Below are positions 1 to 64,000 of a stretch of 64,000 nucleotides of DNA, piece after piece. The stretch is from assembly GCA_964242335.1 (NCBI GenBank), contig CAXTAY010000003.1:105069-169068 (forward strand), in the 5' to 3' direction. The notes under the pieces are model-generated. The model worked only from the letters and a program-made list of their open reading frames with translations. It made no database searches and had not been told where the DNA came from. A program made the translations under genes and the position numbers. Position 1 is the first letter of the stretch, and each line of letters begins with the position of its first letter. Source of the DNA: an uncultured Acetobacteraceae bacterium (GTDB lineage: Bacteria > Pseudomonadota > Alphaproteobacteria > Acetobacterales > Acetobacteraceae).

Positions 1-245
1 GCATGAGAGCCTCTAACCGGTTGGGCGCCGTGCCGGACGTCGCCGCATGTAACACCGAACATCGCGCCGAACAGTGCCGGAAGACGCAGGTTAGCCGCTG
101 ATGCCGTACGGTCAATCACGGAGCCGCATCCGCCCGCCTACTGTTCAGCAGGGTGCGCCTGCGCTAGACGACCCTCCTCCATCGCGGTCTGGGAAATCAG
201 GACAGCAGGGTTCATCATGATCGTCTCGTCGCCTTGGCATCGTCG

Positions 246-1484
246 ATGAAAATCCTTTTCGCCTTCGAGAACGTCTTACCCAGTGACGAGGCGGACGCCG
301 AGGTCTTCGTAACGACCGCACGATATCTCGCGCCGCTGTCGTCGCGATCCTGGCTCCACGTGCCGCTGCCGGCCAGCACCGCTCCCGCCGCGGCCGCGGC
401 GCTGGCCGGCTTGCCGATCGTACGTGCCTATGCACCGGTGCGGCCCGCGGCATTGAGACATCTATGCTGCGGGCTGACCCTGGTCATGCGCGCGGAGTAC
501 TGGCAGGCCGACCTCGTCTATACGCGCAACCTCTGGGTCGCCTGGATGGCGATGCTGTTCGGAAAGCCCGTCGCGTTCGATCATTACCGCCCGTGGCCGG
601 ACCAGATCCCACCGCTCCAGCTCTGGATCTATCACCTCATCTGTAACAAGAGGTTTCTGATCAACATCTGTCACTCCGACTATACGAGAAAAAAATACCT
701 GAGCCTCGGCGTTCCGGAGAGCAAGCTGCGCTGCGTCCACAACGGATATGAGCCACAGCGTCTGGTAACGCCGCTCCCGGTGGAAGCCGCCAAGCGGGCG
801 ATCGGCGTGCTCGATGGAAGGAGAACGGTCGTCTATACCGGACGGCTCAATCACAAGAAGGGCCTCGCCCTGGTGATCGAGGCGGCGCGGCGACTACCGG
901 ATCTCGTGTTCATCCTGGTCGGCTCGTACGGCGAGGGCCCGATCGAGACGATGGCAAGCCCGGTCGCCAACGTCAGGATCGTCCGTTGGCAATCGCCGGA
1001 GATGTTGCCCCAGTACATCTTCGCGGCCGATGTCCTGCTGATCCCACCTTCCTGGAAGCCGCTCGCCGCGTTCGGCTCGACGGTGCTGCCGTTGAAGCTG
1101 TTCTTCTACATGGCCTCGGGCCGACCGATCCTCGCCGGCGCCACGCCCGACGTACGAGAGGTCCTGAGACATGACGAGAATGCCTTCCTCTGTATCCCGG
1201 ACTGTCCGGACTCGCTGGTCGACGGGATCACCGCGCTGACGCAGGACACGATGCGCGCGAAGCGGCTCGCCGCGACGGCGCTGTCGGAAAGTCGGGATTT
1301 CACCTGGCAGGCTCGGGCGCACAGGATCGTCGATATCCTCGCCGACCGGCTCCGCTCGGGGTCGTCGGAGCCCGGCCACTGGGGCGCCGTGCAGGGCCGC
1401 ACCTGGATGTGGCAGTCCTGGCGCTGGCTGGTGTATCTGATCCGCGCCAGATCCTGGGTTCTGCCCCCGGCTGAGGCCGACTAG
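246..1484 (+). CDS. Glycosyltransferase, family 4 (GT-B fold)
   Basis: ORF 234..1484. The ATG at 246 gives MKILFAFENV, a typical GT4 N-terminus. The C-terminal half looks like a GT-B donor-binding region (GRLNHKKG...LLIPPSW...KLFFYMASGRPILA). Confidence 0.8.
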   Translation: MKILFAFENVLPSDEADAEVFVTTARYLAPLSSRSWLHVPLPASTAPAAAAALAGLPIVRAYAPVRPAALRHLCCGLTLVMRAEYWQADLVYTRNLWVAWMAMLFGKPVAFDHYRPWPDQIPPLQLWIYHLICNKRFLINICHSDYTRKKYLSLGVPESKLRCVHNGYEPQRLVTPLPVEAAKRAIGVLDGRRTVVYTGRLNHKKGLALVIEAARRLPDLVFILVGSYGEGPIETMASPVANVRIVRWQSPEMLPQYIFAADVLLIPPSWKPLAAFGSTVLPLKLFFYMASGRPILAGATPDVREVLRHDENAFLCIPDCPDSLVDGITALTQDTMRAKRLAATALSESRDFTWQARAHRIVDILADRLRSGSSEPGHWGAVQGRTWMWQSWRWLVYLIRARSWVLPPAEAD

Positions 1485-1523
1485 GGCCGCAACCGGACGC
1501 ATATCCGTCGCGAGCGCCAGCGC

Positions 1524-2963
1524 ATGGACAGCTATCACCGACGTCTCGGCCGCGGCTTCAACTGGCTCGGTGGTGCTACGGTCATCGCCAAGGTCATCGA
1601 CTTCTCGACGATCCTGGTGATGCTGCTTTACCTGACCAAGCAGCAGGTCGGTGTCGCCTCGCTCGTCGTCTCGTTCGGCATGATCATCGAGGCGCTGAAC
1701 GGACTGGGTATCAGCGAGGCACTGATACAGGTCCGGTCGGTGACCCGACTGCAGCTCGACACGTTGTTCTGGTACGTCGTCGGGGCGGCCCTGACGGTGA
1801 GCACGCTCACCCTGCTCGCGGCGCCCTGGATCGAGGCGGCGTACGGCGTATCCGGGATGGCCCGGTATCTTCTCGTCATCGCGGTCAAGCAGCCCCTCGT
1901 CGGCGTCGCGTTGATCCCGCTGGCGATCATGAACAGGGAGCTGCAGTACGGACGCATCGCGACCGTCAACGTGTTCGCGACACTGGCCGCGGCGCTGACC
2001 CGGCTCGGCCTCGCGGCCGCCGGAGCAGGGGCGTGGGCGCTGGTCGTCGGATATTCGGCGAGCGGCCTCTACATACTGATCGGCGCGCTGCTGGCCCGCC
2101 CGTTTCGGCCGCGACTGCGCTGCCAGCTCTCGACCATACGGCCGCTGATCCGCTTCGGGACACGTGCCGTCGCGGCGAACCTGGGCGAGCAGATCTTCAA
2201 GAACATGGACTACCTGTTGATCGGGTGGTTCTACGGTCCGTCACAGCTGGCGGTGTATCGGGTCGCGTTCGATGTCGCCATGGAGCCGGCGATGGCGGTC
2301 GGCACGCTGGTCAGCCGCACGGCCCTGCCGGTGTTCGCGCGCCTCTCGGCGGTCAGGCAGCAGCTCGGGCAGATCTTCACCTGGTCGCTGCGCCGGATCG
2401 CGATCCTGGTCGCGCCGCTGATGGTGGGCCTGATGCTCGTCGCCGACCCGCTGACCGCCCTGCTTCACGACGATCGGGGCAACAGCTACGCCGCCGCGGC
2501 GGTGCCGCTCAAGCTGCTGGCCGCCGCCGCGTTGCTCCGGGTGACGGTGCAGCTCCTGTCGGCCGTCATGATGGGGACGGGGCGACCCGGCATCGCAGCC
2601 GGCCTCTCCTTGACGACGCTGCTGTCGTTGAGCCTGGGCATCCTGGTCGTCGGCTTCACGCTCCCGGCCCAGAGCGGCATCATCGCCGTCGCCGCGATCT
2701 GGTTGGGCATCTATCCGGTCCTGCTGCTCTGGGGATCGCGCTACCTGAGGGTGCATCTGAGCATCGCCGCCGCCGAACTCGCGCATGCCTTCAAGCTGCC
2801 CCTCGTCGGCATCGGCATCATGGTCACGGGCACGGAGGTGATCCGCCACCTGACCGCCGGCAGCGGTCCCAGGATCCAGATCGCCGTCGTCGTGCTGATG
2901 GTGACGCTGACCTATGCCGGCCTGTTCCTGCACGGCCGCCACCGACCCGAACCGGCACCGTGA
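1524..2963 (+). CDS. Polysaccharide/oligosaccharide flippase (MOP superfamily, Wzx-like)
   Basis: ORF 1524..2963, 479 aa. It is hydrophobic throughout with about 12-14 TM-like segments, and the N-terminus (FNWLGGATVIAKVIDFSTILVMLLYLTKQQVG) is typical of polysaccharide biosynthesis (Wzx/RfbX) proteins. Confidence 0.8.
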   Translation: MDSYHRRLGRGFNWLGGATVIAKVIDFSTILVMLLYLTKQQVGVASLVVSFGMIIEALNGLGISEALIQVRSVTRLQLDTLFWYVVGAALTVSTLTLLAAPWIEAAYGVSGMARYLLVIAVKQPLVGVALIPLAIMNRELQYGRIATVNVFATLAAALTRLGLAAAGAGAWALVVGYSASGLYILIGALLARPFRPRLRCQLSTIRPLIRFGTRAVAANLGEQIFKNMDYLLIGWFYGPSQLAVYRVAFDVAMEPAMAVGTLVSRTALPVFARLSAVRQQLGQIFTWSLRRIAILVAPLMVGLMLVADPLTALLHDDRGNSYAAAAVPLKLLAAAALLRVTVQLLSAVMMGTGRPGIAAGLSLTTLLSLSLGILVVGFTLPAQSGIIAVAAIWLGIYPVLLLWGSRYLRVHLSIAAAELAHAFKLPLVGIGIMVTGTEVIRHLTAGSGPRIQIAVVVLMVTLTYAGLFLHGRHRPEPAP

Positions 2964-2982
2964 TCGGCGGCGCAGATCGCGG

Positions 2983-3966
2983 TCAGTGCGCGCCGGCCTT
3001 GGACGGGACCTGACTGCCGCGATAGCGATCGAACATGCTCATCTGGTGCACGCAGCTCAACGTGCAGGTCGGGCTGCAGGACTTCTCGGCGTGAAACTCG
3101 CGGCGGATATCCTCGCGCGTGTAGTCGAGCAACGGAATGCCCGGATAGCCGCGCTGCTGGGAACACCAGTGAACCTTCCCGTCCTCGGCGACGTACAGGT
3201 AGCGCGCACCCGCACGACACTTCCAGTCGTTGGTCTGGCCGTGCATCAGGTTCTTCTGGAACAGCCAGTAGTTCAGGCTGTGCACGATAGACGGCGAGAT
3301 CTTGGTGACCTGCGTGTAGGCCCGCAGCTGCTCCGCACTGAGCGGCCGCAACATGCCGGTGTGATCATGCAGCACCCCGACGGAATGCTGCAGACCATAC
3401 TTGGCCGCGGTCCTCGCCACCGTCACGACGTCCTGGGTGCGCTCGTTGGTGACCCCGAGCACGGAATTCACGTTCACCTTGAAGTGCGCATGCTTCGACA
3501 GCAACTCGAGCTTGTTCTCCACCGAGGCCAGGCTCTTCATCGACACATCATCGGGCTTGAGGTTGTCGATGCTGATCTGCATGCCCTGGAGGCCCGCCGC
3601 GTTGAGCCGCTCGATCCAGTTCCGGGTCAGCCGGAAGCCGTTGGTGATCATGGTGACGATCATGCCATGGTCCCGGGCGGCCCGGATCGCCTGATCGAGG
3701 TCGGGATGAAGCAGCGGCTCTCCGCCGGTGAAGGTGATCGATGCGGTTCTCAGGCCTGCGAGGTGGTCCACCCAGGTGAGGAGGTCCTGCAGCGGCACCG
3801 GCGGCGAGACGCTGTCATACTCGTTGCAGTATCCACATGAGAGATTGCAGCGCCGCGTGACGACGACCTGAGCCAGCAGCGGGTTGTAGCGCGAGCCGAT
3901 CGCACGCGCCAGGAAGCGTGCCCCGGAGACGAGGTTTCCTTTCTGCGCGGAGGTGCTGCTACTCAT
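2983..3966 (-). CDS. Radical SAM protein with a Cys-rich (SPASM/twitch-like) C-terminus
   Basis: This is the C-terminal 327 aa of ORF 2983..4566, starting at the ATG at 3966 (MSSSTSAQKGN). It carries the CxxxCxxC motif VVTRRCNLSCGYCNEY and a GGEPLL SAM-binding motif. C-terminal cysteines are present (WKCRAG...HWCSQQ...KSCSPTCTLSCVH). The upstream 200 aa of the long ORF is Cys/Arg/Ser-rich shadow frame overlapping the next gene. Confidence 0.85.
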   Translation of the reverse strand: MSSSTSAQKGNLVSGARFLARAIGSRYNPLLAQVVVTRRCNLSCGYCNEYDSVSPPVPLQDLLTWVDHLAGLRTASITFTGGEPLLHPDLDQAIRAARDHGMIVTMITNGFRLTRNWIERLNAAGLQGMQISIDNLKPDDVSMKSLASVENKLELLSKHAHFKVNVNSVLGVTNERTQDVVTVARTAAKYGLQHSVGVLHDHTGMLRPLSAEQLRAYTQVTKISPSIVHSLNYWLFQKNLMHGQTNDWKCRAGARYLYVAEDGKVHWCSQQRGYPGIPLLDYTREDIRREFHAEKSCSPTCTLSCVHQMSMFDRYRGSQVPSKAGAH

Positions 3967-4117
3967 CGGTCGTGGATGCTCTGCGGAATGCGGGTGGCTC
4001 TGGTAGCATCTGCGGTGGCCGGAAGGAAGTTCCGCCGCCGACGCGGTCCTGGCCGGCGGTGCATCGGTGCGGCTCGAGCCTCCCGGCCGGATCACTCGGA
4101 CATCGCCGCGGCCGCCC

Positions 4118-5299
4118 TCAATCCCGTGCCTGGAGCTCACGAGGCCGGCATCGTGCACTTCCCCGTCTGCGGCTCGACAGCACGGCGTCGTAGAACGCTT
4201 CCAACTGCTCGCCCTGTCGGCGCAGGTCGAACTGCCGCTCGACGAAAGCCCGCGCCTGCACGCCCATGCGAAGCCGCGTTTCCGGCTGGTCGAGCAGATC
4301 GTTGATGCGCCCGGACAACGCGTCGACGTCACGTTCGGGCACCAGGAATCCAGTGTGGCCGTCGACGACGCCCTCGGGGATGCCGCCGACGCGCGAGGCC
4401 ACCACCGGCACCCCGGTGGCTGCGGCTTCGAGCAGCACCATGCCCAGGCCCTCGACCCTGCCCGTGATCGTGTGCACGCTGGGCAGCACCAGCATCGCGG
4501 CGCCGCGCATCCGGGCGACGACCTGCGCGTGCGGCAGCGCCCCGAGGAACTGCACGCGTGGCTCAAGCTGCAGCGTCTTCGTCAGCGCACGCAGCGAGCG
4601 GCGCAGCGGCCCGTCGCCGATGATGACCAGGTTGAAACCGGGATGCCGCCGTGCGACGGCCGCGAACGCGCGTATCAGATACTGGGTGCCCTTCATGTCC
4701 ACCAGTCGGGCGACGTGGAGCAGCGTCGGCGTCTCCTCGCTCGGATCACGTGGCTGGATCGCCCGGCAATCCACGCCGGTGTAGTGGACGCGGGTCAGTT
4801 CCGCGGGAAACCCCATTGCCAGGACCCGGCTGCGGATGAACGACGAGACGCAGAGGAACAGATCTCCCTCCCGGGCGAGGCGGCGCCGAAACAGCGGGTA
4901 ATTCGCCCAGGCCGGCGAACAGAGCAGGGCGGCGGTCGACAGCGTCGCGTCGAAGCCGTGGAACGTGGTGATCAGCGGCACGCCGAGCCTGCCGGCGAGC
5001 GGCAGCGCATAGACACCATCGACGCCGAAATGGGCATGGATGAGTGACGGCCGGTTCTCTCCCAGCAGCCGCTGATAGGGTCGGGCGGTTCGCGTGACCA
5101 TCTGCCAGCCGATGCGCGGCAGTGACCAGCGGGAGCCGAGATCCTGCAGCGCGAGCGACTGCGCTCCTGCCGGCGGGTCGCCGAAGCGCAGCCTTCCCAG
5201 ATAGAGCGGACGGTGGCGCCGCAGTTGCTGCGCCTGCTGCGTGATGAACGGCTCCGATATCCTGAAAAGGTTCTGACGGAAGATCGCAACCTGACGCAC
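4118..5299 (-). CDS. Glycosyltransferase, family 4 (GT-B fold)
   Basis: ORF 4118..5299, 393 aa, with GT4 hallmarks (HAHFGVDG...; VARLVDMKG...IIGDGPLR...VLPSV...EGLGMVLLEAAATGVPVVASRVGGIPE). Confidence 0.85.
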   Translation of the reverse strand: MRQVAIFRQNLFRISEPFITQQAQQLRRHRPLYLGRLRFGDPPAGAQSLALQDLGSRWSLPRIGWQMVTRTARPYQRLLGENRPSLIHAHFGVDGVYALPLAGRLGVPLITTFHGFDATLSTAALLCSPAWANYPLFRRRLAREGDLFLCVSSFIRSRVLAMGFPAELTRVHYTGVDCRAIQPRDPSEETPTLLHVARLVDMKGTQYLIRAFAAVARRHPGFNLVIIGDGPLRRSLRALTKTLQLEPRVQFLGALPHAQVVARMRGAAMLVLPSVHTITGRVEGLGMVLLEAAATGVPVVASRVGGIPEGVVDGHTGFLVPERDVDALSGRINDLLDQPETRLRMGVQARAFVERQFDLRRQGEQLEAFYDAVLSSRRRGSARCRPRELQARD

Positions 5300-5429
5300 G
5301 CGTGCTCTCTGTCCGCCGCAGCAAGCCGATCGGTCAATACCACGAGGACGATGATGTCAATGACCGACCGCTTCACCCGTCGGTCCGGCGGCGGCCGCAT
5401 CCGAGCCTGACGTCGCCGGGATCCCAGCC

Positions 5430-5446
5430 CGAAACCATTGGTTTCG
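5430..5446. promoter_or_regulatory. Candidate operator palindrome in a divergent promoter region
   Basis: CGAAACCA-T-TGGTTTCG has perfect 8-nt arms and lies in the 281-nt gap between divergent glycosyltransferase genes (5299 minus / 5581 plus). About one such palindrome is expected by chance in 64 kb, so this is weak. Confidence 0.2.
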
Positions 5447-5580
5447 CACGCTTTCGCTAAAGCAAACGGACCCGGGCGCGGTGTCGCCGCCGGTCGGACA
5501 GCGGCCCCGCGATTGGACTTCGAGGGTGCGCTCCTATAGCTTGCCCCTGCCGCATTGCACCGCCATCAGGCCGAAGCTCC

Positions 5581-6549
5581 ATGACGATACCTGCCCGACT
5601 GCATTTCTGCCTGATCGGGACGAGCCTACCCTGGGCCTACGTGTTCGCAGTGCTCTCCGCCGCCGAACGGAGCGGGCTTTCCGAAATCGTGCTTCATCAC
5701 ACGGATCTGATTGAGGATGGCGAAGCGTTGCGTGCGCTGAAAGGCGCACCTCGGGTGTGCCTGTCTCCCGTCGAACCCATGAGCTTCCTGACGCAGACGG
5801 GGCAGATGCTCGGGCTGGGCGACCGGCTGGCGCTGCTCTACCGCGGTCTGGCGAGTCCGGTGATCCGGTCCGATATCCTGCGGGTGGCGATATTGTACGC
5901 CCACGGGGGGATCTATCTCGATCTGGACACCGTGACCGTCGCCTCACTGCTTCCGCTGACCGGAGTGCCGCAGTTCGTCGGTTCCGAGTTCATCGTCTGG
6001 CCGCACTTCGTGCGGATCTCGCGATCGCCCACGTTATGGGCGCGTCATCTCGCCCTCGACCTGCTGCGCAAGGCGCTCCGCAAGATACCCCACGGCTGGC
6101 AGGCATTCAGGAAGATAGAGAGGCTCTACTCCCTGCACGTCAATAATGCGGCGATGGGAGCCGAGGCGAACTCGAGCCTGTTCTCGTCCTACCTGCACGC
6201 GATGCTGGACCTGTCGCCGGAACGTCAGATGCAGCGCTACGCCCTGGGGCCGAAGCTGCTTCAGGAGGTGGTCCAGCACCATCGGCCCGATGACCTGACC
6301 ATCCAGGAGCCGCAGGTATTCTACCCGCTGCCGCCGGAGATCTCCGAGCACTGGTTCCGACCGGTGCGCGTCGTGCGGCTGGACGAGGTGCTGTCGACGC
6401 AGACGCGCGTCGTGCATTGGTATGCGTCGGTTCGCACCAAGCCGCTGGTGGCCCAGATCAGCCCGGGATATGTGAGGCAGCATCGAGAACGGCAATTGTA
6501 CAGCGCGCTGGTATGTTCATGTATTGACGAGCTACCGGAAGCGGCATGA
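5581..6549 (+). CDS. Glycosyltransferase with DXD sugar-binding region (Och1/Sur1-like, Gly_transf_sug type)
   Basis: ORF 5581..6549. The motif SDILRVAILYAHGGIYLDLDTV matches the conserved block (sD.lRy..Ly..GGiYlDlD) of the DXD-containing mannosyltransferase family. Confidence 0.8.
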   Translation: MTIPARLHFCLIGTSLPWAYVFAVLSAAERSGLSEIVLHHTDLIEDGEALRALKGAPRVCLSPVEPMSFLTQTGQMLGLGDRLALLYRGLASPVIRSDILRVAILYAHGGIYLDLDTVTVASLLPLTGVPQFVGSEFIVWPHFVRISRSPTLWARHLALDLLRKALRKIPHGWQAFRKIERLYSLHVNNAAMGAEANSSLFSSYLHAMLDLSPERQMQRYALGPKLLQEVVQHHRPDDLTIQEPQVFYPLPPEISEHWFRPVRVVRLDEVLSTQTRVVHWYASVRTKPLVAQISPGYVRQHRERQLYSALVCSCIDELPEAA

Positions 6550-6592
6550 TCCGCGGCAGATGAATTCGATCAACGGAATAAGGTAAATAGAG

Positions 6593-7738
6593 ATGGTCAA
6601 AGGCAAGATCCGCATCGCGATCGTAGGTGTGGGGAACTGCGCGAGCGCGCTGATCCAGGGCATTCACTACTACACGCCCGAGCGCTGCCGCGAGGGCGTC
6701 GTGGGTTTGATGCACACCGAGATCGGCGGCTATCTGCCGTGCGACATCGAGGTGGTCGCGGCCTTCGACGTCGACGTCCGCAAGGTCGGCTCGGACCTCA
6801 GTCACGCCATCTTCTGCAAGCCGAACTGCACCCGCGTCTTCCAGCGCGACATCCCCAAGGCCGGCGTGACCGTCCGCATGGGGCAGGTGCTGGACGGCAT
6901 TTCCGAGCATATGGGCGACTACGCCGACGACCGCACGCTGATCCGCTCCGAGGCGAGGGAGCTCACCAAGGCGGAGATCGTCGACGAGCTCAGGCAGAGC
7001 GGTGCCGAGATCCTGTTGAACTACGTCCCGGTCGGATCGGAGGAAGCCGCGCGCTTCTACGCGGAGTGCGCGCTCGATGCGGACATCGCGTTCATCAACA
7101 ACATGCCGGTGTTCCTCGCCAGCAACGAGGCGGTCGCGGAGAAGTTCAGGGCACGCAACCTGCCGATCATCGGCGACGATATCAAGTCCCAGCTCGGCGC
7201 CACCATCGCGCACCGCGTGCTGACCGACCTGTTCGCCAAGCGCGGCGTCAAGCTGCTCAGGACCTACCAGCTCAATACCGGCGGCAACACCGACTTCCTC
7301 AACATGAAGAACCAGGAACGCCTGCTGTCGAAGAAGACATCGAAGACCGAGGCGGTGCAGTCGGTGGCCAAGAAGCGTATTGCCGACGACAACATCCATG
7401 TCGGGCCGAGCGACTACGTGCCGTGGCAGAACGACAACAAGGTCTGCTTCCTCAGGATGGAAGGGCATCTGTTCGGCGATACCCCGATGGAGCTGGAACT
7501 CAGGCTCTCGGTGGAAGACTCGCCGAATTCCGCCGGCGTGGTGATCGACATGATCCGGTGCTGCAAGCTGGCGCTGCAGAACGGCGTCGGGGGTGTGCTC
7601 GAGGGTCCCAGCGCCTATTTCTGCAAGCATCCGCCGAGGCAGTTCACCGACGACGAAGCATACAAGATGGTAGAGGCCTTCATACGCACGCACACCGCGG
7701 AGCTCTATCCGATGCTCGAGGTGCCTGCCACCCTATGA
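6593..7738 (+). CDS. ino1: myo-Inositol-1-phosphate (inositol-3-phosphate) synthase
   Basis: ORF 6593..7738, 381 aa, with a Rossmann N-terminus IAIVGVGNCASALIQG plus the NTGGNTDF and SKKTSKTE blocks typical of bacterial/archaeal MIPS. Its stop overlaps the next start (ATGA at 7735-7738). Confidence 0.92.
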   Translation: MVKGKIRIAIVGVGNCASALIQGIHYYTPERCREGVVGLMHTEIGGYLPCDIEVVAAFDVDVRKVGSDLSHAIFCKPNCTRVFQRDIPKAGVTVRMGQVLDGISEHMGDYADDRTLIRSEARELTKAEIVDELRQSGAEILLNYVPVGSEEAARFYAECALDADIAFINNMPVFLASNEAVAEKFRARNLPIIGDDIKSQLGATIAHRVLTDLFAKRGVKLLRTYQLNTGGNTDFLNMKNQERLLSKKTSKTEAVQSVAKKRIADDNIHVGPSDYVPWQNDNKVCFLRMEGHLFGDTPMELELRLSVEDSPNSAGVVIDMIRCCKLALQNGVGGVLEGPSAYFCKHPPRQFTDDEAYKMVEAFIRTHTAELYPMLEVPATL

Positions 7739-8451
7739 AATGCCTCATCGTCGCCGCCGGACAAGGTGCTCGGTTGCGAGAGAAGCTCGAGCTCAAACCG
7801 CTGATCCCGATCAAGGGCATCCCGCTCATCGAGCACGTGATCGATCGCGGCCGCCGGGCCGGCATCGATGAGTTCCTGGTCGTCAGCGGCTACCGGGGAG
7901 AGGAACTGCGCGAGGCGCTCGATGCGTTCTCCACCAGGGAAGGCGTTCCTGTCGGCCATATCATCAACGAGGAGTGGGACCGCTCCAACGGGGTCTCGGT
8001 GCTCAAGGGCAAGCCCTATCTCGACGCGCCCTTCCTGTTGATGATGTGCGATCACATCGTCGATCCGGAGCTGCTCCGCGGCGTGATGGCGGCTCCGATC
8101 GAGCCGGGCACCGTGATCCTGGCGGTCGATTTCAACATCCACAGCTCGATCAACGACCTGGAGGACGTCACGCGCGTGAGATGTTCCTCCAGCCGGATCG
8201 AGCATGTCGGCAAGCTGATCGCCGACTTCAACGGCTTCGACACGGGCGTGTTTCTCTGCACTCCGATCATCTTCGAGGCCCTGGAGCAGAGTCAGGCTGC
8301 CGGAGACGAAAGCATCTCCGGTGCCATGAACGTGCTCGCGCGGTGGGAGAGGGCGCACTTCCTCGACGTGCAGGACAAGCTCTGGATCGACGTCGACGAT
8401 GCGGTCGCCTTCGCCAAGGCCGAGAGGTTGCTCGAGCTGGGACGGCTGTGA
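7735..8451 (+). CDS. Nucleotidyltransferase (candidate CTP:inositol-1-phosphate cytidylyltransferase, IPCT-like)
   Basis: In-frame ATG at 7735 within ORF 6739..8451. The start MKCLIVAAGQGARLREKLELKPLIPIKG is the G-x-G-x-R-(L) NTP-transferase loop. The gene is 238 aa and has 4-nt overlaps with both neighbours. Confidence 0.85.
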   Translation: MKCLIVAAGQGARLREKLELKPLIPIKGIPLIEHVIDRGRRAGIDEFLVVSGYRGEELREALDAFSTREGVPVGHIINEEWDRSNGVSVLKGKPYLDAPFLLMMCDHIVDPELLRGVMAAPIEPGTVILAVDFNIHSSINDLEDVTRVRCSSSRIEHVGKLIADFNGFDTGVFLCTPIIFEALEQSQAAGDESISGAMNVLARWERAHFLDVQDKLWIDVDDAVAFAKAERLLELGRL

Positions 8452-9374
8452 CGCGCGGATCCGGGTCCGCGATCCGCGCGGCGGACGACGCCGAGACGGT
8501 CACGCAGCCGCAGAGCGCCGAGGCGGTCAGGCGGACGTTGGAGATAGAGGAGACCACCAACCGCTACTTCATCCATCCGGTCGCGAACCGGTTGGCACGG
8601 CTCTTCGCGCGCTTGCATGTCCGACCGAACAGCGTGTCCATCGCCGGCATGGCGTTCGGCGTATCCGCCGGCTTCGCCTATTACCACTACCGCGACGTGC
8701 GGTTCGCGATCGGCGGCTTTGCGCTCATGGTCGCCTGGCATGTCATGGATGGTGCCGACGGACAGCTCGCCCGTCTGACGCGGTCCCAGTCGCAATCGGG
8801 CAAGATCCTCGACGGCGTCTGTGACTACGTGACCTTCATCGCCGTCTACCTTGCCCTGGGCCTCGCGCTGAGTGCGCAGTACGGATACCGCGTATGGATC
8901 CTGATCGTGCTCTCCGGCGCCTGCCACGCGGTCCAGTCTGCCGTATACGAGGTGCAGCGGCAGGATTACGATTTCTGGGGCTGGGGGAAGCAATCGGCGC
9001 AGCTGTCGGAGCTTCGGGCGCCGCCGGCGCGGCAGCGGATCGCCGATCGGCTGCATCGGCTCTATGCGAGGGTTCAGCTCGTCGCGGCCGGCCTCGACAG
9101 CCGCTCCCGACGCAGCCTGACGGAGATCCTGGAACGTCAGCCGCAACGGGCGCCATCGATCCGTCGAACGTATCGCGAACGGTTCGCGCCGGCGACGCGA
9201 CACTGGTCGGTGATGTCGGCGAACTATCGTACGCTGGGGATATTCGTCGCCGCCCTGTTCGGTGTGCCGTTGTTCTATTTCTGCTTCGAGATCATCGGGC
9301 TGAGCGCGATCCTGATCGTCCTTCTGCGTCGGCAGCGCGATCGCTACGCGGCGTTCCTGAACGGGATCAGGTGA
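8448..9374 (+). CDS. CDP-alcohol phosphotransferase family membrane protein (DIPPS/PIP-synthase-like)
   Basis: GTG at 8448 (GTGA overlap) within ORF 7974..9374. It has the complete signature DGADGQLAR-x8-GKILDGVCD and multiple hydrophobic helices. Confidence 0.85.
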   Translation: MTRGSGSAIRAADDAETVTQPQSAEAVRRTLEIEETTNRYFIHPVANRLARLFARLHVRPNSVSIAGMAFGVSAGFAYYHYRDVRFAIGGFALMVAWHVMDGADGQLARLTRSQSQSGKILDGVCDYVTFIAVYLALGLALSAQYGYRVWILIVLSGACHAVQSAVYEVQRQDYDFWGWGKQSAQLSELRAPPARQRIADRLHRLYARVQLVAAGLDSRSRRSLTEILERQPQRAPSIRRTYRERFAPATRHWSVMSANYRTLGIFVAALFGVPLFYFCFEIIGLSAILIVLLRRQRDRYAAFLNGIR

Positions 9375-10465
9375 GCCAGGCCGGCCGAAGGCTTGCCGCG
9401 ATGCGCGTTGCGGAACAGGGCGATCGCCGCGACCATCACCAGGATCGAGGGCGTCAGCGCCGTGACCGCGGGGTTCACGTCGAGCAGCAGGCCCAGATGG
9501 CCGATGATCTGCTGGCCCAGCGAGAACACGATGCCGAAGCTCGCGCCGGCTGCGAGATAGGATCCGGCGTTCTGCGTCCGTGCCGATCCGAACACGAACG
9601 GTGCCACGATCATGATCATGGCGATCATCGAGAACGGAAGGCTGGCCTTGGCCCAGAGCTGCTGCTCGTACCGGATCGCCTTCTGGTGCCGGCGCTGCAG
9701 GGTGCGGATGTGCTGGTACAACGCGCTCGGCGGGATGCTCTCCAGGGGAAGCATCAGGAAGCGTATCTCCTGGATCGGCACGAAGCAGTGCCAGGACAGC
9801 GAGGCGAGATGCTCCGTCTTCAGCTGCGATGATTCGACGCGTCTTCTCGACACGTCCCTGAGCAGCCAGACCCCGTCGGGCCGAACATCGGCCTGCTCCG
9901 CATGGATGATGCTCTGCAGGCTCCCGTCCGCCTCGAAACTGTAGAGATCGATATCGATGGGCACCTGACCGCTGCGCAGTCGCTGCACGTTGAGATAGCG
10001 ACGGTCGCTCTGCGCCCAGAAACCGCTGTCGGCGTGGGAAGACGTCGAGGATGACAGGGCAACGGTACGCTGTTCCTGTGCCAGTCGCTGCGCCGGCGGG
10101 ATGACGAACTCCGCGGTCAGGAACAACGCCGTGACGATCGGAAAGATCAGCCTGAGCACCGACCCGACGATGCGGATCTCGGAGACGCCGAGACTCAGCA
10201 TCGCCGTGAGCTCGGAGTTCCTGGCCAGCGCACCGAGCGTAAGCAGGGAGCCCAGCAGCATGGAGACCGGCGTCACCTGCAGCAGCCGGGACGGCGCGGT
10301 CAGCAGCACGTAGAGGAGCGCATCCGTGACGTTGTACTGCCCCTGACCGACATAGGCGAGCTGCTCGACGAACTCCAGCAGGCTGAACAGCCCGGTCAGT
10401 GCCACCGCGACCCAGACGAAGGCCCGGAAGGCGGCGAACTCCACGTAGCGCCTAACCAGGATCAT
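9344..10465 (-). CDS. lptG: LPS export ABC transporter permease LptG
   Basis: ORF 9344..10465, 373 aa. The N-terminus MILVRRYVEFAAFRAF... and the YjgP/YjgQ permease topology fit LptG, and it lies directly downstream of lptF. Confidence 0.85.
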   Translation of the reverse strand: MILVRRYVEFAAFRAFVWVAVALTGLFSLLEFVEQLAYVGQGQYNVTDALLYVLLTAPSRLLQVTPVSMLLGSLLTLGALARNSELTAMLSLGVSEIRIVGSVLRLIFPIVTALFLTAEFVIPPAQRLAQEQRTVALSSSTSSHADSGFWAQSDRRYLNVQRLRSGQVPIDIDLYSFEADGSLQSIIHAEQADVRPDGVWLLRDVSRRRVESSQLKTEHLASLSWHCFVPIQEIRFLMLPLESIPPSALYQHIRTLQRRHQKAIRYEQQLWAKASLPFSMIAMIMIVAPFVFGSARTQNAGSYLAAGASFGIVFSLGQQIIGHLGLLLDVNPAVTALTPSILVMVAAIALFRNAHRGKPSAGLAHLIPFRNAA

Positions 10466-10474
10466 GGCGATCCG

Positions 10475-11704
10475 TCATGTACGCCCACGCCTGAGTGCCA
10501 GTCTCGGTCCATAGGTGGTGGAGAGCAGAAGCAAGGCGAGCAGCCCCGGAGCCCACCAGATACCCGGAAACCGCGGCATCATGCCGTGCTGCACCCAGGT
10601 TCGGGCCGAGGTGCAGAGCAGGTAATAGCCGAAATACACGATGAGCGCGGTGCCGAACCGCGCGTATCTGCCTTGCCGCGGCCTGGTGCGGCTCAGCGGT
10701 ATGCCCAGCATGCCGAGCAGCAGCGTCGACAGCGGCGTCGACAGCCGCCATTGCAGCTCGGCGGTATCTTCAGCGGAACCGGAAGCGGCGAGGTGCGCGC
10801 TGCTCGCGGCGACGGCGCTGTATCCGAGGGGTTCGCGGTCTCGGCCTTCCGGAAACACCGTCAGTCCGTTCGCATGCACCGCCTGATCGGGCTGGGCCCT
10901 GTCGCGGTCTATCTCGTAGATGTAGGCGTCGCTCATATAGACTTCCGGATCGCTGTCCGGCGCGGTCTGCGCGAGCTTGTAGGCGCGCTGGGCATGGATG
11001 ATCTCGGTGCGGTCGCTGTGCCGGAGCTTGACGAAGACGTCGCGCGCCGGGGCGCCGGGCCCGTCACGATGCGCCAGGAAGATCACCCGGGTGCCGTCGC
11101 GCCCGACATAGAAGGAGTTCGCCTCCATCGCGTTGACGTCGAGCAGGGTGCCGGCCTGGCTCGAGAGCTCGTGCAGTCTCTCGTACGCCCAGGGTCTGAC
11201 GATCAGCGACAGGGCGGCGACCACGAGGGCCAGGTAGCCCGACAGGGTCAGCACCGCCCGCATCATCGTCGCCGGCGTCAGGCGCAGGGCGAACATCGCC
11301 GCGAACTCGGACTCGCTGTACAACCTCGCGAACGACAGCATGACCGAGATATAGAGCGAGGCCGGTATCAGCACCTCGAGCGAGATCAGGACCTTCAGGC
11401 CGACCAGTTCCGCGATCGCACTGGCCGGCAGCAGCCCGTCGACCGCGTCGGACAGGAAGCCGCTGGCGCTGTAGCTGGCGAACAGCGCGAGCAGGATGCC
11501 GAGGATGATCGCGAGCGGCTTGCTCAGCTCACGCACCAGGTAGCGGTTGATGATCAAGACCGACGGCCGCCGATCCGCGCCCAGGCGGGGACGGTGCCCG
11601 CGGCGCCGCCGGAGGGCATGATCCTCGCGCTCGAAGAGGCTGTAGCCAAGCTCCGACAGGGCATTCGTGAGTGGTCCCGGCAGTCGTGGGTCCGGATCTA
11701 GCAC
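10475..11704 (-). CDS. lptF: LPS export ABC transporter permease LptF
   Basis: ORF 10475..11704. The conserved start region LIINRYLVRELSKPL is typical of LptF. The true start may be the TTG at 11557, because the 49-aa N-terminal extension from the ATG at 11704 is atypical. Confidence 0.8.
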   Translation of the reverse strand: MLDPDPRLPGPLTNALSELGYSLFEREDHALRRRRGHRPRLGADRRPSVLIINRYLVRELSKPLAIILGILLALFASYSASGFLSDAVDGLLPASAIAELVGLKVLISLEVLIPASLYISVMLSFARLYSESEFAAMFALRLTPATMMRAVLTLSGYLALVVAALSLIVRPWAYERLHELSSQAGTLLDVNAMEANSFYVGRDGTRVIFLAHRDGPGAPARDVFVKLRHSDRTEIIHAQRAYKLAQTAPDSDPEVYMSDAYIYEIDRDRAQPDQAVHANGLTVFPEGRDREPLGYSAVAASSAHLAASGSAEDTAELQWRLSTPLSTLLLGMLGIPLSRTRPRQGRYARFGTALIVYFGYYLLCTSARTWVQHGMMPRFPGIWWAPGLLALLLLSTTYGPRLALRRGRT

Positions 11705-11886
11705 ACCTCGACCCGGAAACCACGTGCGGGCGAAGTATCCGCCGCGGCCTCGGGCAGGGCCGCCGGTCGATCACCTGTCGCCTCGTGGCGGAGGCTGCGC
11801 GACGGGCGGGATCAGCCGCTTGCGCATCGCGTCCCGGCGCACGATGGATGTGCCGTCACTTGAACTCGAATTGCATCGGGGCTGCG

Positions 11887-12969
11887 ATGAAGCACGGTCA
11901 TGATCCCAAACTCCGCCTCGGCCAGTCGTTGCGGCAGGCCTCGAGCTTCTCGCCCGGGCTCACCGACGCGCCGCCGCTGCCGGTGGTGAACTACGCCGCC
12001 CTGAACAGGACGGCGCCGGAGCTGCTGCAGACACCGGCGGGCACGCTGCCGAAGGCCTCGGCGGTGGTGATCACCTGGGCCGAAGCCGAGTGGGCGGCGC
12101 TTCAGCATGTGTTCTGCAGCGGCGGCTCACCGATGCCCTACGCCGATCGGTCGCGCGGCGACTGGCCGGGCTGGGAGAAGTACGCCGCGGACCTGCCGCA
12201 GGGCGCACCGTCCGGTTGGGGATACTGGGGCAGTTATCGCCTGGTGGAACTTGGCAGCAAACCGGTGCTGCTGTTCAAGTCGAACACGCATCTCGACTGG
12301 CCGGGCGCCAGCTTCCTGCGGACGCTGATCGAGCGCCTGGTCTCCGAGGTCGAGCCGGCCCTGATCATGTCCATCGGCACCGCAGGCGGGGCCAACACCA
12401 CGGACCATGTCGGCACGGTGCGCGCGGTGAGTGCCGGAACCCTCTACGAAGCCGGTCAACCGGCGGCTCGCTGGCCGGAGTACAAGAACGGCTGGACGGC
12501 GAGCGACGTGCTGCTGGGAGACTCGAATTTCCACACGCTGCTGTTCCCGGTGCCGACCAGTGCGAGCGCGCTGGACGCGCTGAGTGCCGGGTTCAACCAG
12601 CATTACCGTACCAGCTACACGCTCGACCAGCTCGATCCCGACGGGCTGAACCTGGGCGACGCGGTGCCGCGGATCGACGACCAGACCGGCGGCGCCGCCT
12701 CGCTGCTGACCACGTCCAGCTTCGTGGTCGGCACGACGGCGGGCGACTACCAGGCCTACACGTCGATCGAGATGGACGACGCCGTCATCGGCGAGGCGTG
12801 CGCCGCCAGCGGCACCGCGTTCGCGTTCGTGCGCAACATCTCCGATCCGGTGCAGAACGCTGCACTGCCGGCCGAGGTGCAGGGCAACTGGGGGAGTGCC
12901 GTCTACGACGCCTACGGTTTCTACACCAGCTACAACGGCGCGATCGCCGCCTGGGCGATGCTCGCCTGA
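11887..12969 (+). CDS. Nucleoside phosphorylase-superfamily (PNP/UDP fold) protein, function unknown
   Basis: ATG at 11887 (MKHGHDPKL) within ORF 11671..12969. Blocks resemble the PNP_UDP family (IMSIGTAGG; SIEMDDAVIGEA; FAFVRNISD). Confidence 0.6.
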   Translation: MKHGHDPKLRLGQSLRQASSFSPGLTDAPPLPVVNYAALNRTAPELLQTPAGTLPKASAVVITWAEAEWAALQHVFCSGGSPMPYADRSRGDWPGWEKYAADLPQGAPSGWGYWGSYRLVELGSKPVLLFKSNTHLDWPGASFLRTLIERLVSEVEPALIMSIGTAGGANTTDHVGTVRAVSAGTLYEAGQPAARWPEYKNGWTASDVLLGDSNFHTLLFPVPTSASALDALSAGFNQHYRTSYTLDQLDPDGLNLGDAVPRIDDQTGGAASLLTTSSFVVGTTAGDYQAYTSIEMDDAVIGEACAASGTAFAFVRNISDPVQNAALPAEVQGNWGSAVYDAYGFYTSYNGAIAAWAMLA

Positions 12970-12988
12970 GCCGGGCGAACCTATCCTG

Positions 12989-13873
12989 TCAGGCCAGTTC
13001 CAGGATGGCCTGCGCCCAGTCGCGCGGCGCCTCCTGCGGGACCGCATGGCCGACGCCCGCGAGGACCCGGCGCTCGTAGCGGGCGGAGAAATGCGTCTCG
13101 TGTCCCTCCGAGGTGGAGGCGGGCGCCACGGTGTCGCCGGCGCCGTGGAAGGTGATCGTCGGCACGGAGATCTGCGGTTTGGCGGCGATCGCCTGCTCCA
13201 TCGCGGCGTAGGCGGGATCGCCGGCGGCGTTGCCCATGCGGTGGCGGTAGGAATGGATGACCACGTCGACGAAGTCCGGATTGTCGAAGGCCGCCGCCGA
13301 ACGCTCGTAGCTCGCATCCTCGAAGCGCCACTCGGGTGACCAGAGGCGCCAGAGCAGCTTGCAGAAGGTGTGGCGGTTCTGGTCCAGTCCGTTCCGGCCA
13401 CGCTCGGTCTGGAAGTAGTGCTGATACCACAGGCGATGTTCGGCTTCCGGCGCCAGCGGATCGGAGGCGGCGGCGATATCCTGGACCACGTAGCCGCAGG
13501 CATTGACGAGGCCGGTCACCCGGTCCGGCCGCAGTGCCGCCAGGCAGCAGGCCGACCGGCCGCCCCAGTCGAAGCCGGAGACGATGGCGCGTCCGATGCC
13601 GAGCGCGTCGAGCAGATCCAGGGCATCCTGCGCCAGCGCCGCCTGCTGGCCGGACCGGATCGTCTGTGCCGACCGGAAGTGCGTCGGCCCGTAGCCGCGC
13701 AGGTAGGGGGCGATCACTCGCGAGCCCGCCGCCGCCAGGACGGGTGCCACCTCGGCGAAGGCCTGCGGGTCGTAGGGAAAGCCATGCATGAGCAGCACGG
13801 CCGGTCCGTCCGCGGGTCCCCACGCCTCGTAGGCGATGCGCAGGGTCGCGGTCGCGATGGTGGAGCGGGTCAT
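12989..13873 (-). CDS. Alpha/beta hydrolase (epoxide hydrolase/haloalkane dehalogenase-like)
   Basis: ORF 12989..13873, 294 aa, with HGFP oxyanion motif (LLMHGFPYD) and nucleophile elbow SGFDWGG. Confidence 0.85.
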   Translation of the reverse strand: MTRSTIATATLRIAYEAWGPADGPAVLLMHGFPYDPQAFAEVAPVLAAAGSRVIAPYLRGYGPTHFRSAQTIRSGQQAALAQDALDLLDALGIGRAIVSGFDWGGRSACCLAALRPDRVTGLVNACGYVVQDIAAASDPLAPEAEHRLWYQHYFQTERGRNGLDQNRHTFCKLLWRLWSPEWRFEDASYERSAAAFDNPDFVDVVIHSYRHRMGNAAGDPAYAAMEQAIAAKPQISVPTITFHGAGDTVAPASTSEGHETHFSARYERRVLAGVGHAVPQEAPRDWAQAILELA

Positions 13874-14017
13874 GGTCGATCTTCCCCGGGGCGCGGATGC
13901 CAGCTTCGGCGACGACCGTGCCGCACGCCAATCAACATGCCGCCGCGTCGGCGATTGACGACCCGGCGCCGAAGCCGCGTGATAAAGCGGCGCGGACCAC
14001 CGCCGGGGGACACTTGG

Positions 14018-14542
14018 ATGCAGGGCCGTCTCGTCGCCGGGCTATACGCCGCCATGCCGGCCTGCCTCCTGGCCGCATCGCCGGCTGCCGCCGGACGAGC
14101 TCCCGCGGACGCGCCCGCCGGCATCGTCATCGCGGCCGGTGCGGCGTCGGGCCACCTGGTCACGCCCGCCGAGCTCGCATCGCTTCCGACCGTGCAGGTG
14201 CAGGTCGCGGCCGAACCCGGTCACGGACCGCCGCGCGCCTTCGAGGGTCCGCTGCTCTGGACCGTGCTCGGCCGTGCCGGCGCGGTCGATGCCGGCAGGA
14301 TGCACGACCAGGTGCGGCAGACGGTGCTGGTCACCGGGCGGGACGGCTATACGGCGGTCCTGGCAGTCGGCGAGATCGCGCCGGCGTTCGAGAACAAGCA
14401 GGTCATCGTCGCCGAGCGCGCGGACGGCCAGCCGCTCGGTCCGGAGCATCTGCGCCTCGTCGTTCCGGGAGATCGTCGTGGCGGCCGAGCTGTGCACGAC
14501 CTCGCACGCATCGTCGTCGCTCAACCGGTGGCACCGCGCTAG
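14018..14542 (+). CDS. Secreted molybdopterin-binding-oxidoreductase-like domain protein
   Basis: ATG at 14018 within ORF 13370..14542. It has a signal-peptide-like N-terminus (MQGRLVAGLYAAMPACLLAASPAAA). The body resembles short oxidoreductase molybdopterin-binding domain proteins (GPLLWTVL...VTGRDGYTAVL...LRLVVPGD). Confidence 0.6.
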   Translation: MQGRLVAGLYAAMPACLLAASPAAAGRAPADAPAGIVIAAGAASGHLVTPAELASLPTVQVQVAAEPGHGPPRAFEGPLLWTVLGRAGAVDAGRMHDQVRQTVLVTGRDGYTAVLAVGEIAPAFENKQVIVAERADGQPLGPEHLRLVVPGDRRGGRAVHDLARIVVAQPVAPR

Positions 14543-14600
14543 CTCGCGGCCGCACGTCTCGGACGGCGATCGCTGGTGCGCTTCGGCCGGTGCGGGGCGG

Positions 14601-14897
14601 CTAGCCCTCGTCGGCGGAACAGTCCCTCCACAGCGCCGGCAGCCTGTCGAGGACCTGTGCCCTCTGCTCGACCTCATGCTCGATCACCACGAGGAGGGCG
14701 GTGGCGGCGATCCTGATGATCTCCTCGCCGTCGCAGCCCTCCTCACGCAGTCTCTCGCTATAGCGGGCGGCACCGGCGCGCAGCACCGGGTCGCCGGACG
14801 CGAAGAGGTCCAGGAAGTGACAAAGTGTCTGCATCTGCGACAGACGCCGGTCGTTCGCCGATGCGTCAAGCCCCGTCAGGGTGGATCTGGCGCTCAT
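14601..14897 (-). CDS. Hypothetical protein (98 aa)
   Basis: ORF 14601..14909. The ATG at 14897 is preceded by GAGGGA. The composition is protein-like and no family was recognised. Confidence 0.4.
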   Translation of the reverse strand: MSARSTLTGLDASANDRRLSQMQTLCHFLDLFASGDPVLRAGAARYSERLREEGCDGEEIIRIAATALLVVIEHEVEQRAQVLDRLPALWRDCSADEG

Positions 14898-15182
14898 CGT
14901 CCCTCGCAATCAGGTAACCGCACTGTCGAAATAGCTGATGCACGACTAGATACTAAATCGCAACGGCTTAACCATTCGTTTCTGAAGTATTAACGAGCGA
15001 TCTAAGGCTGTGATTTGTTATTGCAGTGGCGTCGTTTCTCTGCGACCGGCGCTTGCCGCTCGCCCGGCGGCACCGGCCCGGCCTCCCTGCGGTCGCGTCG
15101 GCCGAAGACCATTCTCAACCGCTGGCACACAACCTATAGATCGACCTCCAACGGTCAGCTGCCATTCCTGGACAGGTGCGCG

Positions 15183-16052
15183 ATGCTGCGGACGATCTGG
15201 GCGCTCCTCGAGGACAGCGTCAAAGGCTATATCGAGGACGATGCGCTGTCGCGCGGGGCAGCGATCGCCTACTACACGATCTTCTCGATCGCTCCGATGC
15301 TCGTCATCATCATCGCCATCGTCGGCCTGATCTACGGCCCGCAGGCGGCGCACGGCGCGATCAAGGGAGAGCTGCAGGGCATGATGGGTGCCGATGGCGC
15401 CTACGCGATCCAGACCATGATCGCCTCGGCCAGCAACAGGCACAGCGGCATCGTGGCCACCCTGCTCGGCATCGGCACGCTGCTGGTCACCGCCAGCGGC
15501 GTGTTCGGCGAGATGCAGATCGCCCTCAACGTGATCTGGAACGTCCGGGCGCGCGGCAGATCCTCCACCGTGTCTCGCCTGGTCCGGGCGCGGGCGATCA
15601 GCCTCGGGCTGGTCGCGGCACTCGGCTTCATGCTGGTGATCTCGCTCGCCGTCAGCACCGCCGTCGCCGCCCTCGGCTTCGCGCTGCAGCACAGGCTTCC
15701 CGGCATCGACCTGCTGATCCAGCTGCTGAACTTCCTGGTCTCGTTCGCGATGATCACGGTGCTGTTCGCGGCGATCTACAAGGTGCTGCCCGACCAGTCG
15801 ATCGAGTGGTACGACGTCTGGGTCGGCGCGCTGACCACTGCGCTGCTGTTCACGATCGGCAAGACCGCGATCGGGCTCTATATCGGCAGCAGCCAGGTCG
15901 CGTCCTCCTACGGCGCCGCGGGCGCCCTGGTCATCGTGCTGCTCTGGATCTACTACTCGGCACAGATCTTCCTGTTCGGCGCCGAGTTCACCAAGGCCTT
16001 CGCCAGGCGCCACGGCAGCCATTCCAAGGCCGGCGCGCGAGCGGCCCCGTGA
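15183..16052 (+). CDS. YihY/BrkB family membrane protein
   Basis: ATG at 15183 (MLRTIWALLEDSVKGYIEDDALSRGAAIAYYTIFSIAP) carries the canonical YihY N-terminal block. The rest is multi-TM. Confidence 0.85.
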   Translation: MLRTIWALLEDSVKGYIEDDALSRGAAIAYYTIFSIAPMLVIIIAIVGLIYGPQAAHGAIKGELQGMMGADGAYAIQTMIASASNRHSGIVATLLGIGTLLVTASGVFGEMQIALNVIWNVRARGRSSTVSRLVRARAISLGLVAALGFMLVISLAVSTAVAALGFALQHRLPGIDLLIQLLNFLVSFAMITVLFAAIYKVLPDQSIEWYDVWVGALTTALLFTIGKTAIGLYIGSSQVASSYGAAGALVIVLLWIYYSAQIFLFGAEFTKAFARRHGSHSKAGARAAP

Positions 16053-16080
16053 TCGCCTCGCCCCGGGTCAGGAGCACAGC

Positions 16081-16518
16081 TTGTCCGACGCCTTCGACCT
16101 CGACCGCTTCGTCGCCGCCCAGGAGCCGGTGCTGGCTCAGGTCCAGGCGGAGCTGGAACAGGGACGCAAGCGCAGCCACTGGATGTGGTTCGTCTTCCCG
16201 CAGCTGAGCGGCCTCGGCCACAGCGCGACCGCCCGGTACTACGCGATCGCCTCCAGGCAGGAGGCCGAGGCCTACCTGGCGCACCCGCTGCTGGGGCCGC
16301 GGCTGATCGCCTGCAGCGAGCAGGTCAACCGCATCGAGGGTCGCTCGGTGCAGCAGATCTTCGGCAGCCCGGACGACCTCAAGTTCCGCTCCTCGATGAC
16401 GCTGTTCGCGGCGGTGCGGCCGGAGGCAGCGGCGTTCCGCGGCGCACTGCTCCGTTACTTCGACGGGGTGCCCGACGCGGCGACTCTCGAGAGGCTCGGC
16501 GAGTGCTGGCCGGGGTGA
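16081..16518 (+). CDS. DUF1810 family protein
   Basis: ORF 16081..16518 with a TTG start. The blocks LDRFVAAQ...Y..V..EL..G.K.SHWMWFVFPQL.GLG.S and DDLKFRSSMTLF are characteristic of DUF1810. Confidence 0.8.
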   Translation: MSDAFDLDRFVAAQEPVLAQVQAELEQGRKRSHWMWFVFPQLSGLGHSATARYYAIASRQEAEAYLAHPLLGPRLIACSEQVNRIEGRSVQQIFGSPDDLKFRSSMTLFAAVRPEAAAFRGALLRYFDGVPDAATLERLGECWPG

Positions 16519-16527
16519 CGCAGCACA

Positions 16528-16582
16528 GGCCAGGGCGCCGCCCTGGACCTGCCGGGACCTGAGGCCGCGGACCCCGTCTGGC
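16528..16582 (+). repeat. GC-rich REP-like intergenic repeat, copy A
   Basis: The sequence ggccagggcgccgccctggacctgccgggacctgaggccgcggaccccgtctggc fills the 64-nt gap between convergent DUF1810 and the acyl-CoA ligase. It starts with the hairpin CCAGGGCG-C-CGCCCTGG and matches copy B at about 40 of the first 50 positions. Confidence 0.7.
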
Positions 16583-18247
16583 CTAGGAGGGGACCGTCGC
16601 GCCGCCCGCGCGGGCCAGTTCCTCCTCCTCCAGCAGGGCCTTCTTCGACAGCTTGCCGATGATCGTCTTGGGCAGCACCTCGCGTATGACGATCTCGCTC
16701 GGCAGCTCGATCTTCGAGACATGGTCGCAGAGGAACAGGCGAAGCTCCTCCGGGGTGGCCGCCTGCTCGGGCCGCAGGCTCACGAACGCCTTGGGCTTCT
16801 GGCCACGATGCCGATCCGGCACGCCGATCACCACCGCCTCGGCCACCGCCGGGTGCGTGTACAGCGCCTCCTCCACCACCCTCGGATACACGTTGTAGCC
16901 GCCGCACAGGATCAGGTCCTTGATCCGGTCGACCAGGAACAGGTAGCCGTCCCGATCGAGGTAGCCGACATCGCCGGTGCGGAAATACCCCTCGACGAGC
17001 GCGTCCCGCGTGTCCTGCGGGCGGTTCCAGTAGCCCTTCATCACCTGCGGCCCACGCACCCAGACCTCGCCGCGCTCGCCCTGCGGCATGACCCGGTGCG
17101 GCGGCTCCAGCGCCCGTATCGAGAGCTCGGTATCGACCAGCGCCTGTCCGCAGGAACCGTCCCGCTCCTCCCCGGGCGGCGTCATGGTGACGACCGGCGA
17201 GGTCTCGCTCAGGCCGTAGCCTTCCCGCACCCGGCAGCCGGTCAGCCGCTCGAACTCCGCGCGGATCTCCGCGGGCAGCGGTGCGCCGCCCGAGTTGCAC
17301 AGGCGGAGCGATCGCAGGTGCGACGGGTTCAGTGCCTTGAAGCGCGCGAGCGCACCGAAGATGGTGGGCACGCCGGACATCACGGTCGCCCGCGTGCGCC
17401 GGATCGTCGCGATCAGCTGGCGGATCTCGAAGCGCGGCAGCAGGATCATGCGGCCGCCGATCTCCAGCGTGAGCATCATCACGCAGAGCATGGCGAAGAC
17501 ATGGAACAGCGGCAGCACGCCGATGACGGTGTGCGGTCCGCGGAGCGTGGCGCCCATCCCGATCCGGGTCTGCCTGATGTTGGCCAGAACGTTCGCATGG
17601 GTCAGCATCGCCGCCTTCGGCACGCCGGTGGTGCCGCCGGTGTACTGCATGATCGCGACGTCCTCCCGGGGATCGAGGCGAACCGGACGCAGCGCGCCCG
17701 GAGCCGCGATCAGCTCGCGGAAATCGACGAACAGGCTGCCACGCAGGCCAGAGGCGATCTCGCTCCGGCGCAGCGTGCGGAACAGGATGCGCTTGAACGG
17801 CGGCAGGCCGCCTGCGAAGTCGCAGGTGACGATCCGGCGCACCGCGGCCGCCTGCGCCGCACCCACGCCCTTCCCGCTGATCGCGACCAGGTTCGGCAGC
17901 ACCAGGATCTCGGCGCCGGAATCCTGCAGCAGCGCGGTCAGCTCCTTCTCGACGTAGAGCGGGTTGAGGGCGACGGCGATGCCGCCGGCACGCAGCACCG
18001 CGAAGAACATGGCGACGGCGTAGAGGGTGTTCGGCAGGCAGATCGCCACCCGCGTTCCGGGAACCACCCCCTCGGCCTGCAGGCCGACCGCGGCGCGCTC
18101 GACCACACGACCGAGTTCGGCGTAGGTCGTCCTGCGGCCGAGGAAGTCGATCACGGTTTTGTCGGCATTGCGCGATACCGAGCGGGCGAAGAACTGCGCC
18201 AGACCGTCCGACTCCGCGAGATCCGCGATCACCTCACCGTCGTCCAT
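16583..18247 (-). CDS. Long-chain-fatty-acid--CoA ligase (AMP-binding enzyme)
   Basis: ORF 16583..18307. The ATG at 18247 is preceded by AGGAA. AMP-binding motifs are present (MQYTGGTTGVPKAAMLTH; YGLSETSP; TGDVGYLDRDGYLFLVDRIKD; KLSKK). Confidence 0.9.
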   Translation of the reverse strand: MDDGEVIADLAESDGLAQFFARSVSRNADKTVIDFLGRRTTYAELGRVVERAAVGLQAEGVVPGTRVAICLPNTLYAVAMFFAVLRAGGIAVALNPLYVEKELTALLQDSGAEILVLPNLVAISGKGVGAAQAAAVRRIVTCDFAGGLPPFKRILFRTLRRSEIASGLRGSLFVDFRELIAAPGALRPVRLDPREDVAIMQYTGGTTGVPKAAMLTHANVLANIRQTRIGMGATLRGPHTVIGVLPLFHVFAMLCVMMLTLEIGGRMILLPRFEIRQLIATIRRTRATVMSGVPTIFGALARFKALNPSHLRSLRLCNSGGAPLPAEIRAEFERLTGCRVREGYGLSETSPVVTMTPPGEERDGSCGQALVDTELSIRALEPPHRVMPQGERGEVWVRGPQVMKGYWNRPQDTRDALVEGYFRTGDVGYLDRDGYLFLVDRIKDLILCGGYNVYPRVVEEALYTHPAVAEAVVIGVPDRHRGQKPKAFVSLRPEQAATPEELRLFLCDHVSKIELPSEIVIREVLPKTIIGKLSKKALLEEEELARAGGATVPS

Positions 18248-18325
18248 CTGTGTTTCCTGTCCCTGTCGCTTCGCCGCCGCGAGGATGTCGTGCGCAGGCC
18301 TCGGCACGTCGCGGCAGCCGCCCGC

Positions 18326-19279
18326 TCATCTTCCGTCCGGATCGAGCGGGCGGTCTGCCGTGCCCGACCGGTCGTGCAGCCGATCCGCCGGCTGGAACAC
18401 GCCCATGATCTCCTGATCCGGACGCGGCGCCAGTCCCGCCCGATCCGCCGGCTCGCCCGCCCGGCCGGGAAGGTAGCCGGTGATCCTGTGTCGCGCCCGC
18501 GCGAGATGATCGAGCCAGCCCGTCCGCGCGAGCCGCGGCGACACCGCGCGGGCCGCGTAGTAGCTGCGCGCCAGGGCGTCGTACCGGTCGGTGTCGAACG
18601 GCAGGTACTCGATCACCCCGTCCGGCTGGCTCTCCGGCAGGTACATCCTCTCGAAGAAGCGGCCATAGCCGTAGCGCACCCTGTCGTAGCCGCGCAGCTT
18701 CTCCCGGCGCTGGGCATGGCTGCGGATCACCCACTCGAAATGCACGAAGTAGGCATCGGCCGGCATCCGCGACCAGGCACCGACGAGGAAGCCGTCGGTG
18801 TGCATCACCGGGATGAAGCGCACCCTGTCTGGGCGGAACAGCCGCCAGGCATGGTCGGTCCCGGGCCGCCCGGTGCGGTCCGGCCAGTGCTGCGAACGAC
18901 CATATCGCAGCGGCTCGCCGGGGACGTGCCAGGCCCAGCGGCGCGGGATCGCGACCGACTCGACCTGCGGCGGCGGCTCGGAGCCGCGCAGCCGGTCGAA
19001 CAACGCGTCGGAGGGGATCTCGTCGTCGTGCAGGAACAGCGACCACGGCGTCGCGACGCAGCGCCGCGTGAGGGCGACGGCCGCCTCGGTGCAGGAGAAG
19101 CCCTCCAGCGCCACGACCGGCGAACCGGCCCGTCTCACGATCGCGGCCGTCGAGTCGCGGCTGCGGGAGTCGAGCAGCACCGTGGCGATGAAGCCGTGAC
19201 GACGATAATGCTCCAGGACGCCGCCGATCCAGGCTGAGCTGTCCCTGGTGGGGATGACGACGGTGACCCATGACGTCAT
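18326..19279 (-). CDS. Glycosyltransferase family 2-like protein
   Basis: ATG at 19279 (MTSWVTVVIPTRDSS) within ORF 18326..19354. It has a GT-A N-terminal beta-strand motif and an acidic DDE motif (FLHDDEIP). Confidence 0.7.
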   Translation of the reverse strand: MTSWVTVVIPTRDSSAWIGGVLEHYRRHGFIATVLLDSRSRDSTAAIVRRAGSPVVALEGFSCTEAAVALTRRCVATPWSLFLHDDEIPSDALFDRLRGSEPPPQVESVAIPRRWAWHVPGEPLRYGRSQHWPDRTGRPGTDHAWRLFRPDRVRFIPVMHTDGFLVGAWSRMPADAYFVHFEWVIRSHAQRREKLRGYDRVRYGYGRFFERMYLPESQPDGVIEYLPFDTDRYDALARSYYAARAVSPRLARTGWLDHLARARHRITGYLPGRAGEPADRAGLAPRPDQEIMGVFQPADRLHDRSGTADRPLDPDGR

Positions 19280-19371
19280 GGCCTGTCCAGATGCGTCGCG
19301 ATGATCGTTGGCCGCGATCCTGCCATAGCCGCGCCGCCGCGACAGCCGCCCCACCCCCTATCATTCCGATG

Positions 19372-20241
19372 TCAGTCCCGGCGACACCAGCCGGGCAGGG
19401 CGCCGCCGAGCTGCGCCGTGATCGCGTCGGCCCTCCGCCGCACCCGGTCGCCGAGCAGCGGGATGCGCTCGTCGGAGATGCGCGCCATCGGCCCGGAGAC
19501 GGAGACCGCCGCCACTGCGGCCGCGTTCTCGTTGAAGATGACGGCGGCGATGCAGCGCAAGCCGACGGCGTTCTCCTCGTCGTCGATGGCGTAGCCGCGC
19601 TCGCGTGTCCGGATCAGGTCCTCGCGCAGCGCCGACGTCGTGGTGATCGTCTTGACCGTGACCCGCGGCAGGCCGCGGCGATGCAGGATGCGGGAGAGCT
19701 CGCTGTCCGGCAGCGCCGAGAGCAGCGCCTTGCCGACGCTGGAGCAGTGCAGCGGCACCCTTGCACCGGGACGGGCGAAGGCGCGCATCATCTGCCGGCA
19801 CTCGACCTGCGACAGGTAGATCGCCTCGAACTGGTCCTCGACCGCCAGGTTCACGGTCTCCTCGCTCTCCTCCATCAGCGCGCGCATCTGCGGGCGCGCG
19901 CTGGCCACCAGGCTGCGCGTCTTGAGGAAGGCGTTGCCGGCGACGAAGGCCTGCACGCCCACCGACCACAGCCGCCGCTCGGCATCGAAATGCACGTAGC
20001 GCTCCTGCTCCAGCGTCGTCAGCAGCCGGTGCGCGGTGGAGGGCGACAGCCCGACCTGCTGCGCCACCTCGGTCAGCGTGATGCCCTCGTCGGCGGCCGC
20101 GAGCCGGTTCACGATGGTCAGCGCGCGCACCAGCGACTGCACCTGGTCGGAGCGCTCGACGGCGACGCGGGAGACCGGTTCGCGCCGCGCCGGCGCGACA
20201 CCGGCCGGTTTCGTCGTCCGCGCGATGCCTGCTGTCCGCAC
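19372..20241 (-). CDS. IclR family transcriptional regulator
   Basis: ORF 19372..20241. An HTH ([24 protein letters not shown]) is followed by an IclR effector domain. It is divergent from gcl. Confidence 0.85.
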
Positions 20242-20458
20242 GCCTGCCTCCCCGGTGACCGTTCATCAAGGCTCAAGTTCCGCACTGCAGCAAACCGTCC
20301 CAGCACGAGGCGGCTCATGCGTGGAAAGGCGCAACATACTGAGATCGAACGGCTATACAATCCAGCTTCCGCATCGTGGGAAAGATCCTGCGGATCCTCG
20401 TCAAGTCGCGTGCCGGGGCCGATGCTGCGATCGTCTGATGAGGCGGCGGGAGCGAACG

Positions 20459-22285
<1,827 letters not shown>

Positions 22286-22321
22286 CGCCGCCACGCCATC
22301 GCCGCCGCACCGGAGAGCCAG

Positions 22322-23128
22322 ATGCCCCGCTTCGCCGCCAACCTCACGATGCTGTTCACCGAGCTGCCGCCGCTGCAGCGCTTCGCCGCCGCCGCCGCGG
22401 CCGGCTTCGAGGCGGTCGAGTTCCTGTTCCCCTACGGGTTCGAGGTGTCGCGCATCGCCGAGGCGCTGTCGGCGCACCGGCTGCAGCTGGTGCTGCACAA
22501 CCTCCCTGCCGGAGACTGGGAGGCCGGGGAGCGCGGCATCGCCTGCCACCCGTCGCGGGTCGGCGAGTTCCGCGCCGGGGTGGCGCGCGCGATCGAGTAC
22601 GCGACGGCACTGCGCTGCCCGCGGGTGAACTGCCTCGCCGGCATCGCCCCGCCCGGCGAGAGCCTGGAGCTGGTGCTGAGCACGCTGGTCGAGAACCTGC
22701 GCTTCGCCGCCGGCGAGCTGCGGCGCGCCGGGATCGAGCTGCTGCTCGAGCCCGTCAACACCCGCGACGTGCCCGGCTTCTTCGTCAGCCGCACCGATCA
22801 GGCGCTCGCGGTGCTCGATACGGTGGGTGCGGACAACCTCAGGCTGCAGTTCGACATCTACCACGCCCAGGTGATGGAGGGCGACCTCGCCCGCACCCTG
22901 GAGGCCCGGCTCGGCCGCATCGGCCACCTGCAGGTCGCCGACAATCCCGGCCGGCACGAGCCGGGCACGGGCGAGATCAACTACCCCTACCTGTTCGCCC
23001 GCCTCGACGCGCTCGGCTACGCGGGCTGGATCGGCTGCGAGTACAGGCCCGCCGCGGCGACCGAGGCCGGGCTGGGCTGGCTCTCGTCGTACCTCCCTGC
23101 CGCCGCATCGCCGACACAAACATCCTGA
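22322..23128 (+). CDS. hyi: Hydroxypyruvate isomerase
   Basis: ORF 22322..23128. The start MPRFAANLTMLFTE and the block IGHLQVADNPGRHEPGTGEINY are typical of Hyi. Confidence 0.9.
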   Translation: MPRFAANLTMLFTELPPLQRFAAAAAAGFEAVEFLFPYGFEVSRIAEALSAHRLQLVLHNLPAGDWEAGERGIACHPSRVGEFRAGVARAIEYATALRCPRVNCLAGIAPPGESLELVLSTLVENLRFAAGELRRAGIELLLEPVNTRDVPGFFVSRTDQALAVLDTVGADNLRLQFDIYHAQVMEGDLARTLEARLGRIGHLQVADNPGRHEPGTGEINYPYLFARLDALGYAGWIGCEYRPAAATEAGLGWLSSYLPAAASPTQTS

Positions 23129-23145
23129 ACCGGAGGGTCCGGCAC

Positions 23146-24045
23146 ATGAGCAAGATCGGTTTCATCGGCCTCGGCATCATGGGCCGTCCCATGGCCTCGC
23201 ACCTGCTCGCGGGCGGCCACACCCTGCTGGTGCTGGCCCGCTCGCAGGCGGCGCCGGCGCTGCGCCAGCAGGGGGCGGAGACCTGCGAGACCGCGGCGGA
23301 GCTCGCGCGACGCGCCGAAATCGTGATCACCATGGTCCCCGACACGCCGCAGGTCGAGGCGGTGCTGTTCGGCGAAGACGGCGTGGCGTCGGGGTTGTCG
23401 GCCGGCAAGATCGTCGTCGACATGAGCTCGATCGCGCCGCTCGCGACCAAGCAGATCGCGGGCCGCATCAACGCGCTCGGCTGCGACTATCTCGACGCGC
23501 CGGTCTCCGGCGGCGAGGTCGGCGCCAAGGCGGCCAGCCTGACCATCATGGTCGGCGGGCCGCCACGCGCCTTCGACGCGGTGAAGCCGCTGTTCGAGCT
23601 GATGGGCAAGAACATCACCCTGGTCGGCGGCAACGGCGACGGCCAGACCACCAAGGTCGCCAACCAGATCATCGTGGCGCTGACCATCGAGGCGGTGGCG
23701 GAGGCGCTGCTGTTCGCCTCCAAGGCCGGTGCCGATCCGGCGCGGGTGCGCCAGGCGCTGATGGGCGGTTTCGCCGCCTCGCGCATCCTGGATCTGCACG
23801 GCGAGCGCATGGTCTCGCGCAACTTCGCGCCCGGTTTCCGCATCGAGCTGCACCAGAAGGACCTCGAGCTCGCCCTCTCCGGCGCCCGCGCGCTCGGCGT
23901 CAGCCTGCCGAACACGGCGAGCTGCCAGCAGCTTTTCAACGCCGCCGCGGCGGCCGGCGGCGCCGGCTGGGACCATTCGGCGATGGTGCGGGTGCTGGAG
24001 AAGCTGGCCTGCCACGAGATCGGCGGCGACGCCGCGGCGGCGTAG
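23146..24045 (+). CDS. glxR: 2-Hydroxy-3-oxopropionate (tartronate semialdehyde) reductase
   Basis: ATG at 23146 (MSKIGFIGLGIMGRPMA). It belongs to the 3-hydroxyisobutyrate-dehydrogenase family (DAPVSGG; GDGQTTKVANQI) and sits in the gcl-hyi context. Confidence 0.9.
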   Translation: MSKIGFIGLGIMGRPMASHLLAGGHTLLVLARSQAAPALRQQGAETCETAAELARRAEIVITMVPDTPQVEAVLFGEDGVASGLSAGKIVVDMSSIAPLATKQIAGRINALGCDYLDAPVSGGEVGAKAASLTIMVGGPPRAFDAVKPLFELMGKNITLVGGNGDGQTTKVANQIIVALTIEAVAEALLFASKAGADPARVRQALMGGFAASRILDLHGERMVSRNFAPGFRIELHQKDLELALSGARALGVSLPNTASCQQLFNAAAAAGGAGWDHSAMVRVLEKLACHEIGGDAAAA

Positions 24046-24048
24046 GCG

Positions 24049-25317
24049 ATGTCCGAGCGCGACCTGCTGCTGCGCATGTTCCGGGCCGCCGTCGCCGCCG
24101 CGGCGCCGGAGCTGTGCCTGCCGCCGCACCTGCCGTCGCCGCCCCGGGGGCGCACGGTGGTGGTGGGTGCCGGCAAGGCCGCTGCGGCGATGGCCCACGT
24201 GGTGGAGCGGCACTGGCCGGCGGACCGCGCGCTGTCCGGGCTGGTGGTCACCCGCTACGGGCACGGGGTGGGCCCGCTCGCGCGGATCGAGGTGGTGGAG
24301 GCGAGCCATCCGGTGCCGGACGAAGCGGGCGAGGTCGCGGCCGGCCGCATGCTGCAGCTGGTGCGCGGCCTGGGTCCGGACGACCTGGTGCTGTGCCTGA
24401 TCTCCGGCGGCGGCTCGTCGCTGCTGGCGCTGCCGGCACCGGGGCTGGAGCTCGCCGACAAGCAGGCGGTCAACCGCGCGCTGCTGCGCAGCGGTGCGGG
24501 CATCCACGAGATCAACTGCGTGCGCAAGCACCTGTCGGCGATCAAGGGCGGCCGGCTGGCGCAGGCGGCGGCACCGGCGAGGCTGGTGACGCTGCTGATC
24601 TCGGACGTGCCCGGCGACGACGCCTCGGTGATCGCGTCCGGCCCCACGGTGCCCGACCGCAGCACGCTGGCCGACGCGCGCGCGGTGCTGGCGCGCTGGC
24701 GCATCGAGCCGACGCCGGCGGTGCTGGCGCGGCTGCACGACCCCATGGCGGAGACGCCAAAGCCCGGCGACGCCGTCTTCGCGCACGCGCGGACCGTGAT
24801 GGTGGCGAGCCCGCAGGCGTCGCTGGAGGCGGCCGCGGCGCTGGCCCGCGCGGCCGGCGTCGTGCCGGTGATCCTGGGCGACGCGATCGAGGGGGAGGCG
24901 GCCGAGGTCGCCCGGGTGATGGCCGGCATCGCCCGACAATGCGCGCTGCACGGCCAGCCGGCGGCAGCACCGTGCGTGCTGATCTCCGGCGGCGAGACCA
25001 GCGTCACCGTGCGCGGCGGCGGCCGCGGCGGCCGCAACGCCGAGTTCCTGCTCGGGCTCGCGGTGGCGCTGGACGGCCATCGCGGCATCCACGCGATCGC
25101 CTGCGACACCGACGGCATCGACGGCACCGAGGACAACGCCGGCGCGCTGCTCTCGCCCGACAGCCTGGCGCGGGCGGGCTCGCTCGGCGTGCGGGCCCGC
25201 GACCGGCTCGCGGACAATGACGGCTACGGTTTCTTCTCGGCGCTCGATGACCTGGTGGTCACCGGGCCCACATGCACCAACGTGAACGATTTCCGTGCGA
25301 TCCTGATCCGCACCTGA
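24049..25317 (+). CDS. Glycerate 2-kinase (MOFRL/TtuD-type; often annotated hydroxypyruvate reductase)
   Basis: ORF 24049..25317, 422 aa, with VVGAGKAAAAMA near the N-terminus and the C-terminal MOFRL-like block TDGIDG...NDGY.FF..L.DL..TGPT.TNVND. Confidence 0.85.
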   Translation: MSERDLLLRMFRAAVAAAAPELCLPPHLPSPPRGRTVVVGAGKAAAAMAHVVERHWPADRALSGLVVTRYGHGVGPLARIEVVEASHPVPDEAGEVAAGRMLQLVRGLGPDDLVLCLISGGGSSLLALPAPGLELADKQAVNRALLRSGAGIHEINCVRKHLSAIKGGRLAQAAAPARLVTLLISDVPGDDASVIASGPTVPDRSTLADARAVLARWRIEPTPAVLARLHDPMAETPKPGDAVFAHARTVMVASPQASLEAAAALARAAGVVPVILGDAIEGEAAEVARVMAGIARQCALHGQPAAAPCVLISGGETSVTVRGGGRGGRNAEFLLGLAVALDGHRGIHAIACDTDGIDGTEDNAGALLSPDSLARAGSLGVRARDRLADNDGYGFFSALDDLVVTGPTCTNVNDFRAILIRT

Positions 25318-25362
25318 ACCAACACGAACGCGGCGGGAAACGCCGCGCAGCGGAGGAACATC

Positions 25363-26853
25363 ATGCTGCACATGCCGATACCCGACGAGTCCGTGCTGTC
25401 GCGGCGCGCCGAGATCGTCGCTGCCCTCCGGCGCATCGTCCCGGGCGAGGGGGTGATCGACGCCGAGGAGGAGCGCCGCGTCTACGAGAGCGACGCCCTC
25501 AGCGCCTACCGTACCCTGCCGCTGGTGGTGGTGCTGCCGGAGACCACCGAGCAGGTGGCCCGCATCCTGCGCTACTGCAGCGATGCCGGGGTGAAGGTGG
25601 TGCCGCGCGGCGCCGGCACCTCGCTTTCCGGCGGCGCGCTGCCGCTGGAGGACGGGGTGCTGCTCGGCATGGGCAAGTTCCGGCGCATCCTGGAGGTCGA
25701 CATCGCCAACCGCTGCGTGGTGGTTCAGCCCGGGGTGACCAACCTCGGCATCACCCACGCGGTGCAGGATCGCGGCTTCTACTATGCGCCCGACCCGTCG
25801 AGCCAGATCGCCTGCACCATCGGCGGCAACGTCGCCGAGAACTCGGGCGGCGTGCACTGCCTGAAATACGGGCTGACCACCAACAACGTGATCGGCATCG
25901 AGATGGTGACGATGCAGGGCGAGGTGATCCGGCTCGGCGGCAAGCATCTCGACAGCGCCGGCTACGACCTGCTCGGCGTGATGGTCGGCTCCGAGGGCCT
26001 GCTCGGCGTGGTGACCGAGGTGACGGTGCGCATCCTGCCCAAGCCGCCGGGCGCGCGGGCGCTGCTGATCGGCTTTCCCTCCATCGCCGGTGCCAGCGAG
26101 GCGGTGGCGGCGGTGATCGGCGCCGGCATCATCCCCGGCGGGATGGAGATGATGGACCGGCTGGCGGTGCAGGCCGCGGAGGCGTTCGCGCATGCCGGCT
26201 ACCCGCTCGACGCCGAGGCGCTGCTGATCGTCGAGCTGGATGGCTGCGAGGCGGAGCTGGACCACCTGATCGCCGCGGTGGAGGCGATCGCGGCCGCGCA
26301 CGGCGCCACCACCTGCCGGGTCAGCCGCAGCGAGGAGGAGCGGCTGCTGTTCTGGGCCGGACGCAAGGCGGCGTTCCCCGCCGTCGGCCGGCTGTCGCCC
26401 GACTATTTCTGCATGGACGGCACCATCCCGCGCCGCCGCCTCGGCGACGTGCTCGCGCGCATGAAGCAGATGGAGGGCGAGTACGGCCTGCGCGTCGCCA
26501 ACGTGTTCCATGCCGGCGACGGCAACCTGCACCCGCTGATCCTCTACGACGCCAACCGGGAGGGCGAGCTGGAGCGCGCCGAGGCGTTCGGCAACGACAT
26601 CCTGCGGCTCTGCGTCGAGGTCGGCGGCGTGCTGACCGGCGAGCACGGCGTCGGCGTCGAGAAGCGCGACCTGATGGGCACGATGTTCGACGCAGCCGAC
26701 CTGGACCAGCAGATGCGGCTGAAATGCGCCTTCGATCCGGCCAGCCTGCTCAACCCCGGCAAGGTGTTCCCGCAGCTCTGCCGCTGCGCCGAGCTGGGTC
26801 GCGTGCACGTCCATGCCGGCCAGGTCCGCTTCCCCGAGCTGCCGCGCTTCTAG
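25363..26853 (+). CDS. glcD: Glycolate oxidase subunit GlcD (FAD-linked oxidase)
   Basis: ORF 25363..26853, 496 aa, with an FAD-binding PCMH domain (VVPRGAGTSLSGG) and the C-terminal block GEHGVG..K. Confidence 0.92.
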   Translation: MLHMPIPDESVLSRRAEIVAALRRIVPGEGVIDAEEERRVYESDALSAYRTLPLVVVLPETTEQVARILRYCSDAGVKVVPRGAGTSLSGGALPLEDGVLLGMGKFRRILEVDIANRCVVVQPGVTNLGITHAVQDRGFYYAPDPSSQIACTIGGNVAENSGGVHCLKYGLTTNNVIGIEMVTMQGEVIRLGGKHLDSAGYDLLGVMVGSEGLLGVVTEVTVRILPKPPGARALLIGFPSIAGASEAVAAVIGAGIIPGGMEMMDRLAVQAAEAFAHAGYPLDAEALLIVELDGCEAELDHLIAAVEAIAAAHGATTCRVSRSEEERLLFWAGRKAAFPAVGRLSPDYFCMDGTIPRRRLGDVLARMKQMEGEYGLRVANVFHAGDGNLHPLILYDANREGELERAEAFGNDILRLCVEVGGVLTGEHGVGVEKRDLMGTMFDAADLDQQMRLKCAFDPASLLNPGKVFPQLCRCAELGRVHVHAGQVRFPELPRF

Positions 26854-26882
26854 CTGCCATCCCGTCTTCAGGAGTGCCCGGC

Positions 26883-28130
26883 ATGACCGTGTTCCGACCG
26901 TCCGACGCCGCCGAGCTGCAGCAGGTCGTAGCCTCGGCCGCCGCCGCCTCGCAGCCGCTCGAGATCGTCGGCGGCGGCAGCAAGCGCCGGCTCGGCCGCG
27001 CGGAGCGTCCCGAGCACGCGCTCGAGCTCGGCGCATTGCGCGGCATCGTCGACTACGATCCTGCCGAGCTGGTGCTCACCGTCCGCGCCGCCACGCCGCT
27101 GTCGGAGGTGGCGCTGCAGCTCGCCGCACACCGGCAGATGCTGGCGTTCGAGCCGCCGGACTGGCGCGGCCTGCTGGGCAGCGACGCCGAACCGACCGCC
27201 GAACCGACCGCCGAACCAACCCTGGGCGGCGTGATCGCGTGCAACCTGTCCGGGCCGCGCCGGGTGCGCGCCGGTGCGGCCCGCGACCATCTGCTGGGCT
27301 TCTCGGCGGTGAATGGCTGGGGCGATGCCTGGAAGGCCGGCGGCCGCGTGGTCAAGAACGTCACCGGCTACGACATGTGCAAGCTGCAGGCCGGCGCCTT
27401 CGGCACGCTGTCGGTGCTCACCGAGCTCTCGCTGCGCGTGCTGCCGCGGCCCGAGACCGGCTGCAGCCTGCTGCTGACGGGCCTCGACGACCACGCCGCG
27501 GTCGGAGCCCTGGTCTCCGCCCTGAATTCCGAGCACGAGGTCTCCTCGGCCGCCCACCTGCCGGCCGCGGCGGCGGCCCGCTCGTCGGTGCCGGAGGTGG
27601 CCGAGGCAGCGCAGGGCGCCGCCGTGACCGTGCTGCGGCTCGAGGGGCCGCAGCCCTCGATCGCGTATCGCGCGGCCGCACTGGAGCGCGTGCTCGGCGC
27701 GGCGCATCGCCTGCCGGCGGCGGCGAGCGACGCGCTGTGGGCGGAAATCGGCGCGGCGCACACGCTGCTCGGCGGCGCCGGCATCGTGTGGCGGGTGTGC
27801 CCGACCCCCTCGGCCGCTCCGCAGGTGCTGCACCGGGTGCGCGATGCGCGGCCGGGCACGGAGGCGTTCTACGACTGGGGTGGCGGCCTGCTCTGGCTCG
27901 GACTCGACGCGGGAGCGGCCGGTGCGGACGGCGGCGCGTGCCTGATCCGTGCCGCCCTGCGCGAGGTCGGCGGACACGCGACCCTGATCCGCGCGCCCGA
28001 GGCGATGCGGGCGGCGGTCGCCGTGTTCGAGCCCTCCGAAGGCGCGCTGGAGGCTCTCGCCCGCCGGGTGAAGGGCAGCTTCGACCCCAGGGGCATCCTC
28101 AACCCAGGCCGCATGCAGCAGGGAGACTAG
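26883..28130 (+). CDS. glcE: Glycolate oxidase FAD-binding subunit GlcE
   Basis: ATG at 26883 (MTVFRPSDAAELQQVV) within ORF 25272..28130. GGGSKRRLG and KNVTGYDMCKL are GlcE-like. It lies between glcD and glcF. Confidence 0.88.
   Translation: MTVFRPSDAAELQQVVASAAAASQPLEIVGGGSKRRLGRAERPEHALELGALRGIVDYDPAELVLTVRAATPLSEVALQLAAHRQMLAFEPPDWRGLLGSDAEPTAEPTAEPTLGGVIACNLSGPRRVRAGAARDHLLGFSAVNGWGDAWKAGGRVVKNVTGYDMCKLQAGAFGTLSVLTELSLRVLPRPETGCSLLLTGLDDHAAVGALVSALNSEHEVSSAAHLPAAAAARSSVPEVAEAAQGAAVTVLRLEGPQPSIAYRAAALERVLGAAHRLPAAASDALWAEIGAAHTLLGGAGIVWRVCPTPSAAPQVLHRVRDARPGTEAFYDWGGGLLWLGLDAGAAGADGGACLIRAALREVGGHATLIRAPEAMRAAVAVFEPSEGALEALARRVKGSFDPRGILNPGRMQQGD
27186..27221 (+). repeat. In-frame 12-nt tandem repeat x3 inside glcE (encodes AEPT-AEPT-AEPT)
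   Basis: The sequence gccgaaccgacc gccgaaccgacc gccgaaccaacc has two perfect units and one unit with 1 mismatch. Confidence 0.9.
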
Positions 28131-28134
28131 CATC

Positions 28135-29430
28135 GTGCAGACCCGCTTCACCCCGACCCAGCTCGCCGACCCCGACACCGCGGAGTCCGCCAAGATCCTG
28201 CGTGCCTGCGTGCATTGCGGCTTCTGCACCGCGACCTGCCCGACCTACGCGCTGCTCGGCGACGAGCTCGACAGCCCGCGCGGCCGCATCTACCTGATCA
28301 AGGACATGCTGGAGAACGACCGCCCGGCCACCGAGAAGGTGGTCAAGCACGTCGATCGCTGCCTGTCCTGCCTGAGCTGCATGACCACCTGCCCGTCCGG
28401 GGTGAACTACATGCACCTGGTCGACCATGCCCGGCAGCACATCGAGAAGACCTACGTGCGCCCGTGGCCCGACCGCGCCATGCGCCGCCTGCTGGGCCTG
28501 GTGCTGCCGCGGCCGCTGCTGTTCCGCGCGGCACTGGAGGCGTCGCGGCTCGGCCGGCCGTTCGTCCGCCTCGCACCTCGCCTGATCCCCCGGCCGCTGC
28601 GCGGCCTGCTGGCGCTGGCGCCGGCTCGGGTGCCGCGAAGCTCCCCGGTCGATCGGCCGCAGGTGTTCCCGGCACTCGGCAAGCGGGTCAGACGGGTGGC
28701 GATCCTCAACGGCTGCGCCCAGCGCGTGCTGGCGCCGCAGATCAACGAGGCGACGATCCGGCTGCTGACCCGGCACGGCTGCGAGGTGGTGGTGGCGCGC
28801 GGCGCCGGCTGCTGCGGCGCGCTGACGCATCATCTGGGGCAGGAAGGCAATAACGCCGCCAGCGCCAACATCCTGGCCTGGGACCGGGAGATCCGTGCCG
28901 GCGGCCTCGATGCGATCGTGATCAACGCCTCGGGCTGCGGCACCACGGTCAAGGATTACGGCTTCATGTTCCGCGAGGACCCGGTGCTCGCCGGGCCGGC
29001 GTGCGCCGTCTCGGCCATGGCGCGCGACATCACCGAGCTGATGAGCGAGCTCGGGCTGCGCACGCCGGTGGTCGCGACCGGGCAGCGCGTCGCCTACCAC
29101 AGCGCCTGCTCGCTGCAGCACGGCCAGCAGGTCCGTGCGGAGCCGAAACGGCTGCTCGCCGCGGCCGGCTTCGAGGTGGTCGACGTGCCCGAGGGCCATC
29201 TCTGCTGCGGCTCCGCCGGCACCTACAACCTGCTGCAGCCGGAGATCGCGGGGCAGCTGCGCGACCGCAAGGTGGCAAACATCGAGCGCACCGCCCCCGA
29301 CCTGGTCGCCGCCGGCAACATCGGCTGCATCACCCAGATCGCGTCGGGCAGCAGGCTGCCGGTGATCCACACGGTGGAGCTGCTGGACTGGGCTACCGGC
29401 GGCCCCAGGCCGGAGCGTGTTCCGCACTGA
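28135..29430 (+). CDS. glcF: Glycolate oxidase iron-sulfur subunit GlcF
   Basis: ORF 28135..29430 with a GTG start. It has two 4Fe-4S motifs (CVHCGFCTATCP; CLSCLSCMTTCP) and CCG domains (HLCCGSAG). Confidence 0.9.
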   Translation: MQTRFTPTQLADPDTAESAKILRACVHCGFCTATCPTYALLGDELDSPRGRIYLIKDMLENDRPATEKVVKHVDRCLSCLSCMTTCPSGVNYMHLVDHARQHIEKTYVRPWPDRAMRRLLGLVLPRPLLFRAALEASRLGRPFVRLAPRLIPRPLRGLLALAPARVPRSSPVDRPQVFPALGKRVRRVAILNGCAQRVLAPQINEATIRLLTRHGCEVVVARGAGCCGALTHHLGQEGNNAASANILAWDREIRAGGLDAIVINASGCGTTVKDYGFMFREDPVLAGPACAVSAMARDITELMSELGLRTPVVATGQRVAYHSACSLQHGQQVRAEPKRLLAAAGFEVVDVPEGHLCCGSAGTYNLLQPEIAGQLRDRKVANIERTAPDLVAAGNIGCITQIASGSRLPVIHTVELLDWATGGPRPERVPH

Positions 29431-29498
29431 GAACCATCGCGACATCAACGAGAAACCAACGAGAAACCAACAAGAGACGACGAGCAGGGGAGGAACCG

Positions 29499-31148
29499 AT
29501 GTTCAGGCAACTCTTGACCCCGGTGGGCGACAGCCTCGCGCTGTCGTTCCTGGTCGCCGCGTTGCCGATCGCGCTGGTGCTGGTGATGCTCGGCGTGCTG
29601 CGGCGGCCGGCGTGGCAGGCGTCCCTCGGCGGCCTGCTGCTCGCCTTCGCCATCGCCGTGCTGATCTGGCGCATGCCGCTCCGGCTGGCGCTGGACGCGG
29701 TCGCCGCCGGCGTCACCTTCGCGCTGTGGCCGGTGATGTGGATCGTCTTCAACGCGCTGCTGCTCTACAACATCGCTGTCCTCTCCGGCCGCTTCGATGC
29801 CTTCCGCGACTGGGTGCTGGAGCATCTGCCGAACGACCGACGGGTGGTGCTGGTGGTCATCGGCTTCTGCTTCGGCTGCCTGCTGGAGGGCATCTCCGGC
29901 TTCGGCACCCCGGTCGCCATCACCAGCGCGCTGCTGATCCTGGTCGGATTCCCGCCGATCGAGGCGCTGACCTTCACCCTCATCTTCAACACGGCACCGG
30001 TCGCGTTCGGGGCACTCGGCGCGCCGGTCACCGTGCTCGGCCAGGTCACCGGCCTGCCGGCGGTGACGCTCGGGGCGATGATCGGGCGGCAGCTGCCGTT
30101 CCTGGCGATGCTGCTGCCGTTCTACGTGATGGCGATCTATGGCGGCCTGCGCTCGGTGCGGGCACTCTGGCCGGTGCTGCTGGTCGCCGGCGGCAGCTTC
30201 GCCGTGGCGCAGTTCGTCGCCTCGAACTTCCTCGACTACGCGCTGACCGACGTCCTCTCCTCGCTGGCGGCACTGCTGCTGACGCTGCTGTTCCTGCGCG
30301 TCTGGTCGCCGCGCCCGGATCCCGAGTTCGCCATCCCCGTCTCCGTGGTGCGTCCGGTCGGACGGCTGCTCGGCGCGCGCGCCGTGGGCGCCGACGTGGT
30401 GCACGAGCCGATCCCGGCTTCGGTGCCGGGCTGGCAGGGCTGGATCCCCTGGGTGGTGGTCTCGGCGGTGGTGATCGCCTGGACCCACCTGAAGGTCTTC
30501 GCCTACGGCCAGCGCCTGATCCCGTGGCCGGGCCTGCACAACCAGGTGTTCATCAGCCTCTACGGCAAGCCGTACGCCGCGACCTGGGCGTTCCAACCGC
30601 TCGCGTCCGGCACCGCGATCCTGCTCTCGGCGATCATCACCGCGGCCCTGGTGGGCGTCGGGCCCGGGCGGTTCGCCCACGCGATCGCGCTCACCTGGCG
30701 GCAGAGCCGAATCGCGATCCTGACCGTGGCACTCATCATCGGGCTGGCCTACCTGATGAACTATTCCGGCCTGAACTACACGCTCGGGCTCGGCGTCGCC
30801 TCGGTCGGCATCGTCTTCCCGCTGGTCTCGGCCTTCCTGGGCTGGGTCGCGGTGTTCCTGTCCGGCAGCGACACCTCCGGCAACGCGCTGTTCGGCAACC
30901 TCCAGGTGGTGGCTGCACACCAGCTCGGCCTCAATCCGGTGCTGATCGCTGCCACCAATTCGTCGGGCGGCGTGATGGGCAAGATGATCTCGCCGCAGAA
31001 CATCGCCACCGGCGTCTCGGTGACCAGGCTCAAGGGCCAGGAGGGCGTCGTGTTCGCCCGCACCTTCAAGCACAGCATCGCGCTGACCATCCTCCTCGGG
31101 CTGCTGGTGCTGCTGGAGCAGTACGTCGTGCCTTGGATCATTCCCTAG
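29499..31148 (+). CDS. L-lactate/glycolate permease (LctP family)
   Basis: ATG at 29499, preceded by GGGGAGGAA, within ORF 29001..31148. The 549-aa protein is multi-TM and carries the LctP block CLLEGISGFGTPVAITSALL. Confidence 0.9.
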   Translation: MFRQLLTPVGDSLALSFLVAALPIALVLVMLGVLRRPAWQASLGGLLLAFAIAVLIWRMPLRLALDAVAAGVTFALWPVMWIVFNALLLYNIAVLSGRFDAFRDWVLEHLPNDRRVVLVVIGFCFGCLLEGISGFGTPVAITSALLILVGFPPIEALTFTLIFNTAPVAFGALGAPVTVLGQVTGLPAVTLGAMIGRQLPFLAMLLPFYVMAIYGGLRSVRALWPVLLVAGGSFAVAQFVASNFLDYALTDVLSSLAALLLTLLFLRVWSPRPDPEFAIPVSVVRPVGRLLGARAVGADVVHEPIPASVPGWQGWIPWVVVSAVVIAWTHLKVFAYGQRLIPWPGLHNQVFISLYGKPYAATWAFQPLASGTAILLSAIITAALVGVGPGRFAHAIALTWRQSRIAILTVALIIGLAYLMNYSGLNYTLGLGVASVGIVFPLVSAFLGWVAVFLSGSDTSGNALFGNLQVVAAHQLGLNPVLIAATNSSGGVMGKMISPQNIATGVSVTRLKGQEGVVFARTFKHSIALTILLGLLVLLEQYVVPWIIP

Positions 31149-31161
31149 CGGCGGAGGAGCA

Positions 31162-31210
31162 GGCAAGGGCTCTGCCCTCGACCCACTGGGGCCGGCGGCC
31201 CCAGACGTCG
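31162..31210 (+). repeat. GC-rich REP-like intergenic repeat, copy C
   Basis: The sequence ggcaagggctctgccctcgacccactggggccggcggccccagacgtcg begins 14 nt after the permease stop. It has hairpin 1 with one mismatch and hairpin 2, GGGGCC-GGC-GGCCCC. Confidence 0.7.
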
Positions 31211-31442
31211 ATTTGTAAAGGACGTGTTTCGATGGCTCGGCGATCCACCCTGTGAAGCAGGCGCGGAACCGGGCGCCGGGCTCGCGAACCTGAACCGTCC
31301 GGGCGCACGTTAAAACGCTGCCAATCGACGCTTTCACGTTGCGTTATAGCAATAGAATTGTCATAGCCGTTGCGGTTCCGGTCTAGGCACGCCCCGGACG
31401 ACGTCCAGCTTCCAGGGTGCCGAACCAAGAGCGCGCCGAGCC

Positions 31443-34400
31443 ATGAACCAGATGTCGCAGACCGCAGATCGGTATCCGACGATCGTCGGCGACGTCCCGC
31501 TCTCCCTGGTCTCGCCCGATCCTGCGCCGCCGACCGCGGCTCCGGACGGTTGCCGCGCGGACAGCTTCGCCCTGACCGATGCGTGCACGCAAGCGCTGCG
31601 CTTGCTCTGCCTGCGTGAGCAGGCCGGCTTCGACATGCTGCTGCTGGCCGGCTTCACGGCGCTGCTGCACCGCCGCCTCGCGCAGGACGAGGTTGCCCTC
31701 GCCGGCCTGACCGCGCGGCGTCCGCGACGATCCGGCGACGCGCCGGTCTGGCTCCGCGTCGCCCTGCGCACCGCGCCGTCCGCCGACCTGTCGTTCCGCG
31801 ACCACCTCGCGCAGCTGCGCTGCGCGGTGCGCGACGCGCTCGACCTCCCGGTGCTGTCTCCCGTGCCGGAGGCGGCCGAGCCGGGCGGCCGGCGTCGCCC
31901 GCCCCGCATCTCGTTCCTGATCGCGGGCGGGGAGGCACCATCCGACGGCCCGTTCGTCGCAGCCGGGATCGACCTCCACCTGGAGCCGGAGCAAACGCCG
32001 GAACGCCTCGGCGGCCGGCTGTTCTACCGTCCGGAAATGTTCGAGGCCGACGCGATCCAGGACATGATCGACCAGCTGGTCACGCTGCTGCAGGGCGCTG
32101 CCGACGATCCCGACTGTCCGCTCGGCGCCCTGCCGCTGCTGAGCGAGGCGGCGTCACGCCGGATGCGAACGGAGTGGGACACCGCGCGCCCGCTGCCGGA
32201 GACGACCCTGCACGCAGCCTTCGCGCTTCAGCTGGCACGCACACCCGATGCGCCGGCGGTCGAGTGCGAGGGGCAGGCCTGGAGCTATCGCGAGCTCGAC
32301 CGCAGGTCGCGCCAGCTATCTTCCTGCCTGGTCGCGTCGGGTGCCGGCCCCGGAACGGTGGTGGCGCTGTGCGTCGATCGGTCGCACGACATGGTGGCTG
32401 GGCTGCTCGCGATCCTCAGGACCGGCGCCGCCTATCTACCGCTGGATCCGGCGATGCCGCCGACGCGGCTGGCGCTGATCGCCGAGGATGCTCGCCCCAC
32501 GGTGCTGCTGACGACGAGTGCGCTGCAGGCGAGGCTGCCGGACATCGATGCCCGGATCGTCCTCGCCGAGGAGGCCGATCCTGTCCGGGAAGTCGCGCTC
32601 GCGGCCGATGCCGCGACGGATCCCGCGAGCCTCGCCTACGTCCTCTACACGTCGGGCTCCACCGGGCGGCCGAAGGGCGTCGAGGTGCCGCATCGCGCGG
32701 TCATCAACCTGCTGGCCGCGATGCGGCGCGAACCCGGCTTCGATGTCGCCGACTCGCTGCTCGCGGTGACCACCGTCTCGTTCGACATCGCCGTGCTCGA
32801 GCTGTTCCTGCCGCTGCTGAGCGGCGGCCGCCTGGTGCTGGCCACCCGTGACATCGCCCTCGACCCGAGGCGGCTGGCGGCCCTGCTGCGCCAATCGCGC
32901 TGCACCGTGATGCAGGCAACGCCAGCCACCTGGCGCGGGCTGCTCGAGATCGGGTGGGGCGGCGACCCCGATCTGCGCATCCTCTGCGGCGGCGAGGCGA
33001 TGCCGCGCGATCTCGCCGACAGGCTGCTGCCGCGCTGTGCTGCGCTGTGGAACCTGTACGGACCCACCGAGACCACCATCTGGTCGACGATCCACAGGGT
33101 CTCCCCGGGACCGGATCCGGTTCCCGTCGGCCGGGCGATCGACAACACCCGGACCTACCTGGTGGACCAGCGCGGCGCCCTGGTGCCGGACGGGGTCGTC
33201 GGCGAGCTGCTGATCGGCGGCATCGGCGTGGCGTGCGGCTACCGCGGCAACCCGGCGCTGACCGCGGAACGGTTCTTCGAAAGCCCGTTCGAAGCGAGAG
33301 AGCGCGTCTACCGTACCGGCGACCTGGTCCGGCGCCGCCGCGACGGGGCGATCGAGTGGCTCGCCCGCGCCGACAGCCAGATCAAGATACGCGGCTTCCG
33401 GATCGAGGCACAGGAGATCGAGGGCGTGCTGGAGCGCCATCCGGACGTCCTGTCCGCTGCGGTAAAGGCGTGGCCGGACGCGTCAGGGCAGCTGGCGCTG
33501 GCCGCCTACCTTGTGACACGGACCGGCGCGTTGCCGGAGCTGAAGCCGCTGCGTGCGTTCCTGCGGTGCGAGCTGCCGGACTACATGGTCCCGGCGCGCT
33601 ACCTCCCGCTCGCGGCCCTGCCGCTGACGCCGAGCCGCAAGCTGGATCGCAACGCCCTGCCGAAGCCGGACCAGCCCGCTGCGGGATCGGGCGACTCCGT
33701 TCCCGTCGGCGCGCGCGAGTGCCAGCTGGCCGCGCTGTGGGAGGAGCTTCTCGATCTCCGGGACGTGCGCCGGCACGACAGCTTCTTCGATCTCGGCGGC
33801 GACTCGCTGCAGGCGGTGACCTTGCTCGTGCGGATCGAGGCCCAGTTCGACCGGCGGCTCACCCTGGCCGCGCTGTTCCAGACGCCCACGATCGCCAGCA
33901 TGGCGGCGCTGCTGGACCAGGCCGAGGGCGAGACGGCGCTGCCGCTGGTGGCCGCGATTCAGCCGGAAGGCTCTCGGCCGCCGCTGTTCTGGATCGATGG
34001 CGGTCCGATGTTCCTGCCGCTGTCACGGGCCCTGGGCTCGGATCAGCCCTTCTTTGGCGTGACGCTGAACCCGGCCGAGCTGCAGCAGGTCGGGCCGCAG
34101 CCGGATCTCCAGACCATCGCGCGTCATCTGGTGCGGACCCTGCGCACGCTCCAGCCCGACGGCCCCTATCTCCTCGGCGGCTACTGCGCCGGCGGCGTGC
34201 TGGCCTACGAGGTGGCATCGCAGCTGGCCGATGCCGGCCAGGAGGTGCCCCTGCTGTGCCTGATCGACGCCCAGAACCCGGTCGATTTCCGGCGCATCGG
34301 CAGCCCCATGGTCGAGTTCGCCAGGCTTCGTCACCACCTCGACGCCGCCTTGCGCGCCGGCACCGGGACACGCTGGCGCTACCTCTCCAAGCATGCCGGC

Positions 34401-34736
34401 TCCGCCTACCGGCGCATCCTGTCGCGCGCGCCCTGGCGCTCGGTGATGACCAGCGAGCCCTTCACCCTGGGCGAGATCATGCAGCCTGCCGCCGACGCTC
34501 ATCGGCCGCGGCCGTATGCCGGAACGGTGGCGCTGTTCCAGGCACGGCGTCCGAAGCAGCTGGACCTTCGGCCGGGCTGGGCGAAGGTCGTCACCGGTCC
34601 GCTGCTCTGCCACGAGTTCCCGGGGGCGCACGGCACCATGCTGGAGCATCCGCAGGTGCTCGAGCTCGGCCGGCTGATGGGCGGCTGCCTCGATCGGGTG
34701 AGGCCAGGGCCCTGCCCTGGACCCGCTGGGGCCTGA
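31443..34736 (+). CDS. Single-module non-ribosomal peptide synthetase: truncated C domain - A (glycine code) - T - TE
   Basis: ORF 31443..34736, 1097 aa. A-domain cores are present (LAYVLYTSGSTGRPKGV; NLYGPTETT; YRTGDLVRRRRDGAIEWLARADSQIKIRGFRIE), as is the PCP motif FFDLGGDSLQ. The TE has GGYCAGG and a C-terminal GAHGTML. The first ~240 aa align only with the C-terminal lobe of a condensation domain, and no HHxxxDG motif is present. Confidence 0.9.
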   Translation: MNQMSQTADRYPTIVGDVPLSLVSPDPAPPTAAPDGCRADSFALTDACTQALRLLCLREQAGFDMLLLAGFTALLHRRLAQDEVALAGLTARRPRRSGDAPVWLRVALRTAPSADLSFRDHLAQLRCAVRDALDLPVLSPVPEAAEPGGRRRPPRISFLIAGGEAPSDGPFVAAGIDLHLEPEQTPERLGGRLFYRPEMFEADAIQDMIDQLVTLLQGAADDPDCPLGALPLLSEAASRRMRTEWDTARPLPETTLHAAFALQLARTPDAPAVECEGQAWSYRELDRRSRQLSSCLVASGAGPGTVVALCVDRSHDMVAGLLAILRTGAAYLPLDPAMPPTRLALIAEDARPTVLLTTSALQARLPDIDARIVLAEEADPVREVALAADAATDPASLAYVLYTSGSTGRPKGVEVPHRAVINLLAAMRREPGFDVADSLLAVTTVSFDIAVLELFLPLLSGGRLVLATRDIALDPRRLAALLRQSRCTVMQATPATWRGLLEIGWGGDPDLRILCGGEAMPRDLADRLLPRCAALWNLYGPTETTIWSTIHRVSPGPDPVPVGRAIDNTRTYLVDQRGALVPDGVVGELLIGGIGVACGYRGNPALTAERFFESPFEARERVYRTGDLVRRRRDGAIEWLARADSQIKIRGFRIEAQEIEGVLERHPDVLSAAVKAWPDASGQLALAAYLVTRTGALPELKPLRAFLRCELPDYMVPARYLPLAALPLTPSRKLDRNALPKPDQPAAGSGDSVPVGARECQLAALWEELLDLRDVRRHDSFFDLGGDSLQAVTLLVRIEAQFDRRLTLAALFQTPTIASMAALLDQAEGETALPLVAAIQPEGSRPPLFWIDGGPMFLPLSRALGSDQPFFGVTLNPAELQQVGPQPDLQTIARHLVRTLRTLQPDGPYLLGGYCAGGVLAYEVASQLADAGQEVPLLCLIDAQNPVDFRRIGSPMVEFARLRHHLDAALRAGTGTRWRYLSKHAGSAYRRILSRAPWRSVMTSEPFTLGEIMQPAADAHRPRPYAGTVALFQARRPKQLDLRPGWAKVVTGPLLCHEFPGAHGTMLEHPQVLELGRLMGGCLDRVRPGPCPGPAGA

Positions 34737-34757
34737 GGTCCCGGGCCCCGAGACGGC
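34702..34757 (+). repeat. GC-rich REP-like intergenic repeat, copy B (overlaps the last 11 codons and stop of the NRPS)
   Basis: The sequence ggccagggccctgccctggacccgctggggcctgaggtcccgggccccgagacggc contains the hairpins CCAGGGC-CCT-GCCCTGG and GGGGCC-N10-GGCCCC. It is in the same orientation as copies A and C. Confidence 0.7.
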
Positions 34758-34760
34758 GGG

Positions 34761-36278
34761 TCAAGGCCCGGAGGCTTTGCTCGCGGTCGCACCGACTCCC
34801 AGCCGTTCCTGGACGCCCCAGGATCGCGTGCCGCGCAGGAACGCCAGCCATCCGAGTGCGGCACCGGAATGCCGCAGCAGCTGGAAGCTGAACGGCTCCA
34901 GCAGCGCCGCCAGGATCGCCGGGAGCAGTCCGGTGCCGGGCGTGGCATCGATCCAGCGCCGGTAGACCCGCAGCGACCAGAGGTGGAAGGCGAGGTCGAT
35001 GACGATCTTGACCCCGATCGCCTCGGCGATCAGGCGCACGATGCCGATCTGGCCGGTGGCCAGGTAGCCGAACAGCAGCACCACCCCGGTCAGCCCGTAC
35101 AGCGGCTGCAGCGTGTCGATCGCCTTGACCGGGAGCATGGCGGTGCCGAGCCGGCCGTAGCGCGGGTTGCCGACCATGTGGCGATACCAGAGCTGCGTCT
35201 GGAGGAAGCCGCCGAACCAGCGACGGCGCTGCCGCAGGAAGGCGCCGGCCGTGCTCGGCGCGTCGGTTCGCGCGCGCGCGCTGCCGACGACGCCGGTGTG
35301 CCACACCTCGCCGCGCCGGCCGGCCTGATCGCGCAGGCGGTGGGTCAGCTCGTAATCCTCGACCAGGCAGTCCGGGTCGAAGCCGCCCACGGCGAGCAGC
35401 GCTCGTCGTCGGTAGCAGGCGAACGCGCCTGAGATCAGCAGCAGGCCGCCCACCCGCATCCAGGCGTAGCGCGAGAGGAAATTGCGCACGTACTCGTAGG
35501 TCTGGAACCACTGCAGCAACTGCGCCTGCGACGAGGGACCGCATACCGGCGTCAGCACCCCCGTCGCCGCCACCAGCGCCGGGTCGGCGGCGAAGGCGTC
35601 GCGCATCGCCCGCAGCGCCCCCGGCTCGAGCAGCGTGTCGGCATCGACCGTGAGCACCAGCTCGGTGTCGATCAGGGCGCAGGCGACGTTCAGCGCGCGT
35701 GCCTTGCCGCCGTGCGGCAGGCGCAACCAGCGCAAGGTCGGACAGGCCCTACTCGGCTCGCTCAACGCGCCCGGCGAAGGGACCAGACCGTACCGGTCCT
35801 GCAGCAGGCTCGCCGTCGCATCGTTCGAGCCGTCGTCTGCGATCACGATCGTCTGCGCGGGATGGGTTTGGGCGAGCAGGGCCGCGAGCGTGACCGGCAG
35901 GCTCGCCGCCTCGTTATGCGCGGCCACCAGGACGGCGACCGGCGGCAGCCGGCCCTCCGGGGCGCAGGCCTTGCCCGGGCGCAGCAGCGTCAGCGTCTGC
36001 CAGAACACGAAGGCGAGCAGCAGCGTGTCGTAGACGATGTAGGCGAGGCCGGCGGACCAGGCGAACAACCCGCCGCCGTGGAACGCGCGCGCGACCAGCA
36101 GCACCCAGAGCAGCAGCGCGCCGCCGTGGATCAGGGTGCTGCGCAGCGGCGTCGGCGGCGCATCGAACCGCGGCGAGGTGACCCGCCTGATCTGCGCCAG
36201 CTCCTGCTCGATCGCCGCGGCTTCCATGGGTTCCTCGTGGCGCTTTGCACCGCTGAGCCGGTCGGGCATCGTCCGCAT
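34761..36278 (-). CDS. Membrane-embedded processive glycosyltransferase family 2 (NodC/PgaC/cellulose-synthase-like)
   Basis: ORF 34761..36278, 505 aa. Motifs include VAVLVAAHNEA, IADDGSND, TVDADT, VEDYELT and LRQRRRWFGG (the Q(R/Q)xRW class). TM segments lie at both ends. Confidence 0.8.
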   Translation of the reverse strand: MRTMPDRLSGAKRHEEPMEAAAIEQELAQIRRVTSPRFDAPPTPLRSTLIHGGALLLWVLLVARAFHGGGLFAWSAGLAYIVYDTLLLAFVFWQTLTLLRPGKACAPEGRLPPVAVLVAAHNEAASLPVTLAALLAQTHPAQTIVIADDGSNDATASLLQDRYGLVPSPGALSEPSRACPTLRWLRLPHGGKARALNVACALIDTELVLTVDADTLLEPGALRAMRDAFAADPALVAATGVLTPVCGPSSQAQLLQWFQTYEYVRNFLSRYAWMRVGGLLLISGAFACYRRRALLAVGGFDPDCLVEDYELTHRLRDQAGRRGEVWHTGVVGSARARTDAPSTAGAFLRQRRRWFGGFLQTQLWYRHMVGNPRYGRLGTAMLPVKAIDTLQPLYGLTGVVLLFGYLATGQIGIVRLIAEAIGVKIVIDLAFHLWSLRVYRRWIDATPGTGLLPAILAALLEPFSFQLLRHSGAALGWLAFLRGTRSWGVQERLGVGATASKASGP

Positions 36279-36316
36279 CGCGGCGGTGCGTGGCCGCCAG
36301 GGGAGTGGCGGGTGCC

Positions 36317-36946
36317 ATGGACGTTGTCAATCAAGACACCCGGCGATACACCCGGACCGCGATGCTGCTGCACTGGCTCGTCGCCGTCCTGATCATCGGC
36401 AACGTCGTGCTGGTCTGGGTGATCGGCTGGTTTCCCGATGCGCTGGTGCGGCCGGCCATCGACACCCACAAATCGATCGGCATCACCGTGCTCGGACTGG
36501 TGCTGCTGCGTGTGCTATGGCGGCTGTCGCATCGCCCGCCTCCGCTGCCGCGCTCCTACCCGAGGGTCGAGCGGGTCGGCGCCCAGGCGGCCCACCTGCT
36601 GCTCTACGCCCTCATTCTCGGCCTGCCGATCTCGGGCTGGATCCACGACTCCGCCTTCAAGGATGCGGCGGCCCACCCGCTGCGCCTGTTCGGCCTGGTG
36701 CCGTGGCCGCGCATCGCCCCGATCATGGCGCTCGACCCGATCACCAAGGCACACGTGCATACGGTCTGGTACACGGTGCACAGCTATCTCGGCTACGCGC
36801 TGTACGGGCTGCTGGCGCTGCATGTGCTGGGCGCGCTGAAGCACCAGTTCGTGGACAGGAAGCCGGAGTTCGCCCGTATGCTGCCGCTGCGCCGCGCCCC
36901 GCCGGCGGACCGCATCGCATCCGGCATCGCTCGCGGCGGACCCTGA
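36317..36946 (+). CDS. Cytochrome b561 family protein
   Basis: ATG at 36317 (MDVVNQDTRRYTRTAMLLHWLVAVLII...HKSIGITVLGLVLLRVLWRL). It has 4 TM segments with conserved His residues, like CybB. Confidence 0.85.
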   Translation: MDVVNQDTRRYTRTAMLLHWLVAVLIIGNVVLVWVIGWFPDALVRPAIDTHKSIGITVLGLVLLRVLWRLSHRPPPLPRSYPRVERVGAQAAHLLLYALILGLPISGWIHDSAFKDAAAHPLRLFGLVPWPRIAPIMALDPITKAHVHTVWYTVHSYLGYALYGLLALHVLGALKHQFVDRKPEFARMLPLRRAPPADRIASGIARGGP

Positions 36947-37019
36947 GACGATCCGCGGCCAGACACCCGATCACGAACGCGTCGAGCCGATGACCTGGGC
37001 CATCCGGTGAGCAGGTCGT

Positions 37020-37065
37020 CCGGGTCCGCCCGCGCTTCCGTGCCCGGGTCCGCCCTCGCTTCCGT
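37020..37065 (+). repeat. 24-nt-period tandem duplication in a convergent intergenic region
   Basis: ccgggtccgcccgcgcttccgt (37020-37041), then gc, then ccgggtccgccctcgcttccgt (37044-37065). The two units are 21/22 identical. Confidence 0.85.
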
Positions 37066-37083
37066 CCTGGCGCGGCGTCGACG

Positions 37084-37326
37084 TCAGGAGAGCCGGTCGC
37101 CCTCGATGAGGATGCGCTCGTACAGCGCGTAGGCGGTCTTCACCCGCTCGTAGAACTCTTCCTCCTCGGCATCGTGGAGTGCGTCATCGACCAGGCGCGA
37201 CATGATCACGCCGATCCGCGACAGCTCCGTCTGCTCGAGCGTCCACACTGCCTCGCGCAGCATGCGCAGGCTCTTCTCCCGCCGCCGGGGAAAGGGGATG
37301 ACGTTGAGACCGGTGAAAGCCGACAT
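37084..37326 (-). CDS. Hypothetical protein (80 aa)
   Basis: ORF 37084..37326. The composition is protein-like (acidic, helical). No family was recognised. Confidence 0.4.
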   Translation of the reverse strand: MSAFTGLNVIPFPRRREKSLRMLREAVWTLEQTELSRIGVIMSRLVDDALHDAEEEEFYERVKTAYALYERILIEGDRLS

Positions 37327-37376
37327 GATGCACTTCCTCTCTCAGTGCATCATCGGCCATAGTCGTTGAAAGCTGG

Positions 37377-38192
37377 TTAAGGCTGCGCCTGCGGATAAAT
37401 ATTCTCGCCAGCCGCCTGCCCCGGCGGCTCGACACGCGGCGTGCGGCGTGCGGCGAACCCCGCGAAGGCTGCACGTGCCTCGTGGCTCGCCAGCTGTCGG
37501 TGGAAGATTTCGCTCTCGACCGCCAGCCGTGCGGCGATCGCGTCGCGGTCGCGCATCAGGCGTTTCGTCGCGCGGACCGCCTCCGGCGCCTTCGCGGCGA
37601 GCGCGCACGCCGCCGCCCGCGCGTGCGGCAGCAGTTCCGCCTGCGCGAGCACGCGATTCGCCAGTCCGAGTGTCAGCGCATCGTGCGCCGACAGGCTTTC
37701 GCCCAGCGCGAACATCGCGAAAGCGCGTGCATGACCGATCCGGGCGGGAAGCAGCAGGCTCGACGCCGCCTCCGGCACCAGGGCGAGGTCGACGAACGGC
37801 GTGGAAAGGATCGCGGTCTCGCTCAGGTAGACGAGGTCGCAGTGCAGCAGCAGCGTCGTCCCCACCCCGACCGCAGGCCCTTCGACCGCGGCGACGACCG
37901 GGCGGTCCAGCCGGCTCAGGGCGTCGAGGAACCGGTGGACCTGCAGGTCGGCGCGCTTCAGCTCGCCGCTCGCGATGCGGACGAAGTCGCCCACGTCGTT
38001 TCCCGCCGTGAACGCGCCGCCGTTTCCCGTGATCAGGACGCAGCGCACGGCCTCCTCGGCCGCCGCGCGTTCCAGCGCATCCGCCATCGCGCCGTACATC
38101 GCATTCGTCAGCGCGTTCCGCTTGTCCGGCCGGTCGAGGCAGATCGAGAGCACGCCGTCCTGCAGCGAGACCGCTAGAAAATCCGTCGCCAT
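37377..38192 (-). CDS. Enoyl-CoA hydratase/isomerase family protein
   Basis: ATG at 38192 (MATDFLAVSLQDGVLSICLDRPDKRNAL) within ORF 37377..39095. The crotonase block is AAVEGPAVGVGTTLLLHCD. A TGATG overlap links it to the upstream gene. Confidence 0.88.
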   Translation of the reverse strand: MATDFLAVSLQDGVLSICLDRPDKRNALTNAMYGAMADALERAAAEEAVRCVLITGNGGAFTAGNDVGDFVRIASGELKRADLQVHRFLDALSRLDRPVVAAVEGPAVGVGTTLLLHCDLVYLSETAILSTPFVDLALVPEAASSLLLPARIGHARAFAMFALGESLSAHDALTLGLANRVLAQAELLPHARAAACALAAKAPEAVRATKRLMRDRDAIAARLAVESEIFHRQLASHEARAAFAGFAARRTPRVEPPGQAAGENIYPQAQP

Positions 38193-39190
38193 CAGGACCC
38201 TCGACCCCGCCTCGGTGCGCCCGCCAGGGTCTCGACCATGGCGGCGCGGGCCTGGTCGTATTCGACCGAGAAGCGCTCGATCAGGGCGGAGGCGCCGAGC
38301 ACGCGATCGATCGCCCCGATCCCCTGCCCGCAGCCCCAGATATCCTTCCACGCCTTCGCGGCCCCGAGGTCTCCCGATCCGAAATCCATCTTCGAGGGGT
38401 CCGACACCGGCAGGTTGTCGGGGTCGAGGCCGGCGGCCTGGATCGACGAGCGCAGGTAGTTGCCGTGAACGCCGGTGAAGAGGTTGGTGTAGACGATGTC
38501 GGACGCGCCGCTGGCGACGATCATCGCCTTGTGCGCCTGCACGGCATTCGCCTCCAGCGTCGGGATGAAGGCCGAGCCGATATAGGCGAGATCGGCACCG
38601 AGCGCCTGCGCCGCCAGGATCGACCATCCCGAGGAGATCGCCCCCGAGAGCACCAGGCAGCCGCCAAACCAGGCGCGTATCTCCCGCACCAGCGCGAACG
38701 GCGACAGCGTCCCGGCATGACCACCGGCGCCGGCGGCCACCGCGATCAGCCCGTCCGCTCCCTTCTCCACCGCCTTCCTGGCGAAACGATCGTCGATGAT
38801 GTCGTGCAGCGTCAGGCCGCCCCAGCCATGCACGGCGTCGTTGAGCTCCGCCCTCGCTCCCAGCGAGGTGATGATCAGCGGCACCTTGTGCTTGGCGCAG
38901 AGTGCGATGTCCTGGTCGAGCCGGAGGTTCGACTTGTGCACGATCTGGTTGACCGCGAACGGCGCCGACGGCGCATCCGGGTTGGCGCGGTCGAACGCGG
39001 CCAGCTCCTCGGTGATCCGCGCCAGCCACTCGTCCAGGAGCGAGAGCGGGCGTGCATTCAGCGCCGGAAAGGAGCCGACGATTCCCGCCTTGCACTGCGC
39101 CAGCACGAGGTCCGGATTCGAGATGATGAAGAGCGGCGCAGCGATCACCGGCAGTCGCAGCCGGTCACGCAGCAGGTCGGGCAGGCTCAA
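38192..39190 (-). CDS. Nitronate monooxygenase (2-nitropropane dioxygenase family)
   Basis: ORF 38192..39271. The conserved start LLRDRLRLPVIAAPLF and the block AAGAGGHAG are typical of NMO. I prefer the TTG at 39190 as the start; the ATG at 39271 is the alternative. Confidence 0.85.
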   Translation of the reverse strand: MSLPDLLRDRLRLPVIAAPLFIISNPDLVLAQCKAGIVGSFPALNARPLSLLDEWLARITEELAAFDRANPDAPSAPFAVNQIVHKSNLRLDQDIALCAKHKVPLIITSLGARAELNDAVHGWGGLTLHDIIDDRFARKAVEKGADGLIAVAAGAGGHAGTLSPFALVREIRAWFGGCLVLSGAISSGWSILAAQALGADLAYIGSAFIPTLEANAVQAHKAMIVASGASDIVYTNLFTGVHGNYLRSSIQAAGLDPDNLPVSDPSKMDFGSGDLGAAKAWKDIWGCGQGIGAIDRVLGASALIERFSVEYDQARAAMVETLAGAPRRGRGS

Positions 39191-39433
39191 GCGCGTCGAT
39201 CTCCCCGGATCGGCGGCCCGGAGGCGACCACCCCCGGCACCGCCTTGCAGGCTGCGTGCGCAGCAGAGCATGCGCGCTGCCCGATGTCACCCGGTGCGCG
39301 GACGCCCCTGCGATGGGCATCACACCGTCCCGTTCCGGAACTATGCGTCGCGCTGCCTGTTGCGTCGCGACCATGCTCCCGGACGCCGCCGTCGCCGCGG
39401 CGGAGCGAGCGCGGCGTGAGGACGGAAGCTTCG

Positions 39434-41155
39434 ATGACGAGGCGCGATGCGTTCGGCCTGCTCGCCGGCGGTCTCCTGACCGGGTGCGCGGTCGCCACGC
39501 GGACCGCGGCACCCGCGCCGTTGCAGCGCGGCGCGCTGGCACAATGGTGTCGCGCCTCCGAGGGCACGATCATCGACGCGGATGGAGGCGTATCGGTTTG
39601 GAGGGACCTCAGCGGCCAGGACAATCATCTCACGCAGGCAGTCCCGCGAAACCGGCCGACCATCGCGAGTTCGGCGGTCAACGGTGAGCCGGCACTCTCG
39701 TTCGACGGCGCGGACCAGTTCCTCGACAATCCCTATCTCGGCGAGCCGCGCTGCGAGATCATCGTTGCCCGGCTGCGCCACGGTGCCACCGGTCTGCCCG
39801 TGTTCCACGTCCTGATCGGCGCCGACGGACCCGCCGGCGTGCAGCTCGGCGCCTACTATTTCCAGGCGATGGTCGCGTCGAGCGACTTCGACCGTCGTCT
39901 GGCCTATGTCCGGCCGACCGTGGAGGAGATCGTGAGCCCGCTCGATCAGCGCGATTTCGCGGTGCGGGCGGAGAGCCAGCCGGTCATCGATGCGTGGGGC
40001 ATCTTCGCGGTGCGCAACGACGGCGACACGGTGCGGCTCTACAAGTCCGGCCTGCGGTGCGGGCAGCCGGTGGCGGTCGGCGCGGTCGCCTCGCAGCCGA
40101 TCCTGCGCGCCACCGTCGGGTGCGGCTTCTACGGCAACCAGCCCACCGACTTCGCGCCCATCGACGTCGCCGAGAAGATCAGCTTCAGCGCCGACCTCTC
40201 CGACGCAGAGTTCCTCGATGTGATCGGGTATCTGCGTCGGCGCTACGATCTGGGACTGTCCGCCGGCAGCGGCGATTTCATCTGGCCGGTGTTCCAGGCG
40301 GACGGAGGCGACGAACGCGGCTCGAACGACAATCTGGTGCTGTTGCAGGGCGACGGCGAGACCTTCCGCTACCGCCCGTCGCACTACCTGCCCGCCCGCG
40401 GCGTGTGCGTACGCGATCCCAGCATGGCGGCGTGGAACGGCATGACACTGCTGGCACACACGCTCTGGAGCGCCAGCGGCTCACCCGCCGCCTTCGCGCT
40501 CGCGGTCAGCCGGGATGGCCTGGGCAGCTTCTCGCACCTCGCGACGGTGCAGGTTGGTGCGGCGGTCGCGGACGCGCCGCACGGCCAATGCTGGGCGCCG
40601 GAGTTCGTGCGTAACCGCGACAACTCGACCTACCTGCTGGACGGGCGCCCGGTGGTGCTGTGCAACGTCTCGCCGGGACCGCCGTCGGGGGATAACGAGG
40701 TTGCCGGCATGCGGTACTGCCTGTTCACCCCGTCGGGCGAGGATCTCGCCGCGCCCTGGACGTCGCTCGGCCGGCTGCCTGGCCTGCCACCCAACATCAT
40801 CGACGGGTTCCTACTGTTCGATGCGGTCGAGCAAACCTGGTTCGCGTCGGTGACGCCTTGCAATCCGCCGCAGCGGGTGCGGCTCTACCGGGCGGACAGC
40901 ATGCTCGGCGCCTACCTGCCGCTCGGCGGCGGCGATGCCCTGGGCGATGTGTCCTACGAGGGCACGTCGATCCTTCGCCTCAGCGACGGGTCCGAACGCT
41001 ACTTCCTCGACGCGCGCGGCGGCGGCTACTTCATCTCCGACAACCCGGGCGGCCTGCTGTCCGGCCGGTGGAGCACACCCCGGCCGGTGGTGACGCCGTT
41101 CATGCCGCAGCACGGCACGCCGTTGCCCGCGCCGGCGGACAGCGCCACGTTATGA
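39434..41155 (+). CDS. Tat-signal lipoprotein of unknown function (LamG/ConA-like N-domain plus possible beta-propeller C-domain)
   Basis: ATG at 39434 within ORF 38465..41155. The start MTRRDAFGLLAGGLLTGCAV has a twin-arginine motif and an LTGC lipobox. The N-domain pattern (VWRDLSGQDNHLTQ...NGEPALSFDGADQFL) is LamG-like. The domain assignments are inference. Confidence 0.65.
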   Translation: MTRRDAFGLLAGGLLTGCAVATRTAAPAPLQRGALAQWCRASEGTIIDADGGVSVWRDLSGQDNHLTQAVPRNRPTIASSAVNGEPALSFDGADQFLDNPYLGEPRCEIIVARLRHGATGLPVFHVLIGADGPAGVQLGAYYFQAMVASSDFDRRLAYVRPTVEEIVSPLDQRDFAVRAESQPVIDAWGIFAVRNDGDTVRLYKSGLRCGQPVAVGAVASQPILRATVGCGFYGNQPTDFAPIDVAEKISFSADLSDAEFLDVIGYLRRRYDLGLSAGSGDFIWPVFQADGGDERGSNDNLVLLQGDGETFRYRPSHYLPARGVCVRDPSMAAWNGMTLLAHTLWSASGSPAAFALAVSRDGLGSFSHLATVQVGAAVADAPHGQCWAPEFVRNRDNSTYLLDGRPVVLCNVSPGPPSGDNEVAGMRYCLFTPSGEDLAAPWTSLGRLPGLPPNIIDGFLLFDAVEQTWFASVTPCNPPQRVRLYRADSMLGAYLPLGGGDALGDVSYEGTSILRLSDGSERYFLDARGGGYFISDNPGGLLSGRWSTPRPVVTPFMPQHGTPLPAPADSATL

Positions 41156-41306
41156 GCCCGTCGCGGACGCTGGCCGAGGACGCAGAACCGACGGCTCGCC
41201 GCCGTCATGGCCGTCGGGAGGAAAGCTCTGGTCGCGCGTCGACTGCCCTGCGAGGGTATCGCCGCAGGCGGCCGCGCCATCCTGCCGCCTGATCGGAGAC
41301 CGGAGC

Positions 41307-42293
41307 ATGACCGCCCCCGCCATCGTCACCGTGACCCTCAATCCGGCGATCGACCAGACCGTGCATCTGAAGGAGCTGATCCCCGGCACCGTGCATCGCG
41401 CCCTGCATGCCGAGCAGCAGGCCGGCGGCAAGGGCGTCAACGTCGCGGGCTGCCTGTCGGATTGGCGTCGCTCCGACGAACCGCCGATCATCGCGACCGG
41501 GTTCCTTGGCCGGATCAACGCACCCACCTTCCAGTCCTTCTTCGACAGCAAAGGCATCATCGACCGCTTCGTTCGCCTGCCCGGCCAGACCCGGCGCAAC
41601 ATCAAGCTGCTGGACGAGACGACGGACGATACCACCGACATCAACCTGCCCGGCCTGGTGCCGCAGCCGGCGCATCTCGACGAGCTTCGTGCGCTGCTGG
41701 GCGCGGAGACGCAGCCGGGCAGCACCGTCATACTGTCCGGAAGTCTGCCGCCGGGAGTGCCGGATGCCACCTACAGGGTTCTCGTCGGGCTGCTCAACAG
41801 CCGCGGTGCCCGGGTGGTGCTGGATACCAGCGGTCTGCCGTTCCGCGAGGCGCTCGCGGCTCCTGCCGATGCGCTGCCCTGGGCGATCAAGCCGAACCAG
41901 CAGGAGCTCGAAGAGTGGGCCGGTAAGCCGTTCGGCGATCTGGCGGAGATGGTGCAGGCGGCGCTGATGCTGTGCCGGCGCGGCATCGGGCTCGTGATCG
42001 TGTCGCAGGGCGCCGAGGGCGCGCTGTTCGTCAGCGAACGCAGCGTGCTCCTCGGCCGTCCGCCGCTGCTCAAGGTGACCAGCACCGTCGGCGCGGGCGA
42101 CGCGCTGGTGGCGGGCGCGGTCTCGGCGATGCGGGAGAAGGCGGATCCGGCGCGGCTGGTCCGGATGTCGCTCGCCTTCGCGACCGCGAAACTCGCGCAG
42201 CGCGGCCCGAACCTGCCCAACCGCGATGCCGTGCTGGCGCACATGGAGAGCATGAACATCGAATGGCTGAAGGCCGACGGCGCGCGACCCTAG
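41307..42293 (+). CDS. 1-Phosphofructokinase-family hexose-phosphate kinase (PfkB family)
   Basis: ORF 41307..42293. The start VTLNPAIDQT, plus GGKGVNVA and the C-terminal GAGDALVAG, are FruK/LacC-subfamily hallmarks. Confidence 0.85.
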   Translation: MTAPAIVTVTLNPAIDQTVHLKELIPGTVHRALHAEQQAGGKGVNVAGCLSDWRRSDEPPIIATGFLGRINAPTFQSFFDSKGIIDRFVRLPGQTRRNIKLLDETTDDTTDINLPGLVPQPAHLDELRALLGAETQPGSTVILSGSLPPGVPDATYRVLVGLLNSRGARVVLDTSGLPFREALAAPADALPWAIKPNQQELEEWAGKPFGDLAEMVQAALMLCRRGIGLVIVSQGAEGALFVSERSVLLGRPPLLKVTSTVGAGDALVAGAVSAMREKADPARLVRMSLAFATAKLAQRGPNLPNRDAVLAHMESMNIEWLKADGARP

Positions 42294-42400
42294 CGGACGG
42301 CCGCGCCTCGGGTCGCCACCCGCAGATCCGCATGGTGCGGTGCGCCGCGCGCTGCTAGAGCTTTCGGCATCAGGCAGCGGCGGTCCAGGCGGGCGAAGAC

Positions 42401-42598
42401 GTGAGCGATGATCTGCCGGAGCGGCCCCGGACGAGGCTGAACATTCTTCCGCTCGATGGCCTTGGCGTGGCCGAACTCCACGCCTACATCGGTGATCTGC
42501 AACGCGAGATCGAACGGGCCCACGCCACGATCCGTCGCAAGCAGGATCACCTGGGAGCGGCCGACAGGATCTTTGGAAAGCCTCAGCAGCCTGGATAG
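42401..42598 (+). CDS. DUF1192 family protein
   Basis: ORF 42401..42598 with a GTG start. LPLDGLGVAELHAYIGDLQREIERAHATIRRKQ matches the DUF1192 pattern (L..LSV.EL..RI..L..EI.R). Confidence 0.7.
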   Translation: MSDDLPERPRTRLNILPLDGLGVAELHAYIGDLQREIERAHATIRRKQDHLGAADRIFGKPQQPG

Positions 42599-43154
42599 GC
42601 TCTCGGGCGCGTAGCCGCTCGCGTCGCGACCGACGGATCGCATATCCCCACGGCGCTCGATCAGGCCGCCTACCGCACCTGGGATGGCAGCAACCCTCGC
42701 GCCGGTTTCGTCGGCGGCGATCCGGCTGCGTGACGCGTCTCATCGTGGCGCCGAATACTTAACAACTGAATAAGCATTCTTTAGCCAGACTGAAGGCACA
42801 TCTGTCCCGTCGGGCAGTTAGGGCAACAGTGTCTGGTGCATCGATGTAACAGTTCTGGTCGCTGTCGCGTGATCATCAAGCTTACGTGTGTTTCGGTTTG
42901 TTGCAGTGCAGGAGAGGAACCATCGGGCTCACTCCCCAGGCTAGCCAGGCGGTCCGGATCGGCGATCCGCGAACCGTGTCGGAAAAGACACAGAAGACCA
43001 GGCACGTCATCGGAACCGATCATGCTCCCTACACTGCCGATCCCGATCGGAGTTATACTTGGTGACCGGCCACCCACCTCCGAACCGTTATTGCAGTGGC
43101 GATAGCGGGACGATCGGTGCGATGCGGGCAAACTTGTCCTACAGGAGAATCAGG

Positions 43155-43313
43155 GTGGTTCAGGCAATCGTGGAACAGCTGGCTTTGGTCGGGCTGCTGG
43201 GTCTGCTGGTGAAGCTGACGCTATGGGCGCAACCCGGCGCGGCGGAGGCCAGCGATCTGTGGGAGCGACAGGCGCTGCCCGCACTTCCATCCAACAAGGA
43301 TCAGTCGGAATAG
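43155..43313 (+). CDS. Candidate small hydrophobic protein (52 aa), unsupported by homology
   Basis: GTG at 43155 is preceded by AGGAGA at a 6-nt spacing, inside ORF 43059..43313. It encodes VVQAIVEQLALVGLLGLLVKLTLWAQP... The only evidence is the SD sequence and the hydrophobic segment. Confidence 0.25.
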   Translation: MVQAIVEQLALVGLLGLLVKLTLWAQPGAAEASDLWERQALPALPSNKDQSE

Positions 43314-44031
43314 CGGACGCAGCATGGCCGCCGACGCGCGACGGCCGACTGTCGACGCGTTGACCGGCGGCCGGGTCGCGTGCGGTGCGTACGGCGGTGC
43401 CGGCGCCCCGTCCCTGCGTGATGACGCGCCGACGCCGCAGGGTTCCTCAGCGATCGCATCGGGTGTCGCACGATCCTGGCGGCGGCATGCCTTGGAGATC
43501 CGGCCAGACGCCGCCTCACGCCGTCTGGCAGCGCGTCGGGCGTCGACGGTTTGATCGGACGCGGCCCGTTGCGCCCAGCTCGAACTCCTGAGTGGGCTCG
43601 CGCCGTCCGAAGCGCGCCAGCGGTTCTATGGCCGCACCACCCCGAGGCTGCGAGCACGGAGCCCGCTGGCCACCGTGAGCGTCGACCACGAACGCGTCCG
43701 AGCGTGCGCCGCCGGTCACCGACGTCAAATGCGTCGCGCAGGGCGATCCGACCGGTCCACGGCAAGGCAGCGGTTCCAGGAGGCGCGTGCTGCGCCGGGC
43801 GCACTCCCGCCTATCGGACGCGCCTAGCTCGCGGCATTCGCGCGACGCGAGATCATCTCTGAAAGGTGCCGAAGAACTACTCCGGATCATGGTTCCGGCG
43901 CGTAGTTCACACTTCAGGAGCCGAGGCGACCGGCCACCCACTCGCCGCTTCAGTATCCCACGGAAGCGGTTGAACCGGACGTGTGCCGGGCGTTTAGATG
44001 GCGGCGAACGACCCCGGAGACCGACGATGCG

Positions 44032-44205
44032 CTAGCGGATTGCGGCGATGAACGCGGCCTCGAGCAGGAACGTCCCGATGCTGCCTAGGACCGCGCCCGC
44101 GAACAACGCGATCAGCGTGTTGTAGCTCGACGTGGCATGTCGCCGGCCCGCCTCGCCGTAGGCCGAAATCATCCTACTGTCTTGCGCTGCATCGTAAATA
44201 GACAT
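44032..44205 (-). CDS. Candidate small tail-anchored membrane protein (57 aa), unsupported by homology
   Basis: ATG at 44205 within ORF 44032..44223, with a C-terminal TM segment LIALFAGAVLGSIGTFLLEAAFIAAI. It lies in a low-GC patch downstream of the TonB receptor. Confidence 0.25.
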   Translation of the reverse strand: MSIYDAAQDSRMISAYGEAGRRHATSSYNTLIALFAGAVLGSIGTFLLEAAFIAAIR

Positions 44206-44411
44206 TGTAACGAAATTCCCCAACAGGGACGGCTTGGCTGATTCATCAATACCAGCCTCTTACGTTTCCTATTGACAACTATATTCCCGCCATTCCCTGG
44301 CGAGCATTGAGAATTTGACGATCATGGTATGCAAATTCAGACAAGCTGACGGCCGGTCGCGCGCCGGCACGTCGGCCTGCCACCTCCGATCAGCCTGACC
44401 GGGATGCGCCG

Positions 44412-46799
44412 TCAGAAGCGCTTCATCAGGTTGAGCCCGATGGTCAGCGGACGCAGCGTGTAGCTCTGCACCACCGAGTTGATGATCGGCCGCTGGATGA
44501 TCGTCTTGTTGTCCAGCAGGTTCTGGACGTAGAGCGAACCCTGCCAGCCGCGCACCTCGACGCCGACGCTCGCATTGAGCACGCCGTACGCGGGATCACG
44601 GTAGTTCGGGTCCGTCACCACGAAGCTGCCGTTCGACGGCCCGACCCAGTCATAGTCCGCCTTGATGAAGCCGGTGATGTTGCGGGTGAGCTCGTGGTAG
44701 TAGTCCGCGATCGCGGCCGCACTCCATGATGGGGTGAACAGCACGTTCTCGCCGACCGCGGCGGTCTGCGCGTTGATCGTGCTGGTGATGGTCGCGTGTT
44801 CCGCCCCGACATTGATGCCCAGCGTCAGGCCGGGCAGCAGCGGAGGCCGGTAGCGGGTCTCGACCTCGCCGCCATAGGCCGCCGCGTCACCGACATTGTA
44901 GTTGAAGGCGCCGCCGCAGATCGGGATCGTGATCGTCTGCTGGATGCGCGACCAGTCGATGTAGTAGCCGGCGACGTTGACCGACAGCGTCCGGTTCAGC
45001 AGCAGCGCCTTCGAGCCGGCCTCGTAGCTCCAGAGCTGGTCCGAACCGTAGGTGGTCGGCGCGTCCTGGAAACCGATCTGGTTCAGCCCTTCGACGCAGG
45101 CGATGTTGGTGTTGGGTGTGGTGGCGCCGCCCAGGCGGAAGCCCTTGGCGATCGTCGCATAGACGGTCGCGGTCTTGCCCAGGTCGTAGGTCGCGGTGAA
45201 TTTGGGGGTGGGTGCGGTAAAGCTGGCGGATTGCCGGTACGGCGTCCCGTTGGTGCCGGCATTGCCGAGCTCGAAGAAGCCGGCGCCGGTCTCGGAGAAG
45301 GTCTCGTGCGCCGACACGTAGCGCTCGCCGAACCCGAGATGCAGCCGCGGGGTCAGGTCGTAATTGACCTGGCCGAAGCCCGCGTACTGGGTAATGTCGT
45401 TATGGTCGTAGACCGTCCACACCAGGTCGTTGTTCCACAGTCCGGGGTTGCCGGGCTCGCCGAGCACGGAGTCGTTGATGTTGAAGCCGTAGATCTGCTG
45501 GAAGTCGTTGCTGAACCCCGGGATCGGTTCGTAATCGAGATGGCTCCACTTCTGGTCCGAATAGAAGAAGCCGAGCACCCAGCGCAGCCGCTGATCGTCG
45601 TGCGACGCCAGCCGCACCTCCTGCGTCACGGTCTTGAAGCGGTCGGTGAACAGCACCGGCGACGGCACGTTGGCGAGGATGTTGTCGTTCTGCCGCTGGT
45701 GCTGCGGATAGGCCGGATCGAGGAAGAACTGAGCGATCGCGGCACTGTTGAAGAAGGTGCCGTCCGCCTGCCGGTCCACGTCGCGCTGGAAGAAGCTGGT
45801 GATCGAGGTCAGCTCGGCGAAGCCGAAGATCCCTTTCTTGATCGTGACGCTCGGGATGTACATCTTGTCGCTGATGAATTCGCGCACCTGCTTGTTCTGG
45901 TTGTACAGCCCGAGATCCTCGAAGAAGTTGGGCGAGTCTCCGGTGTATAGGTCCTGGAAGAAGAAGGACGGCGTGATGGTGAAGTCGGGCGTCAGCTGGA
46001 GCCTGCCGGTGATGCGGACGACGCCGGTGCGCTCGTAGTTGGTGCCGCTCTTGCGCGGACCGTCCTCGAGCGTCTCGTTGTCGATCCAGCCGCTGTTGTC
46101 GAGGAACTCGCCGGCGATGCGCAGGGCGAACACGTCCTTGACCACCGGGACGTTGACGGTGACCTGCTGGTCGGTGTTGACGCCGCCGTGCACGGTGCCG
46201 GACACGTCGGAGTTGACGTACGCGCCGTACTTCTCGAGGTCGGGTTGGTTGGTGATGAAGCGGATCGTGCCGCCTTCGGAACTGGCGCCATAAAGGGTGC
46301 CCTGCGGCCCGCGCAGTACCTCGACCCGATCGAGATCGAGGATGCGCGGCTGTGCCGCACCCTGATAGCCGTTCTGCGTGATGATCGGCACCTCATCCAT
46401 GTAGATGCCGACCGTGGGATTGCCGACCGTCGAGCTGACGCCGCGTATCGAGATGTTGTCCTGCCCGGGTCCGTTGTGCGCCGCGAACGAGACGCCCGGC
46501 AACACGCGCGTGATATCCTCGTAACTCTCGATGTGGTGGTCGAGCAGCTCCTTGCCGCTGATCACGCCGACGCTGCCGGGCACCTTGCGGGAGTTCTCGC
46601 TGCGCTTGTTGGCGGTGACGACGACCTCTTCGAGCTGTGCCGGCCGCTTGTAGCCGGACTTGCTCTTGGTCGCCGGTGCGACGCCAGTCGGCGGAACGCC
46701 GATGACGTCCTTGTCCTGAGCCCGCGCGAGGCCCGCGGGGGTGACACAGAGAAGGGTGACCGGGCCGAGAATCCCCAAGGTCCTGCCGAAAAATGCCAA
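44412..46799 (-). CDS. TonB-dependent outer-membrane receptor
   Basis: ORF 44412..46799, 795 aa. It has a signal peptide, a plug domain (VVVTANKRSEN...VPGSVGVISGKEL...ISIRGVSS), a beta-barrel body and a terminal aromatic residue (LMKRF). Confidence 0.92.
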   Translation of the reverse strand: MAFFGRTLGILGPVTLLCVTPAGLARAQDKDVIGVPPTGVAPATKSKSGYKRPAQLEEVVVTANKRSENSRKVPGSVGVISGKELLDHHIESYEDITRVLPGVSFAAHNGPGQDNISIRGVSSTVGNPTVGIYMDEVPIITQNGYQGAAQPRILDLDRVEVLRGPQGTLYGASSEGGTIRFITNQPDLEKYGAYVNSDVSGTVHGGVNTDQQVTVNVPVVKDVFALRIAGEFLDNSGWIDNETLEDGPRKSGTNYERTGVVRITGRLQLTPDFTITPSFFFQDLYTGDSPNFFEDLGLYNQNKQVREFISDKMYIPSVTIKKGIFGFAELTSITSFFQRDVDRQADGTFFNSAAIAQFFLDPAYPQHQRQNDNILANVPSPVLFTDRFKTVTQEVRLASHDDQRLRWVLGFFYSDQKWSHLDYEPIPGFSNDFQQIYGFNINDSVLGEPGNPGLWNNDLVWTVYDHNDITQYAGFGQVNYDLTPRLHLGFGERYVSAHETFSETGAGFFELGNAGTNGTPYRQSASFTAPTPKFTATYDLGKTATVYATIAKGFRLGGATTPNTNIACVEGLNQIGFQDAPTTYGSDQLWSYEAGSKALLLNRTLSVNVAGYYIDWSRIQQTITIPICGGAFNYNVGDAAAYGGEVETRYRPPLLPGLTLGINVGAEHATITSTINAQTAAVGENVLFTPSWSAAAIADYYHELTRNITGFIKADYDWVGPSNGSFVVTDPNYRDPAYGVLNASVGVEVRGWQGSLYVQNLLDNKTIIQRPIINSVVQSYTLRPLTIGLNLMKRF

Positions 46800-47167
46800 A
46801 CGATCCTCCCGTCACGCTGCCTTCGTGTGCGCCAACCTTCGCGATCGCCGTGAGACACCCGTCTCGACTAGAACAGCCTTGCTGTTCTGCTTCAATGGTA
46901 AATTTTAGAAAGACAGAGCTGCCGGAGTCCAGAAAATAGTCATGCTGCACGTAAAGCGGAAGGTCACGGCGGATACGGCCGCCGGAGGCGCTCGCGAAGC
47001 GGATTTTCTGCCTAGGAAAAGAACAGCTTATTTTCGATCCGGCTTTTCCGCGAGGTGCCGTGCGCCGCAGCCGGCTTTCGATTTCCTTCACACCTGGCGA
47101 GGCGCCCGCCCCGTTTATGGCTCGTCGCTTCGAACCGCCCGGTTTCGAAAGCGCCGAAGCTGTGCTG

Positions 47168-48052
47168 TCAGGTGGCGTAGCTCGGGTTGTCGTGGATGAA
47201 CGCGGCGATCCCGCCGGGGCTGGTCAGCCACAGATCGGCGCGATGTGCGGCGATGTGCGCCAGCGCCTGGCGGATGCGCCGCAGCCGGAACGGCTGGCCG
47301 GCGATGAAGCTGTGCAGGATCACGCTCATCACCAGCGGCTGCTGCACCGCATCCTCGGCGAGTTGGTCGAACTGATCGACGATCATGTCGGCGAACTCGC
47401 TGGCGCTCGCCATCCGGCCGATGATCGTCGAACTGTCGTTGATCTCCTGCGAATAGGGGATCGACAGCAGCCGGCCGCGTCGGGTGCGCAGCCAGCAGGG
47501 CTGGTCGTCCATGCACCAGTCCAGCAGGTAGCCATAGCCGGCTTCCTGCAGCGCGTCCGGCGTCGTCGGCGTCTCCGCGATCCACGGGCTAGCCCAGCCG
47601 CGCGGCGCCTGTCCCTCCGCGGTTCGAATCGATCCCGTCACGCCGGCGATGTAGTCGCGCTCCTGCTGCTCCGTCATGCCGGCGATCGTGTCGGAGTTGG
47701 AGCGGCCATGCGCCACGATCTCGCAGCCGCCGGCACGGAACGCGTCCGTCAGTGCCGGCGCCTGGTGGTAGAGTGCGGTGTTGAGCAGGATCGTCGGCGG
47801 CAGGTCGAGCGCCTCCATCGCCTGCATGATCCGCCAGACGCCGACGCGGTTGCCGTACTCGCGCCAGGAGGCGTTCAGCACGTCGTGCGCGTCGCTGCCG
47901 CCCGGGACGAGGTTCTCCGTCATGCCCTCGCCGAACGCGTAGCACTCGACGCCGAGTGCGACGTAGACCGCGAGCCGCTTGCCGCCGGGCCAGCAGAAAT
48001 CCGGCCGGGCGGTGATCGGCCGGTAGCCGTACCGGCCATGGTGCCTGAGCAT
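47168..48052 (-). CDS. Polysaccharide deacetylase-family hydrolase (PuuE/allantoinase-like)
   Basis: ATG at 48052 (MLRHHGRYGYRPITARPDFCWPGGKRLAVYVALGVE) within ORF 47168..48925. The pattern is typical of PuuE-type deacetylase-fold enzymes. A TGATG overlap links it to the upstream gene. Confidence 0.85.
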   Translation of the reverse strand: MLRHHGRYGYRPITARPDFCWPGGKRLAVYVALGVECYAFGEGMTENLVPGGSDAHDVLNASWREYGNRVGVWRIMQAMEALDLPPTILLNTALYHQAPALTDAFRAGGCEIVAHGRSNSDTIAGMTEQQERDYIAGVTGSIRTAEGQAPRGWASPWIAETPTTPDALQEAGYGYLLDWCMDDQPCWLRTRRGRLLSIPYSQEINDSSTIIGRMASASEFADMIVDQFDQLAEDAVQQPLVMSVILHSFIAGQPFRLRRIRQALAHIAAHRADLWLTSPGGIAAFIHDNPSYAT

Positions 48053-49581
48053 CAGCCGATCCTCCCGGCATCGCGCGTCGGGATCCAGCGCGTCATCCCG
48101 ACCTCGGTGCCGGCGGCGCGGAGATACATGGCGCGGTAATGCGCGAGCCAGGGTGCCGCGTCGCGCGCGGCCTGAGCGGCACCGTCCTGTTCGCGGGCGA
48201 CTGCGCGCGCTTCCGCACGCAGCGCCTTCTCGTCGATCGTGCTCAGCGCGCCGTCGCGCATCACCACGTGGCCATCGACCATCGTCAGCCGCACCGAGGA
48301 GCCGTTCTCGCAATAGACCAGCTGGCGGTCGAGGTCGTTGAGCGGGGTGAAGGCGAGCGTGTCGAGGTCGAGCATGATCAGGTCGGCGCGCAGGCCGGGC
48401 GCCACCGCGCCGATGCGCCCGGTCTGGCGCATCGCCCGCGCCCCGCCGGTCACCAGGCAATCGAGCAGCTCCGCCGCACGCGGCCAGCGCTGGTAGTCCG
48501 GATCGGCGACGTTGTGGATCAGCCCGGCCATCTTCGCCACCGCCCAGAGATCGACCGCGTCGTCGGCGATCGCCTCGTCGCTGCCCAGGCAGATCGGGAT
48601 GCCGCGCTCGCGCAGCCGGCGGAACGGCATCACGCCGCTGCCCAGGCGCAGGTTGCTGATCGGATTGTGCGCCACCACCGCGCCGGCCGCGGCGATGGTG
48701 TCGAGATCGTCGTCGTCCATCCAGACCGCGTGGATCACGTTGGTGCGCTCGCTCAGCGCGCCGCGCCGCGCCGTCTCCTGCAGCAGCGAAGCGCCGCGCA
48801 TCTGGCCGAGCACGCGCTGCGTCCGCGTCTCCAGGATATGGATGTAGAAGGGCAGGTCGTGCGCCTGCGACAGCGCCTCCAGCGCACTCAGGTAAGCGTC
48901 CGAGACGCGTTGCGGCGCCGAGCACGACACCGCCGCCATCAGCCGCCCTCCGCAGGCGCCGTGCCAGCGCTCGAGCAGGTGGCGGTAGCGCGCCAGCAAC
49001 TCGTCCGCCTGCGCCGGGGCGGGTGCCTGCAGGCGCTGCCGCAGCGCCGGCGGCACGGCATCGCCCAGGAACGGCAGCTTGCCGATCTCCGGCAGGTCGG
49101 ACTGGTCGAGCGCCACGCGGGCGCGCATCCCGCTATCGGCGTAGGCCTGCAGGATCGCATCGATGACCTCGTCGGTCGGGACCGGGACGAGGAAGGCATC
49201 GTCCTGCACCGCCGTAACCCCGCCCTTCAGCATCTCGGCGCAGCCGAGCAGGGTGCGGACGTACGCCCAGCGCGGCGAGGGCATCAGCCCGGGCAAGCCG
49301 GGGCTCTCGTAGAGCATGAACAGCTCGAGCGGCAGGCTGTCGAGCGAGCCCTTGAGGTGGTTGACCGAGGAGTGGAAGTGGCCGTTGACCAGGCCCGGCA
49401 TCACCAGATGGCCGCGCGCGTCGATCACCTCGACCCCATCTCCCGGGCCGGTGACCGCGATGCTTCCGGCCTGCGCCACCGCGGCGATGACGGCGCCGTC
49501 TACCAGGATGTCGGCCTGCTCGGTCACCGGACGGCCGGGCACGAAGGAGCGCAGCGTGGCACCCCGGAACAGGGTCTTCAT
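48052..49581 (-). CDS. Amidohydrolase-superfamily deaminase/hydrolase
   Basis: ORF 48052..49581, 509 aa, with the metal-binding HxH motif (PGLVNGHFHS) and later HILE, HAVW and GSDE blocks typical of the guanine/cytosine-deaminase-like clade. Confidence 0.88.
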   Translation of the reverse strand: MKTLFRGATLRSFVPGRPVTEQADILVDGAVIAAVAQAGSIAVTGPGDGVEVIDARGHLVMPGLVNGHFHSSVNHLKGSLDSLPLELFMLYESPGLPGLMPSPRWAYVRTLLGCAEMLKGGVTAVQDDAFLVPVPTDEVIDAILQAYADSGMRARVALDQSDLPEIGKLPFLGDAVPPALRQRLQAPAPAQADELLARYRHLLERWHGACGGRLMAAVSCSAPQRVSDAYLSALEALSQAHDLPFYIHILETRTQRVLGQMRGASLLQETARRGALSERTNVIHAVWMDDDDLDTIAAAGAVVAHNPISNLRLGSGVMPFRRLRERGIPICLGSDEAIADDAVDLWAVAKMAGLIHNVADPDYQRWPRAAELLDCLVTGGARAMRQTGRIGAVAPGLRADLIMLDLDTLAFTPLNDLDRQLVYCENGSSVRLTMVDGHVVMRDGALSTIDEKALRAEARAVAREQDGAAQAARDAAPWLAHYRAMYLRAAGTEVGMTRWIPTRDAGRIG

Positions 49582-49721
49582 GCGACGCGCCGTTCGCCCG
49601 GCAGCCGTGGCGCCGTCGCGCAGTCGGCGCGCGTGCTGGTGCTCAGCCCGTCCTCGACCAGGCCGTCAGCCATCTTCAGCGCGACCACCACGCCGTCGAT
49701 CACCGGCACGCCGGGCTCCGG
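49578..49721 (-). pseudogene. Remnant of an Asp/Glu/hydantoin racemase-family gene (C-terminal ~47 codons only)
   Basis: The tail of ORF 49578..49913 reads PGVPVIDGVVVALKMADGLVEDGLSTS, resembling the conserved C-terminus of hydantoin/Asp-Glu racemases. Its stop overlaps the amidohydrolase start (ATGA). The upstream part of the ORF is Arg/Ala-rich with no homology, and the gap is too short for a full gene. Confidence 0.35.
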
Positions 49722-49912
49722 CGGTCGGCTGCACCAGCGACCACACCCCGGCGCTGAGGCTCCTGCGGGCCGGCCGGATCGGGCTCGAGCACCGGCTTGC
49801 ATGGCGGCTGTCCTCCTCTCGCGGCGCCGTTTGCCGAAGCAACAAGCACGCCAAGGGCATGCGACCCGGCTTTCGACCACCGCTTGCGCGAAACCGGTCG
49901 GAGGCTCTCTCA

Positions 49913-50686
49913 CTACGCCATGATGATGTTCAGCCCGGCCTGTTCCAGCGGCCGCAGCGCCGGCGCGGCCGCCCCGGTATCGGTGACCAGCAGCTCCGCA
50001 TCCTGCACCTTCATGATCTTCGCCGTCGCGACGTGGCCGATCTTGCCGTGGTCGGCGACGAACACGACGCGCGAGGCGGCGGCGACGATGGCGTGCTTGA
50101 CCTCCGCCTCCTCCCAGCTCTGCGTGGTGAAGCCTTTCTCTGCATCGACCCCGGAACAGGCAACGAAGGCGACGTCGGCATTGATCTGGCGCAGCAGCGT
50201 GGTGGCGAAGGGCGAGATCAGGCAGCGCTGCGGCTTGGCCACGGTACCGCCGGTGACGATCACCTTCACTCCCATGTGGGTCTCGAGCTCCAGCGCCACG
50301 TCCAGCGCCGGCGTCACCACGGCGACGTCCTGCAGCGTTGCGGGCAGCGCGCGCGCCAATGCCAGGGTGGTGCTGCCGGCGTCGATGATGATGGTCTCGC
50401 CGTCGCGCACCAGGCTCGCCGCCATCTCGCCGATGCGCCGCTTCTCCTCCTCGAAGGCGTTGTGCAGCGGGTGCAGCGAGCGCTGGAACCGGGCCGGCCG
50501 GATCGCGATCGCGCCGCCGCGCAGCCGCCGCAGCACCTGCTGTCGTTCCAGCGCGTCGAGGTCGTTGCGTATGGTCACCACCGACACTCCGAGCGCGTCC
50601 GACAGCGAGGCCACCGTCACCTTGCCCTCGATCCTGAGCCTGTCGATGATCTCCTTCTGGCGGCTGACCGCCCCGAACGCGGTCAT
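49913..50686 (-). CDS. DeoR/GlpR family transcriptional regulator
   Basis: ORF 49913..50686. It has an N-terminal HTH (VTVASLSDALGVSVVTIRNDLDALE) and a DeoR C-terminal sensor domain (IIIDAGSTT...). Confidence 0.9.
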   Translation of the reverse strand: MTAFGAVSRQKEIIDRLRIEGKVTVASLSDALGVSVVTIRNDLDALERQQVLRRLRGGAIAIRPARFQRSLHPLHNAFEEEKRRIGEMAASLVRDGETIIIDAGSTTLALARALPATLQDVAVVTPALDVALELETHMGVKVIVTGGTVAKPQRCLISPFATTLLRQINADVAFVACSGVDAEKGFTTQSWEEAEVKHAIVAAASRVVFVADHGKIGHVATAKIMKVQDAELLVTDTGAAAPALRPLEQAGLNIIMA

Positions 50687-50930
50687 CGGTGCCGCGGCTT
50701 CCGTCCGGACCGGTTTTCGTTCTTCATCGCAAGCACTTCTCTCGGACAGATCTGGCCGAACCGCGGGTGATGTCGTTTTCTGCTAAGCCTTACGCTCGCA
50801 CGGATTTCCATCGTCTTCCAAGCCTGCCAAAGCTCTTCGAAGCGCTTTTGCGACGATGGCTTTCGAAGATAGTCCTTGTCCGCGGCCGAGGGGCGCCGCA
50901 TCGTCGCGTGCCGCCGCGCCGGAGCCCTCG

Positions 50931-52109
50931 ATGAGCGTTGCCCTGACACCGCTGCTGGCGGCGAATTCTCCGCTCGATATGCGTGCGCGTCGCCTGGTCG
51001 CGGCGCTGTTCGCGCGGGAGCAGCAGCTGATGGCGGCGCTGCCCACCGACGAGCCGCGTGACCCGAAGCGCCTGCACCGGGTGATGCTGACCCGCGGCGA
51101 GATGTTCGGCCAGCCGGACGCGATCCGAACGACCTGGTTGCACGAGGACACGTCGGTCGACCGGATCGCGCGCCAGCTGGCCGATGGCGGCCTGAACCGC
51201 GTCTATCTGGTCGGCTGCGGCGACTCGCTCGCGGTGATGATCGGCCTGCGCCTTCTGCTCGAACGTATGCTGGGCGTCCCCTGCGAGCCGGTGCAGGCGC
51301 TCGACTTCGCCTATTATTACGGCACCCTGCTCGGACCGGACACGCTGGTCGTCAGCCTCAGTTCCAGCGGCACCACCACGCGCACGGTGGAGGCGCTGCT
51401 GATCGCGCGCGCGCGCGGCGCCCGCACGCTGGCGCTCAGCAACAATCCCGGCTCCGCGCTGATGGCGGAGTCCGAGCACGGCCTGCTCGTGCACGCGCAG
51501 CGCCGGGGGTGGCCGACCCAGTCGAGCACGGCGGCACTGGCGCTGCTCTGCCGGCTCGCGGTGCGGATCGGCTTGATGCGGCGGCGACCGGAGGCGGCGG
51601 CGCTGGAGCGAGCCCTGAGCGGCCTGCCGGACCGGATGGCCGAGATCCTGCTCAGCCTCGACCCTGTGCTGGCCGGTCTCGCCGAGGCGGAGGCCGGCAA
51701 GACGATCTTCCTGTTCACCGGCGGCGGCCCGGCCTACGCCTCGGCCCTGTTCGGCGCCGTTAAGATGAAGGAATGCGCGCCGGACCATGCCATGGCGATC
51801 CCGCTCGAGGAGTTCCACCACTATAATTCGCAGAAGCCGGGCGACCCCCTGTTCGTGCTTGCCCCGTCCGGACCCTCGGTCGCGCGCGCCCGCGACACCG
51901 CGGAGGAGGGACGCCGCTGGGGCGGCCGCATCTACGGCGTGGTGCACGAGGCGGAGACGGCGCTCGATGCGTGCAGCGACCAGGTGATCCGGCTGCCGGA
52001 CGTGCCCGAGTGCCTGGCGGCGCTCACCCTGACGCTGCCGCTGCAGCTGTTCGCCTATCACGTCGCGATGGCGAAGTTCCGGCGCGCCGGCGCGGCGATC
52101 CCGGCCTGA
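50931..52109 (+). CDS. SIS-domain sugar-phosphate isomerase/deglycase-like protein (GlmS-C/FrlB-like)
   Basis: ORF 50856..52109. I prefer the ATG at 50931 as the start. There are two SIS-like halves (VYLVGCGDSLAV...VVSLSSSGTTTRTVEA; FLFTGGGPAYASALFGAVKMKE). Confidence 0.8.
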   Translation: MSVALTPLLAANSPLDMRARRLVAALFAREQQLMAALPTDEPRDPKRLHRVMLTRGEMFGQPDAIRTTWLHEDTSVDRIARQLADGGLNRVYLVGCGDSLAVMIGLRLLLERMLGVPCEPVQALDFAYYYGTLLGPDTLVVSLSSSGTTTRTVEALLIARARGARTLALSNNPGSALMAESEHGLLVHAQRRGWPTQSSTAALALLCRLAVRIGLMRRRPEAAALERALSGLPDRMAEILLSLDPVLAGLAEAEAGKTIFLFTGGGPAYASALFGAVKMKECAPDHAMAIPLEEFHHYNSQKPGDPLFVLAPSGPSVARARDTAEEGRRWGGRIYGVVHEAETALDACSDQVIRLPDVPECLAALTLTLPLQLFAYHVAMAKFRRAGAAIPA

Positions 52110-52120
52110 GCGAGCGCGGC

Positions 52121-53098
52121 GTGCCGCCGGCGCCGCGCCTGGTCTGCCTGGGCAACCTCAGCCTCGATAATGTGGTACAGCCGGGGATCGCGTCATCAAG
52201 CGGCATGACGCACTCGGCCCGCGCCGGGGGCGATGCGCTCTACGGCGTGCTGGCGGCGCGGCTCGTGCTGCCGGAGACCGCGATGCTGGCGCCGGTCGGT
52301 CGCGACCTGCCGCCCGACATGGCCGCGTTGCTCGCGTCGTACGGCCTCTCGCCGGAGGCAATGCCGCGTCGGGACCGACCGACCCTGCGCAACCGGATCG
52401 TCTATGAGACCCACGACCGGCGGGTCGTCACGCTGCTGTCGGAGGACGCGGACTTCGAGGTCCTGTCGCCGCGCAGCGCCGACATGCCGGAGCACTACTG
52501 GGCGGCGGATGCCTTCATGATCCTGGCGATGACGCTGGAGGCGCAGCGCGACCTGGTGCAAGGCTGCCGCAGCCGGACCCGCGCGCTGGTGGCACTGGAT
52601 CCGCAGGAGGAATATGTCGAGGGCAACGTCGAGGCGATCCTCGATCTGATCACGCGAGTGGACGTGTTCATGCCCAGCCTCGATGAGGTGCGCCGCCTGT
52701 TGGGTCATGCCGAGCCCGCTCGCGCCGCGAGGCAGCTCGCGGCGCGCGGACCCGGCATCGTGGTGGTCAAGATGGGTGCCGAGGGCAGCTTGATTCATCA
52801 GGCTGCGACCGGCCGCGACATCGTCATGCCGGCCTATCCGGTGCGCCCGTTCGACGCCACGGGTGCCGGCGACGCCTACTGCTCGGCGTTCATGGCGGCC
52901 CTGGTGACGATGCCGGGCGATCCGCTGCGCGCCGGCGCGGCGGGTGCGGTGGCGGCCTCCTACGCCGTCGGCGGCTATGGGATCGACGGCCTCGTCGCGG
53001 CGAGTGCCGCCGATCTCGGCGCACGGCTCGAGCACTGGTCCGGCTTCCGGTCGATCCGGGCAAAATGCCCCTGGACGCGTAACACTCCGGAACCCTGA
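52121..53098 (+). CDS. PfkB-family carbohydrate kinase
   Basis: GTG at 52121 within ORF 51971..53098. It has VCLGNLSLDNV at the N-terminus and the C-terminal anion-hole motif DATGAGDAYCSAF. Confidence 0.8.
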   Translation: MPPAPRLVCLGNLSLDNVVQPGIASSSGMTHSARAGGDALYGVLAARLVLPETAMLAPVGRDLPPDMAALLASYGLSPEAMPRRDRPTLRNRIVYETHDRRVVTLLSEDADFEVLSPRSADMPEHYWAADAFMILAMTLEAQRDLVQGCRSRTRALVALDPQEEYVEGNVEAILDLITRVDVFMPSLDEVRRLLGHAEPARAARQLAARGPGIVVVKMGAEGSLIHQAATGRDIVMPAYPVRPFDATGAGDAYCSAFMAALVTMPGDPLRAGAAGAVAASYAVGGYGIDGLVAASAADLGARLEHWSGFRSIRAKCPWTRNTPEP

Positions 53099-53336
53099 AC
53101 GCGCTGCTCGATTACCACCTGCGATGGGCCGGGGTGTTCCCTGGATGACCCTGGCGGAAGCGATCCGGACAGATCGCATCCGTCGCAGTTCCACGCTCAC
53201 CGGATCTCAAGCAATGCACGTGACCAGAGGATGAGTGCGACAGCACATCGACGACGCCGCATCCGGCATCACGAGCAGATCAGCCAACAGGAATCGTCGA
53301 AGCATCTTCAGCCCGGATCCTGACGTGCGTTCAGGC

Positions 53337-54329
53337 ATGGCCGGGACCCTGAGGGCGACGAACATGTCGGTCGTCCCCAGGCTGCTGGCATCGGCATCGC
53401 TGTTGTCGCTCGGCGGATGCTCGCTGGGCCAGTTCTGGGTGCTGCAACCGCGCGGCCCGGTTGCCGAGACCAGCCTGTATTCGCTGCTGGTCGAGACGGC
53501 CGCGATGATGCTGATCATCGGCCCGACGACGCTGCTGATCCTGTGGTGCATCTGGCGCTATCGCAAGGCGAATGCGAGGGGCGCCTACACTCCGGGCTGG
53601 TCGCATTCGCTGTCGATCGAGATCATCTCATGGGGTTTCCCGCTCGCCATCGTGGCGTTCCTGAGTTGCCTCTCGTACTGGGGCACCTTCCGAGTGAACC
53701 CGTTCAGCCCCGGCGTGATGGCGCCGGGCTTGAACCCCGACAACGACAGGAAGCCAGTCGACGTCGAGGTGGTTACCACTGACTGGCAGTGGCTGTTCAT
53801 CTATCCCGATCACCACATCGCTGCGGCGAACGAACTCGTGGTGCCGGTACACACGCCGATCCGCTTCCGCATGACGTCTGCGACGGTCTCGAACGACTTT
53901 TATATCCCGCAGCTCGCCGGCCAGATCGACATCATGCCGGGGATGCTGACCAAGCAGGGCCTGATCGCGAACCAGCCAGGCGTCTACGAAGGGATCGCCG
54001 GCGAGTTCAACGGCCCGGGCTTCTCGTGGATGCAGTTCAAGACACGCGTGGTGTCGCAGGCCGCGTTCGAGCGGTGGACGAGCGACGTGGGAAGATCCTC
54101 CAAGCATCTCGACCAGGCCGAGTTCGATCGGTTCGCGACACCGACGATCAATCGAAGCGGCAAGGCGATCTACTTCTCCGCAGTGGACGACAAGCTGTTC
54201 GGCCACGTCATTCAGGACGTCATGATGGGCAAGATCTATCCCACGCCACCCAACATGACCGAGAAGAAGTCCTCGCAGGCGCCGGGAGGTCGGCAGCCGG
54301 AGAAGGCCGCCGCCTCGTCGTCGCCCTAA
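53337..54329 (+). CDS. cyoA: Cytochrome o ubiquinol oxidase subunit II
   Basis: ATG at 53337 within ORF 53235..54329 (alternative ATG at 53364). It has a lipobox (SLLSLGGCS), two TM segments and a cupredoxin-like domain lacking CuA ligands (VSNDFYIPQLAGQI). Confidence 0.9.
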   Translation: MAGTLRATNMSVVPRLLASASLLSLGGCSLGQFWVLQPRGPVAETSLYSLLVETAAMMLIIGPTTLLILWCIWRYRKANARGAYTPGWSHSLSIEIISWGFPLAIVAFLSCLSYWGTFRVNPFSPGVMAPGLNPDNDRKPVDVEVVTTDWQWLFIYPDHHIAAANELVVPVHTPIRFRMTSATVSNDFYIPQLAGQIDIMPGMLTKQGLIANQPGVYEGIAGEFNGPGFSWMQFKTRVVSQAAFERWTSDVGRSSKHLDQAEFDRFATPTINRSGKAIYFSAVDDKLFGHVIQDVMMGKIYPTPPNMTEKKSSQAPGGRQPEKAAASSSP

Positions 54330-54345
54330 TCAGGAATCGCGCACC

Positions 54346-56448
54346 ATGGTCAATCTGGAAGGTCATTGGAGCCCGCTCCTCGGCCGGCTGACGCTTTCGG
54401 AAATCCCTTACGACAACCCGGTCGTCGGCGGCGCCTTCGTGTTCGCCGTGCTGCTCGGGCTGCTCATCCTGGCGGTGATCACCTATCTCGGTAAGTGGGG
54501 CTATCTCTGGCGCGAGTGGCTAACCACGGTCGACCACAAGCGGATCGGCATCATGTACGTGATCGTCGGCGTCGTGATGCTGTTCCGCGGCTTCGTCGAC
54601 GCGATCATGATGCGCACCCAGCAGATGCTCGCGGCCGGGCCGGCATCGGTCGGCTATCTCGGCGCCGAGCACGGCTACCTGCCGCCGTACCATTACGACC
54701 AGATCTACGGGTCCCACGGGACCATCATGCTGATCTTCGCGGCGACGCCGATCCTGGCCGGCTTCATGAACTACCTGCTGCCGCTGCAGATCGGCGCGCG
54801 CGACATGGCGTTCCCGTACCTGAACGCGGTCGGGCTGTGGATGACGGTGGTCGGCGCCGGGCTGGTGATGCTCTCGCTGTTCGTCGGCGACTTCAGCCAC
54901 GCCGGCTGGAGCGGCCTCGCGCCGCTCACGGAGATGCCGTACAGCCCCGATGTCGGGGTGGATTACTGGAGCTGGGCGCTGCAGATCGGCAGCATCGGCA
55001 CCACGCTCGGCGCGGTCAACATCATCGCGACCATCATCAAGATGCGCGCGCCCGGCATGACCTGGATGCGCCTGCCGATGTTCACCTGGACGGCGCTGAC
55101 CACCAACGTCATCGGGCTGACCGCCTTCCCAGTGCTCGGCGTCGCGATCGGCCTGCTGACCCTCGACCGCTATTTCGGCACCCACTTCTACACGACCGGG
55201 TTCGGCGGCAACTTCATGCTCTACACCGACCTGTTCTGGATCTGGGGCCACCCGGAGGTGTATTTCATCATCCTTCCGGCCTGGGGCATGATGTCGGAGA
55301 TCATCCCGACCTTTTCGGAAAAGCCGCTGTTCGGCTACCCGGTCATGGTCGCGGCGAGCCTGAGCATCGGCTGCATCTCCTGGACCGTCTGGCTGCACCA
55401 TTTCTTCACCATGGGTGCGGGACCGGTCGTCAGCGTGTTCTACAGCGTGTCGACGATGCTGGTGTCGATCCCGACCGGCGTGAAGGTGTTCAACTGGGCC
55501 TTCACCATGTATCGCGGCCGCCTCAGCTTCACGACGCCGATGCTGTGGGCGGTCGCGGCGATCTTCATGCAGCTGATCGGCGGCCTGACCGGCATGATGC
55601 TGGCGATCCCGGCGATCAACTACATGACCCACAACAGCGTGTTCGTCGTGGCCCATTTCCACTGCGTGATCATGGTGACGCTGTTCGCCTCGATCGCCGG
55701 TGCCACGTTCTGGTTTCCCAAGGTATTCGGCTTCAAGCTCGACGAGGCGAGCGGGCAGGTGGTGTTCTGGCTGTTCATCGCCGGCACTTTCACCGTCTTC
55801 ACCGCCATGTTCGCGCTCGGCTTCGCCGGCATGCCGCGGCGCCTCGCCTACATCCCCTACGCGGGCTGGAAGCCGCTGCTGGTGATCGAGGAGTTGGGCG
55901 TCTTCATGTACATCGCCGGCCTCGTCGCGTACGTCTATCAGATCTATGTCAGCGTCCGGAAGCGGGTCGAGAACCGGGTCGACATGGACGCCTGGGGCAC
56001 CACCCGCAGCCTCGAGTGGATGACCCACTCCCCGGTGCCGGCGTACAACTTCGCGCTGATCCCGCACGTCAATGCGCGCGACGAGTGGGCCTGGCGCAAG
56101 GCGAACGGCCTCGGCGGGGTGATGCCGGATCACTACGAGGACATCGAGGTTCCGCTCAACACCATGGTGCCGCTGCTGATCGGGGCCGCCACCGCGGCGT
56201 TCGGATTCGCGATGGTGTGGCGCATCTGGTGGCTCGCGATCATCGCGATGATCGCGGTCGTCGCCATCATCGTCATCCGCTCCTTCGGTGGCAGCACCGG
56301 CACCAAGATCACCGCGGACGAGGTCCGGCGCACCGAGCGTGCGGCGGCGAACTGGCGTCCGCGTCCGAACCCGGGTGGTGGCATGCTGCCAGGCGGCGTG
56401 GTCGCGTTCGGTGCCGAGAAGGCCGCTGATATCGGGCGGCGACGCTGA
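54346..56448 (+). CDS. cyoB: Cytochrome o ubiquinol oxidase subunit I
   Basis: ORF 54346..56448, 700 aa, with haem-copper oxidase subunit I blocks (WLTTVDHKRIGIMY; FWIWGHPEVYFIILP; HNSVFVVAHFH). Confidence 0.95.
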   Translation: MVNLEGHWSPLLGRLTLSEIPYDNPVVGGAFVFAVLLGLLILAVITYLGKWGYLWREWLTTVDHKRIGIMYVIVGVVMLFRGFVDAIMMRTQQMLAAGPASVGYLGAEHGYLPPYHYDQIYGSHGTIMLIFAATPILAGFMNYLLPLQIGARDMAFPYLNAVGLWMTVVGAGLVMLSLFVGDFSHAGWSGLAPLTEMPYSPDVGVDYWSWALQIGSIGTTLGAVNIIATIIKMRAPGMTWMRLPMFTWTALTTNVIGLTAFPVLGVAIGLLTLDRYFGTHFYTTGFGGNFMLYTDLFWIWGHPEVYFIILPAWGMMSEIIPTFSEKPLFGYPVMVAASLSIGCISWTVWLHHFFTMGAGPVVSVFYSVSTMLVSIPTGVKVFNWAFTMYRGRLSFTTPMLWAVAAIFMQLIGGLTGMMLAIPAINYMTHNSVFVVAHFHCVIMVTLFASIAGATFWFPKVFGFKLDEASGQVVFWLFIAGTFTVFTAMFALGFAGMPRRLAYIPYAGWKPLLVIEELGVFMYIAGLVAYVYQIYVSVRKRVENRVDMDAWGTTRSLEWMTHSPVPAYNFALIPHVNARDEWAWRKANGLGGVMPDHYEDIEVPLNTMVPLLIGAATAAFGFAMVWRIWWLAIIAMIAVVAIIVIRSFGGSTGTKITADEVRRTERAAANWRPRPNPGGGMLPGGVVAFGAEKAADIGRRR

Positions 56449-56533
56449 ACACGATGCGCGTCCCGTTGAGGCCTTGCCCCTGGAGGTCGGCCCCCCGGCC
56501 GGCTTCGGTCACATCAAGCCAAGGCCATGCCCG

Positions 56534-57169
56534 ATGAACGCAGCCGTCGATCACGGCCCGGACCCGCGCCACGCGAAGCTGTGGGACGACACCACCCACG
56601 AGCACGACCTGATGAGCACGCGCATGCTCGGCTTCTGGCTATACATGCTGAGCGACTCGCTGATCTTCGCAGCCCTGTTCGCCGCCTATGAGGTTCTCAG
56701 CTACGACACCAGCATCTTCGGTGGTCCGTCGCCGCGCGAGGTGGCGTCACCGATCTATGCCTATGCCGAGACGGTGGCACTGTTCACCAGCGTGCTCGCC
56801 TACGGCATCGCCATGGTCGAGCTCAGGCGCGACCGGCCGCGCGCGCTGATCGCCTGGGTCGCCGTCGCCTTCGTGATCGGCTCCGCCTTCCTGGGCATGG
56901 AATGGCACGAGCTCTCCAGGCTGGCGCAGAGCGGCGCGACGCCGCAGCGCAGCGGCTACCTGTCCATCTTCTTCACCCTGATCGTGGTGCACGGGATACA
57001 CATCGCCTTCGGCCTGCTCTGGATGGTCGTGCTCGGGGGCCAGGTCGCACGCAGCGGCCTCACCTTGCTGGTGACCTACCGGCTGGCCAACCTGAAGATC
57101 TTCTGGCTCTACCAGACGCTGATCTGGACCTTCGTCTACACCTTCGTCTACCTGCGGGGTTCGCTCTGA
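56534..57169 (+). CDS. cyoC: Cytochrome o ubiquinol oxidase subunit III
   Basis: ATG at 56534 within ORF 56288..57169. The region LGFWLYMLSDSLIFAALFAAY and the 5-TM pattern fit CyoC. Confidence 0.9.
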   Translation: MNAAVDHGPDPRHAKLWDDTTHEHDLMSTRMLGFWLYMLSDSLIFAALFAAYEVLSYDTSIFGGPSPREVASPIYAYAETVALFTSVLAYGIAMVELRRDRPRALIAWVAVAFVIGSAFLGMEWHELSRLAQSGATPQRSGYLSIFFTLIVVHGIHIAFGLLWMVVLGGQVARSGLTLLVTYRLANLKIFWLYQTLIWTFVYTFVYLRGSL

Positions 57170-57525
57170 TGGCCGTCGACAACCAGGAGCCTTGGGAACA
57201 TCCCGAGATCAAGCTGGCCAACGAGGGCCAGTACATCATCGGCTACCTCGTCTCGCTGGCCCTGCTGGGCCTGTCGCTGCTGCTGGTCACGACCCACGTG
57301 GCGGCGCCGACGACACTGCTGCTGCTGATCTCGGCGATCGCCCTGGTCACCGTGATGGCGCAGCTCATCCTGCTGTTCCACCTCGACTTCTCCGAGACGC
57401 AGCGTTGGAACTCGCTGACGCTGATGCTGAACGTGCCGCTGCTGATCCTGTCCGTCGGCCTGACCTCGTGGATGTTCCGCGCCCTGTACACCCACGTCAT
57501 GGCGCCCGGCCTGATGCCGCACTAG
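57169..57525 (+). CDS. cyoD: Cytochrome o ubiquinol oxidase subunit IV
   Basis: ATG at 57169 overlaps the cyoC stop (TGATG). The protein is 118 aa with 3 TM segments and carries the CyoD block QLILLFHLD. Confidence 0.85.
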   Translation: MAVDNQEPWEHPEIKLANEGQYIIGYLVSLALLGLSLLLVTTHVAAPTTLLLLISAIALVTVMAQLILLFHLDFSETQRWNSLTLMLNVPLLILSVGLTSWMFRALYTHVMAPGLMPH

Positions 57526-57590
57526 CTTTTCAGCCGATGTTGCGGAGCGCCAGCTTGCCGCCATACTGGGCATCATCAGCCCGGGCCGCG

Positions 57591-57629
57591 CCAGGACCGG
57601 GGTAGCCCCAGACGTCGCCCCAGACGTCG
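57591..57629 (+). repeat. Partial copy of the REP-like repeat with an internal 12-nt tandem duplication
   Basis: The sequence ccaggaccggggtagCCCCAGACGTCGCCCCAGACGTCG shares CCCCAGACGTCG with copy C. The 12-mer is present twice in tandem (57606-57617 and 57618-57629), 15 nt upstream of the DUF47 start. Confidence 0.5.
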
Positions 57630-57643
57630 CGAGGAGGTGCGCG

Positions 57644-58306
57644 ATGAGCGAGCCGGGACGGTCCAACGTGCTGCTGCGCGCCTACCGATCGCTGATGCCC
57701 CGGGATGCTCGCTTCATCGAGTATTTCTGCCAGCACTCGAGGCTGATCGTCGCCGCGGCGCAGTCGTTCCGCGCCCTGATGTCGGGAGACGGCCATCCCG
57801 ATCAGCACGTCGCCGAGATCAACCGGCTGGAGGATGCGGCGGACGGGATCACGCGCGCGACCATCTTCGCGATCCACAGGACCTTCATCACGCCGTTCGA
57901 CCGTTCGCAGATCCTCGATCTGATCACGGCACTCGACGACACCATCGACCTGATGAAGGATACCGGCCGTCGCATGCTCCGCTACGGCGTCGCCTTCACC
58001 CCGGAGATGCAGGCGATGGCGGACTGCGCGGTGCGCGCCTCGACGCTGATCCGCGACGCGATGCCGCTGCTCGGCTCGATCGGCCCCAGCGCCGAGGCGC
58101 TGAGCACGATGTCGGTGGCGGTGCGCGTCATCGAGAGCGAGGCGGACGAGCAGCTCGATCGCGGGCTGCGCATCCTGTTCGCCAGCGACGGCTCCCCCGG
58201 CTACAAGCTCACCGTAGAGAAGGTCTACGACTTGGTGGAGGCGGTGGTCGACCGCTGCGAGGACATCGTCGACGTGATCGACGGCATCGTCGTGGAACAG
58301 GTCTAG
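57644..58306 (+). CDS. DUF47 family protein (PhoU-like, PiT-associated)
   Basis: ORF 57644..58306, preceded by GAGGAGG. The start FIEYFCQHSRLIVAAAQ...LE..AD..T and the position upstream of PiT fit DUF47. Confidence 0.85.
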   Translation: MSEPGRSNVLLRAYRSLMPRDARFIEYFCQHSRLIVAAAQSFRALMSGDGHPDQHVAEINRLEDAADGITRATIFAIHRTFITPFDRSQILDLITALDDTIDLMKDTGRRMLRYGVAFTPEMQAMADCAVRASTLIRDAMPLLGSIGPSAEALSTMSVAVRVIESEADEQLDRGLRILFASDGSPGYKLTVEKVYDLVEAVVDRCEDIVDVIDGIVVEQV

Positions 58307-58316
58307 GCCGGAACCG

Positions 58317-59324
58317 GTGGGCGCCGTCGACAGCACGCCGTTCCTGGTCGGCCTGATCGGCTTCGCGCTGACGTTCGATTTCCTGAACGGCCTGCACGAC
58401 AGCGCCAACTCGATCGCCACCGTGGTCGCCACCCGGGTGCTGCGGCCGCTCACTGCGGTGCTGTGGGCGTCGTTCTTCAACTTCATCGCCTTCGCGGTGT
58501 TCGGGCTGCACGTCGCCGCGACCATCGGCCATGGCGTGATCGCCGCGGCCGCGGTCGATCCCCTGGTGATCTTCGGCGCGCTGGGCGGCGCGATCACCTG
58601 GAACCTGCTCACCTGGTGGCTCGGCATCCCCTCCAGCAGCAGCCACGCCCTGGTCGGCGGGCTGGTGGGGGCAGGGATGGCGAAGGCCGGTCCGGCCGCG
58701 GTGATCTGGGGCGGCCTCGGCACCATCGGGGCGGCGATCATCCTGTCGCCGCTGACCGGCCTGGTGCTGGCGATGACGCTGGTGCTGGCGGTCTCCTGGC
58801 TCGCCGTCCGCTCCACCCCGTTCGCGGTCGACCGCCGCTTCCGCAGGATGCAGTTCGTCTCGTCGGCCCTGCTGAGCCTGGCGCACGGCGGCAACGACGC
58901 CCAGAAGACCATGGGCATCATCACGATCCTGCTCTACTCGCGGCACCTGCTGTCCGGCGGCTTCCACGTGCCGTTCTGGGTGGTGCTGAGCTGCCAGTCG
59001 GCGATGGCGCTGGGCACCCTGTGCGGCGGCTGGCGGATCGTGCGCACGATGGGCTCGCGGATCACGCACCTGACCCCGATGCAGGGCTTCAGCGCTGAGA
59101 CCGGCGGCGCGCTGGCGCTGTTCGGCGCCACCTGGCTCGGCATCCCGGTCTCGACCACCCACACCATCACCGGCTCGATCGTGGGCGTTGGCGCCGCCCG
59201 CCGCGTCTCGGCGGTGCGTTGGGGCGTGGCCAGGAGCATCACCGTCGCCTGGGTGATCACCCTTCCTGCCTCCGCCGCCGTCGCCGCCGCCTGCTACTGG
59301 CTCGGCAGGGTGGCGACGCGGTAG
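58317..59324 (+). CDS. pit: Inorganic phosphate transporter, PiT family
   Basis: ORF 58317..59324 with a GTG start. PiT signatures are FDFLNGLHDSANSIATVV and SLAHGGNDAQKTMGII. Confidence 0.9.
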   Translation: MGAVDSTPFLVGLIGFALTFDFLNGLHDSANSIATVVATRVLRPLTAVLWASFFNFIAFAVFGLHVAATIGHGVIAAAAVDPLVIFGALGGAITWNLLTWWLGIPSSSSHALVGGLVGAGMAKAGPAAVIWGGLGTIGAAIILSPLTGLVLAMTLVLAVSWLAVRSTPFAVDRRFRRMQFVSSALLSLAHGGNDAQKTMGIITILLYSRHLLSGGFHVPFWVVLSCQSAMALGTLCGGWRIVRTMGSRITHLTPMQGFSAETGGALALFGATWLGIPVSTTHTITGSIVGVGAARRVSAVRWGVARSITVAWVITLPASAAVAAACYWLGRVATR

Positions 59325-59411
59325 CTGCAGGCCGATGCGGCGTCGACGCCTAGCCGAACGCCGGTTTCCGGTTCAAGGTATATCGTTCTTGCCCAGGAAG
59401 GAAATCCGTCC

Positions 59412-61331
59412 ATGCCGCAAAGCTCGGCACTCCCCACCTACAGCGCCATCTACGCGTTCGGCGACAGCCTGTCGGACGCCGGCAACGTCTCGATCCTGAC
59501 CGCGACCGTCGGCACCGAGCCGGTCTCGCCGCCCTATGCGCAGGAGAAATACGGCTCGGCCACCGGCAACGTGTTCAGCAACGGCCCGACCTGGGTGCAG
59601 GATCTGTCCGGCGCCCTCGGCCTGGGCACGCTCGCCCCGAGCCTGGCGAACGGCACCGACTTCGCCTATGGCGGTGCCGAGACCGGCTCGACGCCGCAGA
59701 ACAGCGGCAACCCGCAGATCGGCCTGCTCTCGCTTCCGACGCAGCTGCAGCAGTTCCAGGCCAAGGTAACGACGCCGGCGACCAATGCGCTCTACACGAT
59801 CTCGATCGGCGCCAATGACCTGTTCGACGTCCTGGACAGCACCGGCCTGACCGCGCAGCAGCAGACCACCGACGTGGCGGCTGCCGTCACCAACGAGATC
59901 AGCTTCGTCAACCAGCTGGTCGGCGACGGCGCCAAGAACCTGATGGTGATGGACGTGCCCGATCTCGGCAAGACGCCGTCCTATAGCCAGGGCGGCTCGG
60001 CCGCCGAGGCGACGCAGCTTTCCAGCGAGTACGACACGGCCCTGATCAGCCAGCTCGCCGGCATCGCCAGCACGGACTCCGTCCGCATCGACGTGATCAA
60101 CGCCTTCCAGCTGATCGACCAGGCGGTCGCCGATCCGGCCGGCTACGGTCTGACCAACGTCACTTCCCCGGTCTGGACCGGGAACTTCACCAGCGCCAGC
60201 AGCGGCACGCTGGTGTCCAGCGATCCGACGGTGCAGGACCAGTACCTGTTCTTCGACCACGAGCACCCGACCGAGACCGGCCACCAGGCGCTCGCCACCA
60301 CCGCGGAGGACGAGCTCGGCGGCAACGGCGTGGTCGCCCTGCCCACGGGCAACCAGTACTACCAGGCGGCGGCCGGGACCACGGTGCTCACCGGCGGCGG
60401 CAACGACACCGTGAGCGCCACGTCAGGACAGGTCACGGTGATAGGCGGCCCCGGCACCCTGACCTTCGTCGGCGGCACCGGTGCCAGCTCCGTCACCGGC
60501 AGCACCGGGGCGGTGACGATCTTCGGCGGCACCGGCGGCGGCAGCTTCGGCGGCGGTGCCGGCGGCCCCAACATCCTCATCTCCGAAGGTGCCGCCGGCG
60601 CCAACACGACCCTCGTCGGCGGCGCGTCCGGCGACCGGATCTTCGGCTCCGCGGCGGGCAACGACCTGCTGGTCGCCTCGGTCGGGCGAGACTCGATCCT
60701 CGGCGGCGGGGGAAGCACGACGATCGACGGCGGCGCCAGCGCCGGCAGCGTCATCTTCACCGGCGGTGGCGCCACCACCGTCGATGGCGGCGCCGCGGGT
60801 GCCGACACCATCGTCGGCGGCAGCGGGCCCGTGAACGTCGCCGCCGCCGGCGACGCGATATTCGGCACCTCGGGCGCGCTGCAGGTCAGCGGCAGCACGA
60901 CCCGCGCGGATTCGATCATCGGCGGCGCCGGGGCGCTCAGCGTGACCGGCCACGGCGGCAACATGCTGGTGGTCGCGGCGACCAGCACGTCGAACATCAC
61001 CACCGGCAACGGCGCCAGCCTGATCCTGGCCAACTCGGGTGCCAACAGTGTCACCGGCGGCTCCGGCTCGCTGCAGGTGCTGTTCGGCGCGGGCACGGCG
61101 ACGGTGACGGAAGGCTCCGGTGCAGCGATGTTCGACGTGGTGAAGGGGGCGGCGGGCGGAACCGACGTGATCAACGGCTTCAAGACCAGCACCGATCATA
61201 TCCAGCTGTTCGGCTATGCGGCGAGCGACCTGCAGGTGACGACCAGCAACGGCTCGAGCTTCGTCAGCCTGACCGACGGCACCAAGATCGAGGTCGTCGG
61301 CGTGACCGATCTCGGAGGCAGCATCAGCTAG
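59412..61331 (+). CDS. Secreted SGNH/GDSL lipase-esterase with C-terminal glycine-rich repeat domain
   Basis: ORF 59412..61331, 639 aa. Block I is YAFGDSLSDAGN and block V is FFDHEHPTETGH. Residues ~320-590 are degenerate G/A/S/T-rich repeats (GGxG.., IFGG, VTGG), and the tail is typical of type I secretion substrates. Confidence 0.85.
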   Translation: MPQSSALPTYSAIYAFGDSLSDAGNVSILTATVGTEPVSPPYAQEKYGSATGNVFSNGPTWVQDLSGALGLGTLAPSLANGTDFAYGGAETGSTPQNSGNPQIGLLSLPTQLQQFQAKVTTPATNALYTISIGANDLFDVLDSTGLTAQQQTTDVAAAVTNEISFVNQLVGDGAKNLMVMDVPDLGKTPSYSQGGSAAEATQLSSEYDTALISQLAGIASTDSVRIDVINAFQLIDQAVADPAGYGLTNVTSPVWTGNFTSASSGTLVSSDPTVQDQYLFFDHEHPTETGHQALATTAEDELGGNGVVALPTGNQYYQAAAGTTVLTGGGNDTVSATSGQVTVIGGPGTLTFVGGTGASSVTGSTGAVTIFGGTGGGSFGGGAGGPNILISEGAAGANTTLVGGASGDRIFGSAAGNDLLVASVGRDSILGGGGSTTIDGGASAGSVIFTGGGATTVDGGAAGADTIVGGSGPVNVAAAGDAIFGTSGALQVSGSTTRADSIIGGAGALSVTGHGGNMLVVAATSTSNITTGNGASLILANSGANSVTGGSGSLQVLFGAGTATVTEGSGAAMFDVVKGAAGGTDVINGFKTSTDHIQLFGYAASDLQVTTSNGSSFVSLTDGTKIEVVGVTDLGGSIS

Positions 61332-61339
61332 ATGTCGAG

Positions 61340-61371
61340 CTCCGGCACGCGTCGTCGACCGCGTGCCGGAG
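61340..61371 (+). terminator. Candidate intrinsic terminator hairpin after the SGNH lipase gene
   Basis: CTCCGGCACGCG-tcgtcgac-CGCGTGCCGGAG is a perfect 12-bp stem with an 8-nt loop, starting 9 nt after the TAG stop. No U-tract follows, so function is uncertain. Confidence 0.5.
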
Positions 61372-61561
61372 GCTGCCACGCTGACGGGGCACGAAGCGGC
61401 AGGAGCCGTCCTAACCTCACCTTAACGATGTTCTCCTAGCCTGACCGCTGCTCCGGGCGTCTTGAGGCCGATGCGGCAGGGATGGCGATGAAGATACGAT
61501 CTGATCCGGCCCGATCGGCCGGCCAACGGCCCCGGTTCCGCTCCGTCGAGACGGGCCGCGC

Positions 61562-63304
61562 GTGGTGTGCCCTCACGGCCCGTCGGGCCGGCGGAGGGCG
61601 GGATCCCGACGAATCTCGCAGAGACGGCCGAGCATCGTGAGTTCTGCCGGACAGCGCGAAAGGGTCGCGATCCAGTCTCGGGATGCGACCCCGCAGCCCC
61701 GCCAGGTGGACAAGAGCGAGCGCTTCGTCGCCTTCGCCTTCGCCGGCGCGGACATGGTCGTCGAGACAGACGTGGATGGAGTCGTCACCTACGCCGCGGG
61801 TGCGTTCCGCACCAAGTTCGGACGCTCGGCGGACTGGTTCGTCGGGCGCCCGGTCCGGGAGCTGTTCGCGCCGGTGGATCACGAGGCGCTGCATGCGGCA
61901 CTCGCCCTGCTGGTGGAACGCGGTCGCCTGCAGCCGTTGATGATCCGGCTGTCGGACGCCGAGCGGACGCATCTGGCCCTCGCCGGCATCGCCTTGCCGT
62001 CACAGGACGCGCCCCTCAGGCTGAGCCTCAGCCTCGCGCGTCCTCCGGCACCGCTGGCCAGCCTGACCCAGGCTCGCACCCCGCACTCGATGGCGCGTGC
62101 CACGGAGGCGCGCCTGCGTGACGGCACGCCGTGCGATCTCAAGCTGCTCGAGATCAAGGGGCGCGGAAGCACCGTGATCTCGTCGAGCGAGGTGATCGGG
62201 CGCGCGCTCGAGGCCGTGGCACCGGAGGCGGTGGCGAGCGAGATCGCACCGGGCCGGTTCGGCCTGGTGGGATCGGCGGAGTCCGGGGCGGACCTGCTCT
62301 CGATCGCCGGCCTCCTGGAGCAGGTGCTGCGCAAGCAGGGCATCGAGGTCTCCGTCGCCGGCCGCCAGTTGAACCTTTCCATGGAGGGACTGACGCAGAC
62401 CCAGGTGGCGCGCGCGCTGCGCCAGGCACTCAACCTGTTCGCGCGCGGCGGGCCGTCCTCGCTCGACGAGGCAGGTTTCGCCGGCGGTCTCGCCGGCTAT
62501 ATCCGCCGGGCCGGAACACAGGCCGCCGCCTTGCGGCAGACGATCCGGAGCAACCATTTCAAGCTGGTGTTCCAGCCGATCGTCGCCCTGTCCGACCTGT
62601 CGGTGCATCATTTCGAGGCGCTGATCCGGCCCGGCTCGGACGCCGGCAGCGCGTTCCAGGGGCCCCAGGACTTCATCATGCTGGTGGAGACGCTCGGACT
62701 GGCGGACGAGCTGGACCTGGAGGTTGCGCGCCTGGCCTGCGAGGCCGCCAGCACGGCCGAGGCCGTGGTCGCGTTCAACGTCTCGGGACAGTCGGTGCAG
62801 AGCCGCGGCTTCCGCGACCGTCTCGTGCGTCTCCTCTCGACCAGTGCTGCGAGCAAGGCGGGCTTGGTCATCGTCGAGATGACGGAAACTGCGGAGATCG
62901 AGGACATCGAGGAGGCTGCACGAACCGCCGATGCGCTGCGTTCGCTCGGCGTGCCTTTCTGTCTCGACGATTTCGGCGCCGGCGCGATCGATATCCGCCT
63001 GCTGCGAGAGCTCAGGCCCAACATCGTCAAGCTCGACGGATCCTACATCCCGGGGGTCATACAGGGTGGACGGGAGCGGGCGCTGGTTGCCGGGATGGTC
63101 GAGATCGGGCGCGGAGCGGGAGCCGAGATCGTCGCCGAGCGCATCGAGACCAGGGCGGAGGCGGAAGCCCTGCAGGCGCTCGGCGTGCAGTACGGTCAGG
63201 GTTGGCTGTTCGGACGCCCGGTCGCGCTGCCGAGCCGTCCGAGTGGCCCGTCCGCTGCACCCAGGCCACGTCGCCGCGGCGCCCAGAAGGAGGATTGGGG
63301 CTAG
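61562..63304 (+). CDS. EAL-domain cyclic-di-GMP phosphodiesterase with N-terminal PAS-like domain
   Basis: ORF 61562..63304 (GTG at 61562; alternative GTG at 61637). EAL blocks are FEALIRP, VIVEMTE, CLDDFGAG, VKLDG and QGWLFG. The N-terminal part is PAS-like (MVVETDVDGVVTYAAGAF). Confidence 0.85.
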   Translation: MVCPHGPSGRRRAGSRRISQRRPSIVSSAGQRERVAIQSRDATPQPRQVDKSERFVAFAFAGADMVVETDVDGVVTYAAGAFRTKFGRSADWFVGRPVRELFAPVDHEALHAALALLVERGRLQPLMIRLSDAERTHLALAGIALPSQDAPLRLSLSLARPPAPLASLTQARTPHSMARATEARLRDGTPCDLKLLEIKGRGSTVISSSEVIGRALEAVAPEAVASEIAPGRFGLVGSAESGADLLSIAGLLEQVLRKQGIEVSVAGRQLNLSMEGLTQTQVARALRQALNLFARGGPSSLDEAGFAGGLAGYIRRAGTQAAALRQTIRSNHFKLVFQPIVALSDLSVHHFEALIRPGSDAGSAFQGPQDFIMLVETLGLADELDLEVARLACEAASTAEAVVAFNVSGQSVQSRGFRDRLVRLLSTSAASKAGLVIVEMTETAEIEDIEEAARTADALRSLGVPFCLDDFGAGAIDIRLLRELRPNIVKLDGSYIPGVIQGGRERALVAGMVEIGRGAGAEIVAERIETRAEAEALQALGVQYGQGWLFGRPVALPSRPSGPSAAPRPRRRGAQKEDWG

Positions 63305-63315
63305 CGCTCGATCCT

Positions 63316-63336
63316 CCCGGGCCGGATCGGCCCGGG
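63316..63336. terminator. Candidate bidirectional terminator hairpin between convergent genes
   Basis: CCCGGGCCG-gat-CGGCCCGGG is a perfect 9-bp GC stem in the 47-nt gap between the EAL (+) and SDR (-) genes. There is no clear U-tract. Confidence 0.4.
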
Positions 63337-63351
63337 ACGTCGAGTCGGTCG

Positions 63352-64000
63352 CTAGTAGTGCTCCGGCCGGTCGATGTCCGAGATGAGGCCCAACTCCCTC
63401 GGCTCCCAGCCGAGGATCGCCCTGGTCCTCTCGCCGGAGGCGGGACCGTTGCCCGCCACCCACATCGCGAGGCCGCCGAAATGCGCCTCGGCTTCCTCGG
63501 ACGTCAGCGACTTGGCGGGCACCCCGACCTGCCGGCCGATCGCCTCGGCGATCAGCCTGAACGGCACGCCTTGCTCGGCGATGGCGTGGAACGCCTCGTT
63601 CCGCGCGCCCCGTTCGAGAGCGAGGCGGAACACGCGGGCGGCATCCAGTCGATGCACGGAGGGCCAGAGGTTCTGTCCGTCTCCGACATAGGCGGAGACG
63701 TGTCTCTCACGGGCCACGGCCGCGAGCATGGGAACGAAGCCATGACGTTCCCCGGCGCCGTGAGTCGAGCGCGGAAGCCGGGCCACGCAGGCCCGCAACC
63801 CGCGTTCTGCGAGCGCGAACGCCGTCTGCTCCGAGGCGCGCGGAAACGCGGGGATGACGGGCGGCCTGGGCGAGTCCTCTCTGAACGTCTCGCCGACAGG
63901 CAGCAGGCCTACGCCGCTTGTCACGACGATCGGACGGTCCGAACCGGCGAGCACCTCGCCGAAGGTCTCGATCGCCTGACGGTCCTCCTCGCTCAGCTCC
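63352..64000 (-). CDS. SDR-family NAD(P)-dependent epimerase/oxidoreductase (partial; 5' end beyond the window)
   Basis: ORF 63352..63954 stays open to the window edge. The C-terminal substrate domain is typical of extended SDRs (AFHAIAEQGVPFRLIAEAIG...ILGWEP). Confidence 0.75.
   Translation of the reverse strand, partial: ELSEEDRQAIETFGEVLAGSDRPIVVTSGVGLLPVGETFREDSPRPPVIPAFPRASEQTAFALAERGLRACVARLPRSTHGAGERHGFVPMLAAVARERHVSAYVGDGQNLWPSVHRLDAARVFRLALERGARNEAFHAIAEQGVPFRLIAEAIGRQVGVPAKSLTSEEAEAHFGGLAMWVAGNGPASGERTRAILGWEPRELGLISDIDRPEHY

What the first reader, a model, noticed from the sequence alone, without database searches (positions are those of the whole stretch)
246..6549. GT4 / Wzx / radical-SAM / GT4 / DXD-GT block upstream of the inositol genes: possible glycosyl-inositol-phospho-lipid assembly line
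Seen in the sequence: two GT4 enzymes (246-1484, 4118-5299), a MOP-family flippase (1524-2963), a radical SAM enzyme (2983-3966) and a DXD glycosyltransferase (5581-6549) are packed immediately 5' of ino1. The DXD-GT runs on the same strand as ino1 with only a 43-nt gap. Established knowledge: GT4 contains the phosphatidylinositol mannosyltransferases PimA/PimB. The DXD Gly_transf_sug family contains the yeast mannosyl-inositol-phosphorylceramide synthases (Sur1/Csg1 type). Inference: the gene set is what one would need to build, glycosylate and flip a PIM/GIPC-like glycolipid, or an inositol-phosphate-substituted oligosaccharide. No Wzy/Wzz/WaaL-type gene is visible in the window, which fits a short glycolipid head group better than a polymer.
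Basis: inference. Interest (0 to 1): 0.65.

Follow-up and report, generated by a model that had tools for sequence, protein, structure and literature searches.

The report
Bacterial inositol-phosphate glycolipid gene cluster
The sugar-transferase, flippase and radical-SAM genes belong to one conserved cluster with the neighbouring inositol genes and a pair of LPS-exporter-like genes. In related bacteria this cluster also holds the ceramide-synthesis genes, so it most likely builds and exports a plant/fungus-like glycosyl-inositol-phospho-ceramide, a lipid not yet described in this group of bacteria.

Summary
Window 246-6549 encodes GT4, a MOP/Wzx flippase, a radical-SAM enzyme, a second GT4 and a GT32-type DXD glycosyltransferase. 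The last lies 43 nt upstream of ino1.

The inositol "trio" is ino1, an inositol-1-phosphate cytidylyltransferase (IPCT) and a CDP-alcohol phosphotransferase. Their reading frames overlap (ATGA, GTGA). An LptF/LptG-family pair follows on the opposite strand.

- In 55 genome loci of at least 15 kb chosen through the DXD-GT, 50 carry IPCT and the phosphotransferase within 10 kb.
- In 30 metagenome loci chosen through the phosphotransferase, the same glycosyltransferase, Wzx, radical-SAM and LptFG genes recur.
- About half of all loci also hold serine palmitoyltransferase, a bCerS-like GNAT, a CerR-like reductase, a fatty-acid hydroxylase and a PIG-L deacetylase next to the PimB'/MshA-like GT4.

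Best reading: CDP-inositol plus ceramide gives inositol-phosphoceramide. This is glycosylated in the cytoplasm, flipped by Wzx and extracted by LptFG. It parallels the Caulobacter sphingolipid cluster but has a GIPC/GPI-like head group.

The window itself lacks the ceramide genes and PIG-L, and there is no biochemical evidence. I rate it a new variant of a known kind, interest about 0.7.

The parts
246..1484 (+). GT4 glycosyltransferase 'GT4a' (412 aa), the more divergent of the two GT4s. It always sits directly upstream of the Wzx gene.
   Evidence: PF00534 62 bits, PF13692, PF13439. Best NCBIfam match is the WcaI family at 70 bits, far below its cut-off. PDB matches are weak: Alr3699 and MshA. 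It is 58-84% identical in 28 of 80 genome loci, always next to Wzx.
1524..2963 (+). MOP-superfamily (Wzx-like) flippase, 479 aa, with about 10 hydrophobic segments.
   Evidence: PF13440 189.5 bits and PF01943 83 bits. NF007773 scores 148 bits, below its cut-off of 273. Hydropathy. It is the same family (IPR002797/PF01943) as CC_1166, the putative sphingolipid flippase of Caulobacter.
2983..3966 (-). Radical-SAM enzyme (327 aa) with a Cys-rich C-terminal region like a SPASM/twitch domain. Its substrate is unknown.
   Evidence: PF04055 74 bits. CX3CX2C lies at C40/C44/C47, and C250, C268, C297, C301 and C305 are invariant in 24 homologues. The best 120 of the homologues found are 79-94% identical, and none has a functional name. 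Best PDB matches by sequence are BlsE and GDGT-MAS. Best matches by fold are BlsE, PqqE, SkfB, DesII, anSME and viperin, on a model with pLDDT of only 62.7.
4118..5299 (-). GT4 glycosyltransferase 'GT4b' (393 aa), closest to the GT4 enzymes that act on inositol or small acceptors.
   Evidence: PF00534 144 bits. Best PDB matches are PimB' 3okc (2e-26), BshA 2jjm (6.5e-25) and MshA 3c4q (8.9e-25). In 26 of the 80 genome loci a PIG-L-family deacetylase gene is also present, usually next to GT4b. None is present in the window.
5300..5580 (.). A 281-nt divergent intergenic region between the leftward GT4b-rSAM pair and the rightward DXD-ino1-IPCT-CDPOH set. It is the presumed shared promoter region.
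   Evidence: Gene orientation. The sigma-70 consensus scan found nothing here, and the scan is not informative for this organism. The promoter role is an inference.
5581..6549 (+). GT32-type (Gly_transf_sug) DXD glycosyltransferase, 322 aa. It is soluble or peripheral, with a retaining GT-A fold.
   Evidence: PF04488 36.5 bits against a cut-off of 23. The search found 1067 homologues; the listed ones of at least 63% identity come from Acetobacteraceae, Aliidongia, Bradyrhizobium and Steroidobacteraceae. D114 and D116 are invariant. The AlphaFold model has pLDDT 85.5. Best folds are YeGT, PaTox, SetA, TcdA, glycogenin and Och1.
6593..7738 (+). myo-inositol-1-phosphate synthase (ino1).
   Evidence: PF01658 121 bits. 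TIGR03450 scores 423 bits, below its equivalog cut-off of 638. It is 75-94% identical in the related loci.
7735..8451 (+). Inositol-1-phosphate cytidylyltransferase-like NTP transferase (IPCT). Its start overlaps the ino1 stop (ATGA).
   Evidence: PF12804 54 bits. Best NCBIfam match is the IPCT half of NF041135, 101 bits. Best PDB matches are A. fulgidus IPCT 2xme (2.7e-14) and IPCT/DIPPS 4mnd.
8448..9374 (+). CDP-alcohol phosphotransferase (308 aa from GTG 8448). Its start overlaps the IPCT stop (GTGA). It is the proposed inositol-phosphate transferase acting on the lipid.
   Evidence: PF01066 44 bits against a cut-off of 22. Best PDB match is AF2299 IPCT/DIPPS 4o6m (1.2e-6). The motif DGxDGxxAR...GxxxDxxxD is invariant in 15 homologues. 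Start codon.
9344..10465 (-). LptF/LptG-family permease, the downstream gene of the pair ('LptG-like'). It converges on the phosphotransferase gene and overlaps it by 31 nt.
   Evidence: PF03739 228 bits. It is adjacent to the trio in 46 of 55 genome loci and 25 of 30 metagenome loci.
10475..11704 (-). LptF/LptG-family permease, the upstream gene of the pair ('LptF-like').
   Evidence: PF03739 174 bits. It is 48-58% identical between alpha- and gammaproteobacterial copies, which overlaps the 51-67% range seen between alphaproteobacterial lineages.

Best explanation
Window 246-11704 is one functional unit. It most likely makes a glycosylated inositol-phosphate lipid and moves it to the outer membrane. 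The lipid anchor is most likely ceramide, which would make the product a bacterial GIPC-like glycolipid.

Proposed steps:
1. Ino1 converts glucose-6-phosphate to inositol-1-phosphate.
2. The IPCT-like enzyme activates it with CTP to CDP-inositol.
3. The CDP-alcohol phosphotransferase transfers inositol-phosphate to the 1-OH of ceramide and releases CMP. This is a Kennedy-type reaction, not the fungal Aur1 route or the Bacteroides BT_1522 route.
4. On the cytoplasmic face, the PimB'/MshA-like GT4b, the GT32-type DXD transferase and GT4a add sugars to the inositol head group. In relatives that carry a PIG-L deacetylase next to GT4b, the first sugar is probably GlcNAc that is then de-acetylated to GlcN, as in GPI and mycothiol synthesis.
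5. The SPASM/twitch-like radical-SAM enzyme modifies the head group in an unknown way.
6. The Wzx-like MOP protein flips the finished lipid.
7. The LptF/LptG pair, with an LptB ATPase encoded elsewhere, extracts it for transport to the outer membrane.

Shown here: the family assignments, intact catalytic motifs, overlapping reading frames and conserved co-localisation. Inferred: every substrate, the order of steps, the ceramide anchor in this particular organism, and the transport roles.
For: - **Families and motifs:**
- **Operon-like layout:** ATGA and GTGA start/stop overlaps link ino1, IPCT and CDPOH, there is a 43-nt DXD-ino1 gap, and the GT4b-rSAM pair is divergent.
- **Linkage from the DXD-GT side:** among 55 GTDB species loci of at least 15 kb, IPCT 50, CDPOH 50, Ino1 42, LptG 46, GT4b 43, Wzx 31, rSAM 23, GT4a 23.
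- **Linkage from the CDPOH side:** among 30 JGI metagenome loci of at least 11 kb, IPCT 27, LptF/G 25, Wzx 18, GT4b 17, DXD 15, PIG-L 14, GT4a 12, rSAM 10.
- **Apparent exceptions:** G. azotocaptans has Ino1-IPCT-CDPOH-LptGF-rSAM-GT4 at one locus. Three isolate runs, one of which (X9) holds the 'trio-less' locus L076 completely, each have contigs collinear with the window's ino1, CDPOH, LptG and LptF (one 20-kb contig in X9 and in X13).
- **Ceramide link:** serine palmitoyltransferase (NF047599, 661 bits, cut-off 500), a bCerS-like GNAT, a CerR-like SDR and a fatty-acid hydroxylase lie inside the cluster in 31 of 55 genome loci. Spt or the bCerS-like gene is in 16 of 30 metagenome loci. L094 has 15 of these gene families in 21 kb.
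- **Ceramide genes in this organism:** in run X1, which holds the window at depth 17.4, contigs of depth 17-18 carry Spt-like and bCerS-like segments.
- **Precedent:** the Caulobacter sphingolipid region holds spt, cerS and cerR together with a PF01943 flippase, second LptF/LptG copies and a MobA-like NTP transferase. Its authors proposed, without testing, that these transport sphingolipids (PMC11324152).
- **Unlike glycan loci:** conservation is high (rSAM 78-94%, DXD 54-89%, GT4b 60-89%).
Against: - The 64-kb window has no spt, bCerS-like, CerR-like, hydroxylase, PIG-L or GT-C gene (tblastn, E<=1e-3). The ceramide anchor in this organism therefore rests on relatives and on depth-matched contigs of a metagenome that also holds a second carrier at about 315x.
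- No lipid analysis exists for any carrier, and I found no report of inositol lipids in Acetobacteraceae.
- MOP/Wzx flippases are known for polyprenyl-diphosphate-linked glycans, not for sphingolipids or PI.
- CDP-alcohol phosphotransferases closest to DIPPS can use soluble acceptors, and the acceptor cannot be read from sequence.
- I could not test whether the LptFG pair is a second, dedicated copy.
- The radical-SAM step has no assigned chemistry, and its model is of low confidence (pLDDT 62.7).
- Several metagenome loci (L103, L117, L120, L125, L127) show the trio genes, most with LptFG, but no GT genes within 10 kb.
Confidence: 0.6

Rival explanations
1. Same assembly line, but the anchor in this organism is diacylglycerol. 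CDP-inositol plus DAG would give phosphatidylinositol, which the GT4s and the GT32 then glycosylate to a PIM-like glycolipid.
For: There are no ceramide genes in the 64-kb window. GT4b is most similar to PimB'. Heaver et al. proposed CDP-inositol plus DAG giving PI for the Bacteroidetes MIPS/NTP-transferase/CDP-alcohol-PT cluster (PMC9246714).
Against: In about half of the related loci the same genes are interleaved with spt, bCerS-like and CerR-like genes. Depth-matched contigs with Spt-like and bCerS-like segments exist in the source run. No DAG- or PI-specific gene travels with the cluster.
Confidence: 0.15
2. The trio supplies CDP-inositol to decorate LPS (core or lipid A) or a polyprenyl-linked oligosaccharide with inositol-phosphate. 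The GTs build that glycan, Wzx flips it, and the ordinary LptFG exports the LPS.
For: The trio is almost always next to LptF/LptG. Wzx normally handles polyprenyl-PP-glycans.
Against: No initiating phosphoglycosyltransferase, WaaL or Wzy is found in the conserved set. The link with ceramide genes is not explained. LptFG moves with the cluster into Gammaproteobacteria at 48-58% identity, which suggests it is a cluster component rather than the housekeeping pair.
Confidence: 0.12
3. The GT/Wzx block is a conventional exopolysaccharide or O-antigen locus that merely lies next to unrelated inositol genes.
For: GT4, Wzx and GT-A genes are typical of such loci. The NCBIfam best hits are WcaI, WcaL, EpsE and TuaB, all far below their cut-offs.
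Against: Linkage is conserved across Acetobacteraceae, Aliidongia, Rhizomicrobium and gammaproteobacterial MAGs despite rearrangements. Protein identity is very high. Initiating transferase, polymerase, chain-length and ligase genes are absent.
Confidence: 0.05
4. The genes make a soluble inositol compound: di-myo-inositol phosphate through IPCT and a DIPPS-like enzyme, or a mycothiol-like GlcN-inositol thiol through MshA-like and MshB-like enzymes.
For: The best solved relatives of IPCT and the phosphotransferase are the archaeal IPCT/DIPPS enzymes. The combination of GT4b, PIG-L and ino1 resembles MshA, MshB and Ino1.
Against: No MshC- or MshD-type gene is present. IPCT and the phosphotransferase are separate proteins in organisms from acid soil, peat and lichens. 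A flippase, LptFG and ceramide genes have no role in making a solute.
Confidence: 0.03

Closest known systems
Caulobacter crescentus sphingolipid synthesis/transport region CC_1168-CC_1152 (Olea-Ozuna et al., PLoS Pathog 2024, PMC11324152)
   Same: Both are proteobacterial clusters. Both combine ceramide genes (spt, cerS, cerR) with a PF01943-family putative flippase, a PF03739 LptF/LptG pair and a MobA-like NTP transferase that activates the head group. For both, spread to Gammaproteobacteria by horizontal transfer has been proposed.
   Different: The Caulobacter head group is phosphoglycerate (CPG/CPG2), made by a ceramide kinase and phosphoglycerate transferases. The cluster here has instead ino1, IPCT, a CDP-alcohol phosphotransferase, two GT4s, a GT32, a radical-SAM enzyme and often PIG-L. 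No LptC2 was seen. In the window the ceramide genes are not adjacent.
Putative 'alternative' inositol-lipid cluster of Bacteroides vulgatus/Prevotella (Heaver et al., Nat Microbiol 2022, PMC9246714)
   Same: Both have MIPS, an NTP-transferase-domain protein and a CDP-alcohol phosphatidyltransferase side by side. For both, the prediction (not confirmed) is inositol lipid synthesis through CDP-inositol in a sphingolipid-producing bacterium.
   Different: The Bacteroidetes cluster has a HAD hydrolase proposed to convert PI to inositol-phosphoceramide. It has no GT4, GT32, radical-SAM, Wzx or LptFG genes. No HAD gene is among the conserved families here.
Eukaryotic GIPC/MIPC and GPI-anchor head-group synthesis (Sur1/Csg1 GT32 MIPC synthases; PIG-A GT4 plus PIG-L deacetylase)
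   Same: The enzyme families act in the same predicted order on an inositol-phosphate lipid: a GT32-type DXD transferase, and a GT4 followed in relatives by a PIG-L-family deacetylase.
   Different: Eukaryotes make IPC from PI through Aur1, not from CDP-inositol. The eukaryotic GT32 enzymes are lumenal membrane proteins, whereas this one is a 322-aa cytoplasmic protein. Orthology to Sur1 or PIG-A was not tested, and identity to solved GT32 and GT-A structures is only 9-17%.
Mycobacterial PIM pathway (PgsA1 PIP synthase, PimA, PimB', PimE)
   Same: ino1 and GT4 enzymes act on an inositol lipid. GT4b's best solved relative is PimB'. Some relatives carry a GT-C protein with weak GT87/PimE-like similarity.
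   Different: Mycobacteria use CDP-DAG plus inositol-phosphate, whereas this cluster uses an IPCT/CDP-inositol route. The mycobacterial anchor is DAG. That pathway has no Wzx, LptFG or radical-SAM enzyme.
Hopanoid side-chain trio HpnI/HpnK/HpnJ (glycosyltransferase, deacetylase, radical SAM)
   Same: The logic is the same: add GlcNAc to a lipid, de-acetylate it, then remodel it with a radical-SAM enzyme. This matches the GT4b, PIG-L, rSAM gene order in relatives. The comparison with Hpn rests on my own knowledge.
   Different: The protein families differ. HpnI is a GT2, HpnK is YdjC-like and HpnJ is a B12-binding radical-SAM enzyme. No Hpn model appeared among the NCBIfam matches listed.

Membership tests
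CAZy GT4 (GT-B, retaining) - both 246-1484 and 4118-5299 | Glycos_transf_1 C-terminal domain plus Glyco_transf_4 N-terminal domain, both above Pfam gathering scores | tested here: met
   GT4a: PF00534 62.4 bits and PF13439 34.3 bits. GT4b: PF00534 143.8 bits and PF13439 64.7 bits.
Inositol-acceptor GT4 enzymes (PimA, PimB', MshA, PIG-A) | Equivalog-level match to a characterised member | tested here: not met
   MshA TIGR03449 scores 105 bits against a cut-off of 462.5. The best PDB hit is PimB' at 2e-26 over residues 141-368 only. This is a resemblance, not equivalence.
Inositol-acceptor GT4 enzymes (PimA, PimB', MshA, PIG-A) | Transfers a sugar to the inositol ring of an inositol-phosphate (lipid) | not testable with these tools
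   This needs an enzyme assay. The indirect support is genomic linkage to ino1 and to PIG-L.
MOP/Wzx flippase | Polysacc_synt/Polysacc_synt_3 domain with about 10-14 transmembrane helices | tested here: met
   PF13440 189.5 bits and PF01943 82.9 bits. Ten hydrophobic segments by Kyte-Doolittle. NF007773 scores 148 bits, below its cut-off of 273.
Radical SAM superfamily, SPASM/twitch subgroup | CX3CX2C cluster motif in a partial TIM barrel | tested here: met
   C40, C44 and C47 are invariant. PF04055 scores 74 bits.
Radical SAM superfamily, SPASM/twitch subgroup | C-terminal auxiliary Fe-S domain with the SPASM or twitch Cys pattern | tested here: inconclusive
   Five Cys residues are invariant (C250, C268, C297, C301, C305), and the fold hits are SPASM/twitch enzymes. 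No SPASM Pfam hit was found, and the C-terminal part of the model has pLDDT below 50.
GT32 / Gly_transf_sug (Och1, Sur1/Csg1 type) | PF04488 domain with a DXD motif in a retaining GT-A fold | tested here: met
   PF04488 scores 36.5 bits against a cut-off of 23. D114 and D116 are invariant. The model has pLDDT 85.5, and its GT-A fold hits include Och1 9n3s.
GT32 / Gly_transf_sug (Och1, Sur1/Csg1 type) | Orthology to MIPC synthases (mannose transfer to inositol-phosphoceramide) | not tested
   No Sur1 or Csg1 sequence or structure was available to compare. The A1 profile against the PDB gave only weak hits: SetA 0.008 and Och1 0.039.
CDP-inositol route (IPCT plus CDP-alcohol phosphotransferase) | The NTP transferase is most similar to characterised inositol-1-phosphate cytidylyltransferases | tested here: met
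   Best PDB hits are 2xme IPCT (2.7e-14) and 4mnd IPCT/DIPPS. The best NCBIfam hit is NF041135, N-terminal half, 101 bits. Substrate specificity itself is not proven.
CDP-inositol route (IPCT plus CDP-alcohol phosphotransferase) | CDP-OH_P_transf domain with an intact D(x)2DG(x)2AR...G(x)3D(x)3D motif | tested here: met
   PF01066 scores 44.2 bits against a cut-off of 22. D77, G78, D80, G81, A84, R85, G94, D98 and D102 are invariant in 15 sequences.
CDP-inositol route (IPCT plus CDP-alcohol phosphotransferase) | The acceptor is a lipid (ceramide or DAG) rather than inositol-phosphate | not testable with these tools
   Sequence alone does not reveal the acceptor. Only the genomic context favours ceramide.
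Bacterial complex-sphingolipid synthesis/transport cluster (Caulobacter type) | spt, bcerS and cerR within the cluster | tested here: not met
   These genes are absent from the whole 64-kb window. They are present in 31 of 55 related genome loci, and Spt or bCerS is in 16 of 30 metagenome loci. The feature is therefore met for the cluster family but not for this copy.
Bacterial complex-sphingolipid synthesis/transport cluster (Caulobacter type) | PF01943-type flippase and a PF03739 LptF/LptG pair in the cluster | tested here: met
   for this cluster. for CC_1166, CC_1156 and CC_1155.
Bacterial complex-sphingolipid synthesis/transport cluster (Caulobacter type) | The LptF/LptG pair is a second copy beside the housekeeping pair | not testable with these tools
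   No whole-genome protein search of a carrier was possible. There are two indirect hints. The flanking genes are not the usual pepA neighbours; that pepA is the usual neighbour is my own knowledge. Alpha-to-gamma identity is 48-58%.
Bacteroidetes 'alternative' inositol lipid cluster | MIPS, NTP transferase and CDP-alcohol phosphatidyltransferase adjacent to each other | tested here: met
   The cluster definition is from PMC9246714.
Bacteroidetes 'alternative' inositol lipid cluster | An associated HAD hydrolase | tested here: not met
   No HAD-type family was found among the conserved neighbour families that were annotated.
Wzx/Wzy-dependent O-antigen or EPS locus | Initiating phosphoglycosyltransferase, Wzy polymerase, chain-length regulator or WaaL ligase | tested here: not met
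   None was found among the conserved families of 160 related loci or among the window ORFs scanned. One unassigned 529-aa polytopic membrane protein (f23) lies just outside the window in close relatives, so this test is not airtight.

The most novel reading that the evidence does not exclude
A widespread group of acid-soil, peat and lichen Proteobacteria makes a GPI/GIPC-like lipid: (GlcN/GlcNAc, hexose)-inositol-phosphate-ceramide. The group includes Acetobacteraceae, Aliidongia, Rhizomicrobium and some Gammaproteobacteria. The lipid would be built from CDP-inositol by a Kennedy-type ceramide inositol-phosphotransferase that is unrelated to the eukaryotic Aur1 IPC synthase. A previously uncharacterised, extremely conserved radical-SAM enzyme would remodel it. 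A dedicated Wzx plus LptF2/LptG2 route would deliver it to the outer membrane. This would be an independent bacterial invention of the inositol-glycosphingolipid class and a second natural cargo for the Lpt machine.
Probability: 0.3. Interest if true: 0.85.

Novelty: new variant of a known kind. Interest (0 to 1): 0.7.

Why it matters
Glycosyl-inositol-phospho-ceramides and GPI-type GlcN-inositol cores are treated as hallmarks of plants, fungi and protists. Bacterial inositol sphingolipids are known mainly from Bacteroidetes, and those have simple head groups.

A conserved proteobacterial cluster that joins ceramide synthesis, a CDP-inositol route, GPI-like sugar-transfer and deacetylation enzymes, a flippase and LptF/LptG would predict a new class of bacterial outer-membrane lipid. 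It would add a new enzyme solution for IPC synthesis and a radical-SAM reaction on a lipid head group.

It would also make an open question directly testable: how are bacterial sphingolipids moved to the outer membrane? Cultured carriers exist for this, namely Acidocella aromatica, Lichenicoccus roseus, Aliidongia dinghuensis and Gluconacetobacter species.

The carriers are common in acidic soils, peat and lichens. The lipid could therefore matter for acid tolerance and could serve as a biomarker.

Tried and rejected
- **Gene caller:** a simple GC3-based gene caller first lost overlapping genes. I rebuilt it using only the 3' half of each ORF. It still mis-joins some families; for example, an AMP-binding gene was pulled into the GT4b family. 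All counts in the report therefore come from tblastn with window or representative proteins.
- **Source contig:** looking up the window's own Wzx returned only a 2.8-kb contig, so I could not see upstream of position 1.
- **Reads on a fetched locus:** I used the window sequence instead.
- **RNA evidence:** no RNA run holds the region, so operon structure could not be checked.
- **Promoter/terminator scan:** it found no more sites than in shuffled sequence.
- **Radical-SAM structure:** the model is weak (pLDDT 62.7). Fold matches have TM scores of about 0.5 and only place it among SPASM/twitch and nucleotide- or sugar-acting enzymes. No function could be assigned.
- **HpnH/HpnJ, MoaA, viperin and PqqE identities for the radical-SAM enzyme:** rejected. 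All NCBIfam matches are far below their cut-offs and cover only the core.
- **Mycothiol or DIP solute synthesis, and an ordinary O-antigen/EPS locus:** both considered and judged unlikely (see the rival explanations).
- **Literature:** six full-text searches found no description of this proteobacterial cluster. Subscription-only papers were not searched.
- **Second LptFG copy:** the question could not be answered with the tools available.

Full report
**1. The observation**

- 246-1484 (+): a GT4 glycosyltransferase (PF00534 62 bits, PF13439 34 bits).
- 1524-2963 (+): a MOP/Wzx-type flippase (PF13440 189.5 bits) with about ten hydrophobic segments.
- 2983-3966 (-): a radical-SAM protein (PF04055 74 bits) with CX3CX2C at C40/C44/C47.
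- 4118-5299 (-): a second, much clearer GT4 (PF00534 144 bits).
- 5581-6549 (+): carries the Gly_transf_sug DXD domain (PF04488 36.5 bits, cut-off 23).

The DXD-GT stop (6549) and the ino1 start (6593) are 43 nt apart.

**2. What lies next to it**

Three inositol genes follow on the same strand:
- ino1, 6593-7738.
- A 238-aa NTP transferase, 7735-8451. Its best NCBIfam match is the cytidylyltransferase half of the archaeal IPCT/DIPPS enzyme. Its best solved relatives are the Archaeoglobus CTP:inositol-1-phosphate cytidylyltransferase 2xme (2.7e-14) and IPCT/DIPPS 4mnd.
- A CDP-alcohol phosphotransferase, 8448-9374. Its best solved relative is AF2299 IPCT/DIPPS. Its catalytic motif DGxDGxxAR...GxxxDxxxD is invariant in 15 homologues.

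The three reading frames overlap at ATGA and GTGA, which is typical of co-translated operon genes. So inositol is predicted to enter as CDP-inositol, not through CDP-diacylglycerol as in the mycobacterial PimA pathway.

Two LptF/LptG-family permease genes (9344-10465 and 10475-11704) converge on the phosphotransferase gene. GT4b and the radical-SAM gene are transcribed leftwards, and DXD-ino1-IPCT-CDPOH rightwards, from a shared 281-nt intergenic region.

Beyond 11.7 kb the window holds unrelated metabolism. This includes a FadD-like ligase, the gcl-hyi-glycerate pathway, an NRPS-like protein, a GT2, a TonB receptor and cyoAB.

**3. Is the neighbourhood meaningful? Test from the glycosyltransferase side**

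The search with the DXD-GT found 1067 homologues. The listed ones of at least 63% identity come from Acetobacteraceae, Aliidongia, Bradyrhizobium and Steroidobacteraceae.

A scan of one genome per GTDB species returned 80 loci (54-89% identity). Most are Acetobacteraceae (Lichenicoccus, Lichenicola, Acidocella, Gluconacetobacter), with Aliidongia, Rhizomicrobium and several gammaproteobacterial MAGs. The closest loci (86-89%) are lichen-type Acetobacteraceae/Lichenicoccus MAGs, so the window probably comes from such an organism.

I ran tblastn with the ten window proteins against these loci. Among the 55 loci of at least 15 kb, the counts are:

| Gene | Loci (of 55) |
|---|---|
| IPCT | 50 |
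| CDP-alcohol phosphotransferase | 50 |
| LptG-like | 46 |
| GT4b | 43 |
| ino1 | 42 |
| Wzx | 31 |
| Radical SAM | 23 |
| GT4a | 23 |

Fourteen Acetobacteraceae loci keep the exact window order. Other lineages have the same genes rearranged.

Identities are very high for glycan-related genes: radical SAM 78-93%, GT4b 60-89%, DXD 54-89%.

Four of the five loci without the trio are Gluconacetobacter, and at least in part these are not true exceptions. G. azotocaptans has Ino1-IPCT-CDPOH-LptG-LptF-rSAM-GT4 at one locus. Three isolate runs, one of which (X9) holds the 'trio-less' locus L076 completely, carry contigs collinear with the window's ino1, CDPOH, LptG and LptF (one 20-kb contig in X9 and in X13).

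**4. Test from the inositol side**

I scanned JGI metagenome contigs with a profile of the CDP-alcohol phosphotransferase. This gave 80 further loci, 30 of them at least 11 kb long. The counts are:

| Gene | Loci (of 30) |
|---|---|
| IPCT | 27 |
| LptF/LptG | 25 |
| ino1 | 22 |
| Wzx | 18 |
| GT4b | 17 |
| DXD-GT | 15 |
| PIG-L | 14 |
| GT4a | 12 |
| Radical SAM | 10 |

The linkage therefore holds from both directions.

**5. The unexpected part: ceramide genes**

I clustered all ORFs of the related loci. This revealed further families that travel with the cluster but are absent from the window:
- A serine palmitoyltransferase (NF047599, 661 bits, cut-off 500).
- A 378-aa GNAT protein of the bacterial ceramide-synthase type.
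- A CerR-like NAD-dependent reductase.
- A fatty-acid hydroxylase.
- A PIG-L-family GlcNAc-PI de-N-acetylase (28.3 bits, gathering score 28.2), usually directly after GT4b.
- In some lineages, a GT-C membrane protein with weak PMT_2/GT87 similarity.

At least one of spt, the bCerS-like gene or the CerR-like gene is present in 31 of 55 genome loci. Spt or the bCerS-like gene is in 16 of 30 metagenome loci. L094, on an Aliidongia-type contig, shows a near-complete version in 21 kb: hydroxylase, bCerS, CerR, DXD, Ino1, IPCT, CDPOH, LptG, LptF, Spt, GT4b, PIG-L, rSAM, Wzx, GT4a.

None of these extra genes is in the 64-kb window. The window clade has lost or moved PIG-L, and its ceramide genes are elsewhere if it has them. 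In the public run that holds the window at depth 17.4, contigs of depth 17-18 carry Spt-like and bCerS-like segments. This is suggestive only, because the same run also holds a second carrier at about 315x.

**6. Individual enzymes**

- **GT4b:** its best solved relatives are PimB' (2e-26), BshA and MshA. These GT4 enzymes glycosylate inositol or small acceptors. Paired with a PIG-L deacetylase, it matches the pattern of PIG-A/PIG-L (GPI), MshA/MshB and BshA/BshB. It does not reach any equivalog cut-off.
- **DXD enzyme:** the model is good (pLDDT 85.5). It is a retaining GT-A protein close to YeGT, PaTox, SetA, glycogenin and Och1. The sugar donor cannot be read from this. It has no signal peptide, so it should act in the cytoplasm, before flipping.
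- **Radical-SAM enzyme:** it has five invariant C-terminal cysteines. By sequence and by fold it resembles SPASM/twitch enzymes and those acting on nucleotides or sugars: BlsE, DesII, anSME, PqqE, viperin and MoaA. The model is weak (pLDDT 62.7) and no function can be assigned. The best 120 homologues listed are 79-94% identical and none has a functional name.

**7. Mechanism proposed**

1. Ino1 makes inositol-1-phosphate.
2. IPCT makes CDP-inositol.
3. The CDP-alcohol phosphotransferase transfers inositol-phosphate to ceramide. Diacylglycerol is the less likely acceptor.
4. GT4b (with PIG-L in relatives), the DXD-GT and GT4a extend the head group on the cytoplasmic face.
5. The radical-SAM enzyme modifies it.
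6. Wzx flips it.
7. LptF/LptG, with LptB encoded elsewhere, hands it to the Lpt bridge.

Only the families, motifs and linkage are shown. All substrates and the order of steps are inferred.

**8. Comparison with what is known**

- **Caulobacter crescentus.** The closest described system is its sphingolipid region. There, spt, cerS and cerR sit with a PF01943-family putative flippase (CC_1166), second copies of LptF/LptG (CC_1156, CC_1155) and LptC, and a MobA-like NTP transferase. The authors proposed, without testing, that these move phosphosphingolipids to the outer membrane, and they noted transfer of the cluster to Gammaproteobacteria (PMC11324152). In the present cluster, alpha-to-gamma identity of LptF/LptG is 48-58%, which overlaps the range between alphaproteobacterial lineages. 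This fits the pair moving as part of the cluster. I could not test whether it is a second copy.
- **Bacteroidetes.** The trio resembles the unconfirmed 'alternative' cluster of Bacteroides vulgatus and Prevotella. That cluster has a HAD hydrolase and no GT, Wzx or Lpt genes (PMC9246714).
- **Eukaryotes.** The head-group enzymes parallel GIPC/MIPC and GPI synthesis, but the route to IPC differs.

Six full-text searches found no description of this proteobacterial cluster or of inositol glycosphingolipids in these bacteria. The library does not cover most subscription journals.

**9. Verdict**

Rivals that remain are a diacylglycerol anchor in this organism and inositol-phosphate decoration of LPS. 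An ordinary polysaccharide locus or solute synthesis is unlikely.

I rate this a new variant of a known kind of system, the bacterial complex-sphingolipid synthesis and export cluster, with a head-group chemistry not described in bacteria. Interest is 0.7. Confidence in the best explanation is 0.6.

Noticed in passing
L001:2749-4350, L002:2820-, L048:17896-19485 (relatives); would lie just upstream of window position 1: A 529-aa polytopic membrane protein with no Pfam match ('f23') accompanies the cluster in the window's clade and in the Lichenicola clade. Other lineages have instead a GT-C protein with weak PMT_2/GT87 similarity (for example L017:3407-4984). It could be a periplasmic glycosyltransferase or a ligase-like enzyme acting on the flipped lipid.
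   Followed up: partly
window 3967-4117, compared with L047, L089, L094, L105: Many relatives have a PIG-L-family deacetylase gene between the radical-SAM gene and GT4b. The window and its nearest clade have only a 151-nt gap there, and no PIG-L homologue anywhere in the 64 kb. The head group in this clade may therefore keep an N-acetyl group or use a different first sugar.
   Followed up: partly
run X1: The public run that holds the window at depth 17.4 also has contigs at about 315x with Spt-like and DXD-GT-like segments. A second, more abundant bacterium with a related cluster seems to live in the same sample. Four runs labelled with different organisms hold 78-100% of the window's sampled words, which suggests a bacterium associated with a host or a lichen.
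   Followed up: no
window 19372-25317: A glyoxylate-to-glycerate pathway cluster. It has an IclR/BhcR-type regulator (19372-20241, -), glyoxylate carboligase (within 20036-22285), hydroxypyruvate isomerase (22322-23128), a 3-hydroxyisobutyrate/tartronate-semialdehyde-reductase-type domain (C-terminal part of the long ORF ending at 24045) and glycerate 2-kinase (24049-25317). The 1591-aa ORF 19270-24045 is a high-GC artefact that spans several genes.
   Followed up: partly
window 31443-36278: A single-module NRPS-like protein (partial C domain, then A, T and TE; 31443-34736, +) converges on a membrane GT2 glycosyltransferase (34761-36278, -). This could be a small lipo-amino-acid or glycolipid locus.
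   Followed up: no
window 38465-41155: An 896-aa ORF with good codon-position GC bias (GC3 0.81) has no Pfam match at E<=1e-5.
   Followed up: no
L082/L083 15079-16182 (G. azotocaptans): In Gluconacetobacter azotocaptans a TonB-dependent receptor and a glycerophosphodiester phosphodiesterase (GDPD) follow the rSAM-GT4 pair. They may relate to turnover or uptake of phospho-head groups.
   Followed up: no
L061 (JARLGO010000222.1): One locus with the full cluster is labelled as a Geothrix (Acidobacteriota) MAG, yet its proteins are 59-82% identical to the alphaproteobacterial ones. This is either a mis-binned contig or a recent transfer.
   Followed up: no

What the first reader, a model, noticed from the sequence alone, without database searches (positions are those of the whole stretch)
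6593..9374. Translationally coupled ino1 / cytidylyltransferase / CDP-alcohol transferase trio: a CDP-inositol pathway inside a proteobacterial envelope-glycan locus
Seen in the sequence: three same-strand genes have 4-nt start/stop overlaps (ATGA at 7735-7738, GTGA at 8448-8451). Gene 1 is an unmistakable bacterial/archaeal-type myo-inositol-1-phosphate synthase (GVGNCASALIQG, NTGGNTDF, SKKTSKTE). Gene 2 has the NTP-transferase loop (MKCLIVAAGQGARL...KPLIPI). Gene 3 has the complete CDP-alcohol phosphotransferase signature DGADGQLAR-x8-GKILDGVCD and several TM helices. Established knowledge: MIPS plus IPCT plus DIPPS makes di-myo-inositol phosphate in hyperthermophiles. An NTP-transferase plus CDP-alcohol-transferase route via CDP-inositol has also been proposed as an alternative route to inositol lipids in some Bacteroidetes. 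Inference: here the trio follows three glycosyltransferases, a Wzx flippase and a radical SAM enzyme, and abuts lptFG. That context argues for an inositol-phosphate head group or decoration on an envelope lipid or glycan rather than a cytosolic solute. This is not part of standard proteobacterial envelope biochemistry and is the best candidate in the window for an undescribed system.
Basis: partly seen in the sequence, partly recalled or inferred. Interest (0 to 1): 0.8.

Follow-up and report, generated by a model that had tools for sequence, protein, structure and literature searches.

The report
Inositol-phosphate head-group genes of exported glycolipid
Three overlapping genes that make and activate inositol phosphate and attach it to a membrane lipid belong to a conserved cluster with sugar-adding enzymes, a flippase and its own LptFG-type exporter; in most related bacteria the cluster lies among ceramide-synthesis genes, so it probably builds a plant- or fungus-like inositol sphingolipid not yet described in Proteobacteria.

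Summary
The three genes are 6593-7738 (inositol-phosphate synthase, MIPS), 7735-8451 (IPCT-like cytidylyltransferase) and 8448-9374 (CDP-alcohol phosphotransferase). They overlap by ATGA and GTGA, and every quoted motif is present.

The trio is the core of a conserved cluster: GT32, the trio, a convergent LptG/LptF pair, two GT4 enzymes and a MOP flippase. I found it in 80 further loci from Acetobacteraceae, Nitrospirillum, Aliidongia, Rhizomicrobium and some Gammaproteobacteria MAGs. In 28 of 45 well-flanked loci it sits inside a Caulobacter-type ceramide locus (spt, acp, cerR, aas, GNAT cerS candidate).

The adjacent LptFG pair is not the ordinary housekeeping ortholog. Its distribution follows the trio and it has no close ortholog in sister genera.

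The most likely product is a glycosylated inositol-phosphoceramide exported to the outer membrane.

Three caveats apply. No ceramide gene lies in this 64-kb window. The IPCT-like Caulobacter enzyme CpgD makes CDP-glycerate, so use of inositol rests mainly on the conserved MIPS coupling (57 of 58 loci). Nothing has been tested biochemically.

I rate it a new variant of a known kind, interest about 0.7.

The parts
234..1484 (+). GT4 glycosyltransferase (GT4a), outer end of the cluster
   Evidence: Pfam Glycos_transf_1 at 5.3e-17 and Glyco_transf_4. A homolog is present in 33 of 45 well-flanked related loci, always next to the flippase gene.
1524..2963 (+). MOP-family (Wzx-like) flippase
   Evidence: Pfam Polysacc_synt_3 at 1e-55. 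NCBIfam 'MOP flippase family protein' at 4e-43. Present in 28 of 45 well-flanked loci. The conserved cluster contains no initiating phosphoglycosyltransferase, Wzy or ligase.
2983..3966 (-). Radical SAM enzyme (327 aa, CxxxCxxC at CNLSCGYC); substrate unknown; specific to the window's clade
   Evidence: Pfam Radical_SAM at 4.3e-20. The start was placed at MSSSTSAQ. The nearest PDB entries match in the radical SAM core only: BlsE and GDGT-MAS. It sits downstream of GT4b, where most other loci have a PIG-L deacetylase. It was found only in the closest relatives.
4118..5299 (-). GT4 glycosyltransferase (GT4b), BshA/MshA-like
   Evidence: Pfam Glycos_transf_1 at 4.9e-42. NCBIfam WcaL 130 bits, BshA 116 bits and MshA (D-inositol-3-phosphate glycosyltransferase) 105 bits, all below their cut-offs. 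Present in 32 of 45 loci. In L082 it overlaps a PIG-L gene by 4 nt; PIG-L is present in 26 of 45 well-flanked loci.
5300..5580 (.). Divergent intergenic region between GT4b (-) and the GT32-MIPS-NTPt-CDPOH operon (+); presumed bidirectional promoter region
   Evidence: Inferred from gene positions only. The sigma-70 consensus scan found nothing convincing here, and no terminator-like site occurs between 5200 and 9600.
5581..6549 (+). GT32-like glycosyltransferase (DXD motif region SDILRVAILYAHGGIYLDLD), first gene of the operon
   Evidence: Pfam Gly_transf_sug PF04488 at 8.4e-9, 36.5 bits against a cut-off of 23. Weak PDB matches to Och1 and the clostridial toxin GT domain at the DXD region. 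Present in 27 of 45 loci, usually directly upstream of MIPS.
6593..7738 (+). myo-inositol-1-phosphate (inositol-3-phosphate) synthase
   Evidence: Pfam PF01658 at 2.5e-35. TIGR03450 gives a full-length alignment at 423 bits. M. tuberculosis Ino1 (1gr0) at 3.5e-110.
7735..8451 (+). IPCT-like cytidylyltransferase (predicted CTP:inositol-1-phosphate cytidylyltransferase)
   Evidence: NTP_transf_3 at 6.9e-15. NF041135, IPCT half, at 5.7e-30 against 1.8e-18 for the next family. PDB 2xme at 2.7e-14 over the full length, then 4mnd and 4jd0. ATGA overlap with MIPS is conserved in 57 of 58 loci.
8448..9374 (+). CDP-alcohol phosphotransferase of a distinct subfamily (6 predicted TM helices plus a ~90-residue helical insert at residues 168-259)
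   Evidence: PF01066 at 1.5e-11. No NCBIfam equivalog cut-off is reached. 775 homologs in 90% clusters and 215 50%-identity clusters at E<=1e-30. The C-terminal half contains invariant residues. AF2 model pLDDT 84. Best fold match AF2299, TM 0.50.
9344..10465 (-). LptG-type permease of the cluster-linked lineage; its 3' end overlaps gene 3 by 31 nt (convergent)
   Evidence: PF03739 at 1.8e-67. TIGR04408 at 314 bits against a cut-off of 240. Convergent LptG+LptF follow the gene-3 homolog in 67 of 73 loci. It is 23% identical to the Komagataeibacter spt-locus LptG2.
10475..11704 (-). LptF-type permease of the cluster-linked lineage (the true start is probably about 45-50 codons downstream of the first GTG)
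   Evidence: PF03739 at 7.5e-51. TIGR04407 at 260 bits against a cut-off of 230, with the alignment starting at residue 51.

Best explanation
The three genes are the head-group module of a conserved envelope-glycolipid cluster of about 11 genes.

Shown here by homology:
- Gene 1 is a genuine inositol-phosphate synthase.
- Gene 2 is an IPCT-like cytidylyltransferase.
- Gene 3 is a CDP-alcohol phosphotransferase of its own subfamily.

Inferred pathway:
1. Glucose-6-phosphate is converted to inositol-1-phosphate by gene 1.
2. Gene 2 activates it with CTP to give CDP-inositol.
3. Gene 3 transfers phospho-inositol from CDP-inositol to the hydroxyl of a membrane lipid. The most probable acceptor is (dihydro)ceramide, giving inositol-phosphoceramide.
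4. The GT32 enzyme and the two GT4 enzymes add sugars to the inositol. Most relatives also have a PIG-L deacetylase; this clade has a radical SAM enzyme in that position.
5. The MOP flippase moves the glycolipid across the inner membrane.
6. The cluster-linked LptFG-type permease, probably using LptB, extracts it for delivery to the outer membrane.

The predicted product is a bacterial counterpart of fungal and plant MIPC/GIPC lipids. The ceramide genes must lie elsewhere in this genome, or the acceptor has changed in this clade.
For: 1. Enzyme identities.

2. Tight, conserved coupling. The MIPS stop overlaps the cytidylyltransferase start in 57 of 58 loci. The cytidylyltransferase is directly upstream of gene 3 in 69 of 76 loci, and MIPS is in trio position in 52 of 71.

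3. The same gene set recurs in Acetobacteraceae, Nitrospirillum, Aliidongia, Rhizomicrobium and Gammaproteobacteria MAGs: GT32, the trio, LptG/F, GT4, GT4 and the MOP flippase. It recurs even where the gene order is rearranged, as in L074 and L079.

4. In 28 of 45 loci with at least 9 kb on both sides, the cluster is interleaved with ceramide-type genes. These are ACP plus Spt directly beyond LptF, and an AMP-binding ligase, a CerR-like reductase and a GNAT protein beside GT32. The Spt passes NCBI's serine palmitoyltransferase equivalog model (661 bits against a cut-off of 500). NCBI names its homologs serine palmitoyltransferase.

5. On a neighbour-joining tree of gene-3 homologs, the state 'Spt + MIPS + Lpt' is spread over the whole tree, including a deep Gammaproteobacteria branch. 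It therefore looks ancestral, and the window's clade looks derived.

6. Published precedent. The Caulobacter sphingolipid locus carries a cytidylyltransferase (CpgD), a CDP-alcohol phosphotransferase (CpgA/CC_1159), a putative flippase and LptF2/G2 paralogs required for sphingolipid export (PMC11324152; 10.1101/2025.01.09.632243; 10.64898/2026.04.12.717747).

7. The LptG next to the trio in Gluconacetobacter has 71-92% relatives only in Gluconacetobacter. Identity then drops to 57% or less, in exactly the trio-bearing taxa. No Komagataeibacter, Acetobacter or Gluconobacter hit appears. This is a cluster-linked lineage, not the housekeeping ortholog.

8. Fusion proteins in the gene-3 family join it to cytidylyltransferase domains (IspD-type in P0362, NTP_transferase in P0494) and to a PfkB kinase (P0364). 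This fits a soluble CDP-alcohol donor rather than CDP-diacylglycerol.

9. A profile search of PDB ranks choline/ethanolamine phosphotransferases above PIP synthase. Those enzymes use a soluble CDP-alcohol donor and a lipid acceptor.

10. No PIP phosphatase, HAD hydrolase, Und-P priming transferase, Wzy or ligase is found in the conserved cluster.
Against: 1. No spt, acp, cerR or cerS homolog lies in the 64-kb window or within 10 kb in its closest relatives, in Lichenicola or in Gluconacetobacter. A Spt search did not return a hit on the Lichenicola or Lichenicoccus contigs that carry this arrangement, but only the top 120 hits were visible, so this is inconclusive.

2. CpgD of Caulobacter is structurally closest to IPCT yet uses 3-phosphoglycerate (10.1101/2025.01.09.632243). 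IPCT-likeness alone therefore does not establish the substrate.

3. Fifteen of 71 loci lack MIPS in reach.

4. Gene 3 scores better against archaetidylinositol-phosphate and PIP synthase models (5.5e-15 and 5e-11) than against DIPPS (1e-5). Those enzymes use CDP-lipid donors with Ins-1-P as acceptor.

5. The window's LptF and LptG pass NCBI's LptF/LptG equivalog cut-offs. I could not check whether a second, housekeeping pair exists in the same genome.

6. There are no lipid data for any of these organisms in the literature I searched.
Confidence: 0.6

Rival explanations
1. The pathway is the same up to CDP-inositol, but the acceptor is diacylglycerol. Gene 3 would then be a Kennedy-type phosphatidylinositol synthase. 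The GT32 and GT4 enzymes would build a glycosyl-phosphatidylinositol (PIM- or GPI-like glycolipid), which is flipped and exported.
For: No ceramide genes lie in the window or near the cluster in its clade, in Lichenicola or in Gluconacetobacter. The unconfirmed alternative pathway proposed for Bacteroides vulgatus and Prevotella uses exactly MIPS, an NTP transferase and a CDP-alcohol phosphotransferase with DAG as acceptor (PMC9246714). From memory, GT4 is the family of the PI mannosyltransferases PimA/PimB and of PIG-A.
Against: Gene-3 orthologs from ceramide-linked loci and from this clade form one family, 52-62% identical, with an invariant C-terminal half. The ceramide-linked state looks ancestral. 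The HAD hydrolase of the Bacteroidetes cluster is absent.
Confidence: 0.2
2. The phospho-inositol is transferred to a glycan or to LPS (lipid A, core, or a lipid-linked oligosaccharide). The neighbouring LptFG would then be the ordinary LPS exporter. This is an inositol-phosphate decoration of LPS or EPS.
For: The window's LptF and LptG pass the NCBIfam LPS-exporter equivalog cut-offs. A MOP flippase and GT4 enzymes are typical of polysaccharide loci. Heaver et al. detected inositol in the Bacteroides capsule.
Against: The conserved cluster has no priming phosphoglycosyltransferase, Wzy, chain-length regulator or ligase. The LptFG lineage follows the trio and lacks orthologs in sister genera that also make LPS. 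Most relatives are linked to ceramide genes.
Confidence: 0.1
3. Gene 3 is a PIP- or AIP-synthase-type enzyme. It would use CDP-diacylglycerol as donor and Ins-1-P from gene 1 as acceptor. Gene 2 would activate an unrelated sugar-1-phosphate for the glycosyltransferases.
For: Gene 3's best NCBIfam scores are to archaetidylinositol-phosphate synthase (5.5e-15) and PIP synthase (5e-11). PIP synthases are among its fold neighbours.
Against: All those scores are far below the family cut-offs (55.7 against 180; 42.6 against 170). TM-scores to PIPS are only about 0.36. Gene 3 is 308 aa with a 90-residue insert, whereas the PIP synthases are about 190-210 residues (the longer entries are fusions). No PIP phosphatase is in the cluster. 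Gene 2's best matches by far are IPCTs, and its start overlaps the MIPS stop in 57 of 58 loci. Fusions of this family to cytidylyltransferases indicate a soluble CDP-alcohol donor.
Confidence: 0.08
4. Genes 2 and 3 are functional equivalents of Caulobacter CpgD/CpgA. They would make and transfer a non-inositol CDP-alcohol such as CDP-glycerate, and MIPS would supply inositol for another purpose, for example as a GT acceptor.
For: CpgD is IPCT-like yet uses 3-phosphoglycerate (10.1101/2025.01.09.632243). Fifteen of 71 loci lack an adjacent MIPS. The wider gene-3 family is fused to IspD-type cytidylyltransferases, so the alcohol varies across the family.
Against: Translational coupling to MIPS is conserved in 57 of 58 loci. 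The cluster has no ceramide kinase (CpgB, DAGK_cat) or CpgC-type gene, although the CPG-type Komagataeibacter locus does. Gene 2 shows no real similarity to the Komagataeibacter CpgD-like protein. That protein has no NCBIfam hit, whereas gene 2 hits IPCT at 5.7e-30.
Confidence: 0.07
5. The trio makes the compatible solute di-myo-inositol phosphate, as IPCT/DIPPS does in hyperthermophiles.
For: It has the same three enzyme classes in the same order. Gene 2 is most similar to the IPCT domain of IPCT/DIPPS.
Against: DIPPS is the weakest of gene 3's inositol-related matches (1e-5). It is absent from the profile search of PDB at E<0.01 and has TM 0.39. The hosts are mesophilic Proteobacteria. The trio is invariably embedded with GTs, a flippase and LptFG. 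No DIPP phosphatase is present.
Confidence: 0.02

Closest known systems
Caulobacter crescentus sphingolipid (CPG2) locus: CpgD cytidylyltransferase, CpgA/CC_1159 CDP-alcohol phosphotransferase, putative flippase CC_1166 and LptF2/LptG2/LptC2 (PMC11324152; 10.1101/2025.01.09.632243; 10.64898/2026.04.12.717747)
   Same: The head-group logic is the same: a COG1213/IPCT-like cytidylyltransferase makes a soluble CDP-alcohol, and a CDP-alcohol phosphotransferase uses it. Both sit in one locus with a flippase candidate and an LptFG-type pair. In most relatives of the window the five ceramide genes (aas, cerR, acp, spt, cerS-type) are also in the locus.
   Different: The alcohol is predicted to be inositol (MIPS is coupled), not glycerate. 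There is no ceramide kinase (CpgB) or CpgC, so the head group would go directly onto ceramide. Three glycosyltransferases are added, with a PIG-L or a radical SAM enzyme. The LptFG pair is not orthologous to the divergent spt-locus pair of Komagataeibacter (23% identity; 314 and 260 bits against 181 and 187 bits on the LptG/LptF models). No LptC2 was seen. I could not obtain the Caulobacter sequences for a direct comparison.
Putative alternative inositol-lipid cluster of Bacteroides vulgatus and Prevotella (MIPS, NTP transferase, CDP-alcohol phosphatidyltransferase, HAD hydrolase; Heaver et al. 2022, PMC9246714)
   Same: The same three enzyme classes lie next to one another, and the same CDP-inositol route is proposed, leading in the end to an inositol sphingolipid.
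   Different: That pathway is itself unconfirmed. It proposes DAG as first acceptor, followed by a HAD hydrolase that transfers the head group to ceramide. No HAD hydrolase is present here. This cluster adds GT32, GT4, a flippase and LptFG, and occurs in Proteobacteria. Sequence relatedness to the BVU proteins could not be tested.
IPCT/DIPPS of hyperthermophiles (A. fulgidus 2xme and 4mnd; T. maritima 4jd0)
   Same: Gene 2 aligns over its full length with these IPCTs, which are its best PDB and NCBIfam matches. A CDP-alcohol phosphotransferase is encoded immediately downstream. Distant members of the gene-3 family are fused to an NTP transferase, as in IPCT/DIPPS.
   Different: Gene 3 is not close to DIPPS. 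The proteins are separate rather than fused. The predicted acceptor is a membrane lipid, not Ins-1-P, and the product is an exported glycolipid, not a solute.
Eukaryotic MIPC/GIPC and GPI-core synthesis, and mycothiol MshA/MshB (from memory: yeast Sur1/Csg1 MIPC synthase is GT32; PIG-A is GT4; PIG-L and MshB are de-N-acetylases; Drosophila CPES is a CDP-alcohol phosphotransferase that puts phosphoethanolamine on ceramide)
   Same: Beside the inositol genes are a GT32-family enzyme (PF04488) and a GT4 with MshA/BshA-like scores. Most relatives also have a PIG-L-family deacetylase that passes the Pfam cut-off; in L082 it is translationally coupled to the GT4. This is the enzyme set expected for hexose and GlcN additions to an inositol-phospho-lipid.
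   Different: Eukaryotic IPC synthase (AUR1) takes the head group from PI, not from CDP-inositol. Sugar identities and linkages here are unknown. In the window the PIG-L is replaced by a radical SAM enzyme. The resemblance is by family, not by demonstrated orthology.
Actinobacterial and Bacteroides PIP synthase route to PI (PgsA1, BT_1523) and archaeal AIP synthase
   Same: These have the same CDP-alcohol phosphotransferase signature. They are gene 3's best NCBIfam matches and among its fold neighbours. MIPS supplies Ins-1-P in those systems too.
   Different: All scores are far below the family cut-offs. Gene 3 has a 90-residue conserved insert. It has a dedicated IPCT-like partner and no PIP phosphatase. 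Family fusions to cytidylyltransferases point to a soluble CDP-alcohol donor.

Membership tests
myo-inositol-1-phosphate synthase (Ino1/MIPS) | Inos-1-P_synth catalytic domain and full-length similarity to a characterised MIPS | tested here: met
   PF01658 at 2.5e-35. M. tuberculosis Ino1 (1gr0) at 3.5e-110, residues 5-364 aligned to 15-365. The nearest alternative, a five-membered-cyclitol-phosphate synthase (6k96), is much weaker at 3.1e-56.
myo-inositol-1-phosphate synthase (Ino1/MIPS) | Passes NCBIfam equivalog TIGR03450 (mycothiol-type INO1) | tested here: not met
   423.5 bits against a cut-off of 638. It is therefore not the actinobacterial mycothiol-linked subtype. This does not argue against MIPS activity.
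CTP:inositol-1-phosphate cytidylyltransferase (IPCT) | Nucleotidyltransferase fold with the N-terminal G-x-G-x-R...K loop, and closest relatives are characterised IPCTs | tested here: met
   NTP_transf_3 at 6.9e-15. The best NCBIfam match is the IPCT half of NF041135 at 5.7e-30, against 1.8e-18 for the next family. The best PDB matches are 2xme, 4mnd and 4jd0, aligned over the full length.
CTP:inositol-1-phosphate cytidylyltransferase (IPCT) | Reaches a curated equivalog score | tested here: not met
   104.6 bits against a cut-off of 580 for NF041135. That model describes the fused Thermococcales IPCT/DIPPS. No stand-alone IPCT model exists in the library.
CTP:inositol-1-phosphate cytidylyltransferase (IPCT) | Uses Ins-1-P as substrate | not testable with these tools
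   The only support is conserved translational coupling to MIPS in 57 of 58 loci. The IPCT-like CpgD uses 3-phosphoglycerate, so fold similarity cannot decide the substrate.
CDP-alcohol phosphotransferase superfamily | D-G-x2-A-R-x8-G-x3-D-x3-D signature on TM2-TM3 | tested here: met
   The sequence DGADGQLARLTRSQSQSGKILDGVCD is present. PF01066 at 1.5e-11. The signature residues are invariant across 31 homologs.
DIPP synthase (DIPPS) | Closest relatives are DIPPS; fused to or partnered with IPCT; product is a solute in (hyper)thermophiles | tested here: not met
   An IPCT-like partner is adjacent. However, the DIPPS half of NF041135 scores only 1.2e-5. 4mnd is not found by the family profile at E<0.01 and has TM 0.39. 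The context is an exported-glycolipid cluster in mesophiles.
PIP synthase / AIP synthase | Reaches the equivalog cut-off; compact enzyme of about 200 aa and 6 TM helices; partnered with a PIP phosphatase | tested here: not met
   NF040950 scores 55.7 against 180, and NF045883 scores 42.6 against 170. Gene 3 is 308 aa with a conserved insert of about 90 residues. No phosphatase is in the cluster.
Caulobacter-type bacterial sphingolipid locus | spt, acp, cerR, acyl-ACP synthetase and cerS genes in the same locus | tested here: not met
   This result is for the window itself: no homolog in 64 kb. In relatives the feature is met in 28 of 45 well-flanked loci, where the Spt passes NF047599 at 661 against 500. 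The window is therefore a detached head-group and export module of such a locus, or has lost the link.
Caulobacter-type bacterial sphingolipid locus | In-locus cytidylyltransferase plus CDP-alcohol phosphotransferase, a flippase candidate and an LptFG-type pair | tested here: met
   All four are present and conserved. Orthology to CpgD, CpgA, CC_1166 and LptF2/G2 could not be tested because the Caulobacter sequences were not retrievable.
Bacteroidetes alternative inositol-lipid cluster | [quoted passage not shown] | tested here: not met
   The first three are present. No HAD hydrolase is found in the window cluster or in the annotated relatives L001, L082 and L083.
Housekeeping LPS exporter LptF/LptG | Passes the LptF/LptG equivalog models | tested here: met
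   LptG 313.9 against 240, and LptF 259.5 against 230.
Housekeeping LPS exporter LptF/LptG | Orthologs present at high identity in sister genera (vertical, universal distribution) | tested here: not met
   The Gluconacetobacter cluster-linked LptG has no Komagataeibacter, Acetobacter or Gluconobacter relative among its best 120 hits. After its own genus, identity falls to 57% or less, in trio-bearing taxa only. Whether a second pair exists in the same genome could not be tested.
GT32 (Och1 / Sur1-Csg1 MIPC synthase / Gb3 synthase family) | Gly_transf_sug domain with DXD motif | tested here: met
   PF04488 at 36.5 bits against a cut-off of 23. The DXD-region match to Och1 (9n3s) is weak, E=0.12. 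Donor and acceptor were not tested.

The most novel reading that the evidence does not exclude
A group of mostly acid-tolerant Proteobacteria (Acidocella, Gluconacetobacter, Nitrospirillum, Aliidongia, lichen-associated Acetobacteraceae and some Gammaproteobacteria) makes a true bacterial GIPC/GPI-like lipid. It would be a hexose- and GlcN-decorated inositol-phosphoceramide. It would be built through CDP-inositol by a previously uncharacterised CDP-alcohol phosphotransferase that acts directly on ceramide. [quoted passage not shown]
Probability: 0.4. Interest if true: 0.85.

Novelty: new variant of a known kind. Interest (0 to 1): 0.7.

Why it matters
In bacteria, inositol sphingolipids are established only in Bacteroidetes. 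The described proteobacterial sphingolipid head groups are sugars, phosphoglycerate, phosphoglycerol and phosphoethanolamine.

This cluster would add three things:
- A CDP-inositol route to inositol-phosphoceramide that does not go through PI, unlike the eukaryotic AUR1 route.
- A bacterial set of GIPC/GPI-like glycosylation enzymes (GT32, GT4, PIG-L).
- A further LptFG lineage tied to a non-LPS lipid. That bears directly on the new question of how sphingolipids reach the outer membrane.

The cluster is present in cultured, tractable strains: Acidocella facilis ATCC 35904, Gluconacetobacter liquefaciens DSM 5603 and Nitrospirillum amazonense. The prediction is therefore directly testable. It would also give an experimental handle on the unconfirmed 'alternative' inositol pathway of gut Bacteroidetes.

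Tried and rejected
1. Bradyrhizose idea. I considered whether MIPS plus the radical SAM enzyme makes the inositol-fused sugar of photosynthetic Bradyrhizobium O-antigen. I rejected it. The literature assigns that sugar to a different 11-gene cluster containing a dTDP-glucose dehydratase. The relatives here are Acetobacteraceae. The radical SAM gene occurs only in the window's clade, while the rest of the cluster is widespread.

2. Looking for spt in the window's own lineage. A Spt search showed no hit on contigs of 220,315, 1,612,233 or 4,086,668 bp. Only the top 120 of more than 8000 hits are visible, so this is inconclusive.

3. Extending the window. Looking up the flippase protein returned only a 2.8-kb contig. 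Gene 3's exact product was not on record.

4. Direct comparison with Caulobacter CpgA, CpgD, LptF2/G2 and with the B. vulgatus proteins. The sequences were not retrievable. A Caulobacteraceae MAG locus (L084) had a fused LptFG and no CDP-alcohol phosphotransferase. A Komagataeibacter CPG-type locus (L085) served as a partial proxy.

5. Using fold search to decide the acceptor. The gene-3 model matches AF2299 best, at TM 0.50, with PIPS and DIPPS at about 0.36-0.39. This is not discriminating.

6. The GT2 at 34761-36278. It has a GT21 (ceramide glucosyltransferase family) Pfam hit and might have hinted at ceramide. NCBIfam shows only generic processive-GT2 similarity.

7. Promoter and terminator consensus scans of 5200-9600 gave nothing above background.

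8. There are no tRNA genes and no Rfam matches in the window.

Full report
**Observation.** The window has 68.7% G+C. At the stated coordinates there are three same-strand ORFs.
- Gene 1: 6593-7738, 381 aa.
- Gene 2: 7735-8451, 238 aa. Its ATG lies inside the ATGA at 7735-7738.
- Gene 3: 8448-9374, 308 aa. Its GTG lies inside the GTGA at 8448-8451.

Gene 1 is a genuine inositol-phosphate synthase. It matches Pfam PF01658 at 2.5e-35 and M. tuberculosis Ino1 (1gr0) at 3.5e-110 over the full length.

Gene 2 is a nucleotidyltransferase (NTP_transf_3, 6.9e-15). Its best curated match by twelve orders of magnitude is the IPCT half of the archaeal IPCT/DIPPS model: 5.7e-30, against 1.8e-18 for the next family. 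Its three best solved-structure matches are the inositol-1-phosphate cytidylyltransferases 2xme, 4mnd and 4jd0, aligned end to end.

Gene 3 carries the complete CDP-alcohol phosphotransferase signature (PF01066, 1.5e-11). It reaches no curated family cut-off.

**Neighbourhood.** The genes around the trio are as follows.

| Coordinates | Strand | Gene |
|---|---|---|
| 234-1484 | + | GT4 glycosyltransferase |
| 1524-2963 | + | MOP/Wzx-type flippase |
| 2983-3966 | - | radical SAM enzyme, 327 aa |
| 4118-5299 | - | second GT4, with BshA/MshA-like scores |
| 5300-5580 | . | divergent intergenic gap |
| 5581-6549 | + | GT32-like enzyme (PF04488) |
| 6593-9374 | + | the trio |
| 9344-10465 | - | LptG |
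| 10475-11704 | - | LptF |

The LptG gene is convergent with gene 3 and overlaps it by 31 nt. No terminator-like site lies within 5200-9600. This is compatible with GT32-MIPS-NTPt-CDPOH forming one operon.

**Distribution and conservation.** Gene 3 has 775 homologs at E<1e-5 among 90%-identity clusters. Its full-length architecture is found in 215 50%-identity clusters at E<=1e-30.

A scan of one genome per species returned 169 relatives, of which 80 loci were kept. Cultured hosts are Gluconacetobacter (eight species), Acidocella (facilis, aromatica and others) and Nitrospirillum. MAG hosts are labelled Lichenicoccus, Lichenicola, Aliidongia, Rhizomicrobium, Elstera, Bradyrhizobium, several Gammaproteobacteria, one Geothrix and one Nitrospirales. 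The window is closest (76-79% for gene 3) to Acetobacteraceae MAGs.

Across these loci:
- The cytidylyltransferase is directly upstream of the gene-3 homolog in 69 of 76.
- MIPS is in trio position in 52 of 71.
- A convergent LptG+LptF pair follows in 67 of 73.
- The MIPS stop overlaps the cytidylyltransferase start by 4 nt in 46 loci and by 1 nt in 11 of 58.

In Gammaproteobacteria MAGs (L074, L079) the order is scrambled, but the same set is kept: MIPS, NTPt, flippase, LptG/F, GT4, PIG-L, CDP-OH transferase and GT32. Conservation of gene content through rearrangement is good evidence that these genes work together.

**The sphingolipid link.** In L082 the annotated neighbourhood reads as follows: an AMP-binding ligase, an epimerase-fold reductase, GT32, MIPS, NTPt, CDP-OH transferase, then LptG and LptF (both on the opposite strand), an acyl carrier protein, an alpha-oxoamine synthase, GT4, PIG-L, then the flippase and a second GT4 (both on the opposite strand).
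- The oxoamine synthase passes NCBI's serine palmitoyltransferase equivalog model (661 bits against a cut-off of 500). NCBI names its homologs serine palmitoyltransferase in Lichenicoccus, Granulibacter, Komagataeibacter and Azospirillum.
- A 392-aa protein upstream has a GNAT domain.

This is the five-gene ceramide set described for Caulobacter: aas, cerR, acp, spt and cerS (PMC11324152; PMC11087976).

Of 45 loci with at least 9 kb on both sides, 28 carry such genes: Spt 26, ACP 26, CerR-like 28, ligase 28 and GNAT 24. On a neighbour-joining tree of gene-3 homologs, the combination Spt + MIPS + Lpt is spread over the whole tree, including a deep Gammaproteobacteria branch. The window's clade and the Gluconacetobacter/Lichenicola clade lack ceramide genes within reach and appear derived.

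The window itself has no spt, acp, cerR or cerS homolog in 64 kb. I could not see beyond its ends.

**The LptFG pair.** Two recent papers change how 'abuts lptFG' should be read.
- The Caulobacter sphingolipid locus encodes second copies of LptF, LptG and LptC (PMC11324152).
- These copies can be deleted only when sphingolipid, or its anionic head group, is absent. They bind each other and LptB. In Sphingomonas wittichii the pair in the sphingolipid locus is the only one (10.64898/2026.04.12.717747).

The window's pair passes NCBI's LptG and LptF equivalog cut-offs (314 against 240; 260 against 230). The pair in a Komagataeibacter CPG-type spt locus (L085) does not (181 and 187 bits). That pair is only 23% identical to the window's. 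So the window's pair is not orthologous to that divergent type.

It is not the ordinary vertical ortholog either. A search with the cluster-linked LptG of Gluconacetobacter dulcium found 71-92% relatives only within Gluconacetobacter. Identity then dropped to 57% or less, in proteins from the trio-bearing taxa. Several of these lie on contigs whose lengths match those of the gene-3 hits. No Komagataeibacter, Acetobacter or Gluconobacter protein appeared among the best 120.

A housekeeping gene would have close orthologs in those sister genera. The pair therefore belongs to a separate, patchily distributed lineage that travels with the cluster. Whether the same genomes also keep a housekeeping pair could not be tested.

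**Which substrate, which acceptor.** The main caveat concerns gene 2. Caulobacter CpgD, the cytidylyltransferase of the sphingolipid locus, is structurally closest to IPCT (4jd0), yet it makes CDP-glycerate from 3-phosphoglycerate (10.1101/2025.01.09.632243). Resemblance to IPCT alone therefore proves nothing about the substrate.

Four points argue for inositol here:
- Conserved translational coupling to a bona fide MIPS.
- The absence of the ceramide kinase and CpgC-type genes that the glycerate pathway needs, although they are present in L085.
- Gene 2 has no real similarity to the CpgD-like protein of L085.
- That protein has no NCBIfam hit at 1e-5, whereas gene 2 hits IPCT at 5.7e-30.

For gene 3 the sequence evidence is ambiguous.
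- NCBIfam ranks AIP and PIP synthases, which use CDP-lipid donors, above DIPPS. All are far below their cut-offs.
- A family profile ranks AF2299 first, then choline/ethanolamine phosphotransferases (soluble CDP-alcohol donor, lipid acceptor), then PIPS.
- An AlphaFold model (pLDDT 84) matches AF2299 at TM 0.50 and PIPS or DIPPS at 0.36-0.39.

The protein has the usual six hydrophobic helices plus a helical insert of about 90 residues (168-259). The insert contains many invariant residues. That marks a subfamily of its own.

Fusion proteins give independent support for a soluble CDP-alcohol donor. Close family members are fused to an IspD-type cytidylyltransferase (P0362, 379 bits), to a PfkB kinase (P0364) and, more distantly, to an NTP transferase related to gene 2 (P0494).

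The conserved cluster has no PIP phosphatase and no HAD hydrolase. It also lacks an undecaprenyl-phosphate priming transferase, Wzy and ligase. This argues against the PIP-synthase route, the Bacteroidetes-type route and an ordinary polysaccharide locus.

**Glycosylation.** From memory, GT32 (PF04488) is the family of yeast MIPC synthase and Gb3 synthase. GT4b scores like BshA and MshA. In L082 it overlaps a PIG-L-family de-N-acetylase by 4 nt, and PIG-L is present in 26 of 45 well-flanked loci. The L082 PIG-L passes the Pfam cut-off (31.7 against 28.2). This is the GlcNAc-transfer-then-deacetylation logic of GPI, mycothiol and bacillithiol synthesis.

In the window's clade a radical SAM enzyme occupies the PIG-L position. 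Its nearest solved relatives, matching in the core only, are the sugar decarboxylase BlsE and the lipid-coupling GDGT-MAS. Its role is open.

**Best explanation and rivals.** I judge it most likely (about 0.6) that the trio makes CDP-inositol and puts phospho-inositol on a membrane lipid that is then glycosylated, flipped and exported by the cluster's own LptFG.
- Ceramide is the most probable acceptor: about 0.5 for this organism, and higher for the ceramide-linked relatives.
- A DAG-based glycosyl-PI is the main rival for this clade (0.2).
- An LPS or glycan decoration: 0.1.
- A PIP-synthase reading: 0.08.
- A CpgD/CpgA-like non-inositol reading: 0.07.
- DIP: 0.02.

**Novelty.** The full-text library holds no paper that links inositol sphingolipids to these taxa or that describes this cluster. 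Heaver et al. found a PI-dihydroceramide-like lipid in Novosphingobium acidiphilum without any matching genes, and left the CDP-inositol route unconfirmed.

The building blocks are all known. These are the CDP-alcohol head-group modules of bacterial sphingolipids, the LptFG paralogs for sphingolipid export, and IPCT. The finding is therefore a new variant of a known kind, not a new category. It is a coherent and directly testable variant in cultured bacteria.

Noticed in passing
window 2983-3966 (-): A 327-aa radical SAM enzyme sits downstream of GT4b, exactly where most related clusters have a PIG-L deacetylase. It is confined to the window's clade and a few other Acetobacteraceae MAGs (L010 has both). 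The nearest solved relatives, in the core only, are BlsE (a sugar decarboxylase) and GDGT-MAS (lipid tail coupling). The substrate is unknown.
   Followed up: partly
window 9344-9374; also L001 10881-10909 and L082 10793-10900: Gene 3 and the convergent LptG gene overlap at their 3' ends by 31 nt in the window. Comparable overlaps are seen in Lichenicola and in an uncultured proteobacterium. The tail-to-tail junction therefore appears old and conserved.
   Followed up: partly
L042, L043, L046, L052, L059, L068, L073, L077 (Acetobacteraceae and Lichenicoccus MAGs): A sub-group of loci has GT32 directly followed by the cytidylyltransferase and gene-3 homolog, with no MIPS in reach. Some of these (L043, L059, L073, L077) have the ceramide genes immediately upstream. 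Either MIPS is elsewhere in the genome or the alcohol differs. No PfkB kinase was found in these loci.
   Followed up: partly
proteins P0362, P0364, P0494: Natural fusions exist in the gene-3 family. P0362 has a C-terminal IspD/TarI-type cytidylyltransferase, P0364 has an N-terminal PfkB sugar/polyol kinase, and P0494 has an N-terminal NTP transferase plus an unknown 290-aa middle region. This suggests the family uses various CDP-polyols. Their genomic context was not examined.
   Followed up: partly
L085 (Komagataeibacter chromosome CP043481.1): This spt locus is of a different, CPG-like type. It has a DAGK_cat kinase, Metallophos, a divergent LptF/LptG pair below the NCBIfam cut-offs, FA_hydroxylase, a 255-aa NTP_transf_3 protein, a weak TagF-like protein and an inositol-monophosphatase-family gene. 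Acetobacteraceae thus carry at least two different sphingolipid head-group and export modules.
   Followed up: partly
L084 11560-13827 (Caulobacteraceae MAG): LptF and LptG are fused into one 755-aa protein next to spt and a cerS-like gene.
   Followed up: no
L008 (Geothrix MAG) and L080 (Nitrospirales MAG): The full cluster, including an LptG 59% identical to the window's, appears on a contig binned as Acidobacteriota, and the trio appears on a Nitrospirales-labelled contig. This is either horizontal transfer of the whole cluster or mis-binning.
   Followed up: no
window 11671-12969 (+): A 432-aa protein lies divergent from LptF. It has only a faint PNP_UDP_1 / HpnG-like match (E about 1e-4) and is conserved only in the window's closest relatives (L003-L006).
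   Followed up: no
window 31443-36946: A single-module NRPS-like protein (partial C, then A, T and TE; 1097 aa) lies next to a 505-aa processive-type GT2 on the opposite strand and a cytochrome b561. The GT2 has Pfam hits that include the GT21 ceramide-glucosyltransferase family, but NCBIfam shows only generic similarity.
   Followed up: partly
window 24049-31148: This block contains a glycerate-kinase-like protein (DUF4147/MOFRL), a GlcD-like FAD oxidase, a GlcF-like Fe-S/CCG protein and an L-lactate permease. It looks like a glycolate or lactate utilisation block.
   Followed up: no
window 1-64000: No tRNA or tmRNA genes and no Rfam family at gathering score were found in the whole 64-kb window.
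   Followed up: yes
window 59412-63304: A 639-aa GDSL lipase resembling the PlaA lysophospholipase, with an RTX-like C-terminal part, is followed by an EAL-domain c-di-GMP phosphodiesterase.
   Followed up: no
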